Shown here: piece after piece, positions 1-32,000 of the stretch
How the letters are laid out: the number at the start of each line of letters is the position of its first letter
Position numbering within the stretch: the stretch's first letter is position 1
From: a virus
DNA: 32,000 nucleotides
Strand: one strand, 5' to 3'
IMG/VR virus record: IMGVR_UViG_3300037510_000657
Coordinates: 73,877 to 105,876 of that record
Made by a program: the position numbers and the translations under genes
The notes under the pieces: generated by a model
What the model saw: the letters and a program-made list of their open reading frames with translations, nothing else
Databases searched by the model: none
Told to the model about the DNA's origin: nothing

Positions 1-2299
1 CGAGCAGCTTGCCGTTGCGGTCCTTGCTGCGGAAGCGGACGGCGGCGAGCTTGGAGCGCTCGACCGTCTCGCGGATGATGGCCGGGATCTGGCCGGCGAG
101 CAGCTTGCCCACCTTGGTGAGGTCGGCGGAAGGGTCGATGATGTTGTGGCCGCTCTCCTCGACGCCGTAGACGTTGATGAGCTCCTGCACCGCCGTCGGG
201 TCGGGCGGCAGGAAGGTGATGATGGCGTCCGTGCGGCCCGGGCGCATGAAGGCGGGGTGGATGGCGTCGACGTTGTTGCTGGTGAAGACGAGCATGACCT
301 TGTCGTTCTTGCGGTCGACGCCGTCGATGGTGTTGAGCAGCTCGTCCATCTCGTCGTCGCGCATGCCCTCGGTGACGCGGTCCACGTCCTCGGCGAAGAT
401 GACGCAGGGCGCGTACTTCTTGGCGAAGTAGAGCGCCTTGGGCAGCTGCTTGAGGTCCTTCAGGTAGAGGTAGGTCCACCCGTTCTCCTCGCACTTGCGC
501 GAGGTCACGTGGGCGGTGAGGGTCTTGCCGGTGCCGAACGTGCCCTCGAGCAGCACGGTGCGCCGGATGGGGATGCCGTTGTCGAGGCAGGCCTGCGTCT
601 CCTCGATGGGCGTCCAGAGGTTCACCTCGACGAGCTCGCGGATGTCGGCGGGGAGTACGAGGGCGTTCGCCTTGCCGCGGGTGTCGATGAACGTCGGCGC
701 GCGGAGCACGTCGAAGTTGATGTTGTCGGGGGTGAAGATGGTGAAGTCCACCTGGACCGCCTTGCCCTTGTAGATGGACTCCTTGGCGAGCATCTCCTCG
801 GTCAGCTGCATGAGCTTGTCGGCCTGCGCACGCTCGCTGTTCTTGATGACGGCGCTGAGCACCAGGCAGGGCAGGCCGTTGTGGAAGGCGATGTTCGGCG
901 TCAGCTTGCCCGAGAGACCGCGCACCTCGATGGGGCCCCACGGGACCTGCTGCTTGGTGCCGAGGCCGGTCTCGATGGTGAGCATCGTCGGCGGGATCTC
1001 GCCGAAGAAGGTGTCGGTGCCGGTGACGTGCGAGAAGCCGTAGACCTGGGCGATGGCCTTGTAGAGCGCCCACGCCGCGTCGAGCGGGTACCAGTCCTTG
1101 AACTTGTACGAGAAGTTGTAGGTCCGCTCGGCCTCCTCCTTCATCTTCGCCAGCCAGTAGATGGCGGTGTCGAGGTCCATGCCCTTGGGCAGGTTGATGT
1201 GCTGGGCGTTCGGGTCCTCCGTGAACATCACGTTCACCGAGCTGAACTTCTCCAGCTGCTTGCCGAGCTTGTCGCCGAGAGCGTTGACGGTGTTCTTCTT
1301 GTCGGCCATGTTGTTCCCCTTGTTGTCCTGCGTTGCGTTGTCGTTGCGGGTGTTGACGAGCTGACGGACCAGCTCGTTGATGTCGTCGCCACTGGCGACT
1401 TCTTCGTCTTCGGGCGGAGGCGGGAGCGGGAAGACGTTGCCGTTGGCGTCGGCCTTCTCCTTGCGGACCTGGCAGTCCGGGTCCGTGCAGTTGCGGTCGT
1501 GGATGGCGGCTCCGACCTTCGCCAGGTTCTCCCTCGCTTCTTCGATCTTCGGGCGTACATACGGGTCGTCGTAGTACTCCTGCATCCACTTCTCCATGAT
1601 TCCCGGAGGAGTGGCCTTCCCTTTTTCCCAGTACTCGAAGTTCGCCTTGGCCCTGGCGTGCTGGAGCGCGTCGAAGTCGATGTAGGAGATCTGGGCGAGG
1701 GCGACGCAGCGCTCCTTGATGTCGCGAAGCGTCGACTCCGAGGGCGGCGACTTGCCGTATATGATGGCGACCTCGGTCTTCATGGCGAAGACCGAGTCCA
1801 TCTTCGCCTTGGTGATGAACTCGGAGAGGAGCGTACCCCACGCCTGTGCTGCGGCCGGGTCCGCGGCGGCGCCATCGGCGACCGTGTTGCCCCACTCGAC
1901 GGCGTCCTCGGGGAGGTTGTCCTCTTCCGTGTACCAGACCCCGTCACGGGGGTCACTGAAGCCGCCTTCCTGCGCGGCCTTCCGGCACCCCATGAGGACG
2001 TCGAGCTCGCCGTCGATCTTCTCCATCAGGCGCTTGTCGCGGAGCATGCCGGCGATGAACTTGAGCTGGTCGATGGCTCGACGCGCGAGGTCGCCGCTCC
2101 TGCGGAAGACGTAGAACATCTCCCGGTAGGTGAAGTTGTAGGTCGTGCCCCGAAGGAACTCGAGCTGCCTCTCGCTCAGCGGAAGCTCGGGGAGCAGACC
2201 CTTCTCGATGTTGAGCGAGTCGAGCTCGTCGTCATTGCCGCCTTCCTCGACGGGCTCCTCCTCTTCTTCGTATCCGTCGTCGCTGTCTTCGTGTCCCAT
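1..2299 (-). CDS. AAA+ ATPase (classic clade) with ~330-aa N-terminal extension; C-terminal end runs off the window start
   Basis: Absent from the ORF track because there is no stop in the window. My manual minus-strand translation from ATG 2299 (AAGGAGGG upstream) stays open to position 2. Walker A GTFGTGKT, Walker B CVIFAEDVD, sensor-1 FTSNN, PAFMRPGRTD arginine-finger region. In-frame internal ATG at 1309 preceded by AAGGGGA. Confidence 0.8.
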   Translation of the reverse strand, partial: MGHEDSDDGYEEEEEPVEEGGNDDELDSLNIEKGLLPELPLSERQLEFLRGTTYNFTYREMFYVFRRSGDLARRAIDQLKFIAGMLRDKRLMEKIDGELDVLMGCRKAAQEGGFSDPRDGVWYTEEDNLPEDAVEWGNTVADGAAADPAAAQAWGTLLSEFITKAKMDSVFAMKTEVAIIYGKSPPSESTLRDIKERCVALAQISYIDFDALQHARAKANFEYWEKGKATPPGIMEKWMQEYYDDPYVRPKIEEARENLAKVGAAIHDRNCTDPDCQVRKEKADANGNVFPLPPPPEDEEVASGDDINELVRQLVNTRNDNATQDNKGNNMADKKNTVNALGDKLGKQLEKFSSVNVMFTEDPNAQHINLPKGMDLDTAIYWLAKMKEEAERTYNFSYKFKDWYPLDAAWALYKAIAQVYGFSHVTGTDTFFGEIPPTMLTIETGLGTKQQVPWGPIEVRGLSGKLTPNIAFHNGLPCLVLSAVIKNSERAQADKLMQLTEEMLAKESIYKGKAVQVDFTIFTPDNINFDVLRAPTFIDTRGKANALVLPADIRELVEVNLWTPIEETQACLDNGIPIRRTVLLEGTFGTGKTLTAHVTSRKCEENGWTYLYLKDLKQLPKALYFAKKYAPCVIFAEDVDRVTEGMRDDEMDELLNTIDGVDRKNDKVMLVFTSNNVDAIHPAFMRPGRTDAIITFLPPDPTAVQELINVYGVEESGHNIIDPSADLTKVGKLLAGQIPAIIRETVERSKLAAVRFRSKDRNGKLL

Positions 2300-2346
2300 T
2301 CTTCCCTCCTTTGGTGACGAGAAAGAGACACTCGGCGTGCCTCTCT

Positions 2347-2365
2347 TCCTACCTTTCCTTATCTC
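2347..2365 (-). promoter_or_regulatory. Recurrent intergenic motif GAGATAAGGAA..TAGGA (copy 1), ~50 nt upstream of ATG 2299
   Basis: Minus-strand GAGATAAGGAAAGGTAGGA. The same 8-mer GAGATAAG plus TAGGA recurs at 4184-4199 and 5687-5703, always minus-strand and intergenic. Confidence 0.3.
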
Positions 2366-2436
2366 GTAGAGGACACACGTATTGCGCGCTCTGCGAGCTA
2401 AGGAAAGAGGGCGGGGGATGGGAGGGGAGAGAGGAA

Positions 2437-2625
2437 CTACTTGGGGACGGAGGGCGAGGTGCCGATGCCAGCGACGAGCAGGTACTCGGCGTACGGATCG
2501 CTCGGCGAGGTGCCGATGCCGTTCTCCTGCGGCGGCGTGAAGACCACGCTACCGTCGCCGCCACGGACCTGCTTGAGGGCCTCGGTCGACAGCTGCTTGC
2601 GGGAAAGTGCGATGCGACTCTTCAT
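2437..2625 (-). CDS. 62-aa peptide with double-glycine-type leader and GIGTSPS repeats
   Basis: GAAAGGAG lies 5 nt before the ATG, and third codon positions are GC-rich. N-terminal LSTEALKQVRGG fits the double-glycine leader consensus LSxxELxxIxGG. The C-terminal part carries GIGTSPS twice, encoded by a 17-nt direct repeat at 2453-2469 and 2504-2520. Confidence 0.7.
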   Translation of the reverse strand: MKSRIALSRKQLSTEALKQVRGGDGSVVFTPPQENGIGTSPSDPYAEYLLVAGIGTSPSVPK

Positions 2626-2649
2626 GGTGTGACTCCTTTCAACCGCATG

Positions 2650-2895
2650 CTAGCCAGTGACTTGTGCGTTGACCATCGCACCACCATGCGGCTGGACGTT
2701 GTTGATGCAAGACGCCTTCGTGCAGTAGCTCTGCCCGCAGGTCGTGCACTGGAGGTGGAAGTGATCCACGTGGGCGGGTTGGAAGATGTGGAAGGAGTCC
2801 GTGCCCTGCTCCGAGCAGTAGCAGGTTGCGTGGTGCGCAGGGAACACGTTCCCCTCAGCGTCCTCTTCTTCGAGGAGCTCCCAGCGGAGCGACAT
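2650..2895 (-). CDS. 81-aa Cys/His-rich small protein
   Basis: GGAGGGG precedes the ATG. Acidic N-terminus, then 6 Cys and 7 His (CYC, CTTC, YC..SC). No family recognised. Confidence 0.65.
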   Translation of the reverse strand: MSLRWELLEEEDAEGNVFPAHHATCYCSEQGTDSFHIFQPAHVDHFHLQCTTCGQSYCTKASCINNVQPHGGAMVNAQVTG

Positions 2896-2921
2896 GCGCC
2901 CCTCCTTTCAGGTGTGTTGGG

Positions 2922-3083
2922 TTACTGCCGAGGCAGGTACTTGTAGAGACCGATGAGGCAGGCGACGAAGAGCGCGATGGTGAAGCTGATCAGGAACGCG
3001 ACGACGTCACGGTCCTGGGCAGTGCAACGAGGACAGGCGACCTCGTCGACTTCTTGCGAATCGCGACACAGCGAACAGCTCAT
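2922..3083 (-). CDS. 53-aa zinc-ribbon protein with C-terminal transmembrane helix
   Basis: I prefer the internal ATG at 3083: GGAGGTGG lies upstream and it makes an ATGA overlap with the preceding stop. CSLC...CPRC, then VVAFLISFTIALFVACLIGLY. Confidence 0.6.
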   Translation of the reverse strand: MSCSLCRDSQEVDEVACPRCTAQDRDVVAFLISFTIALFVACLIGLYKYLPRQ

Positions 3084-3289
3084 GAACCACCTCCCTGCTT
3101 GCTGGCCAAGACCCGAATCCGCTCTGCGACCGCTTCCTTGATGAAGTCGGAGACCGTTTGACCAACGTGTTTGGCCCACCCCTCGATGGAGTACCTCTCC
3201 TCTTGGGTCACCTTGGTCACCATGGTCTCGCAGCGCTTCTCACTGGCCTTCTTCTTCGGTCTGCCCATGTCCCCATGATAGGAGAGCAA
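3080..3289 (-). CDS. Ribbon-helix-helix (CopG/Arc-like) DNA-binding protein
   Basis: VTKVTQEERYSIEGWAKHVGQTVSDFIKEAVAERI has the strand-helix-helix pattern of RHH proteins. The start is uncertain: TTG 3289 or ATG 3268. Confidence 0.55.
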   Translation of the reverse strand: MLSYHGDMGRPKKKASEKRCETMVTKVTQEERYSIEGWAKHVGQTVSDFIKEAVAERIRVLASKQGGGS

Positions 3290-3305
3290 GAGCCGGCCGT
3301 CGAGG

Positions 3306-3752
3306 CTAGTTGCTGTGGTTCTTGTTCACGCGGGCGAGGGTGGCTCCGAGGACGGCGGCGGTCAGGGGATTCTCCCCGGCCTCCTTGTCCAGGTCGGTCA
3401 CCTCGATGGTGTTGTCGACGACCCCCATCTCCTTGGCCACGTCATCGAGGAAGACGCGCTCGCACCGCAGCTTGAAGAGCTCGTCGCTCTCCTCCACGGT
3501 CAGGTGGAAGCAGTGCTGGTCGGGCGGCCGGCCAGATGCCTTGCACCCCTTGCAGTGGAAGGTCCAGAGCAGACCCTTGCAGTGGACGCAGTTGTCCACG
3601 TACATCTTCAGGGCCGCAGGGTTGGTGCTGACGTACCGGACCCTCGCCAGGGCAGCCGAGGCGATTGTCTCGATGGCCAGCTCGACCCTCTTGATGTCGA
3701 GGGCCAGGTCTTCCTTGCTGAGCGGACGCTTGAAACTGAAGTTGTGTCCCAT
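3306..3752 (-). CDS. Hypothetical protein with CxxC...CxxC motif
   Basis: 148-aa ORF, GGGGGTG before the ATG. Motif CVHCKG...HCKGCK. Confidence 0.65.
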   Translation of the reverse strand: MGHNFSFKRPLSKEDLALDIKRVELAIETIASAALARVRYVSTNPAALKMYVDNCVHCKGLLWTFHCKGCKASGRPPDQHCFHLTVEESDELFKLRCERVFLDDVAKEMGVVDNTIEVTDLDKEAGENPLTAAVLGATLARVNKNHSN

Positions 3753-3755
3753 GGT

Positions 3756-4031
3756 TCACCCCCATCCATCCCGTGTCGGGCACAGGTGTTCGTGGCGTCT
3801 TCCGATGTAGTACGAGACGGTTCCGACGGCCGCAATGGCGACCCCGGTGGTCCTCCCCATGAACAGGAGGACGAACATCGCGAGGATGCAGAGCACCGGG
3901 AAGCACCTGAGCAGGAAGTGGATGACCACCCACAGCCGTGCCTCGGCGTCGTAGTCGAAGAACGGCTTCTCTTCTCTCTCGACCCACTTCGGCCCTTCAT
4001 CGGCCAGGTTCAGCTTGCGCGTCAGCGGCAT
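3756..4031 (-). CDS. Membrane protein (2 predicted TM helices)
   Basis: 91-aa ORF, GGAGAGACC before the ATG. Hydrophobic stretches WVVIHFLLRCFPVLCILAMFVLLFMG and GVAIAAVGTVSYYI. Confidence 0.65.
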   Translation of the reverse strand: MPLTRKLNLADEGPKWVEREEKPFFDYDAEARLWVVIHFLLRCFPVLCILAMFVLLFMGRTTGVAIAAVGTVSYYIGRRHEHLCPTRDGWG

Positions 4032-4100
4032 GGTCTCTCCTTGGAAAAAGACTTCCTGTCCACAAGGTCCTTATGCCCGCAGAACCGTTGGCTTTGAGCT

Positions 4101-4159
4101 AAAAAGCGGAGAGGGTGGTGGGGTCACCGGCGGGGGACCGTAGGCCCACCACCCTCTCC
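4101..4159 (-). terminator. Rho-independent terminator (15-bp stem + T-run) after gene 4210-4725
   Basis: Perfect inverted repeat ggagagggtggtggg (4108-4122) / cccaccaccctctcc (4145-4159). On the minus strand it is followed by GCTTTTT (4101-4105). Confidence 0.7.
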
Positions 4160-4183
4160 TAGACACAAACGCAGGGCTTGCTG

Positions 4184-4199
4184 TCCTAGTTCTTATCTC
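4184..4199 (-). promoter_or_regulatory. Recurrent motif GAGATAAG..TAGGA (copy 2)
   Basis: Minus-strand GAGATAAGAACTAGGA, between stop 4210 and the terminator hairpin. Confidence 0.25.
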
Positions 4200-4209
4200 G
4201 CGAAAGCAG

Positions 4210-4725
4210 CTAGATGTGCATCTCCGCAGCAGCCGAGCAGCCGGCGCCGCAGTAGCGCCCGCCCGGGTAGGCGAGTGCTTCTCCGCAGCGCTCGCACAGG
4301 TACGAGACCGCGCTGCCGAGGTAGCGGTTGTACCGCTCGAGGTCGCCGTCGCTCAGGTCCGCGTAACTGCCGCCTTCCTCGTTCTCGGGGTCGGGGATGA
4401 ACTTGGCGATGACGAAGGTGCCACGGACGCGGTGCACTCCGACCTCGCCGGCGGGGAGCGGAACGGCGCCGCCCACGGCGACGACGAAGTCCGGCTTGAA
4501 GGCGGGTGCGCGAACGACATCCGGCACGGCGCGGTTGAAGGGAATCCCGGTCGCCTCCGCCTCCTCGTCGCAGAGCAGGTCGTTGCCGTCGCTGAGATGG
4601 ACGATGCCGACAGGGCCGCTGATGAGCTCCCTGCAGTGGTCGAACGGGTTCCCGACGAACTCGACCTTCGGCGGCTTGCCGACGCTGACGGTGATGACTC
4701 GAAAGACCTTCTTCGCTTGTCCCAT
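4210..4725 (-). CDS. Hypothetical protein
   Basis: 171-aa ORF, GGAGGAGAGAACC before the ATG, GC-rich third positions. C-terminal CERCGE...YCGAGC. Confidence 0.7.
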   Translation of the reverse strand: MGQAKKVFRVITVSVGKPPKVEFVGNPFDHCRELISGPVGIVHLSDGNDLLCDEEAEATGIPFNRAVPDVVRAPAFKPDFVVAVGGAVPLPAGEVGVHRVRGTFVIAKFIPDPENEEGGSYADLSDGDLERYNRYLGSAVSYLCERCGEALAYPGGRYCGAGCSAAAEMHI

Positions 4726-4737
4726 GGTTCTCTCCTC

Positions 4738-5043
4738 CTACCGTTCGTTCAACAGCGGAACCCGCTGTCCAGATGCCTTGAGCCTGCGGAACTCGTCGAG
4801 CGGCAGCCCGGTGGCGCACGAGAAGCAGGCGATCCTATCGGGATTGAGCTCGACCGAATCAGCGACGTCGAGCATACGATGGCAGTGGCAACACATCACG
4901 TTCGTCATGACGGGCTCCTGCGCCACCTCGACCTCGACGATCTGCTGGGGCTCGTACTGCGGGGTACCGCACCTGTCGCACTTGCCGCTGGCGGCGATGG
5001 TCCCGTTGCACCCTCCCCAGATGCAGGCCTTGGGGTAGTTCAC
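4738..5043 (-). CDS. Cys-rich zinc-finger-like protein
   Basis: 101-aa ORF; motifs CIWGGC..GKCDRCG, CCHCH, CFSC. ATGA-type overlap with the upstream gene at 5040-5043. Confidence 0.65.
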   Translation of the reverse strand: MNYPKACIWGGCNGTIAASGKCDRCGTPQYEPQQIVEVEVAQEPVMTNVMCCHCHRMLDVADSVELNPDRIACFSCATGLPLDEFRRLKASGQRVPLLNER

Positions 5044-5648
5044 GACTTCACCCGAGCCTTCCGCTTCCCGGCGCCGAGGAACCGCTCCATGATCCGAGCG
5101 ACCTTGCTCTTGGTCTTCACGGGAGTGCCGATGTCGGGGTAGGGCGCCGCCTGCTTGGCGCGGAAGCGGTAGACCTGCACGCAGAGAACGCAGGCGTGGG
5201 AGAGATGGTGCTCGGTAATCTTCACGTTCAGGTCCCAGCCGCCCAGGCCACGGACACCGTTGGCGATATCGTTGGTGGGGCGCACGCGGCCGCAGAGGGA
5301 CGGGGTGGTGATACCACCGCCCAGCTTCGGTCCCTTGTCGTCCAGCTCCCGGATGTGCCAGGGGGCAGCGCCGGAGACCGTCACGCTCTCGCAGAACGCG
5401 TACTTGGGCTCGAGGTGCTCCACCACCTTCTTCGTCTTCTGCTCGAGCACGGACTCGATGATGAAGACGGGGAAGATCTTGTTGAAGCCCTCCAGGTTGC
5501 CCATGGGGACGTCGTACGTGATCTCGCGATGGGTCAGCCGAGCAACGCTGACGCCCAGGGACTCGAGAGCCTTGGCGTGCTCCTGGGTCGCCTGGGCGCC
5601 AGCGTTGTCGACGATGCAGCGGAGAACGAGCGGGATGTTGGTGTCCAT
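5040..5648 (-). CDS. Hypothetical protein
   Basis: 202-aa ORF, CAGGAGGG before the ATG, consistent codon bias. Confidence 0.7.
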   Translation of the reverse strand: MDTNIPLVLRCIVDNAGAQATQEHAKALESLGVSVARLTHREITYDVPMGNLEGFNKIFPVFIIESVLEQKTKKVVEHLEPKYAFCESVTVSGAAPWHIRELDDKGPKLGGGITTPSLCGRVRPTNDIANGVRGLGGWDLNVKITEHHLSHACVLCVQVYRFRAKQAAPYPDIGTPVKTKSKVARIMERFLGAGKRKARVKS

Positions 5649-5686
5649 CGGACCCTCCTGGTTGAAGAAGATGGAGCCACGTCTGC

Positions 5687-5703
5687 TCCTACTTCCTTAT
5701 CTC
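5687..5703 (-). promoter_or_regulatory. Recurrent motif GAGATAAGGAA.TAGGA (copy 3), ~40 nt upstream of ATG 5648
   Basis: Minus-strand GAGATAAGGAAGTAGGA in the 5649-5724 intergenic gap. Confidence 0.3.
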
Positions 5704-5724
5704 CCAGGAAGGCGCGATGTGGCG

Positions 5725-6120
5725 CTACGAGGGGAGGATGGGGGCGTAGGGCTTGGTGGTGACTTCGGGCGCGGTCTCCTCGACGACCTCGGTGACCGGC
5801 GCCTGCTCCTTGGGCTGCTCGCTGTCGGTGAGGCCGACCGCCTCCTTGCGGGACTTCGTGATGAGGTCCACGCAGGCGGTCATCTCGGTCTCGATCTGGG
5901 TGCGCAGGGCGTTCGCCCCGGACGTCTTCACCGCGTTGTACGTCTCGGTGAGGATGGCCAGGATGTTCGCGCTGCTGTGGAGCCGGCCCAGCGCCAGCTG
6001 CTCGGGGGTGGGGCTCAGCATGGCGGCGTCGAGAGCGTTGAGCGCGCCCTTCTTCACGTTCTTGGGAGCGGTCTTCTTGGCGGGGGCGGCGTTCTTCTTG
6101 TTCGGGATTCCACGGGGCAT
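5725..6120 (-). CDS. Hypothetical basic/acidic protein (N-terminal PRGIPNKK AT-hook-like, Lys-rich)
   Basis: 131-aa ORF, AGGAGGAG before the ATG. Lys-rich N-terminus and acidic C-terminus. Confidence 0.65.
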   Translation of the reverse strand: MPRGIPNKKNAAPAKKTAPKNVKKGALNALDAAMLSPTPEQLALGRLHSSANILAILTETYNAVKTSGANALRTQIETEMTACVDLITKSRKEAVGLTDSEQPKEQAPVTEVVEETAPEVTTKPYAPILPS

Positions 6121-6148
6121 TTGGTGACTCCTCCTTGTTGGTGGTGCG

Positions 6149-6853
6149 TTACGTCATGGACAGTAGTGCGGGACCATGAACCGCGCAATGGGGACTTCGC
6201 GGCTCTCCGTTGAGGCAGATGCAGACGGGCTCGAGAGATGGCTGGAAGTTCTTCCACATCATCGAGGGGACGGGCTTCCCGGTGACGAAGCTGCCGTACT
6301 TCGACCGGCGCTTCTTGTCGTAGGTCTCGAGGATGTCCCCGAGCATCGAGTGGTAGGTGATCTGGCCGAAGGGCATGCCTCGGTAGACGATGACCGGCTC
6401 CGCCACCATGACCTCGAGGGTCCAGTGGTTGAAGAAGCCGGCGTCGCCGCGCCCAGCGGTGAGGTGGATCATGATGCCGAGGCGGCCGATGCTGGACTTG
6501 CCATCGACGTAGGGGACGTAGCCGCGGGTCTCGGTGTACTCGAGCGTGGAGGCAAGGTAGAACTCGCCGGGCTCGAGGACCGTGCCGCAGCCGTTGTCGT
6601 AGTCGCCGATGCATGGCGTCTTGCCGCATTTGCACCGGATGTCGTACTCGACCACGGGATTGGGCCGAGCAGAGTCCAGCGGGATGCGGAAGTTGCCGCG
6701 GATGGTGTGCCGGATCCGCTTCTCGTACTGTGCGAGGGTGGTGCCGAGGTGGATGTCGTAGCTGTTGGGACCGAGGCACTCCTTGTCGAAGGGCTCGATG
6801 ACGATGTTGCCGTTCTCCATCTCCTCGAGAATCTTGGCGTCGCTGAGGATCAC
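6149..6853 (-). CDS. dcd: dCTP deaminase / dUTPase-superfamily enzyme with Cys-rich insertion
   Basis: N-terminal MILSDAKILEEMENGNIVIEPF, NSYDIHLG, DGKSSIGRLGIMIHLTAGRGDAGF and WTLEV match Dcd motifs. Extra CKCGKTPCIGDYDNGCG segment and a Cys-containing C-terminal tail. Confidence 0.8.
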   Translation of the reverse strand: MILSDAKILEEMENGNIVIEPFDKECLGPNSYDIHLGTTLAQYEKRIRHTIRGNFRIPLDSARPNPVVEYDIRCKCGKTPCIGDYDNGCGTVLEPGEFYLASTLEYTETRGYVPYVDGKSSIGRLGIMIHLTAGRGDAGFFNHWTLEVMVAEPVIVYRGMPFGQITYHSMLGDILETYDKKRRSKYGSFVTGKPVPSMMWKNFQPSLEPVCICLNGEPRSPHCAVHGPALLSMT

Positions 6854-7188
6854 GCTGCTTCCTCTTCTTCCTCGGCAGCTGGGCCGGTGACAGTGGCGTT
6901 GAGGGTCAGCTCGACTTCCTGGCCGGCGAACTTCTTGACCAGGTCCTCGAGGTACACGCAGCAGCGGCGCCGGGCGTAGGGCGCATCACCCACGTAGGAA
7001 GCAGGCTCCGCCATCATGTGCTCCTCGTCGCTCTTGCAGGCGCCGAAGATAGCACGACCGAAGGCGTCGATGCGGATGAAGCCCTTGGGAGAGACTCCCA
7101 GGAGCTGGCCGCTTTCGTCGACCTCTACGATCTCAGTGTAGTGCGAGATGCCCAGACTGGACTCGTCGACAAGTAGGATGCGTGGCAT
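6850..7188 (-). CDS. Hypothetical protein
   Basis: 112-aa ORF, GGAGGACCG before the ATG. Its stop overlaps the dcd start. Confidence 0.65.
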   Translation of the reverse strand: MPRILLVDESSLGISHYTEIVEVDESGQLLGVSPKGFIRIDAFGRAIFGACKSDEEHMMAEPASYVGDAPYARRRCCVYLEDLVKKFAGQEVELTLNATVTGPAAEEEEEAA

Positions 7189-7232
7189 CGGTCCTCCTTC
7201 CCATTCAAAACGGTGTGGGTGATACTAGAAGC

Positions 7233-7448
7233 ATGCAGAAGAGTGTCACGAAGGAACAGGCAAACCTCGCCCTCCAACAGTTGGCACGAGAGCATGCCAA
7301 CGAGGCGTACTTCAAGAAGATTGAAGTCGGGAGCAACGAAGGCTACGTGGTCGACTTGTACGTCGATCGCGCGAAGTGGGAACTCGCGGGCAAGACGGTG
7401 CCGTCCCGGCTGGACCGGGTGCCCGTCTGCGTTCTCCTGGTGGGCTGA
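7233..7448 (+). CDS. Hypothetical small protein
   Basis: Plus-strand ORF. I prefer ATG 7233 because the upstream part of the track ORF overlaps the divergent minus-strand start. GATACT lies ~7 nt upstream, compatible with a leaderless mRNA. Confidence 0.5.
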   Translation: MQKSVTKEQANLALQQLAREHANEAYFKKIEVGSNEGYVVDLYVDRAKWELAGKTVPSRLDRVPVCVLLVG

Positions 7449-8032
7449 TGGGTAGCCGCATCGAGTGCTTCTGGGTCGAGCCGGCCCCGTTTGCGGAAGA
7501 GAGCTTCCGCCGGTACGTCAGCTACAACCCCGACTCGAAGTGCGCGGTCGACTACTACCACGACGCCACCGTGGTCATCGCCGAGAAGGTCCCGTGGTTG
7601 GACAAGGACAGCACCGGGAGCGGTGAGACCCCAACCACGATCCTGAAGACCGACCCCAGGTGGCCCGTCTACTGCGGCTGCGGGTACCTCTTCTCACAGG
7701 AGGACCACTGGCAGCACAACTTCCGCCAGCTGTACCAGCGCCAGGACACCGGGGAGCTCCTGCCGCTTGCCAGGATGCCCGCAGGGGCGATGTGGGACGC
7801 GGACTGGCACCGGGAGACCCTCAAGGGCCCGGACGGCAGGTGCCTCGTTGTACGCACTCCTGGAGGGGACTGGATGGTCGACGCCAAGTCCAGGAGCGGC
7901 GGTGGCTGGACGCGCACCGGGGAGGTCCCCAAGGTCACCGCCAACCCCTCCATCCTCATCGGCTCACCCAAGGAAGGGGAGCCCGACAAGTACCACGGCT
8001 GGCTGAGGGATGGCTGGCTGATCGAGTGTTGA
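7448..8032 (+). CDS. DUF6527-like protein
   Basis: ATG 7448 overlaps the preceding TGA (TGATG). CGCG, TANPSI and the C-terminal YHGWLRDGWLIEC resemble the DUF6527 pattern as I remember it. Confidence 0.55.
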   Translation: MGSRIECFWVEPAPFAEESFRRYVSYNPDSKCAVDYYHDATVVIAEKVPWLDKDSTGSGETPTTILKTDPRWPVYCGCGYLFSQEDHWQHNFRQLYQRQDTGELLPLARMPAGAMWDADWHRETLKGPDGRCLVVRTPGGDWMVDAKSRSGGGWTRTGEVPKVTANPSILIGSPKEGEPDKYHGWLRDGWLIEC

Positions 8033-8123
8033 GAGCTCGCCTGCTCGCTTTCCAGAATGCCTGCGGGGGCCGCCATGGACCTTGTCCGCGGGAGTGACCG
8101 TACGCCCGAGCAGGCGAGCTCTC
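8031..8123. repeat. 17-bp perfect inverted repeat (likely bidirectional terminator at convergence point)
   Basis: gagagctcgcctgctcg (8031-8047) and cgagcaggcgagctctc (8107-8123), starting at the stop of the plus-strand gene. Confidence 0.6.
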
Positions 8124-8137
8124 GTAGCCTACCACAG

Positions 8138-8209
8138 TTGGCCCTGCCGGTTCTGCCCCGGCATCGTTCCGGTTATGAGCCGGGCGCCCTGCTGTTGGAC
8201 CAAGGGCCA
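8138..8209 (-). tRNA. tRNA, anticodon CAT (Met/Ile2/fMet class), atypical T-loop
   Basis: By eye, in tRNA sense: acceptor TGGCCCT/AGGGCCA, D stem GTCC/GGGC, anticodon arm CCCGG-CTCATAA-CCGGA, T arm GCCGG-GGCAGAA-CCGGC (no TTC). Confidence 0.55.
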
Positions 8210-8233
8210 GTGAACAGCGAAACGAAGAAGTAG

Positions 8234-8302
8234 CGCTCCACCCAGGAGTCGAACCTGGGACGCTTAGCTTAGAAGGCAGAGCTGAGTTCCGTCTCGTGGA
8301 GC
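8234..8302 (-). tRNA. Degenerate tRNA-like (loop CTTCTAA would be Arg-TCT)
   Basis: Acceptor GCTCCAC/GTGGAGC and T arm CCAGG-TTCGACT-CCTGG are perfect. The anticodon stem pairs only 3/5 and the D arm is short (69 nt). Confidence 0.4.
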
Positions 8303-8305
8303 ATG

Positions 8306-8393
8306 TGGAGGAAGGAGGGTGAGTCGAACACCAAGCCCTCGCGGGCTCCCACCGTTTAGCAAACGGGTACGGTCCCGGACCGTATCACCTTCC
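8306..8393 (-). tRNA. tRNA-Ser (GCT), type II, CCA encoded
   Basis: Acceptor GGAAGGT/TCCTTCC, anticodon loop TTGCTAA, long variable arm GCCC-GCGA-GGGC, T loop TTCGACT, 3' TCCA. Confidence 0.8.
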
Positions 8394-8395
8394 GT

Positions 8396-8485
8396 GGAGG
8401 AAAACAGGAGAGTCGAACTCCAAGCCCCTCTCGGAGCTTCATCCGCTTTCGAAACGGCGGCCGCACCACTGCAGCGATGTCTTCC
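8396..8485 (-). tRNA. tRNA-Ser (CGA), type II, CCA encoded
   Basis: Acceptor GGAAGAC/GTTTTCC (one G-U pair), anticodon loop TTCGAAA, long variable arm, T arm GGAG-TTCGACT-CTCC. Confidence 0.8.
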
Positions 8486-8657
8486 AGCTGGCCCGCCCCT
8501 TGCGGGGTCCTCGTTGAAGGCTTCGGCCGTTGCCGAGAGGATTTGACGAACCACGAGCCTAGACGTACGCGCCCTGCACGCCGCACCCCGAGTAGCTAGC
8601 TCGAGGGTCGTGCAGGACTTCTGCCGACAGCCAGTCACGGCCTACAACGGCAGCGTT
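8486..8657 (-). other. 172-nt structured spacer in the Ser tRNA cluster (unclassified RNA or tRNA remnant)
   Basis: Contains the CCCC-GCAA-GGGG hairpin also used as the variable arm of the neighbouring Ser tRNAs, a GGC-CGAA-GCC hairpin, a 7-bp stem CTGCACG/CGTGCAG, and GGTTCGTCAAATCC. I could not fold a complete cloverleaf. Confidence 0.3.
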
Positions 8658-8744
8658 TGGAGGAAAGCATCGGAGTCGAACCGAACCCCTTGCGGGGCGC
8701 ACCGCTTTCCATGCGGGCCAGGCTCCACAGCCTGCTTACCTTCC
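8658..8744 (-). tRNA. tRNA-Ser (GGA), type II, CCA encoded
   Basis: Acceptor GGAAGGT/GCTTTCC (with G-U pairs), anticodon arm CCCGC-ATGGAAA-GCGGT, variable arm CCCC-GCAA-GGGG, T loop TTCGACT. Confidence 0.8.
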
Positions 8745-8782
8745 AGGATGCCAGCGTAGAAGCGCGCTGGCTCGCGTGAGGG

Positions 8783-8865
8783 AGGAGGGCGGAGGACTCG
8801 AACCCCAGACTTGCGTCCCCTCTGCTTTCAAGGCAGCGACGGCACCCTGGCGCGTGTCACCCTCC
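8783..8865 (-). tRNA. tRNA-Ser (TGA), type II
   Basis: Acceptor GGAGGGT/GCCCTCC, anticodon loop CTTGAAA, long variable arm, T loop TTCGAGT. Confidence 0.75.
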
Positions 8866-8866
8866 G

Positions 8867-9058
8867 TCAGAGGTCTGAGTCTTCGGGGTCGACTTCGCGA
8901 GACCAGTCCCGCTCGAGCCGCTTTCCGTTGATCCGTTCCCGAACTGCCTTCCGGTACCCGTTGTCTTCCCGGTGGCAGATCCCGACAGTGACCTTCGGCT
9001 GTCCGTGCTTACGCTTCACACACTTGCAGCTTCTCTGCTTCGGCTTCTTCCCGTACAT
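8867..9058 (-). CDS. Small basic protein inside tRNA array
   Basis: 63 aa from ATG 9058 (GGAGG 5 nt upstream): MYGKKPKQRSCKCVKRKHGQPK... Confidence 0.5.
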   Translation of the reverse strand: MYGKKPKQRSCKCVKRKHGQPKVTVGICHREDNGYRKAVRERINGKRLERDWSREVDPEDSDL

Positions 9059-9118
9059 CTTGGCCTCCACCGGCCGCTCCCCTATGGAGCGCGCTGGTGA
9101 AGTGCAGAAGCAGCCGGG

Positions 9119-9658
9119 TCACTCTTCGAGCTCCCCGTTCCAGTACTGGAAGTCGCGGCACCAGGTCTTCCAGGTCTCCGGGTCGCCCTTGCGGAAGACC
9201 AGGGTGAACCGGACATCGGGCAGCTTCTTGGGCCGCACCGGGACGGACAGGAGCTTCATCCGAGCCTGCTCGGGAGTCCTGCCGCCCTTCTTCTGGTTGC
9301 AGGGCACGCAGCAGATGACAACGTTCTCCCAGATGGTCGTGCCTCCCTGGGAGCGGGGCTTCACGTGATCGTACGTCGACTCGTGCCGGGGTACCTTGTT
9401 GCCGCAGTACTGGCAGGAGCCGTTGTCACGGGCGTAGACGTTCTCTCGAGAGAACTTGATGGCCTTCTTCTTGGACCGCATCGAGCGCAGGAAGCGCACG
9501 ACCGATGGCATCTTGCACGAGAAGGTGACCGCACGGATCTCCTTGTCCTCGTACTCCTCGACGACTTCGACCTTGCCCATGAAGAGCAAGGTCACGGCTC
9601 TTTGCCAGTGGATGCGCGCGACTGGCTCGTAGCCGGGGCTAAGAACAAGCGTGTCCAT
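9119..9658 (-). CDS. HNH endonuclease
   Basis: CQYCGNKVPRHESTYDHVKPRSQGGTTIWENVVICCVPCNQKKG is a canonical HNH/McrA-type motif. GGAGG precedes the ATG. Confidence 0.9.
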   Translation of the reverse strand: MDTLVLSPGYEPVARIHWQRAVTLLFMGKVEVVEEYEDKEIRAVTFSCKMPSVVRFLRSMRSKKKAIKFSRENVYARDNGSCQYCGNKVPRHESTYDHVKPRSQGGTTIWENVVICCVPCNQKKGGRTPEQARMKLLSVPVRPKKLPDVRFTLVFRKGDPETWKTWCRDFQYWNGELEE

Positions 9659-9775
9659 GATCCTGTCAACCTCCTTTCCTTCCTGAGTCTACATCACTTG
9701 GCGAGATCGCCGAAGATGCGCCTGATGAGTCGTCCGAGAAGACCTGCCATCCAGAACATGCTCTATCCTTCGTAG

Positions 9776-9849
9776 TACGGCCCGCCGGATTCGAACCGGC
9801 AACCTTCGGGGTTTGAGCCCGCTGCCTCTTCCAGTTGAGCTACGGCCGC
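9776..9849 (-). tRNA. tRNA with Leu anticodon CAA but short (class I) variable loop
   Basis: GCGGCCG-TA-GCTCAACTGGAAGAGGCA-GCGGG-CTCAAAC-CCCGA-AGGTT-GCCGG-TTCGAAT-CCGGC-GGGCCGT-A. 74 nt, with G1-U72. Confidence 0.7.
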
Positions 9850-9850
9850 A

Positions 9851-9927
9851 TGGTACATGGGGAGGGATTCGAACCCTCAACCTCTGGTGTCTGAAACCAG
9901 TGCCTCTTCCAGTTGGGCTACCCATGC
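9851..9927 (-). tRNA. tRNA with Leu anticodon CAG but short (class I) variable loop, CCA encoded
   Basis: GCATGGG-TA-GCCCAACTGGAAGAGGCA-CTGGT-TTCAGAC-ACCAG-AGGTT-GAGGG-TTCGAAT-CCCTC-CCCATGT-A-CCA. Confidence 0.7.
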
Positions 9928-9933
9928 ATGTTG

Positions 9934-10016
9934 TGCGAACGGGGGGACTTGCACCCCCACGACCTTTCGATCACAGGCATCTCAAACCTGCGCGTCTACT
10001 ATTCCACCACGTTCGC
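9934..10016 (-). tRNA. tRNA-Leu (GAG), type II
   Basis: Acceptor GCGAACG/CGTTCGC, anticodon arm CAGGT-TTGAGAT-GCCTG, variable arm GATC-GAAA-GGTC, T arm GGGGG-TGCAAGT-CCCCC, discriminator A. Confidence 0.75.
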
Positions 10017-10027
10017 GTGAAGTGTCG

Positions 10028-10100
10028 TACCGCGACTGGGAATCAAACCCAGCACACCTTCCTTGTGAGAGAAGGATCACCTTCAGGTGGACTTCGCGGC
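10028..10100 (-). tRNA. tRNA-Glu (CTC), reduced D arm
   Basis: Acceptor GCCGCGA/TCGCGGT, anticodon arm TCCTT-CTCTCAC-AAGGA, T arm CTGGG-TTTGATT-CCCAG. The D arm is CACC-TGAA-GGTG, with only a 4-nt loop. Confidence 0.6.
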
Positions 10101-10107
10101 GTGTTCG

Positions 10108-10177
10108 TCGCGCACTAGGGAATCGCACCCTACCCGACCGGCTTATGAGACCGACGTACTCTCTAGAGTTGTGCGCG
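10108..10177 (-). tRNA. tRNA, anticodon CAT, reduced D arm
   Basis: Acceptor CGCGCAC/GTGCGCG, anticodon arm TCGGT-CTCATAA-GCCGG, T arm TAGGG-TGCGATT-CCCTA, D arm CTC-TAGA-GAG. 70 nt. Confidence 0.65.
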
Positions 10178-10179
10178 GG

Positions 10180-10256
10180 GTGCGGGGGAGGAAGTTGCGT
10201 CCTCTGAGTGTCGAATGGGTATGAGCCATCCCGCCAATCTACCGGCATTCCCCGCA
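10180..10256 (-). tRNA. tRNA, anticodon CAT
   Basis: Acceptor TGCGGGG/CCCCGCA, D arm TGCC-GGTAGATT-GGCG, anticodon arm GATGG-CTCATAC-CCATT, T arm GAGGA-CGCAACT-TCCTC. Confidence 0.6.
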
Positions 10257-10313
10257 ATATCACTGTGGCGATACGGCTATCAGTTTCCCGATACCGACCG
10301 ACCTATCTAAGCG

Positions 10314-10481
10314 TTAAGGTTCAACGTCTTGGTCGTACGGAGCGCCTCCTCGAGGCCTCCGGTCTCCACGACGCCGCGGCTGCTTCTGCTCTTCTTGACG
10401 CTGCTCCTTGCCGTCCGGCCAGTTGGGGCCGTAGTCACGACGTCGACGAGGTCTCAGCTGTCTCTTCTTCACGTCTTCCAT
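10314..10481 (-). CDS. Possible 55-aa Arg-rich small protein
   Basis: Below the ORF-track cutoff. ATG 10481 (GAGGA 9 nt upstream): MEDVKKRQLRPRRRRDYGPNWPDGKEQRQEEQKQPRRRGDRRPRGGAPYDQDVEP, stop TAA. Confidence 0.3.
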   Translation of the reverse strand: MEDVKKRQLRPRRRRDYGPNWPDGKEQRQEEQKQPRRRGDRRPRGGAPYDQDVEP

Positions 10482-10488
10482 TCTATCG

Positions 10489-10562
10489 TGTCCTCGGCAG
10501 GAGTCGAACCTGCATGGATCCGCTTAGGAGGCGGGCGCCCGTTCCTTTCGAGCATCGAGGAC
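10489..10562 (-). tRNA. tRNA-Arg (CCT)
   Basis: Acceptor GTCCTCG/CGAGGAC, D arm GCTC-GAAAGGAAC-GGGC, anticodon loop CTCCTAA, T arm GCAGG-TTCGACT-CCTGC. Confidence 0.85.
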
Positions 10563-10563
10563 G

Positions 10564-10634
10564 TGGTACCGCCAGAGGGAGTTGAACCCACTCACCAGCC
10601 TTCGGAGGGCCGGGTCGCATCCGTACGTGGCGGC
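10564..10634 (-). tRNA. tRNA-Arg (CCG), CCA encoded, short D arm
   Basis: Acceptor GCCGCCA/TGGCGGT, anticodon arm CGGCC-CTCCGAA-GGCTG, T loop TTCAACT, 3' ACCA. Confidence 0.75.
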
Positions 10635-10642
10635 AGAAGTAG

Positions 10643-10717
10643 CGGGTCCGGAGGGATTTGAACCCCCATTGTTCCTGTTTCGTAGACAGGTGCCATATCC
10701 AGTTAGGCGACGGACCC
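10643..10717 (-). tRNA. tRNA-Arg (ACG)
   Basis: Acceptor GGGTCCG/CGGACCC, anticodon arm CCTGT-CTACGAA-ACAGG, T loop TTCAAAT. Confidence 0.85.
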
Positions 10718-10721
10718 AAGA

Positions 10722-10794
10722 TCTCAGCGACGGGGCTCGAACCCGCATCTCTCCCCTTTCAGGGCACCACCGATGATCAGTCGATGGCGTCGAG
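10722..10794 (-). other. tRNA 3' half (anticodon loop CTGAAAG, Phe-GAA-like) with non-tRNA 5' part
   Basis: The 3' part CTGAAAG-GGGAG-AGAT-GCGGG-TTCGAGC-CCCGT-CGCTGAG-A is well formed. The upstream 35 nt gives no proper D arm or 5' anticodon strand. Confidence 0.45.
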
Positions 10795-10871
10795 CATCTG
10801 TTCCTTTCGGCCAGCGCTAGCCTGGGAAACAGAGACTCGCGGAGCGCTCTACCAGTTGAGCTACACCTCGG
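10795..10871 (-). other. tRNA 5' half (CGAGGTG-TA-GCTC-AACTGGTA-GAGC-G-CTCCG) followed by ~45 nt non-tRNA hairpins
   Basis: Acceptor strand, U8A9 and D arm are perfect. No matching T arm or 3' acceptor follows before the next element. Confidence 0.45.
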
Positions 10872-10942
10872 AGCTCCTGGAGGGAGTCGAACCCTCGTTT
10901 CACCCGTACCAAGGGTGTGGCCTACCATTGACCGACAGGAGC
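10872..10942 (-). tRNA. tRNA-Thr (GGT)
   Basis: Acceptor GCTCCTG/CAGGAGC, D arm GGTC-AATGGTA-GGCC, anticodon arm CACCC-TTGGTAC-GGGTG, T arm GAGGG-TTCGACT-CCCTC. Confidence 0.85.
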
Positions 10943-10976
10943 AAGGACCGCGCTCTACCGTTGAGCTACCCGCCAG
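10943..10976 (-). other. tRNA 5' half ending in the anticodon loop
   Basis: TGGCGGG-TA-GCTC-AACGGTA-GAGC-G-CGGTC-CTT, followed immediately by G1 of tRNA-Thr. Confidence 0.55.
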
Positions 10977-10987
10977 ACTTTCGAATG

Positions 10988-11025
10988 GCCATCGGGAGGG
11001 AGTTGAACCCTCATCTCGGTCGACG
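10988..11025 (-). other. tRNA 3' half starting in the anticodon loop
   Basis: CGTC-GACCG-AGAT-GAGGG-TTCAACT-CCCTC-CCGATGG-CCA, starting right after the discriminator of tRNA-Ala. GACCG is the exact complement of CGGTC in the 5' half at 10943-10976. Confidence 0.55.
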
Positions 11026-11098
11026 TGGACAAGATGGGAATCGAACCCACCGCAGCCGCATTGCAAGTGCAGCTCGCCTCCTTGGAACATGCCTGCCC
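11026..11098 (-). tRNA. tRNA-Ala (TGC)
   Basis: Acceptor GGGCAGG/CTTGTCC with G3-U70, anticodon arm CTGCA-CTTGCAA-TGCGG, T arm GTGGG-TTCGATT-CCCAT, discriminator A. Confidence 0.8.
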
Positions 11099-11115
11099 GT
11101 GAAACCTAGTCTAAA

Positions 11116-11467
11116 TGGTGGACCCGGGGGGAGTCGAACCCCCGTCCAGAAAAACATCAGCTCAGAGCGCTACGTGCGTGTCCGTGAACCTCACGGCGGG
11201 TACTGCTTGGTGTCCCTGTTTCACGTCTCGGGACCCGACGAGGGCTCCCTCACCGAAGTGAGCGGCGCCTCCACCATCCAGCTTTCTGTTCCTAGGAGTG
11301 CTGGACACCCGACCTACTCTAGGCCGCAGCCTGGAGCGGGAGCGCAACATCGTTGTCGTTGGCGACAGCGTTCGCGTTTGTTTGTGGTCTTCTTTTTACG
11401 AGGCCTGATGACCAACCTCGGCACGCTCTCCGAACCTCAGAATCCCTGTCGAAACCTTTACGGGCCC
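11116..11467 (-). ncRNA. ssrA: tmRNA (SsrA), tag ANAVANDNDVALPLQAAA
   Basis: 5' GGGCCCGTAAAGGTTTCGACAGGGA..., GCCGAGG...GGCCTCGTAAAAAG as in bacterial tmRNAs. Tag frame runs from GCG (11375) to TAG (11319-11321). 3' end GGGGG-TTCGACT-CCCCC-CGGGTCC-A-CCA, with G3-U70 in the acceptor. Confidence 0.9.
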
Positions 11468-11474
11468 GTAAGCT

Positions 11475-12141
11475 TTACCAGACGCCTCGGACGTAGTCCT
11501 TGTAGCGCCAAGTCTTGTTGGTGATGTGGTCGTTGACCACTCCGTCCTGCGTGCGGATGGTGCGGCGCTTGTCGCCACGCATCCCGCTTCCCACCTGAGC
11601 TCGCCGGTCGGCTGCTCGGGTACCATGTACGAGGGCTTGCTTGGCCTCCCAGATCTTCGCCCTGAGAAGAGCGATGGCCGACTCCCGGTTGTGGTGCTGC
11701 GACCTTTCTCCCTCGCACCGGACCGTAAGGCCTGTGGGGATGTGCCTCATCTGCACCGCGCTGGACGTCTTGTTGCGGGCCTGTCCACCAGCTCCCGAGC
11801 CCTTGGTGGCCTGCCACTCGATGTCCGCCTCTCGTAGCACCACCTCGGTCTGAGAGGGCTCAGGGAGGACGGCTACGGTCACGGTGCTGGTCTGAACCCT
11901 TCCCCGCTTGTCGTTCGGGGGAACGCGTTGCCAGCGGTGGCCGCCCATCTCGTCCTTGAACGTCTCCTTGGCTTCCTTGCCCTCGACGTGGAACACCATC
12001 AGTCCGGGTCTGTCATCAAGGAGGTCGAGGCTAAAGACCCCTCCGCTGACAGAGTCTCGAGTACACGCCGAACTGCTCATAGACGAGCAGCTTGGCATCG
12101 TCGCCGCCTTCGGCTGCGCGAATCTCTACGATGACGCCCAT
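11475..12141 (-). CDS. Truncated class-I peptide chain release factor (RF1-like, lacks domain 1) requiring +1 programmed frameshift at CUU UAG
   Basis: ATG 12141 (GGAGG upstream) gives MGVIVEIRAAEGGDDAKLLVYEQFGVYSRLCQRRGL, then TAG at 12031-12033. The +1 frame (track ORF 11475..12098) continues SLDLLDD...HRWQRVPPNDKRGRVQTSTVTVAVLPE...GSGAGGQARNKTSSAVQMRHIPTG. The frameshift site reads GGAGG-GGU-CUU-UAG-C. Confidence 0.8.
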
Positions 12142-12154
12142 GTGGTACCTCCGG

Positions 12155-12226
12155 TGGAATCGGCGGGAGTCGAACCCGCACTTGAGCGATGCGAACGCCC
12201 CGTGCTCCCGTTAGCACTACGACCCC
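12155..12226 (-). tRNA. tRNA-Ala (CGC)
   Basis: Acceptor GGGGTCG/CGATTCC with G3-U70, D arm GTGC-TAACGGGA-GCAC, anticodon arm GGGCG-TTCGCAT-CGCTC, T arm GCGGG-TTCGACT-CCCGC. Confidence 0.85.
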
Positions 12227-12230
12227 ATGT

Positions 12231-12343
12231 TCTCGTCGGCAGGCTATGCTCCTGCGTCTCCTCGGTGGTCCAAGCGGCTTGCGCCTCCCACCTCAAGCTC
12301 GTCTACAACCGAGCGCCGGCGTCTTGATGCAGACCTCGACGAG
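12231..12343 (-). tRNA. Oversized (113-nt) tRNA-shaped element, Tyr-GTA-like loop, very long extra arm
   Basis: Perfect 7-bp acceptor CTCGTCG/CGACGAG, AG, D arm GTCT-GCATCA-AGAC, hairpin GCTCG-GTTGTAGA-CGAGC (8-nt loop), extra arm GGTGG...GGC-GCAA-GCC...CCACC, T arm GCAGG-AGCATAG-CCTGC. Confidence 0.4.
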
Positions 12344-12345
12344 AA

Positions 12346-12419
12346 TGGTACAGCTGGAAGGAGTCGCACCTTCGTTTCCGGCATGTCACGCCGGCGTCCT
12401 ACTGTTGAACCACAGCTGC
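12346..12419 (-). tRNA. tRNA-Val (GAC), CCA encoded
   Basis: Acceptor GCAGCTG/CAGCTGT, D arm GTTC-AACAGTA-GGAC, anticodon arm CCGGC-GTGACAT-GCCGG, T arm GAAGG-TGCGACT-CCTTC. Confidence 0.85.
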
Positions 12420-12423
12420 GCAG

Positions 12424-12494
12424 TGGAACCAGAGGGAGTCGAACCCTCATTACCTGTCTGCCAGACAGGCGTCCTCCCATTGGACGATGGCCCC
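12424..12494 (-). tRNA. tRNA-Ala (GGC)
   Basis: Acceptor GGGGCCA/TGGTTCC with G3-U70, D arm GTCC-AATGGGA-GGAC, anticodon arm CCTGT-CTGGCAG-ACAGG, T arm GAGGG-TTCGACT-CCCTC. Confidence 0.85.
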
Positions 12495-12498
12495 AGAC

Positions 12499-12599
12499 GA
12501 GCACCAAGTAGTGGGGACGACCCGCGGCCGATATCCGCGTCCCTATCCCACCAACCTCTTATCGGAGGGGATTCCCTCAAGGCTACAGACTTGGTGCTC
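12499..12599 (-). ncRNA. ~100-nt structured element closed by a 7-bp acceptor-like stem (not a canonical tRNA)
   Basis: GAGCACC...GGTGCTC closing stem. Internal hairpins GAGGG-AATC-CCCTC and GGGACGCGG-ATATCGG-CCGCGGGTCGTCCC. No TTC-type T loop. Confidence 0.3.
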
Positions 12600-12620
12600 T
12601 GACAACTTATCCCGCAAAAG

Positions 12621-12693
12621 TGCTCGAGGTTGGAGTCGAACCAACATCTCTGGGGTTTCAAGCCAGCGCGTGCACCACGCATGCTGCTCGAGC
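12621..12693 (-). tRNA. tRNA-Phe (GAA)
   Basis: Acceptor GCTCGAG/CTCGAGC, anticodon arm CTGGC-TTGAAAC-CCCAG (31-39 mismatch), T arm GTTGG-TTCGACT-CCAAC. Confidence 0.8.
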
Positions 12694-12699
12694 GAAAGG

Positions 12700-12771
12700 C
12701 ACCAGGGACAGGATTTGCACCTGCATTTCCGGGCGTAGTGCCCGACGACCTGAGAGTTAGTCGACCCCGGT
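12700..12771 (-). tRNA. tRNA with CTA (amber-reading) triplet at anticodon position, non-canonical loop CACTACG
   Basis: ACCGGGG-TC-GACT-AACTCTCA-GGTC-G-TCGGG-CACTACG-CCCGG-AAAT-GCAGG-TGCAAAT-CCTGT-CCCTGGT-G. All four stems pair, but A33 and C37 are atypical. Confidence 0.6.
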
Positions 12772-12775
12772 ATAG

Positions 12776-12847
12776 CGATCTCGAAGGGAATCGAACCCTC
12801 CTCATCCCGTAGACAGCGGGACCGCCTCACCAGATGCGTACGAGACC
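12776..12847 (-). tRNA. tRNA-Asp (GTC)
   Basis: Acceptor GGTCTCG/CGAGATC, anticodon arm TCCCG-CTGTCTA-CGGGA, T arm GAGGG-TTCGATT-CCCTT. Confidence 0.8.
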
Positions 12848-12849
12848 AA

Positions 12850-12926
12850 TGGGGTGAGCGGCTGGACTCGCACCAGCTTGGACAAGGGCCACAACCTTGC
12901 GCCTCGGCTACTTCGGCATCGCCCAC
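12850..12926 (-). tRNA. tRNA-His (GTG), CCA encoded
   Basis: Acceptor GTGGGCG/CGCTCAC, discriminator C, anticodon arm CAAGG-TTGTGGC-CCTTG, T arm GCTGG-TGCGAGT-CCAGC. Confidence 0.85.
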
Positions 12927-12932
12927 ATTGAG

Positions 12933-12949
12933 GCCGGTTGAGCCGGCCA
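12933..12949 (-). terminator. Stem-loop GGCCGG-TTGA-GCCGGCC after the small ORF
   Basis: Hairpin between stop 12956 and the tRNA-His 5' end. No clear U-run. Confidence 0.35.
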
Positions 12950-12955
12950 GGCTTG

Positions 12956-13102
12956 TTACCGCTTCCCGCCGCAGCAGGAACAGGTCGCGTAGACCGGCCG
13001 GTCATAGACCGGATGGTTCCACGCGATGGGCGCCAAGAACGGCCGCCCCGTCTTCTTGCAGAAACCAACCACCACGTACTCGTACCCGTTGCTCTTCTTC
13101 AT
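12956..13102 (-). CDS. 48-aa small Cys-containing protein
   Basis: Below the ORF-track cutoff. GGAGG lies 5 nt before ATG 13102: MKKSNGYEYVVVGFCKKTGRPFLAPIAWNHPVYDRPVYATCSCCGGKR, stop TAA. Confidence 0.5.
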   Translation of the reverse strand: MKKSNGYEYVVVGFCKKTGRPFLAPIAWNHPVYDRPVYATCSCCGGKR

Positions 13103-13163
13103 CGTTGCCTCCGTTTCGAGTGAAACGGGGCCCTAAGAGCTGTTCATGGTGTCTCCTTCTACG

Positions 13164-13237
13164 TTGGTCCACCCGGAAGGAATCGAACCTTCGTCGGCCG
13201 CTTATCAAGCGGCTGCATGACCTTCCTGCTACAGGTG
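13164..13237 (-). tRNA. tRNA-Ile (GAT), CCA encoded
   Basis: Acceptor CCACCTG/CGGGTGG, anticodon arm GCCGC-TTGATAA-GCGGC, T arm GAAGG-TTCGATT-CCTTC. Confidence 0.85.
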
Positions 13238-13242
13238 GATGG

Positions 13243-13258
13243 AGGCGGCCGAAGCCGC
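13243..13258 (-). terminator. Stem-loop GGCGGC-TTCG-GCCGCC after gene 13267-13593
   Basis: 6-bp GC stem with a UUCG tetraloop, 9 nt after the stop. No U-run. Confidence 0.4.
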
Positions 13259-13266
13259 CGATGAAG

Positions 13267-13593
13267 CTAGTCGGTGAGGGTGCCGGCGAGGACCGCGTCG
13301 AGGTCGATGTCGCCGTCGAGCAGATCCGTCATCACGGCCGAGACGACTTCCTTGACGTCGGCGGCGGTGAAGTCCGGGTTGGCGGCCTGCGACTCGAGCA
13401 GGGTGCGCCGGATGTTCATGAACAGGTAGTGACGAGCGTTCGCGAGCACGGTTGCCAACTTGGCCTCCTTGATCTCTTCGAGGCCGTCGATGACCTCGGC
13501 CAGCGCGGCAGCGTCACCCGAGGCGGGAGTCGCGGCCGAGACGGCGGTGATGAGTTCGTTCAGATGCGCTACGGATGCGTTGTTGAAGATCAT
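13267..13593 (-). CDS. Hypothetical acidic protein
   Basis: 108-aa ORF with GC-rich third positions. The ATG sits 6 nt after a TAGGCT -10 box, so the mRNA is probably leaderless. Confidence 0.65.
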   Translation of the reverse strand: MIFNNASVAHLNELITAVSAATPASGDAAALAEVIDGLEEIKEAKLATVLANARHYLFMNIRRTLLESQAANPDFTAADVKEVVSAVMTDLLDGDIDLDAVLAGTLTD

Positions 13594-13599
13594 GCGTAG

Positions 13600-13629
13600 A
13601 GCCTACGGACTCGCGAAGCAAAGCGTCAA
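13600..13629 (-). promoter_or_regulatory. Sigma70/HrdB-like promoter TTGACG-18-TAGGCT driving a leaderless mRNA
   Basis: Minus strand: TTGACG (13629-13624), 18-nt spacer, TAGGCT (13605-13600), then 6 nt to ATG 13593. Confidence 0.5.
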
Positions 13630-13676
13630 GAAACAGAACGATGTCAGGTCTTCTACTAGGTCTCTTCGACCCGTCT

Positions 13677-13753
<77 letters not shown>

Positions 13754-13780
13754 ATGGGGCCCTTGAGGGGCCAAAGCGCC

Positions 13781-14119
13781 TCAGCCTTGCGGCTTCGGCA
13801 GATAGTCGAAGATGAAGGTCGGGTAGTAGTCGTCGTAGTCGTCGGTGCCCAGCCGAAGCCAGACATGCCCGTCGTCGTCAACGAGGTGCCACCCGTCGAA
13901 GCCCCCTCTTACAGAGACCGCGACAACGGTCACTTCGGCGATGGCTCGCTTGAAGAACACGAGTCCCGAAGGATCGCGCACTTCAACGGAACCAAGCATC
14001 GAGCGGTAACCGTCGTTCTCATCTTCCACTGCCTCGAAGATGTCCTTCCCCAGCTTGAACTTGGTGCTGTCCACGCCGTAGAACTTCACCTTCTTCCCGA
14101 CCAGCTCTTCGAACTTCAT
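13781..14119 (-). CDS. Hypothetical protein
   Basis: I prefer ATG 14119 (AAGGAGAGAAGCC upstream): MKFEELVGKKVKFYG... A GGCCC-TCAAG-GGGCC hairpin follows the stop. Confidence 0.65.
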   Translation of the reverse strand: MKFEELVGKKVKFYGVDSTKFKLGKDIFEAVEDENDGYRSMLGSVEVRDPSGLVFFKRAIAEVTVVAVSVRGGFDGWHLVDDDGHVWLRLGTDDYDDYYPTFIFDYLPKPQG

Positions 14120-14183
14120 GGCTTCTCTCCTTGTTGGCATCCAAGCCACTTCGGAGAAGCCGCTGCTTCGTGTTGCTGGTCGA

Positions 14184-14260
14184 TGGTCAGCCCGACAGGA
14201 ATTGAACCTGCGACCTCTTGTCCCCCAGACAAGCGCGCTACCAGACTGCGCTACGGGCTG
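14184..14260 (-). tRNA. tRNA-Pro (GGG), CCA encoded
   Basis: Acceptor CAGCCCG/CGGGCTG, anticodon arm CTTGT-CTGGGGG-ACAAG, T arm GCAGG-TTCAATT-CCTGT. Confidence 0.9.
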
Positions 14261-14326
14261 ATTGGATGACCAACACTTCGAGCGCTGCGGGCTGTTAACC
14301 CTGCGTGTCTGTGATGGCCATCGCGG

Positions 14327-14398
14327 TCAGGGTGAGAGGAATCGAACCTCCTGCCTCTCCGTTCCAAGCGGAGTCGTCTACCAGTGACTTACACCCTG
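14327..14398 (-). tRNA. tRNA-Pro (TGG)
   Basis: Acceptor CAGGGTG/CACCCTG, anticodon arm CTCCG-CTTGGAA-CGGAG, T arm GGAGG-TTCGATT-CCTCT. Confidence 0.9.
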
Positions 14399-14399
14399 A

Positions 14400-14475
14400 T
14401 GGTCTCGTGCAGGGGAATCGAACCCCTATTGGCCGGGTGAAAACCGGGTCTCCTGAGCCGTTGGAGGAGCACGAG
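14400..14475 (-). tRNA. tRNA-Glu (TTC), CCA encoded
   Basis: Acceptor CTCGTGC/GCACGAG, anticodon loop TTTTCAC on a CCGG/CCGG stem, T arm AGGGG-TTCGATT-CCCCT. Confidence 0.85.
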
Positions 14476-14481
14476 ATGTAG

Positions 14482-14553
14482 TAGCGGTACGGGGAATCGA
14501 ACCCCGATGTTCTGGTTGAGAACCAGCTCTCCTAGCCGTTGGAGCATACCGCC
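14482..14553 (-). tRNA. tRNA-Glu (CTC)
   Basis: Acceptor GGCGGTA/TACCGCT, D arm CTCC-AACGGCTA-GGAG, anticodon arm GCTGG-TTCTCAA-CCAGA, T arm CGGGG-TTCGATT-CCCCG. Confidence 0.85.
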
Positions 14554-14559
14554 ATGTAG

Positions 14560-14631
14560 AGGTTGCGACAGGAATCGAACCTGTGTGATCCGGGTTGCAG
14601 CCGGATGCCTCAGCCACTCGACCACGCAACC
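14560..14631 (-). tRNA. tRNA-Cys (GCA)
   Basis: Acceptor GGTTGCG/CGCAACC, anticodon arm TCCGG-CTGCAAC-CCGGA, T arm ACAGG-TTCGATT-CCTGT. Confidence 0.9.
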
Positions 14632-14636
14632 ATCAG

Positions 14637-14710
14637 CGCGTTCCCAGGGGATCGAACCCTGCTCGCTCGACTTAACAGGTCGATGCACTCACCAGAGATG
14701 CTAGGAACGC
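14637..14710 (-). tRNA. tRNA-Asn (GTT)
   Basis: Acceptor GCGTTCC/GGAACGC, anticodon arm TCGAC-CTGTTAA-GTCGA, T arm CAGGG-TTCGATC-CCCTG. Confidence 0.9.
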
Positions 14711-14778
14711 AGGTACGGGCAACAGGGGGCGCCCCGTCTCTTACAGACCGACGATCCTTCGGCCCAGCCGATTCTTAG

Positions 14779-14852
14779 CTCCGAGGGAGGGACTCGAACC
14801 CCCATCGACCCTGCGTAACAGGCAGGCGACCTACCGATTAGCCGACCTCGGA
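14779..14852 (-). tRNA. tRNA-Asn (GTT), second copy
   Basis: Acceptor TCCGAGG/CCTCGGA (U1-A72), anticodon arm CCTGC-CTGTTAC-GCAGG, T loop TTCGAGT. Confidence 0.85.
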
Positions 14853-14853
14853 A

Positions 14854-14926
14854 TGGTCTGGGCGCCAGGATTTGAACCAGGCCTTCTGTCCCCAGAGGAC
14901 AGCGTGCGGTCATACACTTCACCCAG
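14854..14926 (-). tRNA. tRNA-Gln (CTG), CCA encoded
   Basis: Acceptor CTGGGTG/CGCCCAG, D arm GTGT-ATGACC-GCAC, anticodon arm CTGTC-CTCTGGG-GACAG, T arm CCTGG-TTCAAAT-CCTGG (central U-U). Confidence 0.8.
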
Positions 14927-14927
14927 A

Positions 14928-15002
14928 TGGAGCTTCTCGTCGGAGTCGAACCGACCTCTCCGGTTTACAAAGCCGGGGCTCTCCCGCGAGAACTTGAGAA
15001 GC
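14928..15002 (-). tRNA. tRNA-Thr (TGT), CCA encoded
   Basis: Acceptor GCTTCTC/GAGAAGC, anticodon loop TTTGTAA, T arm GTCGG-TTCGACT-CCGAC. Confidence 0.85.
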
Positions 15003-15004
15003 GT

Positions 15005-15078
15005 TGGTGTCCCTCGCCGGAGTCGCACCGGTCTACCTCCTTTACGGGGAGGCGTGCTCGTACATACACCACCAGGAC
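15005..15078 (-). tRNA. tRNA with Tyr anticodon GTA but class I body, C33, weak acceptor base; CCA encoded
   Basis: D arm GTGT-ATGTACGA-GCAC, anticodon arm CCTCC-CCGTAAA-GGAGG, 4-nt variable loop. Acceptor GTCCTGG/GAGGGAC pairs 5/7. Confidence 0.6.
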
Positions 15079-15079
15079 A

Positions 15080-15154
15080 TGGATCAGGTGGAAGGGTTCG
15101 AACCTTCATTGCCGGGGTCAGAATCCGGGGTCCTGCCGATTGAACGACACCTGA
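15080..15154 (-). tRNA. tRNA-Gln (CTG), second copy, CCA encoded
   Basis: Acceptor TCAGGTG/CACCTGA (U1-A72), D arm GTTC-AATCGGCA-GGAC, anticodon arm CCGGA-TTCTGAC-CCCGG (31-39 mismatch), T arm GAAGG-TTCGAAC-CCTTC. Confidence 0.7.
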
Positions 15155-15166
15155 AGAGAACTGCGG

Positions 15167-15240
15167 ATCGGGGAGAAGGACTCGAACCTTCAACATCCTC
15201 GTTCAAAGCGAGGCGCAACTGCCGGTTGTGCTATCCCCGA
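15167..15240 (-). tRNA. tRNA-Gln (TTG)
   Basis: Acceptor TCGGGGA/TCCCCGA, anticodon arm CCTCG-CTTTGAA-CGAGG, T arm GAAGG-TTCGAGT-CCTTC. Confidence 0.85.
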
Positions 15241-15241
15241 A

Positions 15242-15316
15242 TGGAGCAGGCGAAGGGACTCGAACCCTCTCCCCAAGGCTTGGAAGGCCTGGACGCTACC
15301 ATTACGCTACGCCTGC
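15242..15316 (-). tRNA. tRNA-Gly (TCC), CCA encoded
   Basis: Acceptor GCAGGCG/CGCCTGC, anticodon loop CTTCCAA, T arm GAGGG-TTCGAGT-CCCTT. Confidence 0.85.
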
Positions 15317-15351
15317 AAACGGGAGCGCTCTTCCGATTGAGCTAAAGCCCC
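15317..15351 (-). other. tRNA 5' half ending in the anticodon loop
   Basis: GGGGCTT-TA-GCTC-AATCGGAA-GAGC-G-CTCCC-GTTT, followed immediately by G1 of tRNA-Gly(TCC). Confidence 0.55.
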
Positions 15352-15384
15352 AGAAGGATGGCGGTCGCGAAACGCGTCCTTCCT

Positions 15385-15433
15385 TGGTTGGGCCCACGGG
15401 ACTCGAACCCGCATCTCTCCCTGATTCTTCCGG
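15385..15433 (-). other. tRNA 3' half (anticodon 3' strand to CCA) lying upstream of its matching 5' half
   Basis: CCGGAAGAATCA-GGGAG-AGAT-GCGGG-TTCGAGT-CCCGT-GGGCCCA-A-CCA. GGGAG complements CTCCC, and GGGCCCA pairs 6/7 with GGGGCTT of the 5' half at 15317-15351. The 33-nt linker folds as GAAGGA...TCCTTC. Confidence 0.55.
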
Positions 15434-15505
15434 TCCCGCCGGAGGGCTTCGAACCCCCATCATTCGGTTTAAAAGACCGGTCTCTGCCAGTTGAGTTACG
15501 ACGGG
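15434..15505 (-). tRNA. tRNA-Lys (TTT)
   Basis: Acceptor CCCGTCG/CGGCGGG, anticodon arm CCGGT-CTTTTAA-ACCGA, T arm GGGGG-TTCGAAG-CCCTC. Confidence 0.85.
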
Positions 15506-15548
15506 ATGATCTCCGTCGCTTGTTTCAGTCGCTTCATGTTGCACCTCT

Positions 15549-15622
15549 TGGTGAGCCCAGAAGGAATCGAACCTTCCCCAGCAGGGTAAGAACCTGATGC
15601 TCCGCCTTGGAGCTATGGGCCC
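15549..15622 (-). tRNA. tRNA-Lys (CTT), CCA encoded
   Basis: Acceptor GGGCCCA/TGGGCTC, anticodon loop TTCTTAC, T arm GAAGG-TTCGATT-CCTTC. Confidence 0.85.
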
Positions 15623-15701
15623 ATGTTGACCGCCCTTGCGAGCGATCAGCTTCTTCGTTTCACTATTCAGTTTTCAGTCGACGCCGCTAAGCGCCGTTCG
15701 G

Positions 15702-15783
15702 TGGGAGAGCTGGGACTCGAACCCAGTTGTTCCGAAGACCCGAGGGTTACAATCTCGTTCAGTACCTTACTGTCAACACTCCC
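15702..15783 (-). tRNA. tRNA-Tyr (GTA), type II
   Basis: 82 nt. Acceptor GGGAGTG/CTCTCCC (one mismatch), anticodon loop TTGTAAC, long variable arm with TTCG loop, T arm CTGGG-TTCGAGT-CCCAG. Confidence 0.8.
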
Positions 15784-15793
15784 GAAACCTTAG

Positions 15794-15865
15794 AGCGGGT
15801 GAAGGGATTCGAACCCTCCTGTTCTTCCTTGGCAAGGAAGCTTCACACCTAGCGAATCCACCCGC
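15794..15865 (-). tRNA. tRNA-Gly (GCC)
   Basis: Acceptor GCGGGTG/CACCCGC, anticodon arm CTTCC-TTGCCAA-GGAAG, T arm GAGGG-TTCGAAT-CCCTT. Confidence 0.9.
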
Positions 15866-15884
15866 GTTCCTGCACCAACTTCAG

Positions 15885-15955
15885 AGCTCTCGCCGAGAAT
15901 CGAACTCGGCCCGGATGCTTACGAAACATCTGCTCCGCCTTGGAGCTACGAGAGC
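15885..15955 (-). tRNA. tRNA-Thr (CGT)
   Basis: Acceptor GCTCTCG/CGAGAGC, anticodon arm GATGT-TTCGTAA-GCATC, T arm CCGAG-TTCGATT-CTCGG. Confidence 0.85.
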
Positions 15956-15960
15956 AAGAG

Positions 15961-16029
15961 CGAATCGTGAAGGAGTCGAACCCTCAACGGCAGGTTTTGG
16001 AGGCCCGCCTGTGCACCGGCACCCGACCC
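15961..16029 (-). tRNA. tRNA-Trp (CCA), reduced D arm; 5' end uncertain (16029-16038)
   Basis: Anticodon arm CGGGC-CTCCAAA-ACCTG (31-39 C-A), variable CCGTT, T arm GAGGG-TTCGACT-CCTTC, 3' acceptor ACGATTC. The best 5' strand is GGGTCGG (6/7). Confidence 0.7.
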
Positions 16030-16057
16030 ATACTGTTCGAACCAACCTCCAGAAACT

Positions 16058-16090
16058 AAAAAGGCCCGGGGAGATTTCTCTCGCCGGGCC
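16058..16090 (-). terminator. Rho-independent terminator after the GGDEF gene
   Basis: Minus strand: GGCCCGG-CGAGAGAAATCTCC-CCGGGCC followed by TTTTT (16062-16058). Confidence 0.7.
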
Positions 16091-16273
16091 CTGGTTGCGT
16101 TGTTCTGCTTCTCAGGACCCGGCTAGAGACTCCAATCGAACTTGGGGGCCAGTGCCGGGAGGTGATTCATGGACGTACCCTGCTGGCCGCACGAATAGGT
16201 CCCGACGCGAATCTCTTCGCGCTTGAGCCTTTCAGTGCTGGTCGACAGGAACGACATGGTGATGATTTGAGGG

Positions 16274-17029
16274 TTACGCGTAGCTCGAAGCAGTGTCAAC
16301 TTCTTTTTTCGTGACCACCGGGCAGACCTGATTTCTGCCATTCGACTTCGCTACATAGAGCTGCATGTCCGCTCTTGCGATGGTGGTCATGAAGTCCTCA
16401 CCGTTCACTGTCTCCGCGGCCCCGATGGACACGGTGACCGTCTTGCCGTGCGCGTAGTCTACGTCTGCAACGGCATGGCGTAGCTTCTCACCGACGATGA
16501 CCGCGCCCTCGAGGTCCGTGTCCGGAAGGATGATGAGGATCTCCTCACCACCCCAGCGAACAGCGTGGTCGGTGATGCGGACGGTCGACTTCACCGTTGC
16601 GCAGACGGTCTTCAGGATCTCGTCGCCCATGTTGTGCCCGTACTCGTCGTTGACCCTCTTGAAGTAGTCGACGTCGAGCAGCAGGTACGAGAGCGCAGTT
16701 CTCGTCCGTCTGGTGCGAGAGACACAACGACTGATGACCTGCTCTCCGCCTCTGCGGTTGAGCAGGCTCGTGAGCGGGTCGCTGATGGCGGCCGCTTCGT
16801 AGGTCGAGAGGAGAGCCTTGAGCTCGCTCGTCTCCTTGGTGCGCTCCTTGTGGTCCAGAGCGATCTTGTGCCGAGGCACGATGTCCGCTCCGTACGCACG
16901 ATAGAGGCATGCTGCGACGACGGCTACCGCCATCGCTTCGCTCAACAGCCCGACCTGTTTCGCTTCCGCGATCCCTGCCGCTACCCCTGCAACCTGCAGG
17001 AGGAGGGCAGCGAGTATCAACCTGAACAT
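16274..17029 (-). CDS. GGDEF-domain diguanylate cyclase with N-terminal membrane anchor
   Basis: LLLDVDYFKRVNDEYGHNMGDEILK, RITD (I-site RxxD) 5 aa before GGEEI, SIGAA, ARADMQLYVAKSNGRNQV. Two hydrophobic N-terminal helices. GGAGGG precedes the ATG. Confidence 0.9.
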   Translation of the reverse strand: MFRLILAALLLQVAGVAAGIAEAKQVGLLSEAMAVAVVAACLYRAYGADIVPRHKIALDHKERTKETSELKALLSTYEAAAISDPLTSLLNRRGGEQVISRCVSRTRRTRTALSYLLLDVDYFKRVNDEYGHNMGDEILKTVCATVKSTVRITDHAVRWGGEEILIILPDTDLEGAVIVGEKLRHAVADVDYAHGKTVTVSIGAAETVNGEDFMTTIARADMQLYVAKSNGRNQVCPVVTKKEVDTASSYA

Positions 17030-17142
17030 GAGCTGCCCTCCAGCTTACGACTGCCCGTGGCAGTGTCTGCAGAAATCGACTTCCTGTCTTGCGAAGACGA
17101 TGTAAGATGTCTCGGTCCACGTAACCAAATCTGGGAGGTCAC

Positions 17143-17454
17143 ATGGCTCCGAAGAAGAAAGATCAACCGTCAGCGCACGACGTTCCCGACTACGACGCCC
17201 TCAAGACGGTCGATGATGTCGAGGAAGAGATCCAGCGGCACAAGGACATCCTCGTGCGGCAGGACATCATGGAGTGGCGGATGAAGCAGGACAAGAAGGA
17301 CGCCGTCTCCAGCTACAACGAGCAGCTGAAGGAGATCAAGGAAGAGCGCGACCACGAGATGGGCGTGCTCGGTGCTCTCGAGGACCGCAAGAAGGTCCTC
17401 AACGCGACGCCAGTCCTCCGGGCCATCACGGGCGGCCAGGACGGCGGCAACTAG
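17143..17454 (+). CDS. Hypothetical coiled-coil protein
   Basis: Plus-strand 103-aa ORF, GGGAGG 5 nt before the ATG, Lys/Glu-rich. Confidence 0.65.
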   Translation: MAPKKKDQPSAHDVPDYDALKTVDDVEEEIQRHKDILVRQDIMEWRMKQDKKDAVSSYNEQLKEIKEERDHEMGVLGALEDRKKVLNATPVLRAITGGQDGGN

Positions 17455-17837
17455 AGCGCGATCGACCTCAGCGTCGGGACACCTCCCGACACTACCGCCT
17501 CCACGATCACCGTCCCCGACCCAGCCACCGCCACGGTGAAGATGCCGCTGGAGTTGGTCCTCAGCCAGACCTCGACGGCTCCTCCGGGAGCTCCGACCAT
17601 CTCGGTGCCGACCGAAGTGGTGAGGAGTGCCGTGCCCACGACGCGGACGAGGACGTCTGTGACCGCGGCCTTGGCCACGCCATCGCCCGTCCTGACCTGC
17701 CCGGTGATGGTGCCGCTGCCCGCAGTCAGGTCGGCGTAGAGCAGACCCTTCATGATGTTCTTCACGAAGTTGAGAGAACGGCTCTGGTCGTTGGTGGCGC
17801 CCAGGGCCGTGAGTACGGTTGAATCGATGAGGGACAT
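17451..17837 (-). CDS. Hypothetical Gly/Val/Thr-rich (beta-rich) protein
   Basis: 128-aa ORF, GGAG before the ATG. Its stop overlaps the convergent plus-strand gene at CTAG. Confidence 0.6.
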   Translation of the reverse strand: MSLIDSTVLTALGATNDQSRSLNFVKNIMKGLLYADLTAGSGTITGQVRTGDGVAKAAVTDVLVRVVGTALLTTSVGTEMVGAPGGAVEVWLRTNSSGIFTVAVAGSGTVIVEAVVSGGVPTLRSIAL

Positions 17838-17856
17838 GGGTCGAGTCTCCTACCTC

Positions 17857-17885
17857 TTGCATGGGCCAGCAAGGTGATCTACCTT
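17857..17885 (+). promoter_or_regulatory. Candidate promoter TTGCAT-17-TACCTT for the plus-strand PTH2 operon
   Basis: TTGCAT (17857-17862), 17-nt spacer, TACCTT (17880-17885), in the divergent intergenic region. Confidence 0.4.
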
Positions 17886-17973
17886 CAGCTCATGACCTCT
17901 TCGCATTAGCCCCAGCCATGATCCCCTTCCCAGCGGATCACAGCGAGACGACGTTCTATACCACTACGTCGTC

Positions 17974-18270
17974 GTGCGGAATGACCTGCCCCACGGCGTG
18001 CAACTCGCACAGACCGTCCACGCAGCGGGCGAGTCAGGTCGTCTATCAGAACAGCTACCCGGAGACACCCGAGCCGTTGCCCTCGCCGCGGCCTCGGAAG
18101 AAGTTCTGCTCGAGCTCGAGGCTCGCCTCAGGTTCGCAGGCATCCCGCACGCTGCCATCCGAGAGCCGGACGCTCCCTACAACGGAGCGCTCATGGCCAT
18201 CGGCTGTTCGCCACTTCCAAGGACGCCGAAGCTGAAGAAGATCATGTCGGTCTTCCAGCTTCTTCGCTAG
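17974..18270 (+). CDS. PTH2-family peptidyl-tRNA hydrolase-like protein
   Basis: VRNDLPHGVQLAQTVHAA...AVALAAASEEVLLELEARLRFAGIPHAAIREPDAPYNGALMAIG...LKKIMSVFQLL follows the PTH2 pattern as I remember it. The first canonical start is GTG 17974, although the frame is open from 17896. Confidence 0.55.
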   Translation: MRNDLPHGVQLAQTVHAAGESGRLSEQLPGDTRAVALAAASEEVLLELEARLRFAGIPHAAIREPDAPYNGALMAIGCSPLPRTPKLKKIMSVFQLLR

Positions 18271-18279
18271 GAGACCGCC

Positions 18280-18555
18280 ATGAAGATGAACATCCAGAAG
18301 CTGAAGCAGGACCTCAACAACGTCGCCGCGAAGATCGTGGAGGTGAAGGCCATCCTTCGGGAGCCTCACCAGCCTCGGAAGACGTGGCGCACGCAGCCGG
18401 AGCTCGAGAGCCTGAAGTACGAGGCCACTCGTCTCTGTTCCATTCGTGCGTCACATCGAGGTAAGATCCACATGAAGGGCAAGACTCTCGAAGAGCAGGC
18501 CGAGTTCGTTGGCGACACGTCCGAGTACATGCTCGAGGAGGAAGCAGCAGCCTGA
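18280..18555 (+). CDS. Hypothetical protein
   Basis: 91-aa ORF, AGGAG 7 nt before the ATG. Confidence 0.65.
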   Translation: MKMNIQKLKQDLNNVAAKIVEVKAILREPHQPRKTWRTQPELESLKYEATRLCSIRASHRGKIHMKGKTLEEQAEFVGDTSEYMLEEEAAA

Positions 18556-18587
18556 GGCAGCGACAGCAGGCCGTGAGCCTGCATCAT

Positions 18588-18662
18588 TCGCGCGTAGCTC
18601 ATGTGGAAGAGCGCCCAGCGTAATGAACTGGGAGGTAGCGGGTTCGACCCCCGTCGCGCGAT
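18588..18662 (+). tRNA. Lone plus-strand tRNA-like gene with 9-nt anticodon loop (CGTAATGAA)
   Basis: TCGCGCG-TA-GCTC-ATGTGGAA-GAGC-G-CCCAG-CGTAATGAA-CTGGG-AGGTA-GCGGG-TTCGACC-CCCGT-CGCGCGA-T. All stems pair. If C-A closes the loop, the anticodon would be AAT. Confidence 0.6.
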
Positions 18663-18694
18663 CTGGGAGGGTCTGTGAAAACTGAAGAGGTGCT

Positions 18695-18946
18695 ATGGAG
18701 CGTCACTGCGTGAACTGTGGCGACGAACTGGTGGTCCATCAGGGCCGGGACCAGATCGTTACGTACTGCACGACTTGTGGAACGGAGACGAAGGAAGCAT
18801 GCGCACCGAGAGCACCCCAGTGGGACAGAGCACCCGTGAAGCGCGTCAGCACCATCGCGCAACTGAAGCCCAAGGAACGAGCCGACTCGAAGATCAAGAA
18901 GATGAACGATCGAGGCGGCTACGTTCCTCGGAGGGGCGCTAAGTAG
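18695..18946 (+). CDS. Zinc-ribbon small protein
   Basis: 83-aa ORF, GAAGAGG before the ATG. CVNCG...CTTCG. Confidence 0.6.
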   Translation: MERHCVNCGDELVVHQGRDQIVTYCTTCGTETKEACAPRAPQWDRAPVKRVSTIAQLKPKERADSKIKKMNDRGGYVPRRGAK

Positions 18947-19826
18947 GGTCGTCTTCCCAGGGGCGTAGGGGAGCGTAGTCCCTCTTCGCCTGTACGGTCT
19001 CGAACCGGATGTCGTAGGGAAGCTTCTCCACGTCACTCGGTTGGGTCACGATCGCCGCGGTGAGCTGCCCACCGAAGCAGCAGCCACCGTCGATGCCGTA
19101 CGTCCACACACCGTAGCGGTAGCTGTGGGTCGTCATGTATCCTGCACTGTCCTTGCAGTTGGGCACTACCCTGTGCCCGTAGATGACGTCGTCGGGGCCG
19201 ACCCACATCTCCGGCCACAAGACGCAGTTCTCCGGCTCGTCCCGCACGTGGTGGGCCTGCGCCATCTTCAGCTTGACGAGCGTCGGGCTGTCGGGGGTCT
19301 TCTGCTCGTACCGCTTGAGGATGTAGCGAAGGCGCAGGAGGTCGTTCGGCTTCTGCCGCGTCATCGGCTCGAAGTTGACCCCAGGCACCGCGCCCATCCC
19401 GGCGAAGTAGATGGGCATGACCCCGGCGTGAACCACCACGAGGTAGGGGCACACGCGGAGCCAGAGCGGTAGGGACTCGAGGTACGCCCAGCCCTCGTCG
19501 GTGATGGACATGTGCTCCTCCAGCCGGTCGGGCGTGAAGGGCTTCATGGGGTTCTGGTAGAGGGGCGTCTCCGCCTGCCGGAGCCGGTGCTTCCGGTAGC
19601 GCAGGTGCTTCTCGTCGTGGTTGCCGAGAACGGCTTCGGCCCCGATGCTCTTGGCGTAGGTGAGCACGCCAGGAGTGTCTGGGCCGCGGTCAGTCAGGTC
19701 GCCGGCCAGGATGAGCCTGTCGGTGCCCTGCTGGAACTTCACCTTGTCCAGGAGCTCCTTGAGCTCTTCCAGACAGCCGTGGACGTCCCCGACGACGATG
19801 GTCCTAGAGGGTGGGGGTGCCGTCAT
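18939..19826 (-). CDS. Metallophosphoesterase (PPP-family Ser/Thr phosphatase / ApaH-like)
   Basis: VVGDVHGC...LAGDLTDRGPD...LGNHDEKH motifs (GDxHG, GDxxDRG, GNHD). I prefer ATG 19826; the track ORF start at 19886 overlaps the upstream gene. Confidence 0.85.
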   Translation of the reverse strand: MTAPPPSRTIVVGDVHGCLEELKELLDKVKFQQGTDRLILAGDLTDRGPDTPGVLTYAKSIGAEAVLGNHDEKHLRYRKHRLRQAETPLYQNPMKPFTPDRLEEHMSITDEGWAYLESLPLWLRVCPYLVVVHAGVMPIYFAGMGAVPGVNFEPMTRQKPNDLLRLRYILKRYEQKTPDSPTLVKLKMAQAHHVRDEPENCVLWPEMWVGPDDVIYGHRVVPNCKDSAGYMTTHSYRYGVWTYGIDGGCCFGGQLTAAIVTQPSDVEKLPYDIRFETVQAKRDYAPLRPWEDDPT

Positions 19827-20574
19827 AGCTGCCGCCGTCCGTCGGCGGAGGCGAGCCGGGGTTGGTGGGGTCCGAGGCGTCGTCATCGGCCGGCAGGGTG
19901 GTGACAGGGCCGTACTCGAAGAAGACGCCGTTGTGAACGCGGGCGTAGTTGGGGCACGCGCCGGCGGCGACCAGCTTCACGACCTCGTCCTTCACGTCGT
20001 TGTGCTCGATGCGGAGCAGGGTGGCAGCGCCGACACGGATGGTGTCCTGCACCGAGTCGATGGTGATCTTGCCGGTGTTGGCACGCTCGCGGATCTCCTT
20101 GGTCACGTCGTGAGCCGAGAAGGTCTTGTTGGCCGCGACGAAGTCCTTGAGGACGGCCGCGACCGCGTCTTCCATGTTCATGTACGTCTCCTGGTTCGGG
20201 TCGGGGGTGACGGTGGTGAAGCACGAGCTCTTGGGCAGCACCTGGACGGGGACGCTCAGAGCCTTCGTCTTCTTGGGCTTGGGGACCTTGGCCTGGAACA
20301 CGACCAGGGCCGGGTCCTGCCCAGGGTTGGGGCACGGGACGATGGTGCTGGGGCCGTTGACCTTCAGGCGCTGGTCCGCCCAGATCTTCCGACCGTTCTT
20401 GGCGCGGGAGCCTTCCTGGTAGCAGACCTTGCCCTTCCACCGGAGCTCGCGCAGGGCGCGGGACACGGTGCTCATGCAGGGCGTGGGCTGGATGAGGTGG
20501 GTGAGGTTGGCTGCAGTGAGGCCCGAGGGCGACGCCTGCAGGATGATGAGGATCTGTTCTCTGACGTGGTTCAT
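19804..20574 (-). CDS. Winged-helix (MarR-like N-terminus) DNA-binding protein
   Basis: The N-terminal HVREQILIILQASPSGLTAANLTHLI...VSRALRELRWKGKV is wHTH-like. ATG 20574 makes an ATGA overlap with the upstream stop. Confidence 0.6.
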   Translation of the reverse strand: MNHVREQILIILQASPSGLTAANLTHLIQPTPCMSTVSRALRELRWKGKVCYQEGSRAKNGRKIWADQRLKVNGPSTIVPCPNPGQDPALVVFQAKVPKPKKTKALSVPVQVLPKSSCFTTVTPDPNQETYMNMEDAVAAVLKDFVAANKTFSAHDVTKEIRERANTGKITIDSVQDTIRVGAATLLRIEHNDVKDEVVKLVAAGACPNYARVHNGVFFEYGPVTTLPADDDASDPTNPGSPPPTDGGSYDGTPTL

Positions 20575-20969
20575 GTTCTCCATCCTTCCGGCAACTCGAC
20601 GTTGTCAGGAGCATCATGGAACATGGGTCTGACTTCCTCGTCCGTGTACCCGGCCAGGCCGCAGCCGATCCGGGTGACGAAGAAGGTGAGCTCGGGGGTC
20701 GCCCGGGCGTAGTCGATGAACCTGTCCACGAAGCTCTTGATGACCGTGAGCGGCAGGGTCTCGAGGTGTTCGTTCTTGGTGGGGATGGCGTAGCTGGTCC
20801 CCACGAGTCCGATGCCCAGGCCCTGACGAGCTCCATGGTGCAGTCGGGCGTGGAGAGCTGCGCCTGCACCATGGATGCCTGCCAGGTTCGAGCCGAACAC
20901 GAAGATGTCGTGCTGCTCCCAGCAGAACGTCTTGTCCTTGTAGGTTCTTCCGTCGAGTGTGTACTCCAT
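20571..20969 (-). CDS. Macro/SLOG-like Rossmann-fold nucleotide-binding protein (family uncertain)
   Basis: From ATG 20969 (ATGA overlap): FVFGSNLAGIHGAGAA, GTSYAIPTK, TRIGCGLAGY. I recall this motif trio from a widespread phage/bacterial small nucleotide-binding family. Confidence 0.55.
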   Translation of the reverse strand: MEYTLDGRTYKDKTFCWEQHDIFVFGSNLAGIHGAGAALHARLHHGARQGLGIGLVGTSYAIPTKNEHLETLPLTVIKSFVDRFIDYARATPELTFFVTRIGCGLAGYTDEEVRPMFHDAPDNVELPEGWRT

Positions 20970-21244
20970 CACTTCCTCTCGTAGGTGACGATCATGGTGT
21001 CGACCTCTCCGTCGTCCTCGGCCTCTCTCTGCGCCTTTCGGACTTCGGCAAGAGTCTCCCAGATCTGGGCTCCTCCGACATGCGGAGTTGAGCACCATCC
21101 CGGGGTCTTCATGTTGGCCTCACCATCGCCCATCCCGTTGTTCCAGTACAGCAGCTCGTTGATGTACAGGTTCCAGAAGGGGTGCCTACGGTTGACCGAT
21201 GTCTCGGACACACGGAGCATGTACAGGTGCAGCGGGGCGCTCAT
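20969..21244 (-). CDS. Hypothetical protein
   Basis: ATG 21244 sits in a GTGCCATGA overlap: MSAPLHLYMLRVSETSVNRRHPFWNLYINELLYW... Confidence 0.55.
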   Translation of the reverse strand: MSAPLHLYMLRVSETSVNRRHPFWNLYINELLYWNNGMGDGEANMKTPGWCSTPHVGGAQIWETLAEVRKAQREAEDDGEVDTMIVTYERK

Positions 21245-21393
21245 GGCACCCACCCCGGGTCGAGCTCCTTGAGGGCAGCCCGAGCATGGCAGGGACCGCA
21301 GAGGCAGACAGTACCACAGTTGCGCTTGTGGCATCGTTTGGCAGCCAGCTCTCGGAGGGCCTCGAGAGTGTGGCGCCTGGTCTTGGGGCTCAC
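21241..21393 (-). CDS. Possible 50-aa Cys-rich protein (GTG start, translationally coupled)
   Basis: GTG 21393 overlaps the upstream TGA. ...KRCHKRNCGTVCLCGPCHARAALKEL..., and its stop overlaps the next ATG. Confidence 0.4.
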   Translation of the reverse strand: MSPKTRRHTLEALRELAAKRCHKRNCGTVCLCGPCHARAALKELDPGWVP

Positions 21394-21716
21394 CACTGCC
21401 TCGACTTGGCCTCGTTGAAGGCGGCCCGGGCCTCTGCCTCGTCTTTGTACCAGTCGATCATGTTCCAGCCCTCCTGGATGACCTCCAGCTGGGTTCTGGG
21501 GGTTCCCCGCTGGGTAGGGAAACCCTCCCCGTCCTCGGTGCCTGCGAGCATCTGGAGGATGCCCCATCGCCGGGTCTCGAACCCGTAGCGGGCGTGGAAG
21601 AGAGCCAGGACGTTCCAGCCGAAGCTGTCGACGTCCTGGTGGAACTCAACCACTACCGCCACGGGGTCAGCCGGCAAGGCAGGGACAGGAGTGTCACCCG
21701 TCTTGATGGTGGGCAT
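21390..21716 (-). CDS. Hypothetical protein
   Basis: 108-aa ORF immediately after the stop of the upstream gene (21717). Confidence 0.6.
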   Translation of the reverse strand: MPTIKTGDTPVPALPADPVAVVVEFHQDVDSFGWNVLALFHARYGFETRRWGILQMLAGTEDGEGFPTQRGTPRTQLEVIQEGWNMIDWYKDEAEARAAFNEAKSRQW

Positions 21717-22274
21717 CTAGAACCCCAGGAACTCGAGCTCTTCGTACGAGAGCCGCACACCGGAGGGGTTGCCGAACTCGTCACGGCCGTCCTTCAGATT
21801 GCGGATGAGCAGACCCAGGCGGGTGACCTGGTCCGTCTCGGAGTTGATGAGGTCGCGCTCGGTCATCAGCAGCTGGACCAGGCCGGCGCCGATGGTGACC
21901 TCCTGCTGCTCGCCGTCGTCGGGGCCGGCCATGTTGCTGACCGAGTAGGTGATGGCGGAGGTGCCAGCGTTCTTCCGCATCTTCTCGAGGATGTCGATGA
22001 GCGCCTTGTCGTCGATCTTGTACTCGGCCCGGATCTTGGCGATGCGCTCCTCGCGTTCGCTGATCTTCTCTTCGATCTGCTTCACCTTGGCGCTGGCGGC
22101 GACCACGACTTCGGCGGCCGTCTTCTCGAAGGAGAAGTGGAACAGGTGCGTCGCGTTGTGCTTCATCATGCTGAGCTCCTTGCGGTTCTTGTGTCTCTTG
22201 AAGCCGGCCACGACTGCGTCTATGGCCGGGTCTTGGAAGTAGCGGAGCGCGATTGCTAGCTTGCGCTGGTTCAC
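21717..22274 (-). CDS. Hypothetical protein (coiled-coil segment)
   Basis: 185-aa ORF from GTG 22274. An alternative start is ATG 22169, which has AAGGAG 7 nt upstream. Confidence 0.6.
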   Translation of the reverse strand: MNQRKLAIALRYFQDPAIDAVVAGFKRHKNRKELSMMKHNATHLFHFSFEKTAAEVVVAASAKVKQIEEKISEREERIAKIRAEYKIDDKALIDILEKMRKNAGTSAITYSVSNMAGPDDGEQQEVTIGAGLVQLLMTERDLINSETDQVTRLGLLIRNLKDGRDEFGNPSGVRLSYEELEFLGF

Positions 22275-22277
22275 GGG

Positions 22278-22466
22278 TCAGTGCTTCTTCTTGTCCCACG
22301 CGTCGGGAGGGAACCCGCCACGGGAGATCCAGTCGTTCAGGGCCACCACCAGCTCGGACAGGCGGAGCCCATCCTCGGCGTCGGCAGTGGTGTCGCGGAT
22401 GTCTCCACGACTCTGCATGCGAGTGGCCAGTTCGACCTGCTCGCGCCAGTTCGCGTTCGGGTCCAT
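22278..22466 (-). CDS. 62-aa hypothetical protein
   Basis: AGGAGG lies 5 nt before ATG 22466: MDPNANWREQVELATRMQSRGD... In the track it is hidden inside a longer out-of-context ORF (22278..24017). Confidence 0.6.
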   Translation of the reverse strand: MDPNANWREQVELATRMQSRGDIRDTTADAEDGLRLSELVVALNDWISRGGFPPDAWDKKKH

Positions 22467-22474
22467 GGGACCTC

Positions 22475-23908
22475 CTAGTAGCGGTTGTCGGTCTTGAACT
22501 CGACCAGGTACTGCAGGATGTGCTGCTGGATGTCGTAGACGATGAACTCGTTGTGGAGGAGGTAGCTGCCCTTCTCCCCCTGCACCGAGTGGTAGCCCGC
22601 GGGCGGCTTCGTCAGGTGGCTCTGCGAGTCCTTGTACTTCTTGATGGTCCCGAGTGCCACGTCGGCCACGAACATGAAGAACGTGTCGCCGTGAGCCCCT
22701 CGCCCGCCGCCGAAGCGCCCGAAGGCGTACTGCTCGGACTTGGAGCTCTGGTCGGCGAAGTAGAGGCCGTTGCCGAACATCGAGCCAGTGATGTAGACAC
22801 CGGGCGGCCTCATGAGCAGGCCGCTCTTGCAGATGCCCAGGATGTTCTGCGGCCCGGAGCCGTGGAACAGGGCCTGGACGTTGCCGGTCTCCTTCATGGT
22901 CTTGATATGCTTCTGCGTCTGGCCGCGCACGTTCACGCGCCAGACGTTCTTCACCTGCATCTTCCAGGTGTGGTGGGAGGAGCGGGAGGACTGCATGTAC
23001 TTCTCGACCTTCTGATACGAAGGATTGGTGTTCTCGAGGTACTCGTACTCGCAGCCGATCTCCTTGTACTTCTTCCCGATGTCCGTCGTGGCGAAGCCAC
23101 CGACCATGCCTTGGACGTCGGAGAGCAGCTTGAGGAGATCCTCCTTCTCGTCGAGGATGGTCGCGTTGTTCAGCGCCATCTTGTGCAGCCAGGCATCCAT
23201 GGCCGCGTCTCCGTCGCTCTTCTTCGGTCGAAGCCCCATCTCCTGGGGGATGGCCGAGTAGAACTTGTTGGAGAGCTGGAGGATGTCCGGGTGGATGGAG
23301 TCCTTCAGCTTCGGCTTGGAGTCGAGCATGGCCTGCACCTCCTGGAGGATGTGCCTGCCGTCCTCGATCTGGGTCAGCGTCAGGGTGCCGAGTGGGTTCT
23401 CCACGGTGGAGTTCAGCGTTCCCGACAGCTGGCTCTTCACGGCCTGCCCCGCCTCCGCGTAGAGGCGCTCGACGAGCTTGGACACGCTGTGGTGCAGCTT
23501 GACGTCGTCCTTGACGTCCTTCGTGTCCGAGACGACCTTGTCCTTCTTGATGTCGTCGGAGAGGATCTGGGCGTTGCCGACAGACGAGCCGACCTTGGTC
23601 GAGGCCATCTTCACCTCGACGTAGCCCTTGCGGGCGCTGGTCTTCTCGGCCTTCAGGGACTCGAACGCCTCGAGCAGCGAGGGCTCGTTCTGCGGCGGGA
23701 TGCGCTCCTCCTGGACACCCGAGGCGCCGACGCGCCCGTAGCAGGAGAAGAGCCTGAACTTCGTTCCGTCCTTCGAGACGTGTGCCTCGATCTGGTAGAA
23801 CTTGTTGTTCCCGCCGGTGAGGTCGGTCTTGTTGAGCGTGGCCGACTTGACGACGTTGTAGTCGTTGGGGAACTTGAACGTTCCCAGTGCTTGGGCTCCG
23901 AGCTTCAT
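22475..23908 (-). CDS. Poly(ADP-ribose) polymerase homologue (WGR + helical regulatory + catalytic domain, H-Y-E triad)
   Basis: WGR: NKFYQIEAHV...FSCYGRVGASG. Regulatory: NPLGTLTLTQIEDGRHILQEV. Catalytic: LFHGSGPQN (H), GNGLYFADQSSKSEQY (Y), YLLHNEFIVYD (E). Confidence 0.9.
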   Translation of the reverse strand: MKLGAQALGTFKFPNDYNVVKSATLNKTDLTGGNNKFYQIEAHVSKDGTKFRLFSCYGRVGASGVQEERIPPQNEPSLLEAFESLKAEKTSARKGYVEVKMASTKVGSSVGNAQILSDDIKKDKVVSDTKDVKDDVKLHHSVSKLVERLYAEAGQAVKSQLSGTLNSTVENPLGTLTLTQIEDGRHILQEVQAMLDSKPKLKDSIHPDILQLSNKFYSAIPQEMGLRPKKSDGDAAMDAWLHKMALNNATILDEKEDLLKLLSDVQGMVGGFATTDIGKKYKEIGCEYEYLENTNPSYQKVEKYMQSSRSSHHTWKMQVKNVWRVNVRGQTQKHIKTMKETGNVQALFHGSGPQNILGICKSGLLMRPPGVYITGSMFGNGLYFADQSSKSEQYAFGRFGGGRGAHGDTFFMFVADVALGTIKKYKDSQSHLTKPPAGYHSVQGEKGSYLLHNEFIVYDIQQHILQYLVEFKTDNRY

Positions 23909-23911
23909 GGC

Positions 23912-24103
23912 TTACTCCCTGAAGAACTTCTCCGGATCGGAGAGCATCTTCTTCATCTCCTTCGTTGCGAACTTCCCGCCATCTTCCAGGAAGGCCAGGG
24001 CGTGGAAGTAGTCGCACACCGAGGCCGGGTCCTTGGTGGGGCGCTTGTAGCCGGTGGGGCTGTCGTCGTCGACTGGCTCGTACTTCTTCTTGTTGAGCAG
24101 CAT
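23912..24103 (-). CDS. 63-aa hypothetical protein
   Basis: ORF packed tightly between the rIIB-like and PARP genes. Confidence 0.55.
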   Translation of the reverse strand: MLLNKKKYEPVDDDSPTGYKRPTKDPASVCDYFHALAFLEDGGKFATKEMKKMLSDPEKFFRE

Positions 24104-24105
24104 GG

Positions 24106-25272
24106 TTACTTCTTCTTCCTGACCTTGATGATGGTGGCCACGAGGGAGGTCTTGCCCCCGGGGATCTTGGACGCGCCGGTGATGTTCAGGACCTTGCCGG
24201 CGTACTGGCGCAGGTCGGAGATGGACTGCTCCATCAGGTCCTTCATGCTGAGCTCGCCGAAGTCGGGGGCCGTCTTCTCCACCTTCTCGGGCTCGTCGAG
24301 AGGGCCGACGACGTCGCGGAGGTCGACACCGGGGCCGGCCTTCATGCGAACGGTACCGGTCGACTTGAGGACCGCGACAGCTTCCTCCTCGGTGTCCTCG
24401 TCGAGATCAGAGGGGCCAGTCTCGATGTCATCCGGGAAGTCGTCATCCTCGTCCTCGTCATCCTCGTCGAGGTCGTCCAGGCTCGCCTCTGCCTCGGCGT
24501 CGTCCTGCTCGTCGGGCTCGAGGTACGGCGGGTCCTCCTTGACCGTGTCGTCGACGAAGAGCGTGCTCGGCAGCTTGCAGCCGTAGTTGCCGATGACCTC
24601 GTACCGGCAGACGCGCATCTTCTGGGCGTTGTGGTCGTAGGGGACGCAGACCACGTGCTCGGGGTCGACCTTGCAGATGACGACGCGGTGGCTGAAGGTG
24701 CCGGCGTAGCCGTAGGCGCCCACGTGGAAGCCGACGTGGCAGGCCTCGTTCGGGTCATCCGAGATCTGGTTGCGCGGCATCTCGTGGATGTTGCCCGGGG
24801 TGTTGTCGTACTTCCCCGAGTGGGCGTCCTTGTAGTCGTTCTGCACGCCCTTGTACGCGAGGAAGCAGCCGTCGGTGGTCAGGGGGATGTGGGCGTGGGC
24901 CAGGAAGCTCCACAGCTGCTGGACCGAGCGCCACGACGGGTTCTTCTGGAGGCGCTCCCAGAAGAGCAGGATGGGGGTCGGGTCGGCGCCGGAGCTGGCG
25001 ACGTTGATGAGGCGCTGGTTGAGCTCCCTGGGCAGCGGCTTGTCATCGCAGAGCACTTCTCCGGTGGTCTCGTTGAACGTGAACCGTCCCTTGGCCCAGT
25101 CCTTCAGGGTCTTGGCGGCGGTGAGGTGGTTCTCGATGTCGGCCCAGTTCTCCGAGACGATGGCCGCCCGGAGTCCCTTGAAGTTGGCCGCCGACTTCTG
25201 GACGGTGATGGGCTTGCCCTTCCAGACGATGGTTATGGTGTCGTTGGTGAGTGAGTAGGACGGGGCGTTCAT
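24106..25272 (-). CDS. rIIB: rIIB-like protein with acidic linker and C-terminal SAP/HeH-like tail
   Basis: DGCFLAYKGVQNDYKDAHSGKYDNTPGNIHEMPRNQISDDPNEACHVGFHVG...VVICKVDPEHVVCVPYDHNAQKMRVCRYEV matches the T4 rIIB C-terminal core as I remember it. Adjacent to the rIIA-like gene. Confidence 0.7.
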   Translation of the reverse strand: MNAPSYSLTNDTITIVWKGKPITVQKSAANFKGLRAAIVSENWADIENHLTAAKTLKDWAKGRFTFNETTGEVLCDDKPLPRELNQRLINVASSGADPTPILLFWERLQKNPSWRSVQQLWSFLAHAHIPLTTDGCFLAYKGVQNDYKDAHSGKYDNTPGNIHEMPRNQISDDPNEACHVGFHVGAYGYAGTFSHRVVICKVDPEHVVCVPYDHNAQKMRVCRYEVIGNYGCKLPSTLFVDDTVKEDPPYLEPDEQDDAEAEASLDDLDEDDEDEDDDFPDDIETGPSDLDEDTEEEAVAVLKSTGTVRMKAGPGVDLRDVVGPLDEPEKVEKTAPDFGELSMKDLMEQSISDLRQYAGKVLNITGASKIPGGKTSLVATIIKVRKKK

Positions 25273-27344
25273 GCTTCCTCCCTTTCATCGATCATCTTGA
25301 TGTAGTCGAGCCAGTGGCTCGCCTGCGTGTGGTGGTTCCAGAGGCGCGTGATGCTGATGTTGTCGGCAGCGAAGAGGGGGTACCTGTCGGTGATGTCCTT
25401 GAACGCAGCCTTCTGCGCCGTCGCCGGGGAGAACCTCTCCCCCAGCTTCAGGATCTGGTCCTTGAGCTGCCAGTCGATGCCGCTCATCTCCTCCTTCGCC
25501 TTGAGGTGCTTCGCGATGAAGGTCGTGACCATGTGGTTCTCCCCGAGCACCTCGACCAGGTTGTCGAGGATGTTCTTGTCGGCTCGGAGATCTCGGTAGT
25601 AGCCCACCTTGAGGTCCACCCCCGTCAGGTCAGCCCACTGGGCCAAGTCGACCTTGGCAAGCAGCTCTGGCGTCTTGAGAGTGGCGATGAACGTCTCCCT
25701 CCAGGTGTCGTAGGGGATGCCGGTGAGCGACGTCGAGTACACGGGCTTCCGCGCGGTCGTCTTGTAGCCGTAGATGGGCGGGAGGGGGAGCCCCGCGATG
25801 GCCGCCATCATCTCGTCTTCCTCGATGCGCCGGTAGAAGCCGTTGTTGCCCTCGGCCTTGAAGTGGTCGAGGATGACGTACACGTCGGTGGCCTCGGGCT
25901 CGCGCATCACGGTGTCCCACGCCTCGGAGTAGGGCGCGTAGACGCCCTTCCTCTTCCGCAGCACGAAGGTGGAGACCTTGTGCTTGGCGTTGACCGGGCC
26001 GTGCTTCTTCCCCTTCGCCGGCGGCTGAGACCACGCCACCTCCGACAGGTTCCGGATGGGGATACCGGTCATGCCGTTCTTCTCGAGCAGCGCCTCGAAC
26101 TCTGCCTTCGCCTCGGCCAGGGTGTGCTTCCCGGTCGGCTTGATGACGTAGTCGTGGGGGTCGAGGTGGAAGCCGGACAGCTTGCGCTTGTCGTCGTGGA
26201 GGAAGACTCGACTCTTCTCATCGATGCGGATGCTGAGGGCCGTACCCTTCTGCTTCAGCATGATGAAGGTCGTCGGTACCTCGCTCTCCTCGGTCACCCG
26301 CACGTAGTCGTCCTGCAGGTCCTGGTACTTCTCCGGGATCGGCAGGCCGAGCTTGTGCAGGCCCTGGACGCGGACACGCTTCTGCCAGGCGGACAGCTTG
26401 GGCGTGTCGATGTCCTTCAGGGTGTCGGTGACGTACTCCTCGAGGAGCTCGTTCACCTTCTTGACGATGGCCAGCTTGGTCTCGTCGCTGTACTTGAGCT
26501 CCTCGCGGGACGCGCTGATCTCCACCTCGCCGATGCCGAAGTAGAGAGCACCAGAGACCTTGTTGGCGAACTCGGCTAGGCCGTCGCCACCGTCCACGTC
26601 CTCCAGCTGCTCGAGGTTGATGCGGTAGGGGACGCAGCCCATGATGGCCACCCACTCGCCGGCGCGCTCTTCATCACCACCGAAGATGCGCCCGTTCTTG
26701 AACAGCGCCTGGTCCTTGGGGAGGTCGGGGAGCTCGACGTTGATCTCCGGGCGCGGGTCGAAGTACATGAACAGCTTCTTCGCCCTGTCGATGAACGCCC
26801 AGTAGTCGGTGGTCTTGCACGGGATGTAGATGGTCACCCCGGTCTCGTCACCGCACGGCTCCTCGGCCAGCTTGTTGATGAGCCCCTTGTTGGTCTTGTC
26901 CAGGACGGCCGAGTAGGTGATGCGGAGGCCGTCGTGGCAGGAGACGATGGTGAAGCTGTCCGAGTAGGCGAAGGCGCTCTTGGAGCCGATGCCGAGCATG
27001 CCGACAGAGTTGTCGCTGCCTCGCTTGGTGCTTGCGCCGTACTGGGTGTAGACCTCGAACACGCTCCTCTCGGAGAGGCCAGGTCCGAAGTCCTGGATGG
27101 TGAGCGTCGTGTCGCCGGCGGTGGGCAGGTGGATCTTGATGGGCAAGTCGCCCTTCCCGACCTCCCTGTGTGCGTCCCAGGCGTTGGCCGAGTACTCGCG
27201 CAGGATGGCCAGGATCTTGTCGGAGTACAGCGTGTCGCGAAGGATGCCCATGAGGTGAGCAGCATCGTTCATCGACAGGCCGAACTCGCCGCTCGCGGTG
27301 ACGCCGTGCGAAACTACTTCTCGTGCTTTGGCGTTGGGTATCAC
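25269..27344 (-). CDS. rIIA: rIIA-like GHKL (HATPase_c) ATPase
   Basis: N-box REYSANAWDA, G1 box IQDFGPGL, G2 box GMLGIGSKSAF. ~690 aa, and precedes the rIIB-like gene with a 4-nt overlap. Confidence 0.75.
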   Translation of the reverse strand: MIPNAKAREVVSHGVTASGEFGLSMNDAAHLMGILRDTLYSDKILAILREYSANAWDAHREVGKGDLPIKIHLPTAGDTTLTIQDFGPGLSERSVFEVYTQYGASTKRGSDNSVGMLGIGSKSAFAYSDSFTIVSCHDGLRITYSAVLDKTNKGLINKLAEEPCGDETGVTIYIPCKTTDYWAFIDRAKKLFMYFDPRPEINVELPDLPKDQALFKNGRIFGGDEERAGEWVAIMGCVPYRINLEQLEDVDGGDGLAEFANKVSGALYFGIGEVEISASREELKYSDETKLAIVKKVNELLEEYVTDTLKDIDTPKLSAWQKRVRVQGLHKLGLPIPEKYQDLQDDYVRVTEESEVPTTFIMLKQKGTALSIRIDEKSRVFLHDDKRKLSGFHLDPHDYVIKPTGKHTLAEAKAEFEALLEKNGMTGIPIRNLSEVAWSQPPAKGKKHGPVNAKHKVSTFVLRKRKGVYAPYSEAWDTVMREPEATDVYVILDHFKAEGNNGFYRRIEEDEMMAAIAGLPLPPIYGYKTTARKPVYSTSLTGIPYDTWRETFIATLKTPELLAKVDLAQWADLTGVDLKVGYYRDLRADKNILDNLVEVLGENHMVTTFIAKHLKAKEEMSGIDWQLKDQILKLGERFSPATAQKAAFKDITDRYPLFAADNISITRLWNHHTQASHWLDYIKMIDEREEA

Positions 27345-27352
27345 TTCGCCTC

Positions 27353-27625
27353 CTAGTGGTCGTCGAGGATCTCTCCTCGGTAGGTGCCGATCAGCTGGTA
27401 GGGCCAGTTGACGGCGTTTCCGATGTCCGGCAGTCTCGCAGGCGGCTCTGACACTTCCAGCATCGCGTCCTTGGACCCGAACGAGACCAGCTTCTTCTCG
27501 CCGGCCATGCTGCTGTCGAGCGCCTTGTTCTCGTAGATGGCTATGCCGTCAGCCCGCATGAGCCAGCGGTTCACGATAGGCCACACCTCTTTGTCGATGA
27601 TGGCCTTCGCTTCATCTCTGGTCAT
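27353..27625 (-). CDS. Hypothetical protein
   Basis: 90-aa ORF with an ATGA-type overlap to the NUDIX gene. Confidence 0.6.
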   Translation of the reverse strand: MTRDEAKAIIDKEVWPIVNRWLMRADGIAIYENKALDSSMAGEKKLVSFGSKDAMLEVSEPPARLPDIGNAVNWPYQLIGTYRGEILDDH

Positions 27626-28143
27626 AGGAGCGAGTGCTGCCGCAGGTAGTTCTCCAGCGGCGGGAAGAGGGGTTGCGGAAGGTTGCTAGGAGCGCACCAG
27701 CGCCACTCCTCGCACTTGTCGGGCTCCTTGTTCACGGGCTCGCAGTTGACCCACGTGGCTCGGAAGAACAGGGTGATGTAGTGCTTCCCGTTGCCCCAGA
27801 TGTTGTTGACATAGGGGCCGCGGGTGACCGCCAGGACAGGGATGCCAGTCTCCTCCTTGACCTCGCGGATGGCGCACTCCTCCGGCGTCTCTCCGTGCTC
27901 GAGGTGACCGCCAGGGAGAGCCCAGGTGCCCTGTCCGTGGGGCGACTTCCTCTTGCCCAGCAGTACCTGCCCCTCGCGGTTGACGAGGATGACGGCGCAG
28001 CCCACGCGGACCCGGATCTGGTCCTCGACGAAGGCCTGGTAGAGCTTCACGACATCCTGCTCGAGCGGTGCCTCGGGCCCGTCGATGTTGCTGTACCAGC
28101 GAGCCAGTCGGTCCCAAGCTGGCGATCCGATGAAGTTGCTCAT
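27622..28143 (-). CDS. NUDIX hydrolase
   Basis: NUDIX box GGHLEHGETPEECAIREVKEETG. I prefer ATG 28143, which makes an ATGA overlap with the upstream stop. Confidence 0.9.
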   Translation of the reverse strand: MSNFIGSPAWDRLARWYSNIDGPEAPLEQDVVKLYQAFVEDQIRVRVGCAVILVNREGQVLLGKRKSPHGQGTWALPGGHLEHGETPEECAIREVKEETGIPVLAVTRGPYVNNIWGNGKHYITLFFRATWVNCEPVNKEPDKCEEWRWCAPSNLPQPLFPPLENYLRQHSLL

Positions 28144-28361
28144 TCTTCCACCAGTCCTTCCTTCTCGGCGTACCAGCGCTTGACGATGAGGGTGCCCGTA
28201 TCGTCCTTCTGGTGAACCTCGCTGTCGTCGTGGACAGCCGACTTCGGGGCCCACTTCGTCTCACCCTCGTAGGTGAACTTGATGGCCTTGTCCGTCTCGT
28301 GGATGACCTCGACGCCCTCGAGCTCGACGGGCTCGTCTCCGTTGTTGACCTTGGTCGGCAT
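28140..28361 (-). CDS. Hypothetical protein
   Basis: 73-aa ORF following thyX. Confidence 0.6.
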   Translation of the reverse strand: MPTKVNNGDEPVELEGVEVIHETDKAIKFTYEGETKWAPKSAVHDDSEVHQKDDTGTLIVKRWYAEKEGLVEE

Positions 28362-28363
28362 GG

Positions 28364-29353
28364 CTACTTGGGCTCCTCCATGAAGGCGACCACGTCGGCG
28401 TACTTGGCCTCCTTGTCGGTCTCGAGCTTGGACTCGAAGGCCTTGAACTGCTTCTTGGTCATGCCCGACCCTTCCTGGCCCATGTCGTCCAGGTAGCCGC
28501 CACGCTGAAGCTCACGCCACGCAGCCCGCAGATGCCGCATCTCGGTGGCCGAGAAGCGGGTGGCGAAGAAGCTGTGCTCCTGCCAGAGCTTGAAGGTCCT
28601 CGGGTAGAGCGTCTTGATGGAGACGGCCACGGCGTTGGCGAACTGCCGGATCTCCTTCTGGGCGCTGAGCTCCATGCGCAACGACAGGAAGGACAGCCAG
28701 TTGCGGAGATCCGTCTTGGCCGTCATCTTCGAGTAGCGAGAGACCGGGGTGTTGAGGCGAGCGATCTCGTTGGCCACTCCCATGCCGATGAGCCGGTCGT
28801 AGTTCTGGTAGACCGCCTCCTGCTCGTTGCTCAGGTCCGAGCAGATCTCGATGGCGTCTTCGAGCGAGAAGGTGTCACCGGAGCCCTGCTTGTTGCTCTT
28901 CGACTGCTTGGCGATGCGCCCGGGCTCGGGGACGTAGTGTTCGTTGGGCATCACCGCGTAGCGGGCCGAGAACTCGTTGTAGCTCTGCGTGCGGTGCCGG
29001 TGCCACTCGCGGAAGACGACGAGCGGGGCCTTGATCTCGAACTTGACCTCCACCATCTCGAACGGGGTCATGTGCTGGTTGGCGTAGAGGTACTCGAGAA
29101 GATCCGAGTCCTTCTTGGTCTCCAGGACGTGCTCCCCGTTGTTCTTGTCGCACCACGAGGGGATGGCCCCGCCGGGGAGCATCGTCAGCAGGCAGTGCTT
29201 GCACTGCTTGTACTCGTCCCAGGAGACGAAGCCCTTGCCGGTGGACATGCGAGCCGCCTCGATGATGGCGGACTCCTCGCCCATGTAGTCGACGAGCTTG
29301 ACGTAGCCCTTGTCGAGAACGTTGAAGCCTTCCTTCAGCTGTCCGATGTTCAT
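28364..29353 (-). CDS. thyX: Flavin-dependent thymidylate synthase ThyX
   Basis: ThyX signature REWHRHRTQSYNEFSARY (RHRxxSxxxxSxR) and N-terminal GYVKLVDYMG..AIIEAARMS. Confidence 0.9.
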   Translation of the reverse strand: MNIGQLKEGFNVLDKGYVKLVDYMGEESAIIEAARMSTGKGFVSWDEYKQCKHCLLTMLPGGAIPSWCDKNNGEHVLETKKDSDLLEYLYANQHMTPFEMVEVKFEIKAPLVVFREWHRHRTQSYNEFSARYAVMPNEHYVPEPGRIAKQSKSNKQGSGDTFSLEDAIEICSDLSNEQEAVYQNYDRLIGMGVANEIARLNTPVSRYSKMTAKTDLRNWLSFLSLRMELSAQKEIRQFANAVAVSIKTLYPRTFKLWQEHSFFATRFSATEMRHLRAAWRELQRGGYLDDMGQEGSGMTKKQFKAFESKLETDKEAKYADVVAFMEEPK

Positions 29354-29361
29354 GTCGTCTC

Positions 29362-29664
29362 CTAGATGCGTGCGTTCGGCAGGAAGCCGGTCTTGGTGTA
29401 CTCGTCGAGGGCCGCCTTCGCGTCCTCTTCCTTCTCGAAGTAGCCGGTCTCCCTCGAGCCCGGCTCGGTGATGTCTCCCCAGTGTTCGGGCGGCAGGTAG
29501 CCGTAGTCACTTAGGCAGCTGGCGCAGGCCTCCTCCTTCTTCTTGCAGGCCTTCCAGTAGGTGCCCACGTACCAGCCGGCGGGGGACTTCAGGACCTTGA
29601 AGTCTGAGTAGTGCGGGTCCTTGAGCTCGGAGTCCTGGCTCAGCAACGTCTCTCCCGGGAACAT
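29362..29664 (-). CDS. Hypothetical protein
   Basis: ATG 29664 sits in an ATGA overlap: MFPGETLLSQDSELKDPHYSDFKV... The N-terminal part of the track ORF is an overlap artefact. Confidence 0.6.
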   Translation of the reverse strand: MFPGETLLSQDSELKDPHYSDFKVLKSPAGWYVGTYWKACKKKEEACASCLSDYGYLPPEHWGDITEPGSRETGYFEKEEDAKAALDEYTKTGFLPNARI

Positions 29665-30026
29665 CAGTACTGCTCCTTCTTCTCGGCGATCCACTTGTCG
29701 AGCTGGTCGTCGATCTCGAGAACGACCACCCGCTTGCCGTTGCGGCGCTCGTAGCCGAGGAACTTCAGGTCGGTGATGTCGTTCTGCCCGACGCGGAAGT
29801 AGTGCGTCTCGTCGGCGTGAAAGGTCGGCACGACCTCGAGAGCCTGCGAGTGGAGCCGCGGCTCGTTGTTCTCCCTGGAGACCTCGTCCGCGGTTCGGCG
29901 GTACTGGTTCTTGTCGTCGTAGTGCATGGGCGCGTGGCTGAGGAGCCAAGCAGCGGTCTTCGGGCTCTTCTCGAGCTCGCTGGCTAGATCGTTGAGAACG
30001 AGTGCAACAGTGAGGTATCCCATCAC
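29664..30026 (-). CDS. Hypothetical protein
   Basis: 120-aa ORF with an ATGA overlap to the upstream gene. Confidence 0.6.
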   Translation of the reverse strand: MMGYLTVALVLNDLASELEKSPKTAAWLLSHAPMHYDDKNQYRRTADEVSRENNEPRLHSQALEVVPTFHADETHYFRVGQNDITDLKFLGYERRNGKRVVVLEIDDQLDKWIAEKKEQY

Positions 30027-30484
30027 TTCCTCCGTGCCTTGTAGGGCTCTAAGCGAGTTCTCCCGACCGACCAGATGAGGCGCTCTCCCTTGATGGGAGT
30101 GACCTCATGCATCTCGGTATCGGGCTCGAAGACCACGCCATCCCCGACCTTCATCGGGACTGGCAGGCCGTTGATGACTAGCTCCCCTTCCTCGGGAGCG
30201 ACGAGCAGGATGTTGATCCGATGACCAGTCCTGAAGTCTGTGTGCGGCATGGTGTAGCCGCCGTTGCCGTAGTGGATGAAGAAGCTCTCGACGTAGATCA
30301 GGCCTGGCTTCTTGGGGAGCTCCGGCAGGGTCTTGTCCAGCAGACAGAGCGGAGGGAACTCGATCGGTACTATCTCGTACTTCCTATCCCCTCCTACTGC
30401 CCAGCCACCGACGAGGTGCTCTACCCACAGGAGCTTGAGGTTCTCGACCTCTCCGTGCGAGAGGAAGCCCTGTAGGACCTTCAT
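30023..30484 (-). CDS. 2OG-Fe(II) oxygenase-like (HxD...H) protein
   Basis: From ATG 30484 (ATGA overlap): YTMPHTDFRTGHRINILL...DTEMHEVTP gives the HxD...H facial triad on a double-stranded beta-helix-like sequence. Confidence 0.55.
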   Translation of the reverse strand: MKVLQGFLSHGEVENLKLLWVEHLVGGWAVGGDRKYEIVPIEFPPLCLLDKTLPELPKKPGLIYVESFFIHYGNGGYTMPHTDFRTGHRINILLVAPEEGELVINGLPVPMKVGDGVVFEPDTEMHEVTPIKGERLIWSVGRTRLEPYKARRK

Positions 30485-31371
30485 CAGCGAACGAGCCTGG
30501 GGTCCTTGCCGGCCAGGACCGCCTCGAAGTTCTTCAGGTCCTCCTCGTCGTGCTTCTTGCGCATCGCCTTGTGGTGCGCGTTGGACGCCTTCTGATCGGC
30601 CTTGCGGGCGGCCTCCCAGTCCTTGGTGAGCTTGATGAACTCGTCCGGCACCTGTAGCTGCTTGCCCTGGAAGAAGAACAGGATGGGGTCGGGAAAGTGT
30701 GGGTCCTCCCCGTTCGTGTAGTAGTCGGCCGTGTTCTTGTAGCCAACGCCAGGGCGGTGATGACCTCCGTGCAGACTCGCCGCGTAGAGGCACTCGGCGA
30801 AGCTATGCCCGGGCATGTCCTCGTCGAGTCGGTCGAACTTCTCCACGTTCTTGCGACTCTCGTACGTCAGCCACCAGTCGAGGAGCATGTCGTGCTCCTG
30901 CTCGAAGTCGCGCGTGGAGATCACCCGCTCGTCGCAGTTGGCGCAGTAGAAGTGGTCGGGGTCCTCCTCCTCGTCCTTCTCGTCGTCATCGTCGTACTTG
31001 TACTTGAACGAGGTGCACTTGGAGAAGCCGGGGCGGGGAGGCTTGCCCTCCTTGATCTCCTGCATGACCCGGTGCATCAGGAAGTACTTGAACCCGAAGA
31101 CGGAGCTCTGGTACTTCGCTCTGGCGATGTCGAGCTGGATGGTCACCGGCGGGGCGACGATGTTGATGTCCCAGTACTCCTTGGGCTCGAGCCCGCCGCG
31201 CTCCTTCGCAAACACGGCCCCCCAGGTCTGGTAGAGCGCCTTGTCGGTGCGCGCCAGGAGGTAGTGGTGACCCTCATTGTGCGCGTACCAGATGAGCATC
31301 TTGTGGCGGCCGCCGTGGGGGTACTTGATGTTGGGGCCGAACAGTTCGAGCAGCTGCTTGTCGGGGAGCAT
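30484..31371 (-). CDS. Hypothetical protein with acidic DDDDEKDEEED stretch
   Basis: 295-aa ORF with consistent codon bias. Confidence 0.65.
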   Translation of the reverse strand: MLPDKQLLELFGPNIKYPHGGRHKMLIWYAHNEGHHYLLARTDKALYQTWGAVFAKERGGLEPKEYWDINIVAPPVTIQLDIARAKYQSSVFGFKYFLMHRVMQEIKEGKPPRPGFSKCTSFKYKYDDDDEKDEEEDPDHFYCANCDERVISTRDFEQEHDMLLDWWLTYESRKNVEKFDRLDEDMPGHSFAECLYAASLHGGHHRPGVGYKNTADYYTNGEDPHFPDPILFFFQGKQLQVPDEFIKLTKDWEAARKADQKASNAHHKAMRKKHDEEDLKNFEAVLAGKDPRLVR

Positions 31372-31372
31372 G

Positions 31373-32000
31373 TCAGCAACCTTTCCGAGCCAGCATCTCT
31401 AGCGCTGGCGTCCTGTCCCCGTTGCACGAGATGCGGCGGGGGACTTCGAGCTTGGTGATGGTGAACCCGAGGTTCTCGTAGAGGTCGACGATCCGGTCAG
31501 TGGCCAGGTTCGACGCCACCGACGGGCCCGGATGCTGAGCCAGCCACCTGGCGAGGCGCACCTGGTCGTCCCAGTTGAAGTCCCTCTGCGCGAAGGACGT
31601 GAAGCCGTCGTCGTAGGGCGGGTCGGCGTAGATGAAGTCGGTAGGCTTCAGCGGGATGGTGCCGAAGTCACCCATCCACACCTCCCAGCCCTTCATCACC
31701 TCGACGTAGGGAGTGAAGTCGGTCTTGTAGTTGATGGTCTTGTAGCTGCCGAAGGGGACGTTGAAGTAGCCCTTGCGGTTGAACCGGCACAGGCCGTTGA
31801 AGCAGGTGCGGTTCAGGTAATAGAAGAGGAGGGCACCCTCTCTCGACCAGTACTCCTGCGCCTGGCACAGCAGATTGAACTTCTCGCGGTTGGCGTAGAA
31901 GACGTTGCGGTCGTTCTCGAACTCGACGCCGCAGTTGTCGTCGGCCACGAGCCCGGCCTGGACCCAGCGCCAGAAGTTCATCAGGTGCGGGTTCACGTCC
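31373..32000 (-). CDS. dam: Dam-family N6-adenine DNA methyltransferase (N-terminus beyond window end)
   Basis: YYLNRTCFNGLCRFNRKGYFNVPFG and FIYADPPYD motifs. The frame is open to the window edge. Confidence 0.85.
   Translation of the reverse strand, partial: DVNPHLMNFWRWVQAGLVADDNCGVEFENDRNVFYANREKFNLLCQAQEYWSREGALLFYYLNRTCFNGLCRFNRKGYFNVPFGSYKTINYKTDFTPYVEVMKGWEVWMGDFGTIPLKPTDFIYADPPYDDGFTSFAQRDFNWDDQVRLARWLAQHPGPSVASNLATDRIVDLYENLGFTITKLEVPRRISCNGDRTPALEMLARKGC

What the first reader, a model, noticed from the sequence alone, without database searches (positions are those of the whole stretch)
10943..11025. Second 3'-half-before-5'-half tRNA locus whose ends would close a perfect 7-nt anticodon loop (UCG, Arg)
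The 83 nt between the discriminator of tRNA-Ala(TGC) and G1 of tRNA-Thr(GGT) read, on the minus strand: CGTC-GACCG-AGAT-[GAGGG-TTCAACT-CCCTC]-CCGATGG-CCA-TTCGAAAGTC-TGGCGGG-TA-[GCTC-AACGGTA-GAGC]-G-CGGTC-CTT.

The fragment ends are exactly where RNase P and 3' processing of the neighbouring tRNAs would cut. Joining those two ends gives CGGTC-CTTCGTC-GACCG. That is a 5-bp perfect stem with a 7-nt loop, U33, and anticodon TCG. TCG is the one Arg four-box anticodon I did not find elsewhere in the array.

Weak points:
- The acceptor strands TGGCGGG and CCGATGG pair poorly (4/7).
- They become complementary only if ATGG is looped out (CCCG[ATGG]CCA).
- Position 37 would be U.
Basis: partly seen in the sequence, partly recalled or inferred. 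Interest (0 to 1): 0.75.

Follow-up and report, generated by a model that had tools for sequence, protein, structure and literature searches.

The report
Permuted tRNA look-alike in phage array
The 83 bases wedged between two phage tRNA genes do fold like a tRNA written in rotated order, but they look like a tRNA mimic of the Y-RNA (YrlA) type, not a split arginine tRNA gene waiting to be ligated.

Summary
Window 10943-11025 (minus strand) lies exactly between A73 of tRNA-Ala(TGC) and G1 of tRNA-Thr(GGT). It reads tail, GACCG, T arm, acceptor-like region with CCA, D arm, CGGTC, tail. An identical copy exists in an independent assembly.

The decoding-tRNA reading is weak:
- The acceptor pairs 4/7 in the canonical register, which is chance level. 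All 287 comparison tRNAs have at least 5/7.
- Position 37 is T, seen in 2.5% of those tRNAs.
- Position 20 is T, whereas 24 of 30 phage tRNA-Arg have A20, including all three in this array.
- ARAGORN% of circularised chimeras of unrelated tRNA halves, so its call on the circle means little.
- No RNA ligase was found in the 32 kb.

The same rotated layout fills tRNA-to-tRNA gaps in other phage arrays. There the joined "loops" would be 4, 6, 8 and 14 nt. It is also the core of bona fide YrlA RNAs next to Ro60 genes.

A covariance model built without this locus scores it 53.9 bits, above every tRNA-dimer junction (42.6 at most).

Best reading: a YrlA-type tRNA mimic without a Ro60-binding module, released by processing of its neighbours. 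A decaying rearrangement relic remains a serious rival. No diverged orthologue was found.

The parts
11022..11025 (-). 5' tail CGTC, directly after A73 of tRNA-Ala(TGC)
   Evidence: Sequence. Unpaired in the minimum-free-energy fold.
11017..11021 (-). Terminal stem, 5' strand GACCG. It corresponds to tRNA positions 39-43.
   Evidence: Pairs 5/5 Watson-Crick with 10946-10950. Chance is 0.55% among chimeric tRNA halves. Recovered by the minimum-free-energy fold and by model R1.
11013..11016 (-). Variable region AGAT. Its T could form an A15-U48 Levitt pair.
   Evidence: Sequence. The same AGAT precedes the T stem in W_A, and GAGAT in W_C.
10996..11012 (-). T arm GAGGG-TTCAACT-CCCTC
   Evidence: Perfect 5-bp stem with a canonical T loop. 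Aligned by R1.
10969..10995 (-). Acceptor-like region CCGATGG-CCA-TTCGAAAGTC-TGGCGGG. The strands pair poorly unless ATGG is bulged out or the register is shifted. CCA lies at 10986-10988.
   Evidence: 4/7 pairs in the canonical register, 6/7 shifted. The minimum-free-energy fold uses GCCA/TGGC. R1 aligns only 2 bp here.
10952..10968 (-). TA plus D arm GCTC-AACGGTA-GAGC, with G18G19 followed by T rather than A
   Evidence: Matches the Rfam YrlA consensus GUAGCUCAa..GGUAGAGC. R1 alignment. A20 test.
10946..10951 (-). G26 plus terminal stem 3' strand CGGTC. It corresponds to tRNA positions 27-31.
   Evidence: Pairs with 11017-11021.
10943..10945 (-). 3' tail CTT, directly before G1 of tRNA-Thr(GGT)
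   Evidence: Sequence. Thr boundary.
11026..11098 (-). Upstream neighbour tRNA-Ala(TGC). CCA is not encoded. Its 3' processing would define the 5' end of the element.
   Evidence: Rfam 24.4 bits. Matches annotated phage tRNA-Ala genes by blastn. G3:U70 seen by inspection.
10870..10942 (-). Downstream neighbour tRNA-Thr(GGT). RNase P cleavage at its G1 would define the 3' end of the element.
   Evidence: ARAGORN and Rfam 60.8 bits.
15317..15431 (-). Sister element W_A with the same rotated layout, between tRNA-Lys(TTT) and tRNA-Gly(TCC). It has GGGCCCA-A-CCA, a 32-nt hairpin linker, and tails of 10 and 4 nt.
   Evidence: 69.6 bits; it was in the training set.

Best explanation
The 83 nt are a circularly permuted tRNA-like element. 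They have the architecture of the tRNA-mimic domain of bacterial and phage YrlA Y RNAs.

Layout: a short terminal stem stands where the anticodon stem would be. It encloses a T arm, an acceptor-like hairpin region and a D arm. The Ro60-binding module is missing.

Proposed mechanism (all of this paragraph is inferred):
- The element is transcribed as part of the polycistronic tRNA array.
- It is released passively, when RNase P cuts at G1 of tRNA-Thr and the 3' end of tRNA-Ala is matured.
- It folds into a tRNA-like L shape through the D-loop/T-loop elbow.
- It acts, if it acts at all, as a tRNA look-alike for a factor that recognises tRNA shape. Candidates are RNase P, the CCA-adding enzyme, modification enzymes, or a host or phage tRNA-binding protein.
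- Its internal G-CCA followed by a 10-nt linker may let RNase P open it into a two-piece, CCA-ended mimic, as is documented for Mycobacterium smegmatis YrlA.
- It does not decode codons.

Shown here: the sequence, the boundaries, the architecture, membership of the structural class, and the poor fit to tRNA-Arg.

Inferred: transcription, processing, folding in vivo, and any function.
For: Layout matches YrlA:
- The Rfam YrlA model has the same order (T arm, closed acceptor hairpin, D arm). It gives weak hits at this locus and at sister locus W_A.
- The literature describes YrlA as resembling circularly permuted tRNAs with closed acceptor stems. [quoted passage not shown]

Membership of the structural class:
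- Covariance model R1 was built from five other elements, without this locus.
- R1 scores 10946-11021 at 53.9 bits. That is above all tRNA-dimer junctions in about 206 kb of phage arrays (42.6 at most).
- It ranks beside bona fide YrlA elements: L009 55.7, L012 45.1, L016 44.6. Those three sit directly upstream of TROVE/Ro60 genes.

Sister elements flush between tRNAs occur in other phage arrays:
- W_A in this window, two in L002, and one in L010.
- Their terminal stems are 5-6 bp and their tails sum to 4-14 nt.

Structure is conserved across the class:
- 94.7% of cells pair.
- 17 of 21 pairs change on both sides.
- 0 of 500 shuffles reach the observed values.

Intact core:
- The tRNA core bases are present: U8, A14, A15-U48, G18G19, T54-A58, G53-C61 (sequence).
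- All three non-pairs of the element fall in the acceptor helix. By my own combinatorics, 35/1330 = 0.026 under random decay.

NCCA need not mean a decoding tRNA:
- NCCA follows the acceptor 3' strand in W_A (ACCA) and in L022 (TCCA).
- L022 also has an extended outer stem beyond the terminal stem.

No promoter-like or terminator-like site interrupts the minus strand around the locus.
Against: - Rfam's own YrlA model gives only 24.8 bits against a gathering score of 69, and it aligned the T arm of tRNA-Ala rather than the element's own.
- There is no GNCGAAN0-1G motif and no long terminal stem.
- There is no TROVE gene in the 32 kb.
- The acceptor-like hairpin, well formed in every other class member, is the weak part here.
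- The fold energy is no better than shuffled sequence.
- No diverged orthologue was found, so nothing shows selection on this particular copy.
- R1 rests on five sequences. Its score is driven largely by T-arm and D-arm sequence that any tRNA shares.
- No function is known even for the tRNA-like domain of true YrlA.
Confidence: 0.5

Rival explanations
1. Non-functional relic. Partial tandem duplication or recombination between neighbouring tRNA genes left the 3' half of one copy and the 5' half of the next. Processing of the neighbours discards the piece.
For: - L032 shows a plausible intermediate. A tRNA-Asn-like gene has its T arm and 3' acceptor strand followed by GAAA and a second 5' half.
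- The acceptor strands of this locus pair at chance level.
- There is no thermodynamic signal.
- No orthologue shows conservation.
- The array holds several other degenerate or odd tRNA-like pieces.
- The ScoobyDoobyDoo array has an orphan T arm in a gap.
Against: - 14 of 14 pairs in the terminal stem, T stem and D stem are intact, and so are all tRNA core bases. Every non-pair sits in one helix, which can still form 7 bp with a 4-nt bulge.
- Two independent deletions would have to stop just outside both strands of one stem without damaging either neighbour.
- The same compact layout recurs flush between tRNAs in unrelated arrays, with GNRA-capped and covarying acceptor hairpins.
Confidence: 0.27
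2. One reading: a true circularly permuted tRNA-Arg(UCG) gene. The piece is excised by RNase Z or RNase P action on the neighbours. An RNA ligase joins its 5'-phosphate and 3'-OH ends in the anticodon loop. RNase P and 3' trimming then remove the TTCGAAAGTC linker.
For: - Joining the ends gives a 5-bp perfect stem, a 7-nt loop and U33.
- G-CCA follows the acceptor 3' strand in the shifted register, and many tRNAs of this array encode CCA.
- ARAGORN calls tRNA-Arg(tcg) on the circle.
- Contigs L007 and L020, related through the release-factor-like protein, carry canonical Arg(TCG) genes, whereas this array has none.
- The predicted ends suit an Rnl1-type ligase, which is known to seal anticodon loops (established knowledge).
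Against: - T replaces A20.
- Position 37 is T.
- The acceptor pairs 4/7, or else the T stem has only 4 bp.
- There is no similarity to Arg(TCG) genes.
- ARAGORN has a 16% false-call rate on chimeric circles.
- Sister elements would close to loops of 4, 6, 8 and 14 nt.
- CGA codons can already be read by tRNA-Arg(ACG).
- No ligase was found in the window. The 'RNA ligase A' annotation in phage Mx1 is not backed by Pfam or PHROGs.
- No permuted tRNA has been reported in bacteria or phages in the searched literature.
Confidence: 0.07
3. A genuine Y RNA that works with a Ro60 (Rsr) protein encoded elsewhere in the phage or in the host, using a minimal stem.
For: - The distant relative Myxococcus phage Mx1 has, inside its tRNA array, a YrlA-like element with a 5' GCCGAATG motif that fits GNCGAAN0-1G.
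- Phage YrlA/Ro60 pairs exist in L009, L012 and L016.
Against: - There is no room for a Ro60-binding stem or motif between the two tRNAs.
- No TROVE domain was found in the window.
- No TROVE domain was found in the Mx1 VWA-domain protein beside its tRNA array.
- No TROVE gene lies within 6 kb of the L022 element.
Confidence: 0.08

Closest known systems
YrlA (Y RNA-like, Rfam RF02553): the tRNA-like domain of bacterial and phage Y RNAs
   Same: - The order of parts is the same: stem, variable region, T arm, acceptor-like stem-loop, D arm, stem.
- The D arm GUAGCUCAA..GGUAGAGCG is nearly identical to the family consensus.
- The tRNA core bases are kept.
- It lies next to tRNA genes.
- The literature describes YrlA as resembling a circularly permuted tRNA.
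   Different: - There is no Ro60-binding module: no GNCGAAN0-1G motif and no long terminal helix.
- There is no Ro60 gene nearby.
- The Rfam score is far below the gathering threshold.
- The element is flush between two tRNAs.
- The acceptor-like hairpin is irregular and contains CCA.
Mycobacterium smegmatis YrlA, which is cleaved by RNase P and receives CCA
   Same: - A seven-position acceptor-like stem followed by a loop that RNase P could open.
- A CCA end on the fragment that corresponds to the tRNA 3' half (PMC4201824).
   Different: - There CCA is added after cleavage. Here it is templated.
- That RNA still carries the Ro60 module and is bound by Rsr.
- Cleavage has not been tested here.
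Circularly permuted tRNA genes of Cyanidioschyzon merolae and other algae, and of one archaeon (recalled from memory: Soma et al. 2007; Chan et al. 2011)
   Same: - The 3' half lies upstream of the 5' half with a short linker.
- The junction falls in the anticodon loop in some cases.
- Maturation needs RNase P and 3' trimming at the linker.
   Different: - Those precursors circularise through a bulge-helix-bulge motif, cut by the splicing endonuclease, which bacteria lack.
- Their joined products are fully canonical tRNAs with detected mature forms.
- Here the acceptor stem and the Arg identity bases fail.
Stable RNAs of unknown function in the phage T4 tRNA cluster, species 1 and 2 (recalled from memory)
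   Same: Small non-tRNA RNAs co-transcribed with phage tRNAs and released by the same processing enzymes.
   Different: No sequence or structural comparison was made here. This is an analogy only.
Two-piece (permuted) tmRNA genes
   Same: A tRNA-like domain encoded in rotated order, with an internal CCA end exposed by processing. One such gene is present in L014.
   Different: The tmRNA of this window is the standard one-piece form, at 11116-11467. The element has no tag reading frame.

Membership tests
Functional tRNA-Arg (bacterial type) | Seven-pair acceptor stem together with a five-pair T stem | tested here: not met
   4/7 pairs in the canonical register. 6/7 pairs only with a 4-bp T stem. 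All 287 array tRNAs have at least 5/7.
Functional tRNA-Arg (bacterial type) | A20 in the D loop, the main ArgRS identity element (established knowledge) | tested here: not met
   The D loop AACGGTA has T after GG. 24 of 30 phage tRNA-Arg have A there, including all three in this window and both Arg(tcg) genes of L007 and L020.
Functional tRNA-Arg (bacterial type) | Seven-nt anticodon loop with U33 and a purine at position 37 | tested here: inconclusive
   The loop length and U33 are met only after a hypothetical ligation. Position 37 is T, as in 7 of 283 tRNAs.
Circularly permuted tRNA gene (Cyanidioschyzon type) | 3' half upstream of the 5' half, with a linker between the acceptor ends | tested here: met
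   Sequence order and ARAGORN on the circularised gap.
Circularly permuted tRNA gene (Cyanidioschyzon type) | Leader and trailer form a bulge-helix-bulge motif for the splicing endonuclease | tested here: not met
   The flanks are the acceptor strands of tRNA-Ala and tRNA-Thr. Only 4-nt and 3-nt tails lie outside the stem. Bacteria lack this endonuclease (established knowledge).
Circularly permuted tRNA gene (Cyanidioschyzon type) | A mature, joined tRNA is detected | not testable with these tools
   No RNA data are available.
Circularly permuted tRNA gene (Cyanidioschyzon type) | A ligase able to join the ends is encoded or available | tested here: inconclusive
   No ligase domain was found in the window ORFs by Pfam or PHROGs. 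The rest of the roughly 106-kb contig was not available.
YrlA / Y RNA-like (RF02553) | tRNA-like domain in the order T arm, acceptor stem-loop, D arm, with conserved T and D sequences | tested here: met
   R1, built without this locus, scores it 53.9 bits. That is above all tRNA-dimer junctions and beside the YrlA elements adjacent to Ro60 genes.
YrlA / Y RNA-like (RF02553) | Reaches Rfam's gathering score | tested here: not met
   24.8 bits against 69, and Rfam's alignment borrowed the T arm of tRNA-Ala.
YrlA / Y RNA-like (RF02553) | Ro60-binding module: GNCGAAN0-1G near the 5' end and a long helix formed by the two ends | tested here: not met
   The 5' end reads CGTCGACCG. Only 5 bp lie between two tRNAs. 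Definition from PMC4201824.
YrlA / Y RNA-like (RF02553) | Encoded within about 4 kb of a Ro60/TROVE gene on the same strand | tested here: not met
   No TROVE hit in any sizeable ORF of the 32-kb window. Within 4 kb of the locus the only ORFs with family hits are an HNH endonuclease and a short release-factor-like protein.

The most novel reading that the evidence does not exclude
The piece would be excised by the processing of its neighbours, sealed in the anticodon loop by an Rnl-type RNA ligase encoded outside the window or supplied by the host, and then opened at the acceptor end by RNase P to give a CCA-ended tRNA. This would be the first permuted tRNA outside eukaryotic algae and archaea. 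It would use a pathway that needs no splicing endonuclease.
Probability: 0.06. Interest if true: 0.9.

Novelty: new variant of a known kind. Interest (0 to 1): 0.45.

Why it matters
If the best reading holds, phage tRNA arrays carry more than tRNAs and tmRNA. They also carry compact tRNA mimics that have shed the Ro60-binding half of a Y RNA and are released by the tRNA-processing machinery.

- Earlier YrlA surveys discarded hits that overlapped tandem tRNA genes (PMC4201824). Array-embedded copies would therefore have been missed.
- Such elements would give a simple system for asking what the tRNA-like half of YrlA does on its own. Its partner is still unknown.
- For annotation, gap-filling pieces in tRNA arrays should not be called split tRNA genes because ARAGORN accepts a circularised sequence. 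ARAGORN accepted 16% of chimeric controls here.

Tried and rejected
Searches for a diverged orthologue of the locus all failed:
- megablast and blastn against 50,697 phage records gave only generic tRNA and tmRNA matches.
- A protein-anchored scan of IMG/VR and of JGI metagenomes with the adjacent release-factor-like protein found nothing.
- DNA pattern scans of metagenome and GTDB contigs returned one tandem tRNA pair (on two contigs) and one planctomycete element with the YrlA layout.
- Eight look-ups of contigs encoding homologues of the release-factor-like protein found no synteny. The only copy of the locus itself is 100% identical.
- As a result, no covariation test on this locus was possible.

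Other leads that led nowhere or were rejected:
- ARAGORN on the circularised gap was rejected as evidence after the chimera control.
- Thermodynamic stability gave no signal.
- Specific similarity of the joined sequence to Arg(TCG) genes, or to any one tRNA: none.
- Paralogy among W_A, W_B and W_C: suggestive, but no stronger than similarity to ordinary tRNAs.
- The 'RNA ligase A' annotation in phage Mx1 is not backed by Pfam or PHROGs.
- The tRNA array of Mycobacterium phage ScoobyDoobyDoo has no element above the dimer background.
- A Ro60 gene next to the planctomycete element L038 was not detected.
- An attachment-site remnant and a permuted tmRNA piece were considered and dropped. I saw no integrase among the scanned window ORFs, there is no tag reading frame, and the tmRNA is one-piece.

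Full report
**Setting.** The window is GC-rich (62%) phage-like DNA. It encodes rIIA-like and rIIB-like proteins, ThyX, dCTP deaminase, a Dam methylase, a PARP-like protein and a NUDIX protein. Its only recognisable cultured relative is Myxococcus phage Mx1, and the relation is distant. On the minus strand, between about 8.1 and 16.0 kb, lies an array of 35 ARAGORN tRNAs, several further Rfam-only tRNAs and a one-piece tmRNA. No promoter-like or terminator-like site interrupts the minus strand near the finding. Co-transcription is therefore plausible, but it is inferred.

**Observation.** The quoted sequence is correct.
- The locus starts one base after A73 of a tRNA-Ala(TGC) with G3:U70 and no encoded CCA. 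It ends one base before G1 of tRNA-Thr(GGT).
- It reads CGTC, GACCG, AGAT, a perfect T arm, CCGATGG-CCA-TTCGAAAGTC-TGGCGGG, TA, a perfect D arm, G, CGGTC, CTT.
- The minimum-free-energy fold recovers the terminal stem, T arm and D arm. Its energy is no better than shuffled sequence (z = +0.28).
- A contig from an unrelated run (L019) is 100% identical over 4.2 kb, so the arrangement is not an assembly error.

**Is it more than chance?** I took 287 tRNAs from this window and from other phage arrays and recombined the halves of different tRNAs.
- A 5/5 Watson-Crick anticodon stem arises in 0.55% of combinations, so the two halves here belong together.
- The acceptor strands pair 4/7 in the canonical register. 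That is the chance median region, and it is worse than every real tRNA. A shifted register gives 6/7 but leaves a 4-bp T stem.
- All three non-pairs of the element lie in that one helix, while 14 of 14 pairs elsewhere are intact. By my own count, random decay would give this 2.6% of the time. The region can also form 7 bp with ATGG bulged out.

**Test of the tRNA-Arg reading.**
- ARAGORN calls tRNA-Arg(tcg) on the circularised gap. It also of 124 circles made from the 3' part of one real tRNA and the 5' part of its unrelated neighbour. The call is therefore weak evidence.
- The base after G18G19 is T. In 24 of 30 phage tRNA-Arg it is A, including all three Arg tRNAs of this array and both canonical Arg(TCG) genes of L007 and L020.
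- Position 37 would be T, as in 2.5% of tRNAs.
- The joined sequence resembles no Arg(TCG) gene in particular.
- CGA codons (5.2 per 1000) can be read by the array's tRNA-Arg(ACG) after inosine formation (established knowledge).
- No RNA ligase domain was found in the window. The rest of the genome is not available.

**What else has this shape?**
- Rfam's YrlA model (RF02553) gave weak hits here and at 15327-15415. Its consensus has the same rotated order.
[quoted passage not shown] It also states that M. smegmatis YrlA is cut by RNase P and receives CCA.
- Circularising every tRNA-to-tRNA gap in the fetched loci found the same layout at window 15317-15431 (W_A), at L002 7061-7132 and 7210-7299, and at L010 4285-4384.
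- In those four, joining the ends would give loops of 14, 4, 8 and 6 nt. Their acceptor hairpins are closed by a GTAA loop or by longer hairpins. The 7-nt loop at the finding is one value in this spread.

**Membership test.**
- A covariance model (R1) was built from W_A, the two L002 elements, the L010 element and the Mx1 element, without the finding.
- It scored 10946-11021 at 53.9 bits.
- Every junction of two ordinary tRNAs scored 42.6 or less.
- Bona fide YrlA elements scored 55.7 (L009), 45.1 and 42.7 (L012) and 44.6 (L016). They lie directly upstream of TROVE/Ro60 genes.
- New elements turned up in L022 (53.7 bits, with T-CCA after the acceptor 3' strand and an extended outer stem) and in L032 (64.4 bits).
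- Across 12 aligned elements, 94.7% of cells pair and 17 of 21 pairs change on both sides. Slid and shuffled controls fall far below. The alignment was fitted to the model, which favours it.
- The finding is the outlier in one respect: only 2 bp of its acceptor hairpin align.

**Why it is not simply YrlA.** Four defining features fail:
- There is no GNCGAAN0-1G motif.
- There is no long helix formed by the two ends.
- There is no Ro60 gene within 4 kb, or anywhere in the 32 kb.
- The Rfam score is far below threshold.

By contrast, Mx1 has a YrlA-like element in its array with a 5' GCCGAATG motif.

**Mechanism.**
- Most likely (0.5), the piece is a tRNA mimic without a Ro60 module. It would be released by RNase P at Thr G1 and by 3' maturation of tRNA-Ala, and it would fold through the D/T elbow.
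- Its G-CCA and 10-nt linker, like ACCA in W_A and TCCA in L022, suggest RNase P may open it into a two-piece CCA-ended form. This is inferred by analogy with M. smegmatis YrlA.
- A relic of partial tandem duplication is the main rival (0.27). L032 looks like an intermediate: a tRNA followed by a second 5' half.
- A true permuted tRNA-Arg is unlikely (about 0.07). A Y RNA serving a distant Ro60 gene is also unlikely (about 0.08).

**Limits.**
- No diverged orthologue was found despite searches of phage records, IMG/VR, JGI metagenomes, GTDB genomes and contigs carrying homologues of the neighbouring release-factor-like protein.
- Conservation of this copy, its expression and its ends are therefore untested.

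Noticed in passing
window 15317-15431 (-): A second permuted tRNA-like element (W_A) lies between tRNA-Lys(TTT) and tRNA-Gly(TCC). It has a T arm, GGGCCCA-A-CCA, a 32-nt hairpin linker, TGGGGCT, a D arm and the terminal stem GGGAG/CTCCC. Joining its ends would give a 14-16 nt loop, so it is not a decoding tRNA either.
   Followed up: partly
window 10722-10870 (-): A tRNA-like gene in normal order with an 86-nt structured insert where the anticodon loop should be (Rfam tRNA 27.4 bits, two acceptor mismatches). The insert contains a 7-bp hairpin with the loop CTGATCA. A similar insert-bearing tRNA-like piece follows tRNA-Leu(CAA) in L005 and L018.
   Followed up: partly
window 11475-12098 (-): A short (207 aa) PCRF/RF-1 domain protein is encoded directly upstream of the tmRNA. 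About 8000 homologues have E < 1e-20. Those whose contigs I read lie among phage-type genes. This looks like a widespread phage-borne release-factor or ribosome-rescue-like family.
   Followed up: partly
window about 10108-10177 (-) and about 8234-8302 (-): By eye, two non-canonical tRNAs missed by ARAGORN, both with degenerate D arms. One has the anticodon loop CTCATAA (CAT), the other CTTCTAA (TCT). There is also an orphan T arm at 12708-12724, in the 81-nt gap between tRNA-Asp and tRNA-Phe.
   Followed up: no
L007 7367-7724 (+): A full-length bacterial class A RNase P RNA (260.6 bits) sits inside the tRNA array of an IMG/VR viral contig. The same contig also encodes a homologue of the short release-factor-like protein.
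   Followed up: no
L032 5802-5935 (-): A tRNA-Asn(GTT)-like gene has its T arm and 3' acceptor strand followed by a GAAA loop and a second 5' half (acceptor strand, D arm, CTTTA). The T arm is thus shared by a normal-order and a permuted fold. This is a possible evolutionary intermediate for permuted elements.
   Followed up: partly
L022 6435-6506 (-): A YrlA-like element carries T-CCA right after the acceptor 3' strand, a 7-bp perfect acceptor hairpin and an extended outer stem (CCAGAGC/GCTCTGG). No TROVE gene was called within 6 kb.
   Followed up: partly
L001 (Myxococcus phage Mx1) 9451-9579 (-): An unannotated YrlA-like element with a 5' GCCGAATG motif lies inside the Mx1 tRNA array (Rfam YrlA 32 bits, R1 64 bits; it was in the R1 training set). 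The annotated 'RNA ligase A' (89 aa) nearby has no Pfam or PHROGs support.
   Followed up: partly
window 18588-18663 (+): A lone tRNA-Ile(AAT) is called on the opposite strand, outside the array. The anticodon is unusual for bacteria.
   Followed up: no
window 22475-23908 (-) and 16274-17029 (-): A phage-borne PARP-like protein (WGR, PARP regulatory and PARP catalytic domains) and a GGDEF diguanylate cyclase flank the translation-related region.
   Followed up: no

Follow-up and report, generated by a model that had tools for sequence, protein, structure and literature searches.

The release factor gene and its reading frames

The window, by which we mean the whole 32,000-nucleotide stretch of viral DNA analysed here, carries a release factor (RF) gene on its minus strand, embedded in a same-strand array of 35 tRNAs identified by ARAGORN. 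Within the window the array also holds the genes for rIIA/rIIB, ThyX, dCTP deaminase and an HNH endonuclease. Upstream of the RF gene sits tRNA-Ala(CGC) (12153..12226, minus strand; ARAGORN), which ends 11 nt away from its ATG. On the other side lies a phage tmRNA (11116..11467, minus strand; ARAGORN) with the tag ANAVANDNDVALPLQAAA, separated from the TAA of the RF gene by 7 nt and not by the 8 nt counted in the earlier note.

The first reading frame, termed ORF0 (frame 0), runs from ATG 12141 to a CUU codon (12034..12141, minus strand) and encodes the 36-residue peptide MGVIVEIRAAEGGDDAKLLVYEQFGVYSRLCQRRGL. Its Shine-Dalgarno (SD) sequence GGAGG (12148..12152, minus strand), read directly from the DNA, begins right behind the 3′ end of tRNA-Ala and leaves a 6-nt spacer to the ATG. 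ORF0 is ended by an in-frame UAG (12031..12033, minus strand), which would occupy the A site at the shift and is followed by C 12030. The body of the gene continues in the +1 frame (11475..12032, minus strand), which from AGC (Ser37) stays open for 185 codons up to TAA 11477-11475 and encodes the remainder of RF domain 2, the GGQ-bearing domain 3 and domain 4. The start codon with its GGAGG, the 36 codons, the TAG at 12033-12031 and the 185-codon +1 frame with GGQ are all as first read in the earlier note.

On the minus strand, the junction reads CAG CGG AGG GGU CUU UAG C. It comprises an internal SD-like GGAGG (12040..12044, minus strand), whose 3′ end is 3 nt upstream of CUU and 6 nt upstream of the stop, the spacer codon GGU (12037..12039, minus strand), and the slippery P-site codon CUU (Leu36; 12034..12036, minus strand), which is predicted to re-pair on UUU 12035-12033. 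Both this succession and its 3-nt spacer are as given in the earlier note. In the 32-kb window there is one copy of the cassette GGAGGNNNCTTTRR, compared to 0.10 copies expected from shuffles. Past the UAG, frame 0 continues as CCU CGA CCU CCU UGA, so that readthrough would add four residues only; this agrees with the previous view that suppression is not the route through the stop.

The phage itself encodes a tRNA-Leu(GAG) that reads CUU by wobble and a tRNA-Ser(GCU) that reads AGC, the +1 codon (ARAGORN). CUU in the frameshift site of E. coli prfB is likewise read by a wobble tRNA-Leu(GAG). Among the 36 tRNAs of the window, ARAGORN found no CUA anticodon and no suppressor tRNA. In a rough set of minus-strand genes of this 62% GC phage, about 13 end with TAG, about 13 with TGA and about 4 with TAA. 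All three stops are thus in use, and TAG terminates about 40% of the phage genes, in line with the frequent TAG remarked upon at the outset.

Identity and predicted fold of the joined product

Skipping of U 12033 joins the two frames into a 221-aa protein in which domain 1 is absent; as tRNA-Ala lies just 11 nt upstream, there is no room to encode this domain. The joined sequence gives a contiguous match to the Pfam PCRF profile (positions 102-194) and the RF-1 domain (E 5e-26). Even the 36-aa piece of ORF0 alone matches PCRF positions 101-134 (E 4e-5), which upholds its proposed homology to RF domain 2. Comparison with NCBIfam models ranked RF1 (205 bits) above RF2 (134), PrfH (84) and ArfB (43). 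The RF1 match spans positions 106-319 of the 347 in the model, and its 205 bits stand against an equivalog cutoff of 400 bits; owing to the missing domain 1, all NCBIfam scores fall short of the full-length cutoffs.

Search against the PDB revealed the RF1 proteins of Thermotoga maritima and Thermus thermophilus as the best matches (E 1e-41 to 3e-44), followed by weaker matches to RF2 (E ~1e-24, at best 4e-25) and PrfH (E 3e-12). In the PDB alignment, the ORF0 product corresponds to RF helix α5 (EIRAAEGGDDAKLLV...RRGL), equivalent to residues 105-140 of T. thermophilus RF1, and the L36/S37 junction aligns with F140/E141, just past helix α5 in domain 2. Among the residues with which RF1 reads the stop codon, the equivalents of G116, Q181 and T194 are kept, whereas E119 is altered to Asp, H193 to Gln and T186 of the PxT tripeptide to Asn. 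This Asn is N76 of a PPN tripeptide (residues 74-76; 11913..11921, minus strand), correctly placed at the RF1 PxT position in the earlier note. The catalytic GGQ motif (residues 118-120; 11781..11789, minus strand) is invariant in the family alignment.

An AlphaFold model, computed with 36 family sequences as input, has a mean pLDDT of 82.7 and a pTM of 0.74, with values of 92-94 for the blocks that span the junction. Foldseek superimposed this model on free RF1 and RF2 with a TMq of 0.80-0.83, which corresponds to the fold of RF domains 2-4. On these sequence and fold predictions, the product is an RF1-type class-I release factor that lost domain 1. RF1 lacking domain 1 has been reported to be functional both in vitro and in vivo, in work cited in PMC1586002.

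Two other assignments were rejected. The earlier note had described the product as of RF-H-like size; the size holds, and the identity does not, as the RF1 model scores 205 bits and PrfH 84. For RF-H (PrfH) the model TIGR03072 gives 83.8 bits against a cutoff of 166.65, and the rule for RF-H is an RtcB-family gene directly upstream in the same orientation (PMC1586002), where the window has tRNA genes and no RtcB-type gene. An ArfB/ICT1-type identity was dropped as well. Such rescue factors consist of a GGQ domain and a basic C-terminal tail and lack domains 2 and 4 for codon reading; the product possesses the PCRF domain 2 and domain 4, and the ArfB model covers only residues 98-132.

Conservation of the frame break in viral relatives

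Scanning IMG/VR with the family alignment confirmed 243 loci, on contigs of up to 618 kb. Eighty of them were fetched, of which 64 have a +1 break, 58 being non-identical. In all 64 the break falls at the identical codon, over a range of 39-71% GC. The P-site codon is CTT in each of the 58 non-identical relatives. In 31 of the 58, GGAGG has its 3′ end exactly 6 nt upstream of the stop, and a related purine motif with the same spacing is present in about 11 more, giving an SD-like element at fixed spacing in about 42; such a motif is absent in about eight. The base after the stop is C in 42, G in 13, A in two and T in one, that is, C or G in 55 of 58.

Conservation changes frame exactly at the stop. 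Over the upstream 90 nt, frame 0 has a mean pairwise identity of 59% and is free of stops in 58/58 relatives, whereas the +1 frame has an identity of 28% and contains stops in 29/58. Past the stop, the +1 frame is the sole frame that is open in all 58, so the conservation switches at the stop in every one of them. The possibility, named in the earlier note as one that would refute its reading, that a sequencing indel or a pseudogene accounts for the break is thus answered by the same break in 58 non-identical relatives with both frames conserved.

In addition, uninterrupted homologues exist (P0058, P0081, P0108, P0109 and P0117; L020, L024, L028, L033, L039-41 and L058), distributed over several clades. 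They align without gaps to the predicted joined product, for instance P0117 with ...ARRGL-DVELVEE... across the junction.

Among the deposited phages, the best match is LR745208.1, a 485-kb uncultured phage, with 55% identity; it has an ORF0 of 36-37 codons (...RRGL*), then a +1 continuation, and the junction CGG AGG GGT CTT TGA C. A tblastn search recovered this one family member and otherwise ordinary RF1/RF2 genes. A megablast search of the region against deposited phage DNA gave no match, and the searches turned up no cultured phage with a family member. In a large protein database, there are many relatives of 170-240 aa with 56-76% identity. They begin with spurious out-of-frame residues up to a "GGxF", the +1-frame reading of GGA GGN NNC UUU; gene callers therefore picked the +1 ORF. 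Of the relatives whose junction is visible, the closest to the window (72% identical) retains CGG AGG GGT CTT TAG C amid differing flanking bases, and an identical sequence was recovered from two independent samples.

A scan of GTDB, with one genome per bacterial or archaeal species, gave two family members on the short MAG contigs L084 and L085; the remainder were ordinary bacterial prfA genes of at most 45% identity. With two short MAG contigs as the only such hits, a bacterial origin of the window was dropped, and judging from these scans the family appears essentially viral. About half of the relatives also carry the RF gene within a tRNA array. L008 and L018 have a tRNA whose anticodon loop is 8 nt long (CU-UAAG-CA). 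By contrast, adjacency to tmRNA is not a trait of the family, being present only in the window and L022.

Identity of the stop at the shift site

In the 58 non-identical loci, the stop at the shift site is TGA in 46, TAG in 11 and TAA in one. A protein-level set of 160 non-identical +1 members contains 122 with UGA and 38 with UAG. A rough neighbour-joining tree has +1/UGA as its inferred root state and UAG in roughly eight separate places, which indicates that UAG most likely arose several times independently. The window clusters on this tree with L017 (UGA) and L030 (UAG), and two relatives at 70-71% identity to the window have TGA. The earlier note had presented the element as one built on UAG instead of UGA, which does not extend to the family, where UAG is a minority variant and not the defining feature. 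It had also asked whether CUU UAG is conserved; the CUU is, in 58/58, and the UAG is not (11/58), both forms occurring among the nearest relatives.

No residue was found to co-vary with the type of stop after correction for 402 tests across the 160 members. The third position of PxT is about half N and half T in the family, independent of the stop at the shift site (N 50 and T 64 at TGA sites, N 19 and T 16 at TAG sites), and neither PPN versus PPT nor any other residue could be kept as a predictor of the stop.

Both bacterial release factors read UAA, and no other stop is shared between them; RF1 does not read UGA. TAA occurs once at the 58 shift sites, compared to 34 of 58 as the real terminator of the same genes (Fisher p = 3e-12). 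Local stop usage and GC content were also rejected as the cause of the stop identity, TGA predominating at the shift site even in phages of 39-45% GC whose neighbour genes mostly end with TAA. TAG-ending neighbours amount to 33% at TAG-site loci against 24% in the comparison, and much of this excess is due to the window itself. These patterns indicate that the stop is under selection of its own, and the avoidance of UAA fits a site that competes with termination. The frequent switching between UGA and UAG with no covarying residue in the reading head suggests that the identity of the stop is only loosely constrained.

Other architectures at the same codon

At four loci, from at least two clades, the usual shift codon is an in-frame stop and the RF body follows in frame 0. 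The sequences are CTC TGA in L004 and L060, CTA TGA in L021 and TAT TAG in L015; the slippery CTT is absent from all four. Their neighbour genes end in the same codon and a further stop follows soon after, and a genome-wide reassignment of the stop seems unlikely in these loci. An ORF-coverage test for reassignment gave the same behaviour in control loci as in the in-frame-stop loci. Further loci have an in-frame TGA at a shifted position, 9-10 codons further on in L069 and L077 and a few codons past the usual site in L002, L078 and L082, the last three from phages of 30-40% GC. If the in-frame stops are readthrough sites, the conserved feature would be a "stop at codon 37" that is passed by two recoding routes.

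A probable stop-gated +1 shift and its alternatives

We consider it probable that the locus makes an RF1-type factor through a genuine programmed +1 shift for which the stop is the gate. The architecture of the site, the identity of its product and its deep conservation are established by the analysis, and the occurrence and efficiency of the shift, the codon specificity of the factor and any feedback are inferred. Ribosomes that initiate at ATG 12141 would, after 36 codons, have CUU (Leu36) in the P site and UAG in the A site while the internal GGAGG pairs with the anti-SD of 16S rRNA. The peptidyl-tRNA-Leu would then slip from CUU to UUU, so that AGC (Ser) is read and translation proceeds for 185 codons more. 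Shifting and termination would compete at the stop, with more factor being made when release on the stop is slow; because of this competition, the yield would report the release activity on that stop. The UAG gate of the window would answer to RF1-type activity, namely that of the host RF1 and, if it is RF1-specific, of the phage factor.

Some explanations dispense with the shift altogether. Automatic annotations split the region into two genes (with products of 174 or 207 aa), as if the 36 aa were a leader or an unrelated peptide and the RF body had its own internal start in the +1 frame. We regard this as very improbable, for the 36 aa are RF helix α5 with the residues that read the first base and form the best conserved part of frame 0, upstream of the stop the +1 frame is unconserved and is closed in 29/58 relatives, the positions of internal starts differ among relatives, and in the uninterrupted homologues the two parts share a frame. 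An indel from assembly or sequencing, or a gene in decay, would explain the frame break itself and nothing more; it is hardly credible given that 64 independent assemblies, diverse in GC, have the same break with CTT_T invariant and both frames selected, and that an identical sequence came from two independent samples. Because the conservation switches frame, CTT is invariant and the homologues align gap-free, neither an indel nor a pseudogene nor two independent genes can account for the site. Passage of the UAG by suppression or readthrough, or loss of the extra base by transcriptional slippage, is an equally negligible prospect. Some of the relatives with an in-frame stop at this codon may use readthrough, but in the window frame 0 meets UGA four codons on and has no RF sequence beyond, a CUA anticodon is absent from the 36 tRNAs, and the T run is just 3 nt. 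A run of this length is too short for polymerase slippage.

Other explanations accept the frameshift and differ in what the stop is for. The stop could be a mere pause that holds a potentially toxic factor to a fixed, low level, nearly neutral in its identity except for UAA, with no feedback at all. The frequent switches between UGA and UAG with no compensating changes in the factor, the avoidance of UAA at the shift site and the uninterrupted versions in several clades all agree with such a fixed yield, as does the toxicity of overexpressed release factors in B. subtilis (PMC12421855). Yet a weak start site would be a simpler way to a fixed yield, and the keeping of the shift over the divergence of the family, with an in-frame stop substituting for it in some clades, indicates selection on the stop itself; we judge this explanation unlikely, if worth serious attention. 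Slightly more doubtful still is that the gate senses the host only, UGA members reporting host RF2 and UAG members host RF1, with a product inactive on its own stop. The RF1-like reading head (Q181, T194, and PPT in half of the family) combined with UGA as the usual gate speaks for it, and PPN together with E119D makes recognition of UAG by the window product uncertain; on the other hand, an RF1-type product in the UAG members would be expected to read UAG.

Within the favoured stop-gated shift, the product might act on its own UAG gate and so exert negative feedback. This would fit the heavy use of TAG by the phage and is a reasonable possibility, to which we nevertheless give a little less than even weight. 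Recognition of UAG by the window product is not assured, given the Asn at the Thr of PxT and the Asp at E119. Furthermore, about 80% of the members gate an RF1-type factor with UGA, so self-feedback could not serve as the family-wide rule unless the specificity of the factor has been broadened to UGA. As a tentative and rather unlikely generalization, large phages would have independently evolved a second recoding-gated RF gene with the stop at codon 37, mostly by a prfB-like +1 shift and in a few cases by readthrough, in which the UGA gate of about 80% would make it either a cross-wired sensor of host RF2 or the gene of a nearly omnipotent factor.

Frameshifting in RF genes has been deemed a speciality of RF2, and an RF1-type cassette in phages runs against this textbook view. 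If the cassettes are convergent, the combination of SD, CUU and stop is a solution that can be reached more than once. The natural UGA, UAG and UAA variants, the in-frame-stop variants and the uninterrupted controls together amount to a natural experiment on what the gate senses, and bear on how large phages handle translation termination in infected cells. In practice, public annotations split or truncate the phage RF genes of this family.

Comparison with known systems

What appears to be new is a family of probably +1-gated RF1-type release factors that is widespread in large phages; the kind of recoding itself is known. We found no published description of a phage RF1-type +1 cassette in the literature searched, which was not exhaustive, so that its unpublished status is unproven. 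The GeneTack survey has prfB alone, and a 2016 review of recoding gives a counterpart with UAG in an RF1 gene as unknown (PMC5009743).

Phage-encoded RF1 and RF2 among tRNAs and tmRNA have been described in recoded and huge phages, a setting that the window shares (10.1101/2021.08.26.457843; PMC7162821). In these reports they are presented as code-switch modules or as part of a translation toolkit, with frameshifting unmentioned (10.1101/2021.08.26.457843; PMC7162821). The window differs from them in that its tRNAs include no suppressor and its genes are terminated by all three stops. The eRF1 of a giant amoeba virus, as cited in Atkins et al. 2016 (PMC5009743), is likewise a viral termination factor that needs recoding, in that case readthrough plus frameshifting; from what is cited there, it is a eukaryotic-type factor of a nucleocytoplasmic large DNA virus, unrelated in protein, signals and host machinery.

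Compared to RF-H (PrfH), the phage product has a similar size of about 200-220 aa, the same absence of domain 1 and the GGQ motif, but it differs in the PrfH score (84 bits vs a cutoff of 167), in the tRNA-Ala upstream of the gene in the window and in the RF1-like reading head. RF1 (prfA) is the best match in both sequence and structure, sharing GGQ, the equivalents of Q181, T194 and G116, and PPT in about half of the family. The differences from RF1 are the 221 aa compared to about 355, with no domain 1, the PPN and E119D of the window, and the programmed frameshift, of which bacterial prfA is devoid (PMC12421855; PMC5009743), a 2025 survey having found no sign of it in prfA (PMC12421855).

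The closest likeness is to bacterial prfB. As anticipated in the earlier note, a domain-1-less phage RF gene carries a cassette in which the spacing, CUU, stop and C match those of prfB: an SD-like element with its 3′ end 6 nt upstream of the stop, then the slippery CUU, a stop and C, nearly identical at the nucleotide level. In both systems a class-I release factor is encoded by a short ORF0 and a main body that follows in the +1 frame, and a minority of homologues have no site. The prfB stop is UGA, or rarely UAA. The frameshift position of prfB is at codon ~26, within domain 1, whereas the phage site lies in domain 2 at about RF1 residue 140. The spacing of 6 nt between the SD-like element and the stop in prfB is documented (PMC10732093). 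In the 2025 survey of 12,753 genomes, TGA is the stop in 98.6% of 8,164 prfB motifs and TAG in none (PMC12421855), in contrast to the UAG of the window and the 46 UGA, 11 UAG and one UAA of the family. Moreover, the phage gene is of the RF1 type and not of the RF2 type, it is carried by phages, and in most members the stop that serves as the sensor does not match the predicted specificity of the product. Since the gene family differs and the position of the site is non-homologous, the phage cassette is best read as independent of prfB and convergent with it, and RF alignments point to a possible starting material: the ancestral "...ERRGW/F..." at the junction already supplies codons of the CGG AGG GG type.

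Annotation and packing of the release factor gene

The release factor gene of the window (11475-12141, minus strand), predicted to encode an RF1-type factor without domain 1, is present with identical sequence in public records (L164; JGI 3300045391), where it has been called as a 36-residue ORF and a 174-residue "release factor". Most of its relatives in protein databases are likewise truncated or have out-of-frame N-termini. The coding sequence is separated from the upstream tRNA by 11 nt, Shine-Dalgarno element included (12142-12152), and from the downstream tmRNA by 7 nt (11468-11474). If the nucleases of tRNA and tmRNA maturation process this array, the release factor mRNA would be almost devoid of untranslated ends.

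In a close relative (locus L165, 71% identity), the 3' end of the release factor gene has a 4-nt overlap with a 286-residue ORF (L165:5650-6510, plus strand; positions within the locus, as for all L-numbers). This ORF has a faint methyltransferase match and could encode a partner that methylates the GGQ motif; no counterpart was found beside the release factor gene of the window.

In-frame stops and loss of the recognition loop in the family

Some members carry a stop codon in frame within the release factor gene. In four of them (L004:4109, L060:4106, L021:4100 and L015:4103), TGA or TAG lies in frame exactly at the frameshift codon of the other members, preceded by a non-slippery codon (CTC, CTA or TAT), and frame 0 carries on beyond it as the body of the release factor. 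In two further loci (L069:4136 and L077:4139), an in-frame TGA sits 9-10 codons beyond the usual shift codon. The genes around the first four loci terminate with the same codon as the in-frame stop, and therefore readthrough, rather than a changed genetic code, is possible in these four members.

A few members, L001 (~1600), L004 (~4250) and L060 (~4250), have wholly lost the PxT recognition loop, the corresponding segments being QRTSNGRIHSS, WMRDRTGKVHTS and WQQKSGDRVHTS, compared to QRVPPTEKRGRVHTS in other members. The three factors may not recognize stop codons as RF1 does.

Stop-codon usage and neighboring genes

Among the likely minus-strand genes of the whole window, the terminators TAG, TGA and TAA number ~13, 13 and 4. 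TAG is thus about as frequent as TGA, an unusually high share for a phage of 62% GC.

A tRNA-Ile with the unusual anticodon AAU (18588-18663, plus strand) lies on the strand opposite the main tRNA array, and was found again in several related phages (L005/L010:1659-1735; L066:7378-7452). Within the array, an HNH endonuclease gene (9119-9658, minus strand) is flanked by a tRNA-Ser block on one side and a tRNA-Leu block on the other. A gene encoding a GGDEF diguanylate cyclase domain protein (16274-17029, minus strand) adjoins the array. The phage also encodes a 477-residue protein (22475-23908, minus strand) that combines a WGR domain with the regulatory and catalytic domains of PARP, an arrangement resembling that of eukaryotic poly(ADP-ribose) polymerases.

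A candidate frameshift-suppressor tRNA in relatives

Two relatives encode a tRNA with an 8-nt anticodon loop, C-U-UAAG-C-A (L008:1510-1587 and L018:2442-2516, both plus strand), ~2 kb upstream of a release factor gene with the CUU_U shift codon; this tRNA was not found in the window. Its orthologue in L005/L010 (1983-2060) has a 7-nt loop with the CUU-reading anticodon AAG. As the anticodon stems of the two expanded-loop tRNAs contain mismatches, the function of these candidate suppressors is uncertain. They resemble the classical +1 frameshift-suppressor tRNAs in having an expanded loop beside a CUU-reading anticodon.

Follow-up and report, generated by a model that had tools for sequence, protein, structure and literature searches.

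The PARP locus

The window, that is, the whole 32,000-nucleotide stretch of DNA from a large soil phage analysed here (IMG/VR record IMGVR_UViG_3300037510_000657, positions 73,877 to 105,876), carries a PARP gene within a tight block of genes on one strand. This block comprises rIIA, rIIB, a 63-aa ORF, PARP, several small ORFs, a macrodomain gene, a partner gene (g256) and a phosphoesterase gene. The principal genes of the locus are the following:

18939..19826, minus strand: calcineurin-like metallophosphoesterase (Pfam Metallophos, 3.6e-16; phrog_246, NinI-like)
19804..20574, minus strand: PARP partner g256, 256 aa, with conserved linkage to PARP
20571..20969, minus strand: compact macrodomain g132, 132 aa, A1S_2505/phrog_2072 family, TARG1/DarG class
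22475..23908, minus strand: PARP gene (WGR-HD-CAT), 477 aa, ATG start, stop codon at 22475-22477
23912-24103, same strand: 63-aa ORF, the sole ORF between rIIB and PARP
24106..25272, minus strand: rIIB-like gene (phrog_609, 8.8e-62; Pfam PF26926)
25269..27344, minus strand: rIIA-like gene (phrog_612, 9.7e-95) with a GHKL ATPase-like N-terminus (HATPase_c, 2.4e-5)
27622..28143, minus strand: generic, MutT-like NUDIX hydrolase (Pfam NUDIX PF00293, 1.8e-27) with an intact Nudix box

The NUDIX, metallophosphoesterase, rIIB and rIIA genes had already been recognised in the initial annotation, and all four are confirmed on this strand. The rIIA and rIIB genes overlap by 4 nt. In a promoter and terminator scan of the region from 16.0 to 30.5 kb, no signal on the gene strand exceeded the level expected from shuffling, and none defined an operon.

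Domains and active site of the phage PARP

The PARP ORF has a GC3 of 0.95, as do the adjoining genes, and is therefore taken to be native to the phage genome. Its product consists of three domains:

23609..23842, minus strand: WGR domain, aa 23-100 (Pfam PF05406, 2.3e-12)
23111..23500, minus strand: helical regulatory domain (PARP_reg/HD), aa 137-266 (Pfam PF02877, 1.7e-13)
22478..23017, minus strand: ART catalytic domain, aa 298-477 (PF00644, 4.5e-36; Pfam match at aa 298-446)

The Pfam matches for WGR, PARP_reg and the PARP catalytic domain all exceed the curated cut-offs. Together with the aligned and invariant catalytic triad described below, they bear out the initial annotation of a complete WGR-HD-CAT PARP with H-Y-E in a phage. 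The WGR motif reads Y57-G58-R59-V60-G61, so that a Tyr stands where PARP1-3 have the name-giving Trp, but G58 and R59 are invariant in the clade alignment, as is the GRVG motif, which is common to human PARP1/2/3. The HD motif PLGTL (L173, L176), whose counterpart in PARP1 is PLGKL, is likewise invariant and follows the PLGxL pattern of the human enzymes.

The top PDB match found by phmmer is the WGR-HD-CAT portion of human PARP1 (4dqy_C, 8e-37), in which LFHGS pairs with LWHGS, GLYFAD with GIYFAD, and HNEFIVYD with YNEYIVYD. His349 (codon 22862-22864), Tyr383 (22760-22762) and Glu454 (22547-22549) are in register with PARP1 H862, Y896 and E988. An alignment check of these residues, proposed with the initial annotation, finds all three invariant in 39 clade homologues and in 12 diverse phage PARPs. 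The residues of the donor and acceptor sites are kept, and M377, K390, S391 and Y394 align with PARP1 M890, K903, S904 and Y907. The phage enzyme differs from PARP1 in the loop before the catalytic Glu, which is ~20 aa shorter, and in H452, which occupies the position of Y986. It also lacks the zinc fingers and BRCT domain of PARP1 (24-27% identity) and the N-terminal extension of PARP2.

The AF2 model is moderately confident (pLDDT 73.6, with residues 352-377 and 397-406 under 50) and contains the helical bundle of the HD. Searched as a whole chain with Foldseek, the predicted fold matches, and superposes on, the WGR-HD-CAT portions of DNA-break-bound PARP1 and PARP2, with TM scores of up to 0.67, and this structural check agrees with the domain assignment. 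By sequence and model, the gene product is a PARP1/2/3-like ('clade 1') ADP-ribosyltransferase of predicted activity. The initial annotation had further read H-Y-E as a mark of poly- rather than mono-ADP-ribosylation, a step that does not hold, as the triad alone is no predictor: it is necessary, but not sufficient, for polymer synthesis. PARP3 and PARP4 carry H-Y-E yet are mono-transferases, and PDB entries label PARP4 a mono-ADP-ribosyltransferase. Because the pre-Glu loop is short and His replaces Y986, polymer formation by the phage enzyme is not readable from the triad.

Distribution of the phage PARP clade

The PARP of the window belongs to a large, uncultivated clade of at least 120 protein clusters, found on contigs of up to 243 kb, and the gene is native to a phage lineage of roughly 100-240 kb. 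It stands for an abundant, strongly conserved lineage and not for a one-off transfer. Full-length identity of the clade to any cultured-phage PARP is below 30%: a tblastn search of PARP against cultured phages returned 16 records, all <30% identical over the full length, and a megablast search with 24 kb of the window against cultured phages gave tRNA-sized matches only and no close relative. The cultured-phage PARPs used for comparison (Klebsiella vB_KpM_FBKp34 gp111, Stenotrophomonas RAS14/CM1, Xanthomonas XacN1 ORF414 and Cellulophaga phi4:1/phi17:2 gp031) share H-Y-E and the short pre-Glu loop, and FBKp34 gp111 is annotated with WGR, regulatory and catalytic domains. They differ in sequence, with a full-length identity of 26-28% that rises to 35-40% in the catalytic domain only. 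Given the published surveys and the annotation of FBKp34 gp111, the phage PARP is already a recorded kind of protein; no biochemical or functional data on any phage PARP were found in the searchable literature.

Bacterial PARPs, such as those of Herpetosiphon aurantiacus and Clostridioides difficile CD160, have the three-domain or a WGR+CAT organization and also carry H-Y-E, but are only 23-31% identical to the phage protein. In GTDB genomes, clade-specific peptide patterns detected no bacterial PARP, and a second scan with a broader alignment found 30. The description 'eukaryote-type' in the initial annotation is apt for the architecture only, as bacteria and cultured phages share this architecture and the identity to PARP1 is about that to bacterial PARPs. 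A crude NJ tree sets the phage clade apart from the bacterial clade and places the cultured-phage PARPs outside the window's clade. The same tree placed a human PARP1 fragment as sister of the phage clade, a position that is unreliable given the single eukaryotic sequence, the long branches and the midpoint rooting.

A partner gene linked to PARP

The sole gene linked to PARP throughout the phage clade is g256, which was absent from the initial annotation. Its product comprises a winged-helix-like N-terminus, a low-complexity linker, a conserved domain, a Pro/acidic linker and a C-terminal tail. The N-terminus gives weak matches to wHTH proteins of the MarR/PadR/GntR type. The conserved domain (aa ~130-225) is unannotated and has the consensus F-S-A-h-D-v-T..l-R...H..V-r...Y.R..nG.y.eY. 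The tail reads YDGTPTL and conforms to a phage-wide pattern, YDG[ST][SP]T[LI] (YDGSSTL), which may be a putative docking tail. No significant family was found for g256 in Pfam, PHROG, NCBIfam, PADLOC or PDB-sequence searches. A word-indexed search with g256 returned one foreign match only; an exhaustive HMMER search placed 161 representatives in the family.

Wherever a phage-clade locus continues for ~2.5 kb or more downstream of PARP, that side contains a g256 homologue, in one case (L010) at a distance of 7.5 kb. These loci span PARP identities from 47% to 75% and GC contents from 36% to 62%. Part of this synteny could be inherited gene order. The linkage extends beyond the phages: in 7-8 genomes of Armatimonadota, Blastocatellia and Chthonomonadales, the partner domain is encoded by the ORF that starts 1-60 nt after PARP. 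The relationship is reciprocal, as an HMM built from phage sequences only finds the bacterial ORFs and one built from bacterial sequences only finds the phage partner proteins. The remaining flanking genes vary between the bacterial loci. Neither the phage-type insertion nor the YDGSSTL tail is present in the bacterial versions, whose extensions are different or absent; an AbrB/SpoVT-like C-terminus, seen by eye in two of them (L063 and L069), was unconfirmed by Pfam. By comparison, neither the partner nor an A1S_2505-type macrodomain was found within 6-8 kb of PARP in the cultured phages RAS14, XacN1, FBKp34 and phi17:2. The g256 domain may thus be a previously undescribed one, with the consensus F-[ST]-A-x-D-[IV]-T...R...H...Y.R...Y, that is fused to different putative DNA-binding modules. 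We infer an interaction of g256 with PARP from gene linkage only.

The macrodomain g132

The 132-aa product of g132 had been described as 'macro/SLOG-like'. Its macro identity is upheld by both profile and fold: it scores 150.9 bits against NCBIfam NF049995 (cut-off 45) and 1.3e-46 against phrog_2072, and its AF2 model (pLDDT 94.5) gives as best Foldseek matches in the PDB DarG (5m3e, 7.9e-5; 5m3i), TARG1 (4j5r/4j5s) and SCO6735 (5e3b). Its structural matches in BFVD are viral macro proteins, and every significant structural neighbour is either a macrodomain or a hydrolase designed on a macro-like scaffold. The SLOG half of the description falls, as Pfam gives no SLOG-family match at E<=0.01 and the fold search and profile alignment rule this identity out.

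When g132 is aligned by hhalign with TARG1, IPTK65 falls on ITK84 and RIGCGLAG on RIGCGLDR. K65, the equivalent of TARG1 K84 and TaqDarG K80, and the GCGL loop are invariant in 38 sequences. In the same alignment, Ala106 takes the position of TARG1 Asp125. N28 in the FGSN motif is also invariant; it lies outside the aligned region and may be the counterpart of DarG N22. In contrast to TARG1, DarG and AdfM, g132 is much smaller (core of ~110 aa), shows a sequence identity of 15-19% and belongs to a very large family of its own, A1S_2505/phrog_2072; it also lacks the DarT-binding domain of DarG. A homologue is found downstream of PARP in about 13 loci of one subclade. The family occurs in 331 cultured phage records, mostly N4-like, compared with only 16 for PARP, and clearly functions without a PARP. 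A crAss-like phage encodes this macro subtype as a fusion with an ART-PolyVal-like protein.

Proposed mechanism

The reading preferred here, to which we give an even chance, is that the phage PARP is a nucleic-acid-end-activated ADP-ribosyltransferase working with g256, in which DNA ends would trigger the switching of a DNA-bound protein by ADP-ribosylation. Like its counterparts in PARP1-3 and the Herpetosiphon enzyme, the WGR domain would bind an end or a nick in a nucleic acid, and this binding would relieve autoinhibition by the HD. The catalytic domain would then ADP-ribosylate itself and nearby targets at the expense of host NAD+. Oligo- or poly-ADP-ribose is a plausible product; the Herpetosiphon and C. 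difficile PARPs make PAR in vitro, and the former is DNA-dependent (PMC8120803, PMC4245714). g256 would supply a DNA-binding module of its own and serve either as the main acceptor or as a targeting or cofactor subunit. The triggering ends might come from host chromosome breakdown, from nuclease attack on phage DNA, or from replication and packaging. The macrodomain g132 probably strips the modification in the rII-linked subclade. Alternatively, it may remove host-imposed ADP-ribose from phage DNA, as does AdfM, a phage DarG2-like macrodomain that can strip ADP-ribose from DNA (PMC13309987).

The closest functional analogy for g256 is HPF1, as both are dedicated, non-enzymatic proteins with a genetic tie to a PARP of clade 1. 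Human PARPs work with HPF1, whereas the phage enzyme is linked to a prokaryote-specific partner gene whose product has no detected sequence similarity to HPF1 and carries putative DNA-binding modules. We infer purely from this analogy that g256 might affect catalysis. The downstream partner domain common to the phage clade and to PARPs of Armatimonadota and Blastocatellia suggests a broader proposal, which we advance tentatively and at less than an even chance. Prokaryotic and phage clade-1 PARPs would form an obligate two-component system with the partner domain, acting as an HPF1-like specificity or targeting factor or as a DNA-bound dedicated substrate. This system would be an ancestral PARP signalling circuit outside eukaryotes, which a widespread phage lineage of soil and groundwater, with genomes of roughly 200 kb, has acquired.

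Alternative readings

The pair might instead be a toxin-antitoxin-like or abortive/exclusion cassette. PARP would be toxic at DNA ends, through NAD+ depletion or toxic ADP-ribosylation, the partner would be inhibitor and autoregulator, and a phage would use the cassette for superinfection exclusion or in competition with other phages. Several features point this way. The bacterial two-gene unit sits amid unrelated flanks, as is typical of mobile defence or TA modules, and the partner, with its conserved domain and variable putative DNA-binding ends, resembles an antitoxin. It also diverges fast, at 25-37% identity where PARP retains 62-75%, and a precedent exists in DarT-DarG, where an ART toxin is neutralised by its partner (PMC11481870, PMC13309987). 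However, the WGR-HD autoinhibition machinery is intact and leaves no obvious need of a protein antitoxin, the effector gene comes first, neither PARP nor the partner has a PADLOC match, and the phage copy lies amid genes of the early host-takeover type (rIIA/rIIB). Such a cassette is unlikely.

The rII genes themselves suggest another role. rIIA-rIIB is an early-gene neighbourhood in T4-like phages, and in about 13-15 loci of one subclade PARP lies directly downstream of these two genes. PARP could be a host-takeover transferase whose targets, early in infection, are the RNA polymerase, translation factors or nucleoid proteins of the host, with the partner and macrodomain as mere syntenic neighbours. 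A host-takeover role has been proposed for jumbo-phage PARPs in published surveys (PMC7824862, PMC9503650). The T4 enzymes Alt, ModA and ModB are likewise encoded by a phage, modify proteins in an NAD+-dependent manner and are expressed with the early genes, but they belong to the R-S-E clade, are mono-ADP-ribosylating (or RNAylating) and lack nucleic-acid-sensing regulatory domains (PMC8120803). This role would leave unexplained the partner domain beside bacterial PARPs, as well as the invariant DNA-sensing WGR and autoinhibitory HD. Moreover, a third of the loci, among them L002, L004, L007-L010 and L017, have no rII linkage, and we consider takeover as the main function improbable.

In other loci, PARP has nucleic-acid repair genes as neighbours. 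In L002 it is found near a DNA ligase, an RNA ligase, two RtcB genes and RlaP, and in Cellulophaga phage phi17:2 near a DNA ligase and a CCA-adding enzyme, neighbourhoods that fit a link to nucleic-acid ends. PARP2 and PARP3, whose minimal WGR-HD-CAT architecture the phage enzyme shares, can mono-ADP-ribosylate 5'/3' phosphates of DNA. The phage PARP might accordingly be a nucleic-acid-directed mono-ADP-ribosyltransferase that caps or marks phage or host DNA/RNA ends, thereby protecting the termini of the phage genome or coordinating repair of the ligase or RtcB type, and g132 belongs to a class of macrodomains that remove ADP-ribose from nucleic acids (DarG, TARG1, AdfM). Against this, the repair-gene neighbourhood is absent from the window and from most loci, and the acceptor-site residues typical of the chain-elongating PARP1 are kept, making end capping decidedly unlikely.

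The initial annotation had tentatively joined PARP, NUDIX, macrodomain and 'ApaH-like' phosphoesterase into one NAD+/ADP-ribose module. Only the macrodomain part of this grouping stands (about 13 loci), as homologues of the window's NUDIX (within 10 kb) and phosphoesterase are each found near PARP in one other locus only (L016 and L011, respectively). The NUDIX protein scores below the cut-off of every NCBIfam model; the best is of the MutT type (52.7 bits vs 148), and the ADP-ribose pyrophosphatase model YffH/AdpP gives 18.7 bits against a cut-off of 79.55. Because ThyX adjoins the NUDIX gene and a dCTP deaminase is encoded elsewhere in the window, nucleotide-pool metabolism is the simpler reading. 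The phosphoesterase is established to the level of the calcineurin-like superfamily (ApaH / lambda-PPase / Pnkp-phosphatase) only. Against ApaH NF001204 it reaches 86.4 bits (cut-off 176) with its N-terminal half alone, so that 'ApaH-like' is correct for the superfamily and not at equivalog level, and it also matches Pnkp phosphatase and Ser/Thr phosphatase models. An unrelated Metallophos protein in L002 has RtcB and the RNA ligase as neighbours, which points to RNA repair. In a single metabolic or counter-defence module, ADP-ribose or PAR made by PARP would be released by the macrodomain, free ADP-ribose would be broken down by NUDIX, and dinucleotide signals would fall to the phosphoesterase. 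This reading is highly improbable, even though all four genes share a strand and fall within 9 kb of a gap-free gene array, the macrodomain has a real ADP-ribose-binding or hydrolase fold and the Nudix box is intact.

Implications

In eukaryotes, PARP signalling has a central place in DNA repair, and it is also central to cancer therapy. The phage PARP is accompanied by a conserved partner gene, g256, which is also found beside PARP in some bacteria. The analysis narrows the candidate functional partners to two genes, g256 and the TARG1/DarG-class macrodomain. Should the g256 product prove to be neither cofactor nor substrate, the finding would amount to one more annotated phage PARP. If instead, as in the end-activated switch preferred here, it is a cofactor or dedicated substrate, the pair would provide a minimal two-protein model for the targeting of DNA-break-activated ADP-ribosylation, and would bear on the origin of the eukaryotic system.

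PARP Gene and Its Product

The PARP open reading frame (ORF; 22475-23908, minus strand) begins with ATG, encodes 477 aa and is confirmed as real. Its third-position GC (0.95) is like that of the flanking genes (0.85-0.95), so it is native to the genome, being neither a recent import nor an assembly chimera. All three domains score above the curated Pfam thresholds:

WGR, aa 23-100, 2.3e-12
PARP_reg, aa 137-266, 1.7e-13
PARP catalytic, aa 298-446, 4.5e-36

Among PDB sequences, the top phmmer match is the WGR-HD-CAT of human PARP1 (4dqy_C, 8e-37), followed by PARP2, PARP3, PARP4 and the tankyrases. In this alignment the phage motifs LFHGS, GLYFAD and HNEFIVYD fall on PARP1 LWHGS, GIYFAD and YNEYIVYD, and the triad H349, Y383 and E454 is invariant among aligned clade homologues. 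We take the PARP1 equivalents of the triad to be H862, Y896 and E988, and those of M377, K390, S391 and Y394 to be M890, K903, S904 and Y907; the codons of all assigned residues were checked in the window sequence. An AlphaFold2 model with 39 homologues as input (mean pLDDT 73.6) has PARP1 and PARP2 on DNA double-strand breaks as its closest PDB structures (TM ≤0.67). Pfam, alignment and fold thus bear out the initial annotation of a complete WGR-HD-CAT PARP with an H-Y-E triad in a phage.

The phage enzyme differs from PARP1 in three respects. Its WGR motif reads YGRVG rather than WGRVG, the loop from HSVxG to the catalytic Glu has lost ~20 residues (a shortening shared by every other phage PARP aligned), and an invariant His occupies the position of PARP1 Y986. 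PARP3 and PARP4 are H-Y-E enzymes, yet can be mono-transferases, so poly-ADP-ribosylation is not readable from the triad, as had been supposed. H-Y-E together with the acceptor-site residues would favor polymer synthesis, and the short loop and the His at the Y986 position make this less certain.

Distribution of Phage and Bacterial PARPs

At E ≤ 1e-5, the PARP has at least 250 matches in a collection of 5.8 billion proteins. Among these, the top 120 clusters are 60-75% identical, retain the three-domain architecture and originate in metagenomes of soil, rhizosphere and groundwater, where the contigs carrying them reach 243 kb; several contigs carrying relatives are IMG/VR viral genomes of 137-210 kb. 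Only 16 of 50,697 deposited phage genome records match, none closely: Stenotrophomonas RAS14 and CM1 (26% identity, full length), Cellulophaga phi4:1 and phi17:2 (24%), and Xanthomonas XacN1 and Xoo-sp13, Klebsiella FBKp34 and relatives (35-40%, catalytic domain only). GenBank annotates FBKp34 gp111 with WGR, regulatory and catalytic domains. The window PARP is a new, abundant member of the already recorded phage PARPs, which were listed for Aeromonas phage Aeh1 and Cellulophaga phi4:1 (Perina et al., 2014; PMC4245714) and noted in a few jumbo phages (Iyer et al., 2021; PMC7824862), the PART family being among the most frequent viral ARTs (Iyer et al., 2022; PMC9503650). No functional study of a phage PARP was found in the searchable literature. 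In vitro activity has been shown for the bacterial PARPs of Herpetosiphon and C. difficile, and the former depends on DNA (PMC8120803). When representative GTDB genomes were scanned by pattern, 30 bacterial PARPs with 23-31% identity to the phage protein were recovered, from Gemmataceae, Gemmobacter, Paracoccus, Variovorax, Blastocatellia, Armatimonadota and mycobacteria. Since human PARP1 (24-27%) is about as distant, the label "eukaryote-type" is apt for the architecture but not for the origin.

Gene Neighborhood

From ThyX through the phosphoesterase every gene lies on the minus strand, overlapping its neighbor or a few bases from it, with a sole gap of 145 nt (21245-21389). In order, the genes are:

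28364-29353, minus, ThyX (8.1e-41), then a 73-aa ORF
27622-28143, minus, NUDIX, then a 90-aa ORF
25269-27344, minus, rIIA (phrog_612, 9.7e-95)
24106-25272, minus, rIIB (phrog_609, 8.8e-62, and Pfam Phage_T4_rIIB), then a 63-aa ORF
22475-23908, minus, PARP, then 62-, 185-, 108- and 91-aa ORFs of no family
20571-20969, minus, macrodomain protein (132 aa)
19804-20574, minus, partner protein (256 aa)
18939-19826, minus, metallophosphoesterase

The rIIA- and rIIB-like genes had been recognized on the strand of PARP, and the family matches agree. PARP, NUDIX, the 132-aa protein and the phosphoesterase had in addition been grouped into a possible NAD+/ADP-ribose module. In 49 related phage or metagenome loci, fetched and searched with the window proteins and HMMs, rIIA-rIIB stands directly upstream of PARP in ~13-15 (it is absent in L002/L003/L024, L004, L007-L010 and L017), and the macrodomain 0.4-2.2 kb downstream in ~13 distinct loci, mostly those with rII upstream. 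The linkage of rII and macrodomain to PARP holds in one subclade. Homologues of the window NUDIX and phosphoesterase occur near PARP in a single locus each (L016 and L011, respectively), so that these two links are positional accidents of the window genome, and the four-gene module is mostly unsupported. A Metallophos gene near PARP in L002 is unrelated to the window phosphoesterase. In Cellulophaga phi17:2, the gene on one side of PARP encodes a CCA-adding enzyme, and that on the other a DNA ligase.

The families point the same way. The NUDIX protein has an intact Nudix box, but all NCBIfam models fall far under cut-off; the best is MutT-type, and YffH/AdpP (ADP-ribose pyrophosphatase) is marginal. 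As ThyX adjoins it and the window holds a dCTP-deaminase-like gene (6149-6853, minus, 2.5e-33), nucleotide-pool metabolism is the simpler reading; these two genes and the Dam-type methyltransferase gene at 31373-31996 suggest that NUDIX goes with dNTP metabolism. The phosphoesterase, annotated as ApaH-like, belongs to the calcineurin-like superfamily, but its matches to ApaH, as to Pnkp phosphatase and Ser/Thr phosphatases, are partial and sub-threshold.

The remainder of the window and of the fetched loci provided further observations. A dense tRNA array (8138-15955) comprises 35 tRNAs by ARAGORN (8306-15955), covering most amino acids; 23 tRNAs of the array reach the Rfam gathering score, including an extra one at 8138-8209, and a few small ORFs break it up. 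The tmRNA and the adjoining release-factor-like gene hint that the phage has a module for rescue or termination of translation. Features in and around the array are:

8138-15955, minus, tRNA array
9119-9658, minus, HNH endonuclease within the array (HNH_5, 1.5e-15)
11116-11467, minus, tmRNA within the array (Rfam RF00023, 121.9 bits; predicted tag ANAVANDNDVALPLQAAA)
11475-12098, minus, 207-aa truncated class-I release-factor-like protein with the PCRF end and RF-1 domain (prfA-like models ~173 bits, under cut-off; prfH 72 bits)
16274-17029, minus, GGDEF diguanylate cyclase, 251 aa, hydrophobic N-terminus (TIGR00254, 5.9e-43), with a homologue in the same relative position in L035
17143-18946, plus, small ORFs splitting the minus-strand gene block
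18588-18663, plus, single tRNA-Ile (anticodon AAT), among these ORFs and on the strand opposite the main array
31373-31996, minus, Dam-type D12 N6-adenine methyltransferase (1.4e-24)

In the groundwater phage L002 (1-21428 of a 243,706-nt contig), PARP lies amid nucleic-acid repair genes, namely an ATP-dependent DNA ligase, an RNA ligase, two RtcB, RlaP and the Metallophos gene; the region also holds two AcrVA2-like genes, a gene like sigma70_r4 and a response-regulator receiver.

Macrodomain Protein

The 132-aa protein, initially described as macro/SLOG-like, is a macrodomain; structure and profile matches reject the SLOG identity. NCBIfam places it in NF049995 ("A1S_2505 family phage non-structural protein"; 150.9 bits, cut-off 45) and PHROG in phrog_2072, both without assigned function, and this family has at least 7,957 matches, one UniRef member being named a macro-domain protein. 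The AlphaFold2 model (pLDDT 94.5) best matches, among solved structures, the ADP-ribose-bound DarG macrodomain (5m3e, 7.9e-5), then M. tuberculosis DarG, TARG1 and Streptomyces SCO6735; the last also ranks first in a profile search of PDB sequences, via the RIGCGLAG loop. Alignment by hhalign with TARG1 pairs GIHGAGAA with CRMGAGIA, IPTK65 with ITK84, and RIGCGLA106 with RIGCGLD125, so that the catalytic Lys is kept but the Asp position is Ala106. N28 and K65 are invariant in aligned family members; in T. aquaticus DarG the active-site residues are N22 and K80 (PMC13309987).

Two roles can be considered, neither of them preferred. Among cultured phages the family is present in 331 records, most of them from N4-like podoviruses, as against 16 for PARP, and AdfM, a DarG2-like phage macrodomain, strips DarT2-made ADP-ribose off phage DNA (PMC13309987). 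By analogy, PARP-independent counter-defence is plausible. On the other side, the same macro subtype lies within a polyvalent protein annotated "ART-PolyVal-like" from a crAss-like phage (A0A7M1RZQ7, 37% identity; BFVD), which, with its position downstream of PARP in ~13 loci, favors a writer-eraser pairing. That protein is one of several giant polyvalent or helicase proteins of uncultured (crAss-like) phages that contain the small subtype as a domain according to BFVD matches. A1S_2505-type genes are tandemly duplicated downstream of PARP in three loci (L022, 1888-3171; L023, 10149-11429; L035, 11946-12798).

Partner Protein

The partner matches no family in Pfam, PHROG, NCBIfam or PADLOC. 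It evolves fast, and a word-indexed search returned one foreign match only; exhaustive HMMER searching gave 161 representatives, all aligned to residues ~130-256. The protein consists of an N-terminal winged-helix-like region, a low-complexity linker, the conserved domain (consensus FSAhDvT..lR...H..Vr...y.r..nG.y.eY), a Pro/acidic linker and a C-terminal peptide. Matches of the N-terminal region to winged helices are weak yet consistent (top PDB entry MarR-like MJ223, 0.015), and N-termini of individual members match PadR, GntR and Crp-type HTH. The peptide YDG[STN][SP][TS][LI]-COOH, encoded in the window at 19804-19826, ends virtually all close members, is strongly conserved in the family (149 representatives compared) and resembles a docking motif or a degron.

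A partner gene lies 6 nt-2.6 kb downstream of PARP in all phage-clade loci whose sequence extends far enough past PARP. The linkage holds in loci without rII or macrodomain, and in loci of 36-46% GC whose PARP is just 47-55% identical; the partners of L008 and L038 were recovered only after one HMM iteration. In L010, which has the most divergent PARP (35% identity), the partner is 7.5 kb away.

The domain is also present beside bacterial PARPs, in an ORF beginning 1-60 nt past the PARP stop, in seven loci and probably in an eighth (L075):

L057, L062, L066: Blastocatellia
L058, L071: Armatimonadota
L063: Capsulimonadales
L069: Chthonomonadales

A phage-only HMM detects the bacterial ORFs (1.8e-8 to 7e-3), and a bacteria-only HMM the phage partners (7e-9 to 4e-3, the latter being the window's own). 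Bacterial versions differ from phage versions in having no C-terminal peptide. The remaining bacterial flanks (SDR, cellulase, epimerase, amidohydrolase, SRAP) are mutually unrelated, which, with the linkage in both phages and bacteria, indicates that PARP and partner form a conserved two-gene cassette. The partner is absent from the PARP loci examined in cultured phages, mycobacteria and Proteobacteria. The SRAP (SOS-response-associated peptidase; L066, 6839-7516, 2.4e-79), which follows the pair, connects one of the bacterial loci with DNA damage. A 90-aa ORF after PARP in a Bernardetiaceae (Bacteroidota) locus (L072, 6207-6476; …STTTLDIKNRLR…GWEY…) resembles a minimal partner domain by eye and has no HMM match.

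Possible Mechanism

By analogy with PARP1-3 and the Herpetosiphon enzyme, contact of the WGR domain with a nucleic-acid end may switch on a PARP otherwise presumably kept off by its helical domain; once activated, the enzyme would consume host NAD+. The best candidate role for the partner is that of a dedicated substrate, or of a DNA-bound subunit that serves as cofactor or in targeting, and the macrodomain is a candidate eraser. Alternatively, PARP and partner could be a toxin-antitoxin-like or exclusion cassette, PARP could be a host-takeover enzyme like Alt/Mod, or it could ADP-ribosylate nucleic-acid ends in connection with repair. The metabolic module around PARP is the alternative most weakened, by the synteny and family tests.

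No description of the PARP-partner pair was found in the searchable literature. What the analysis adds is this pair, common to phages and bacteria and directly testable.
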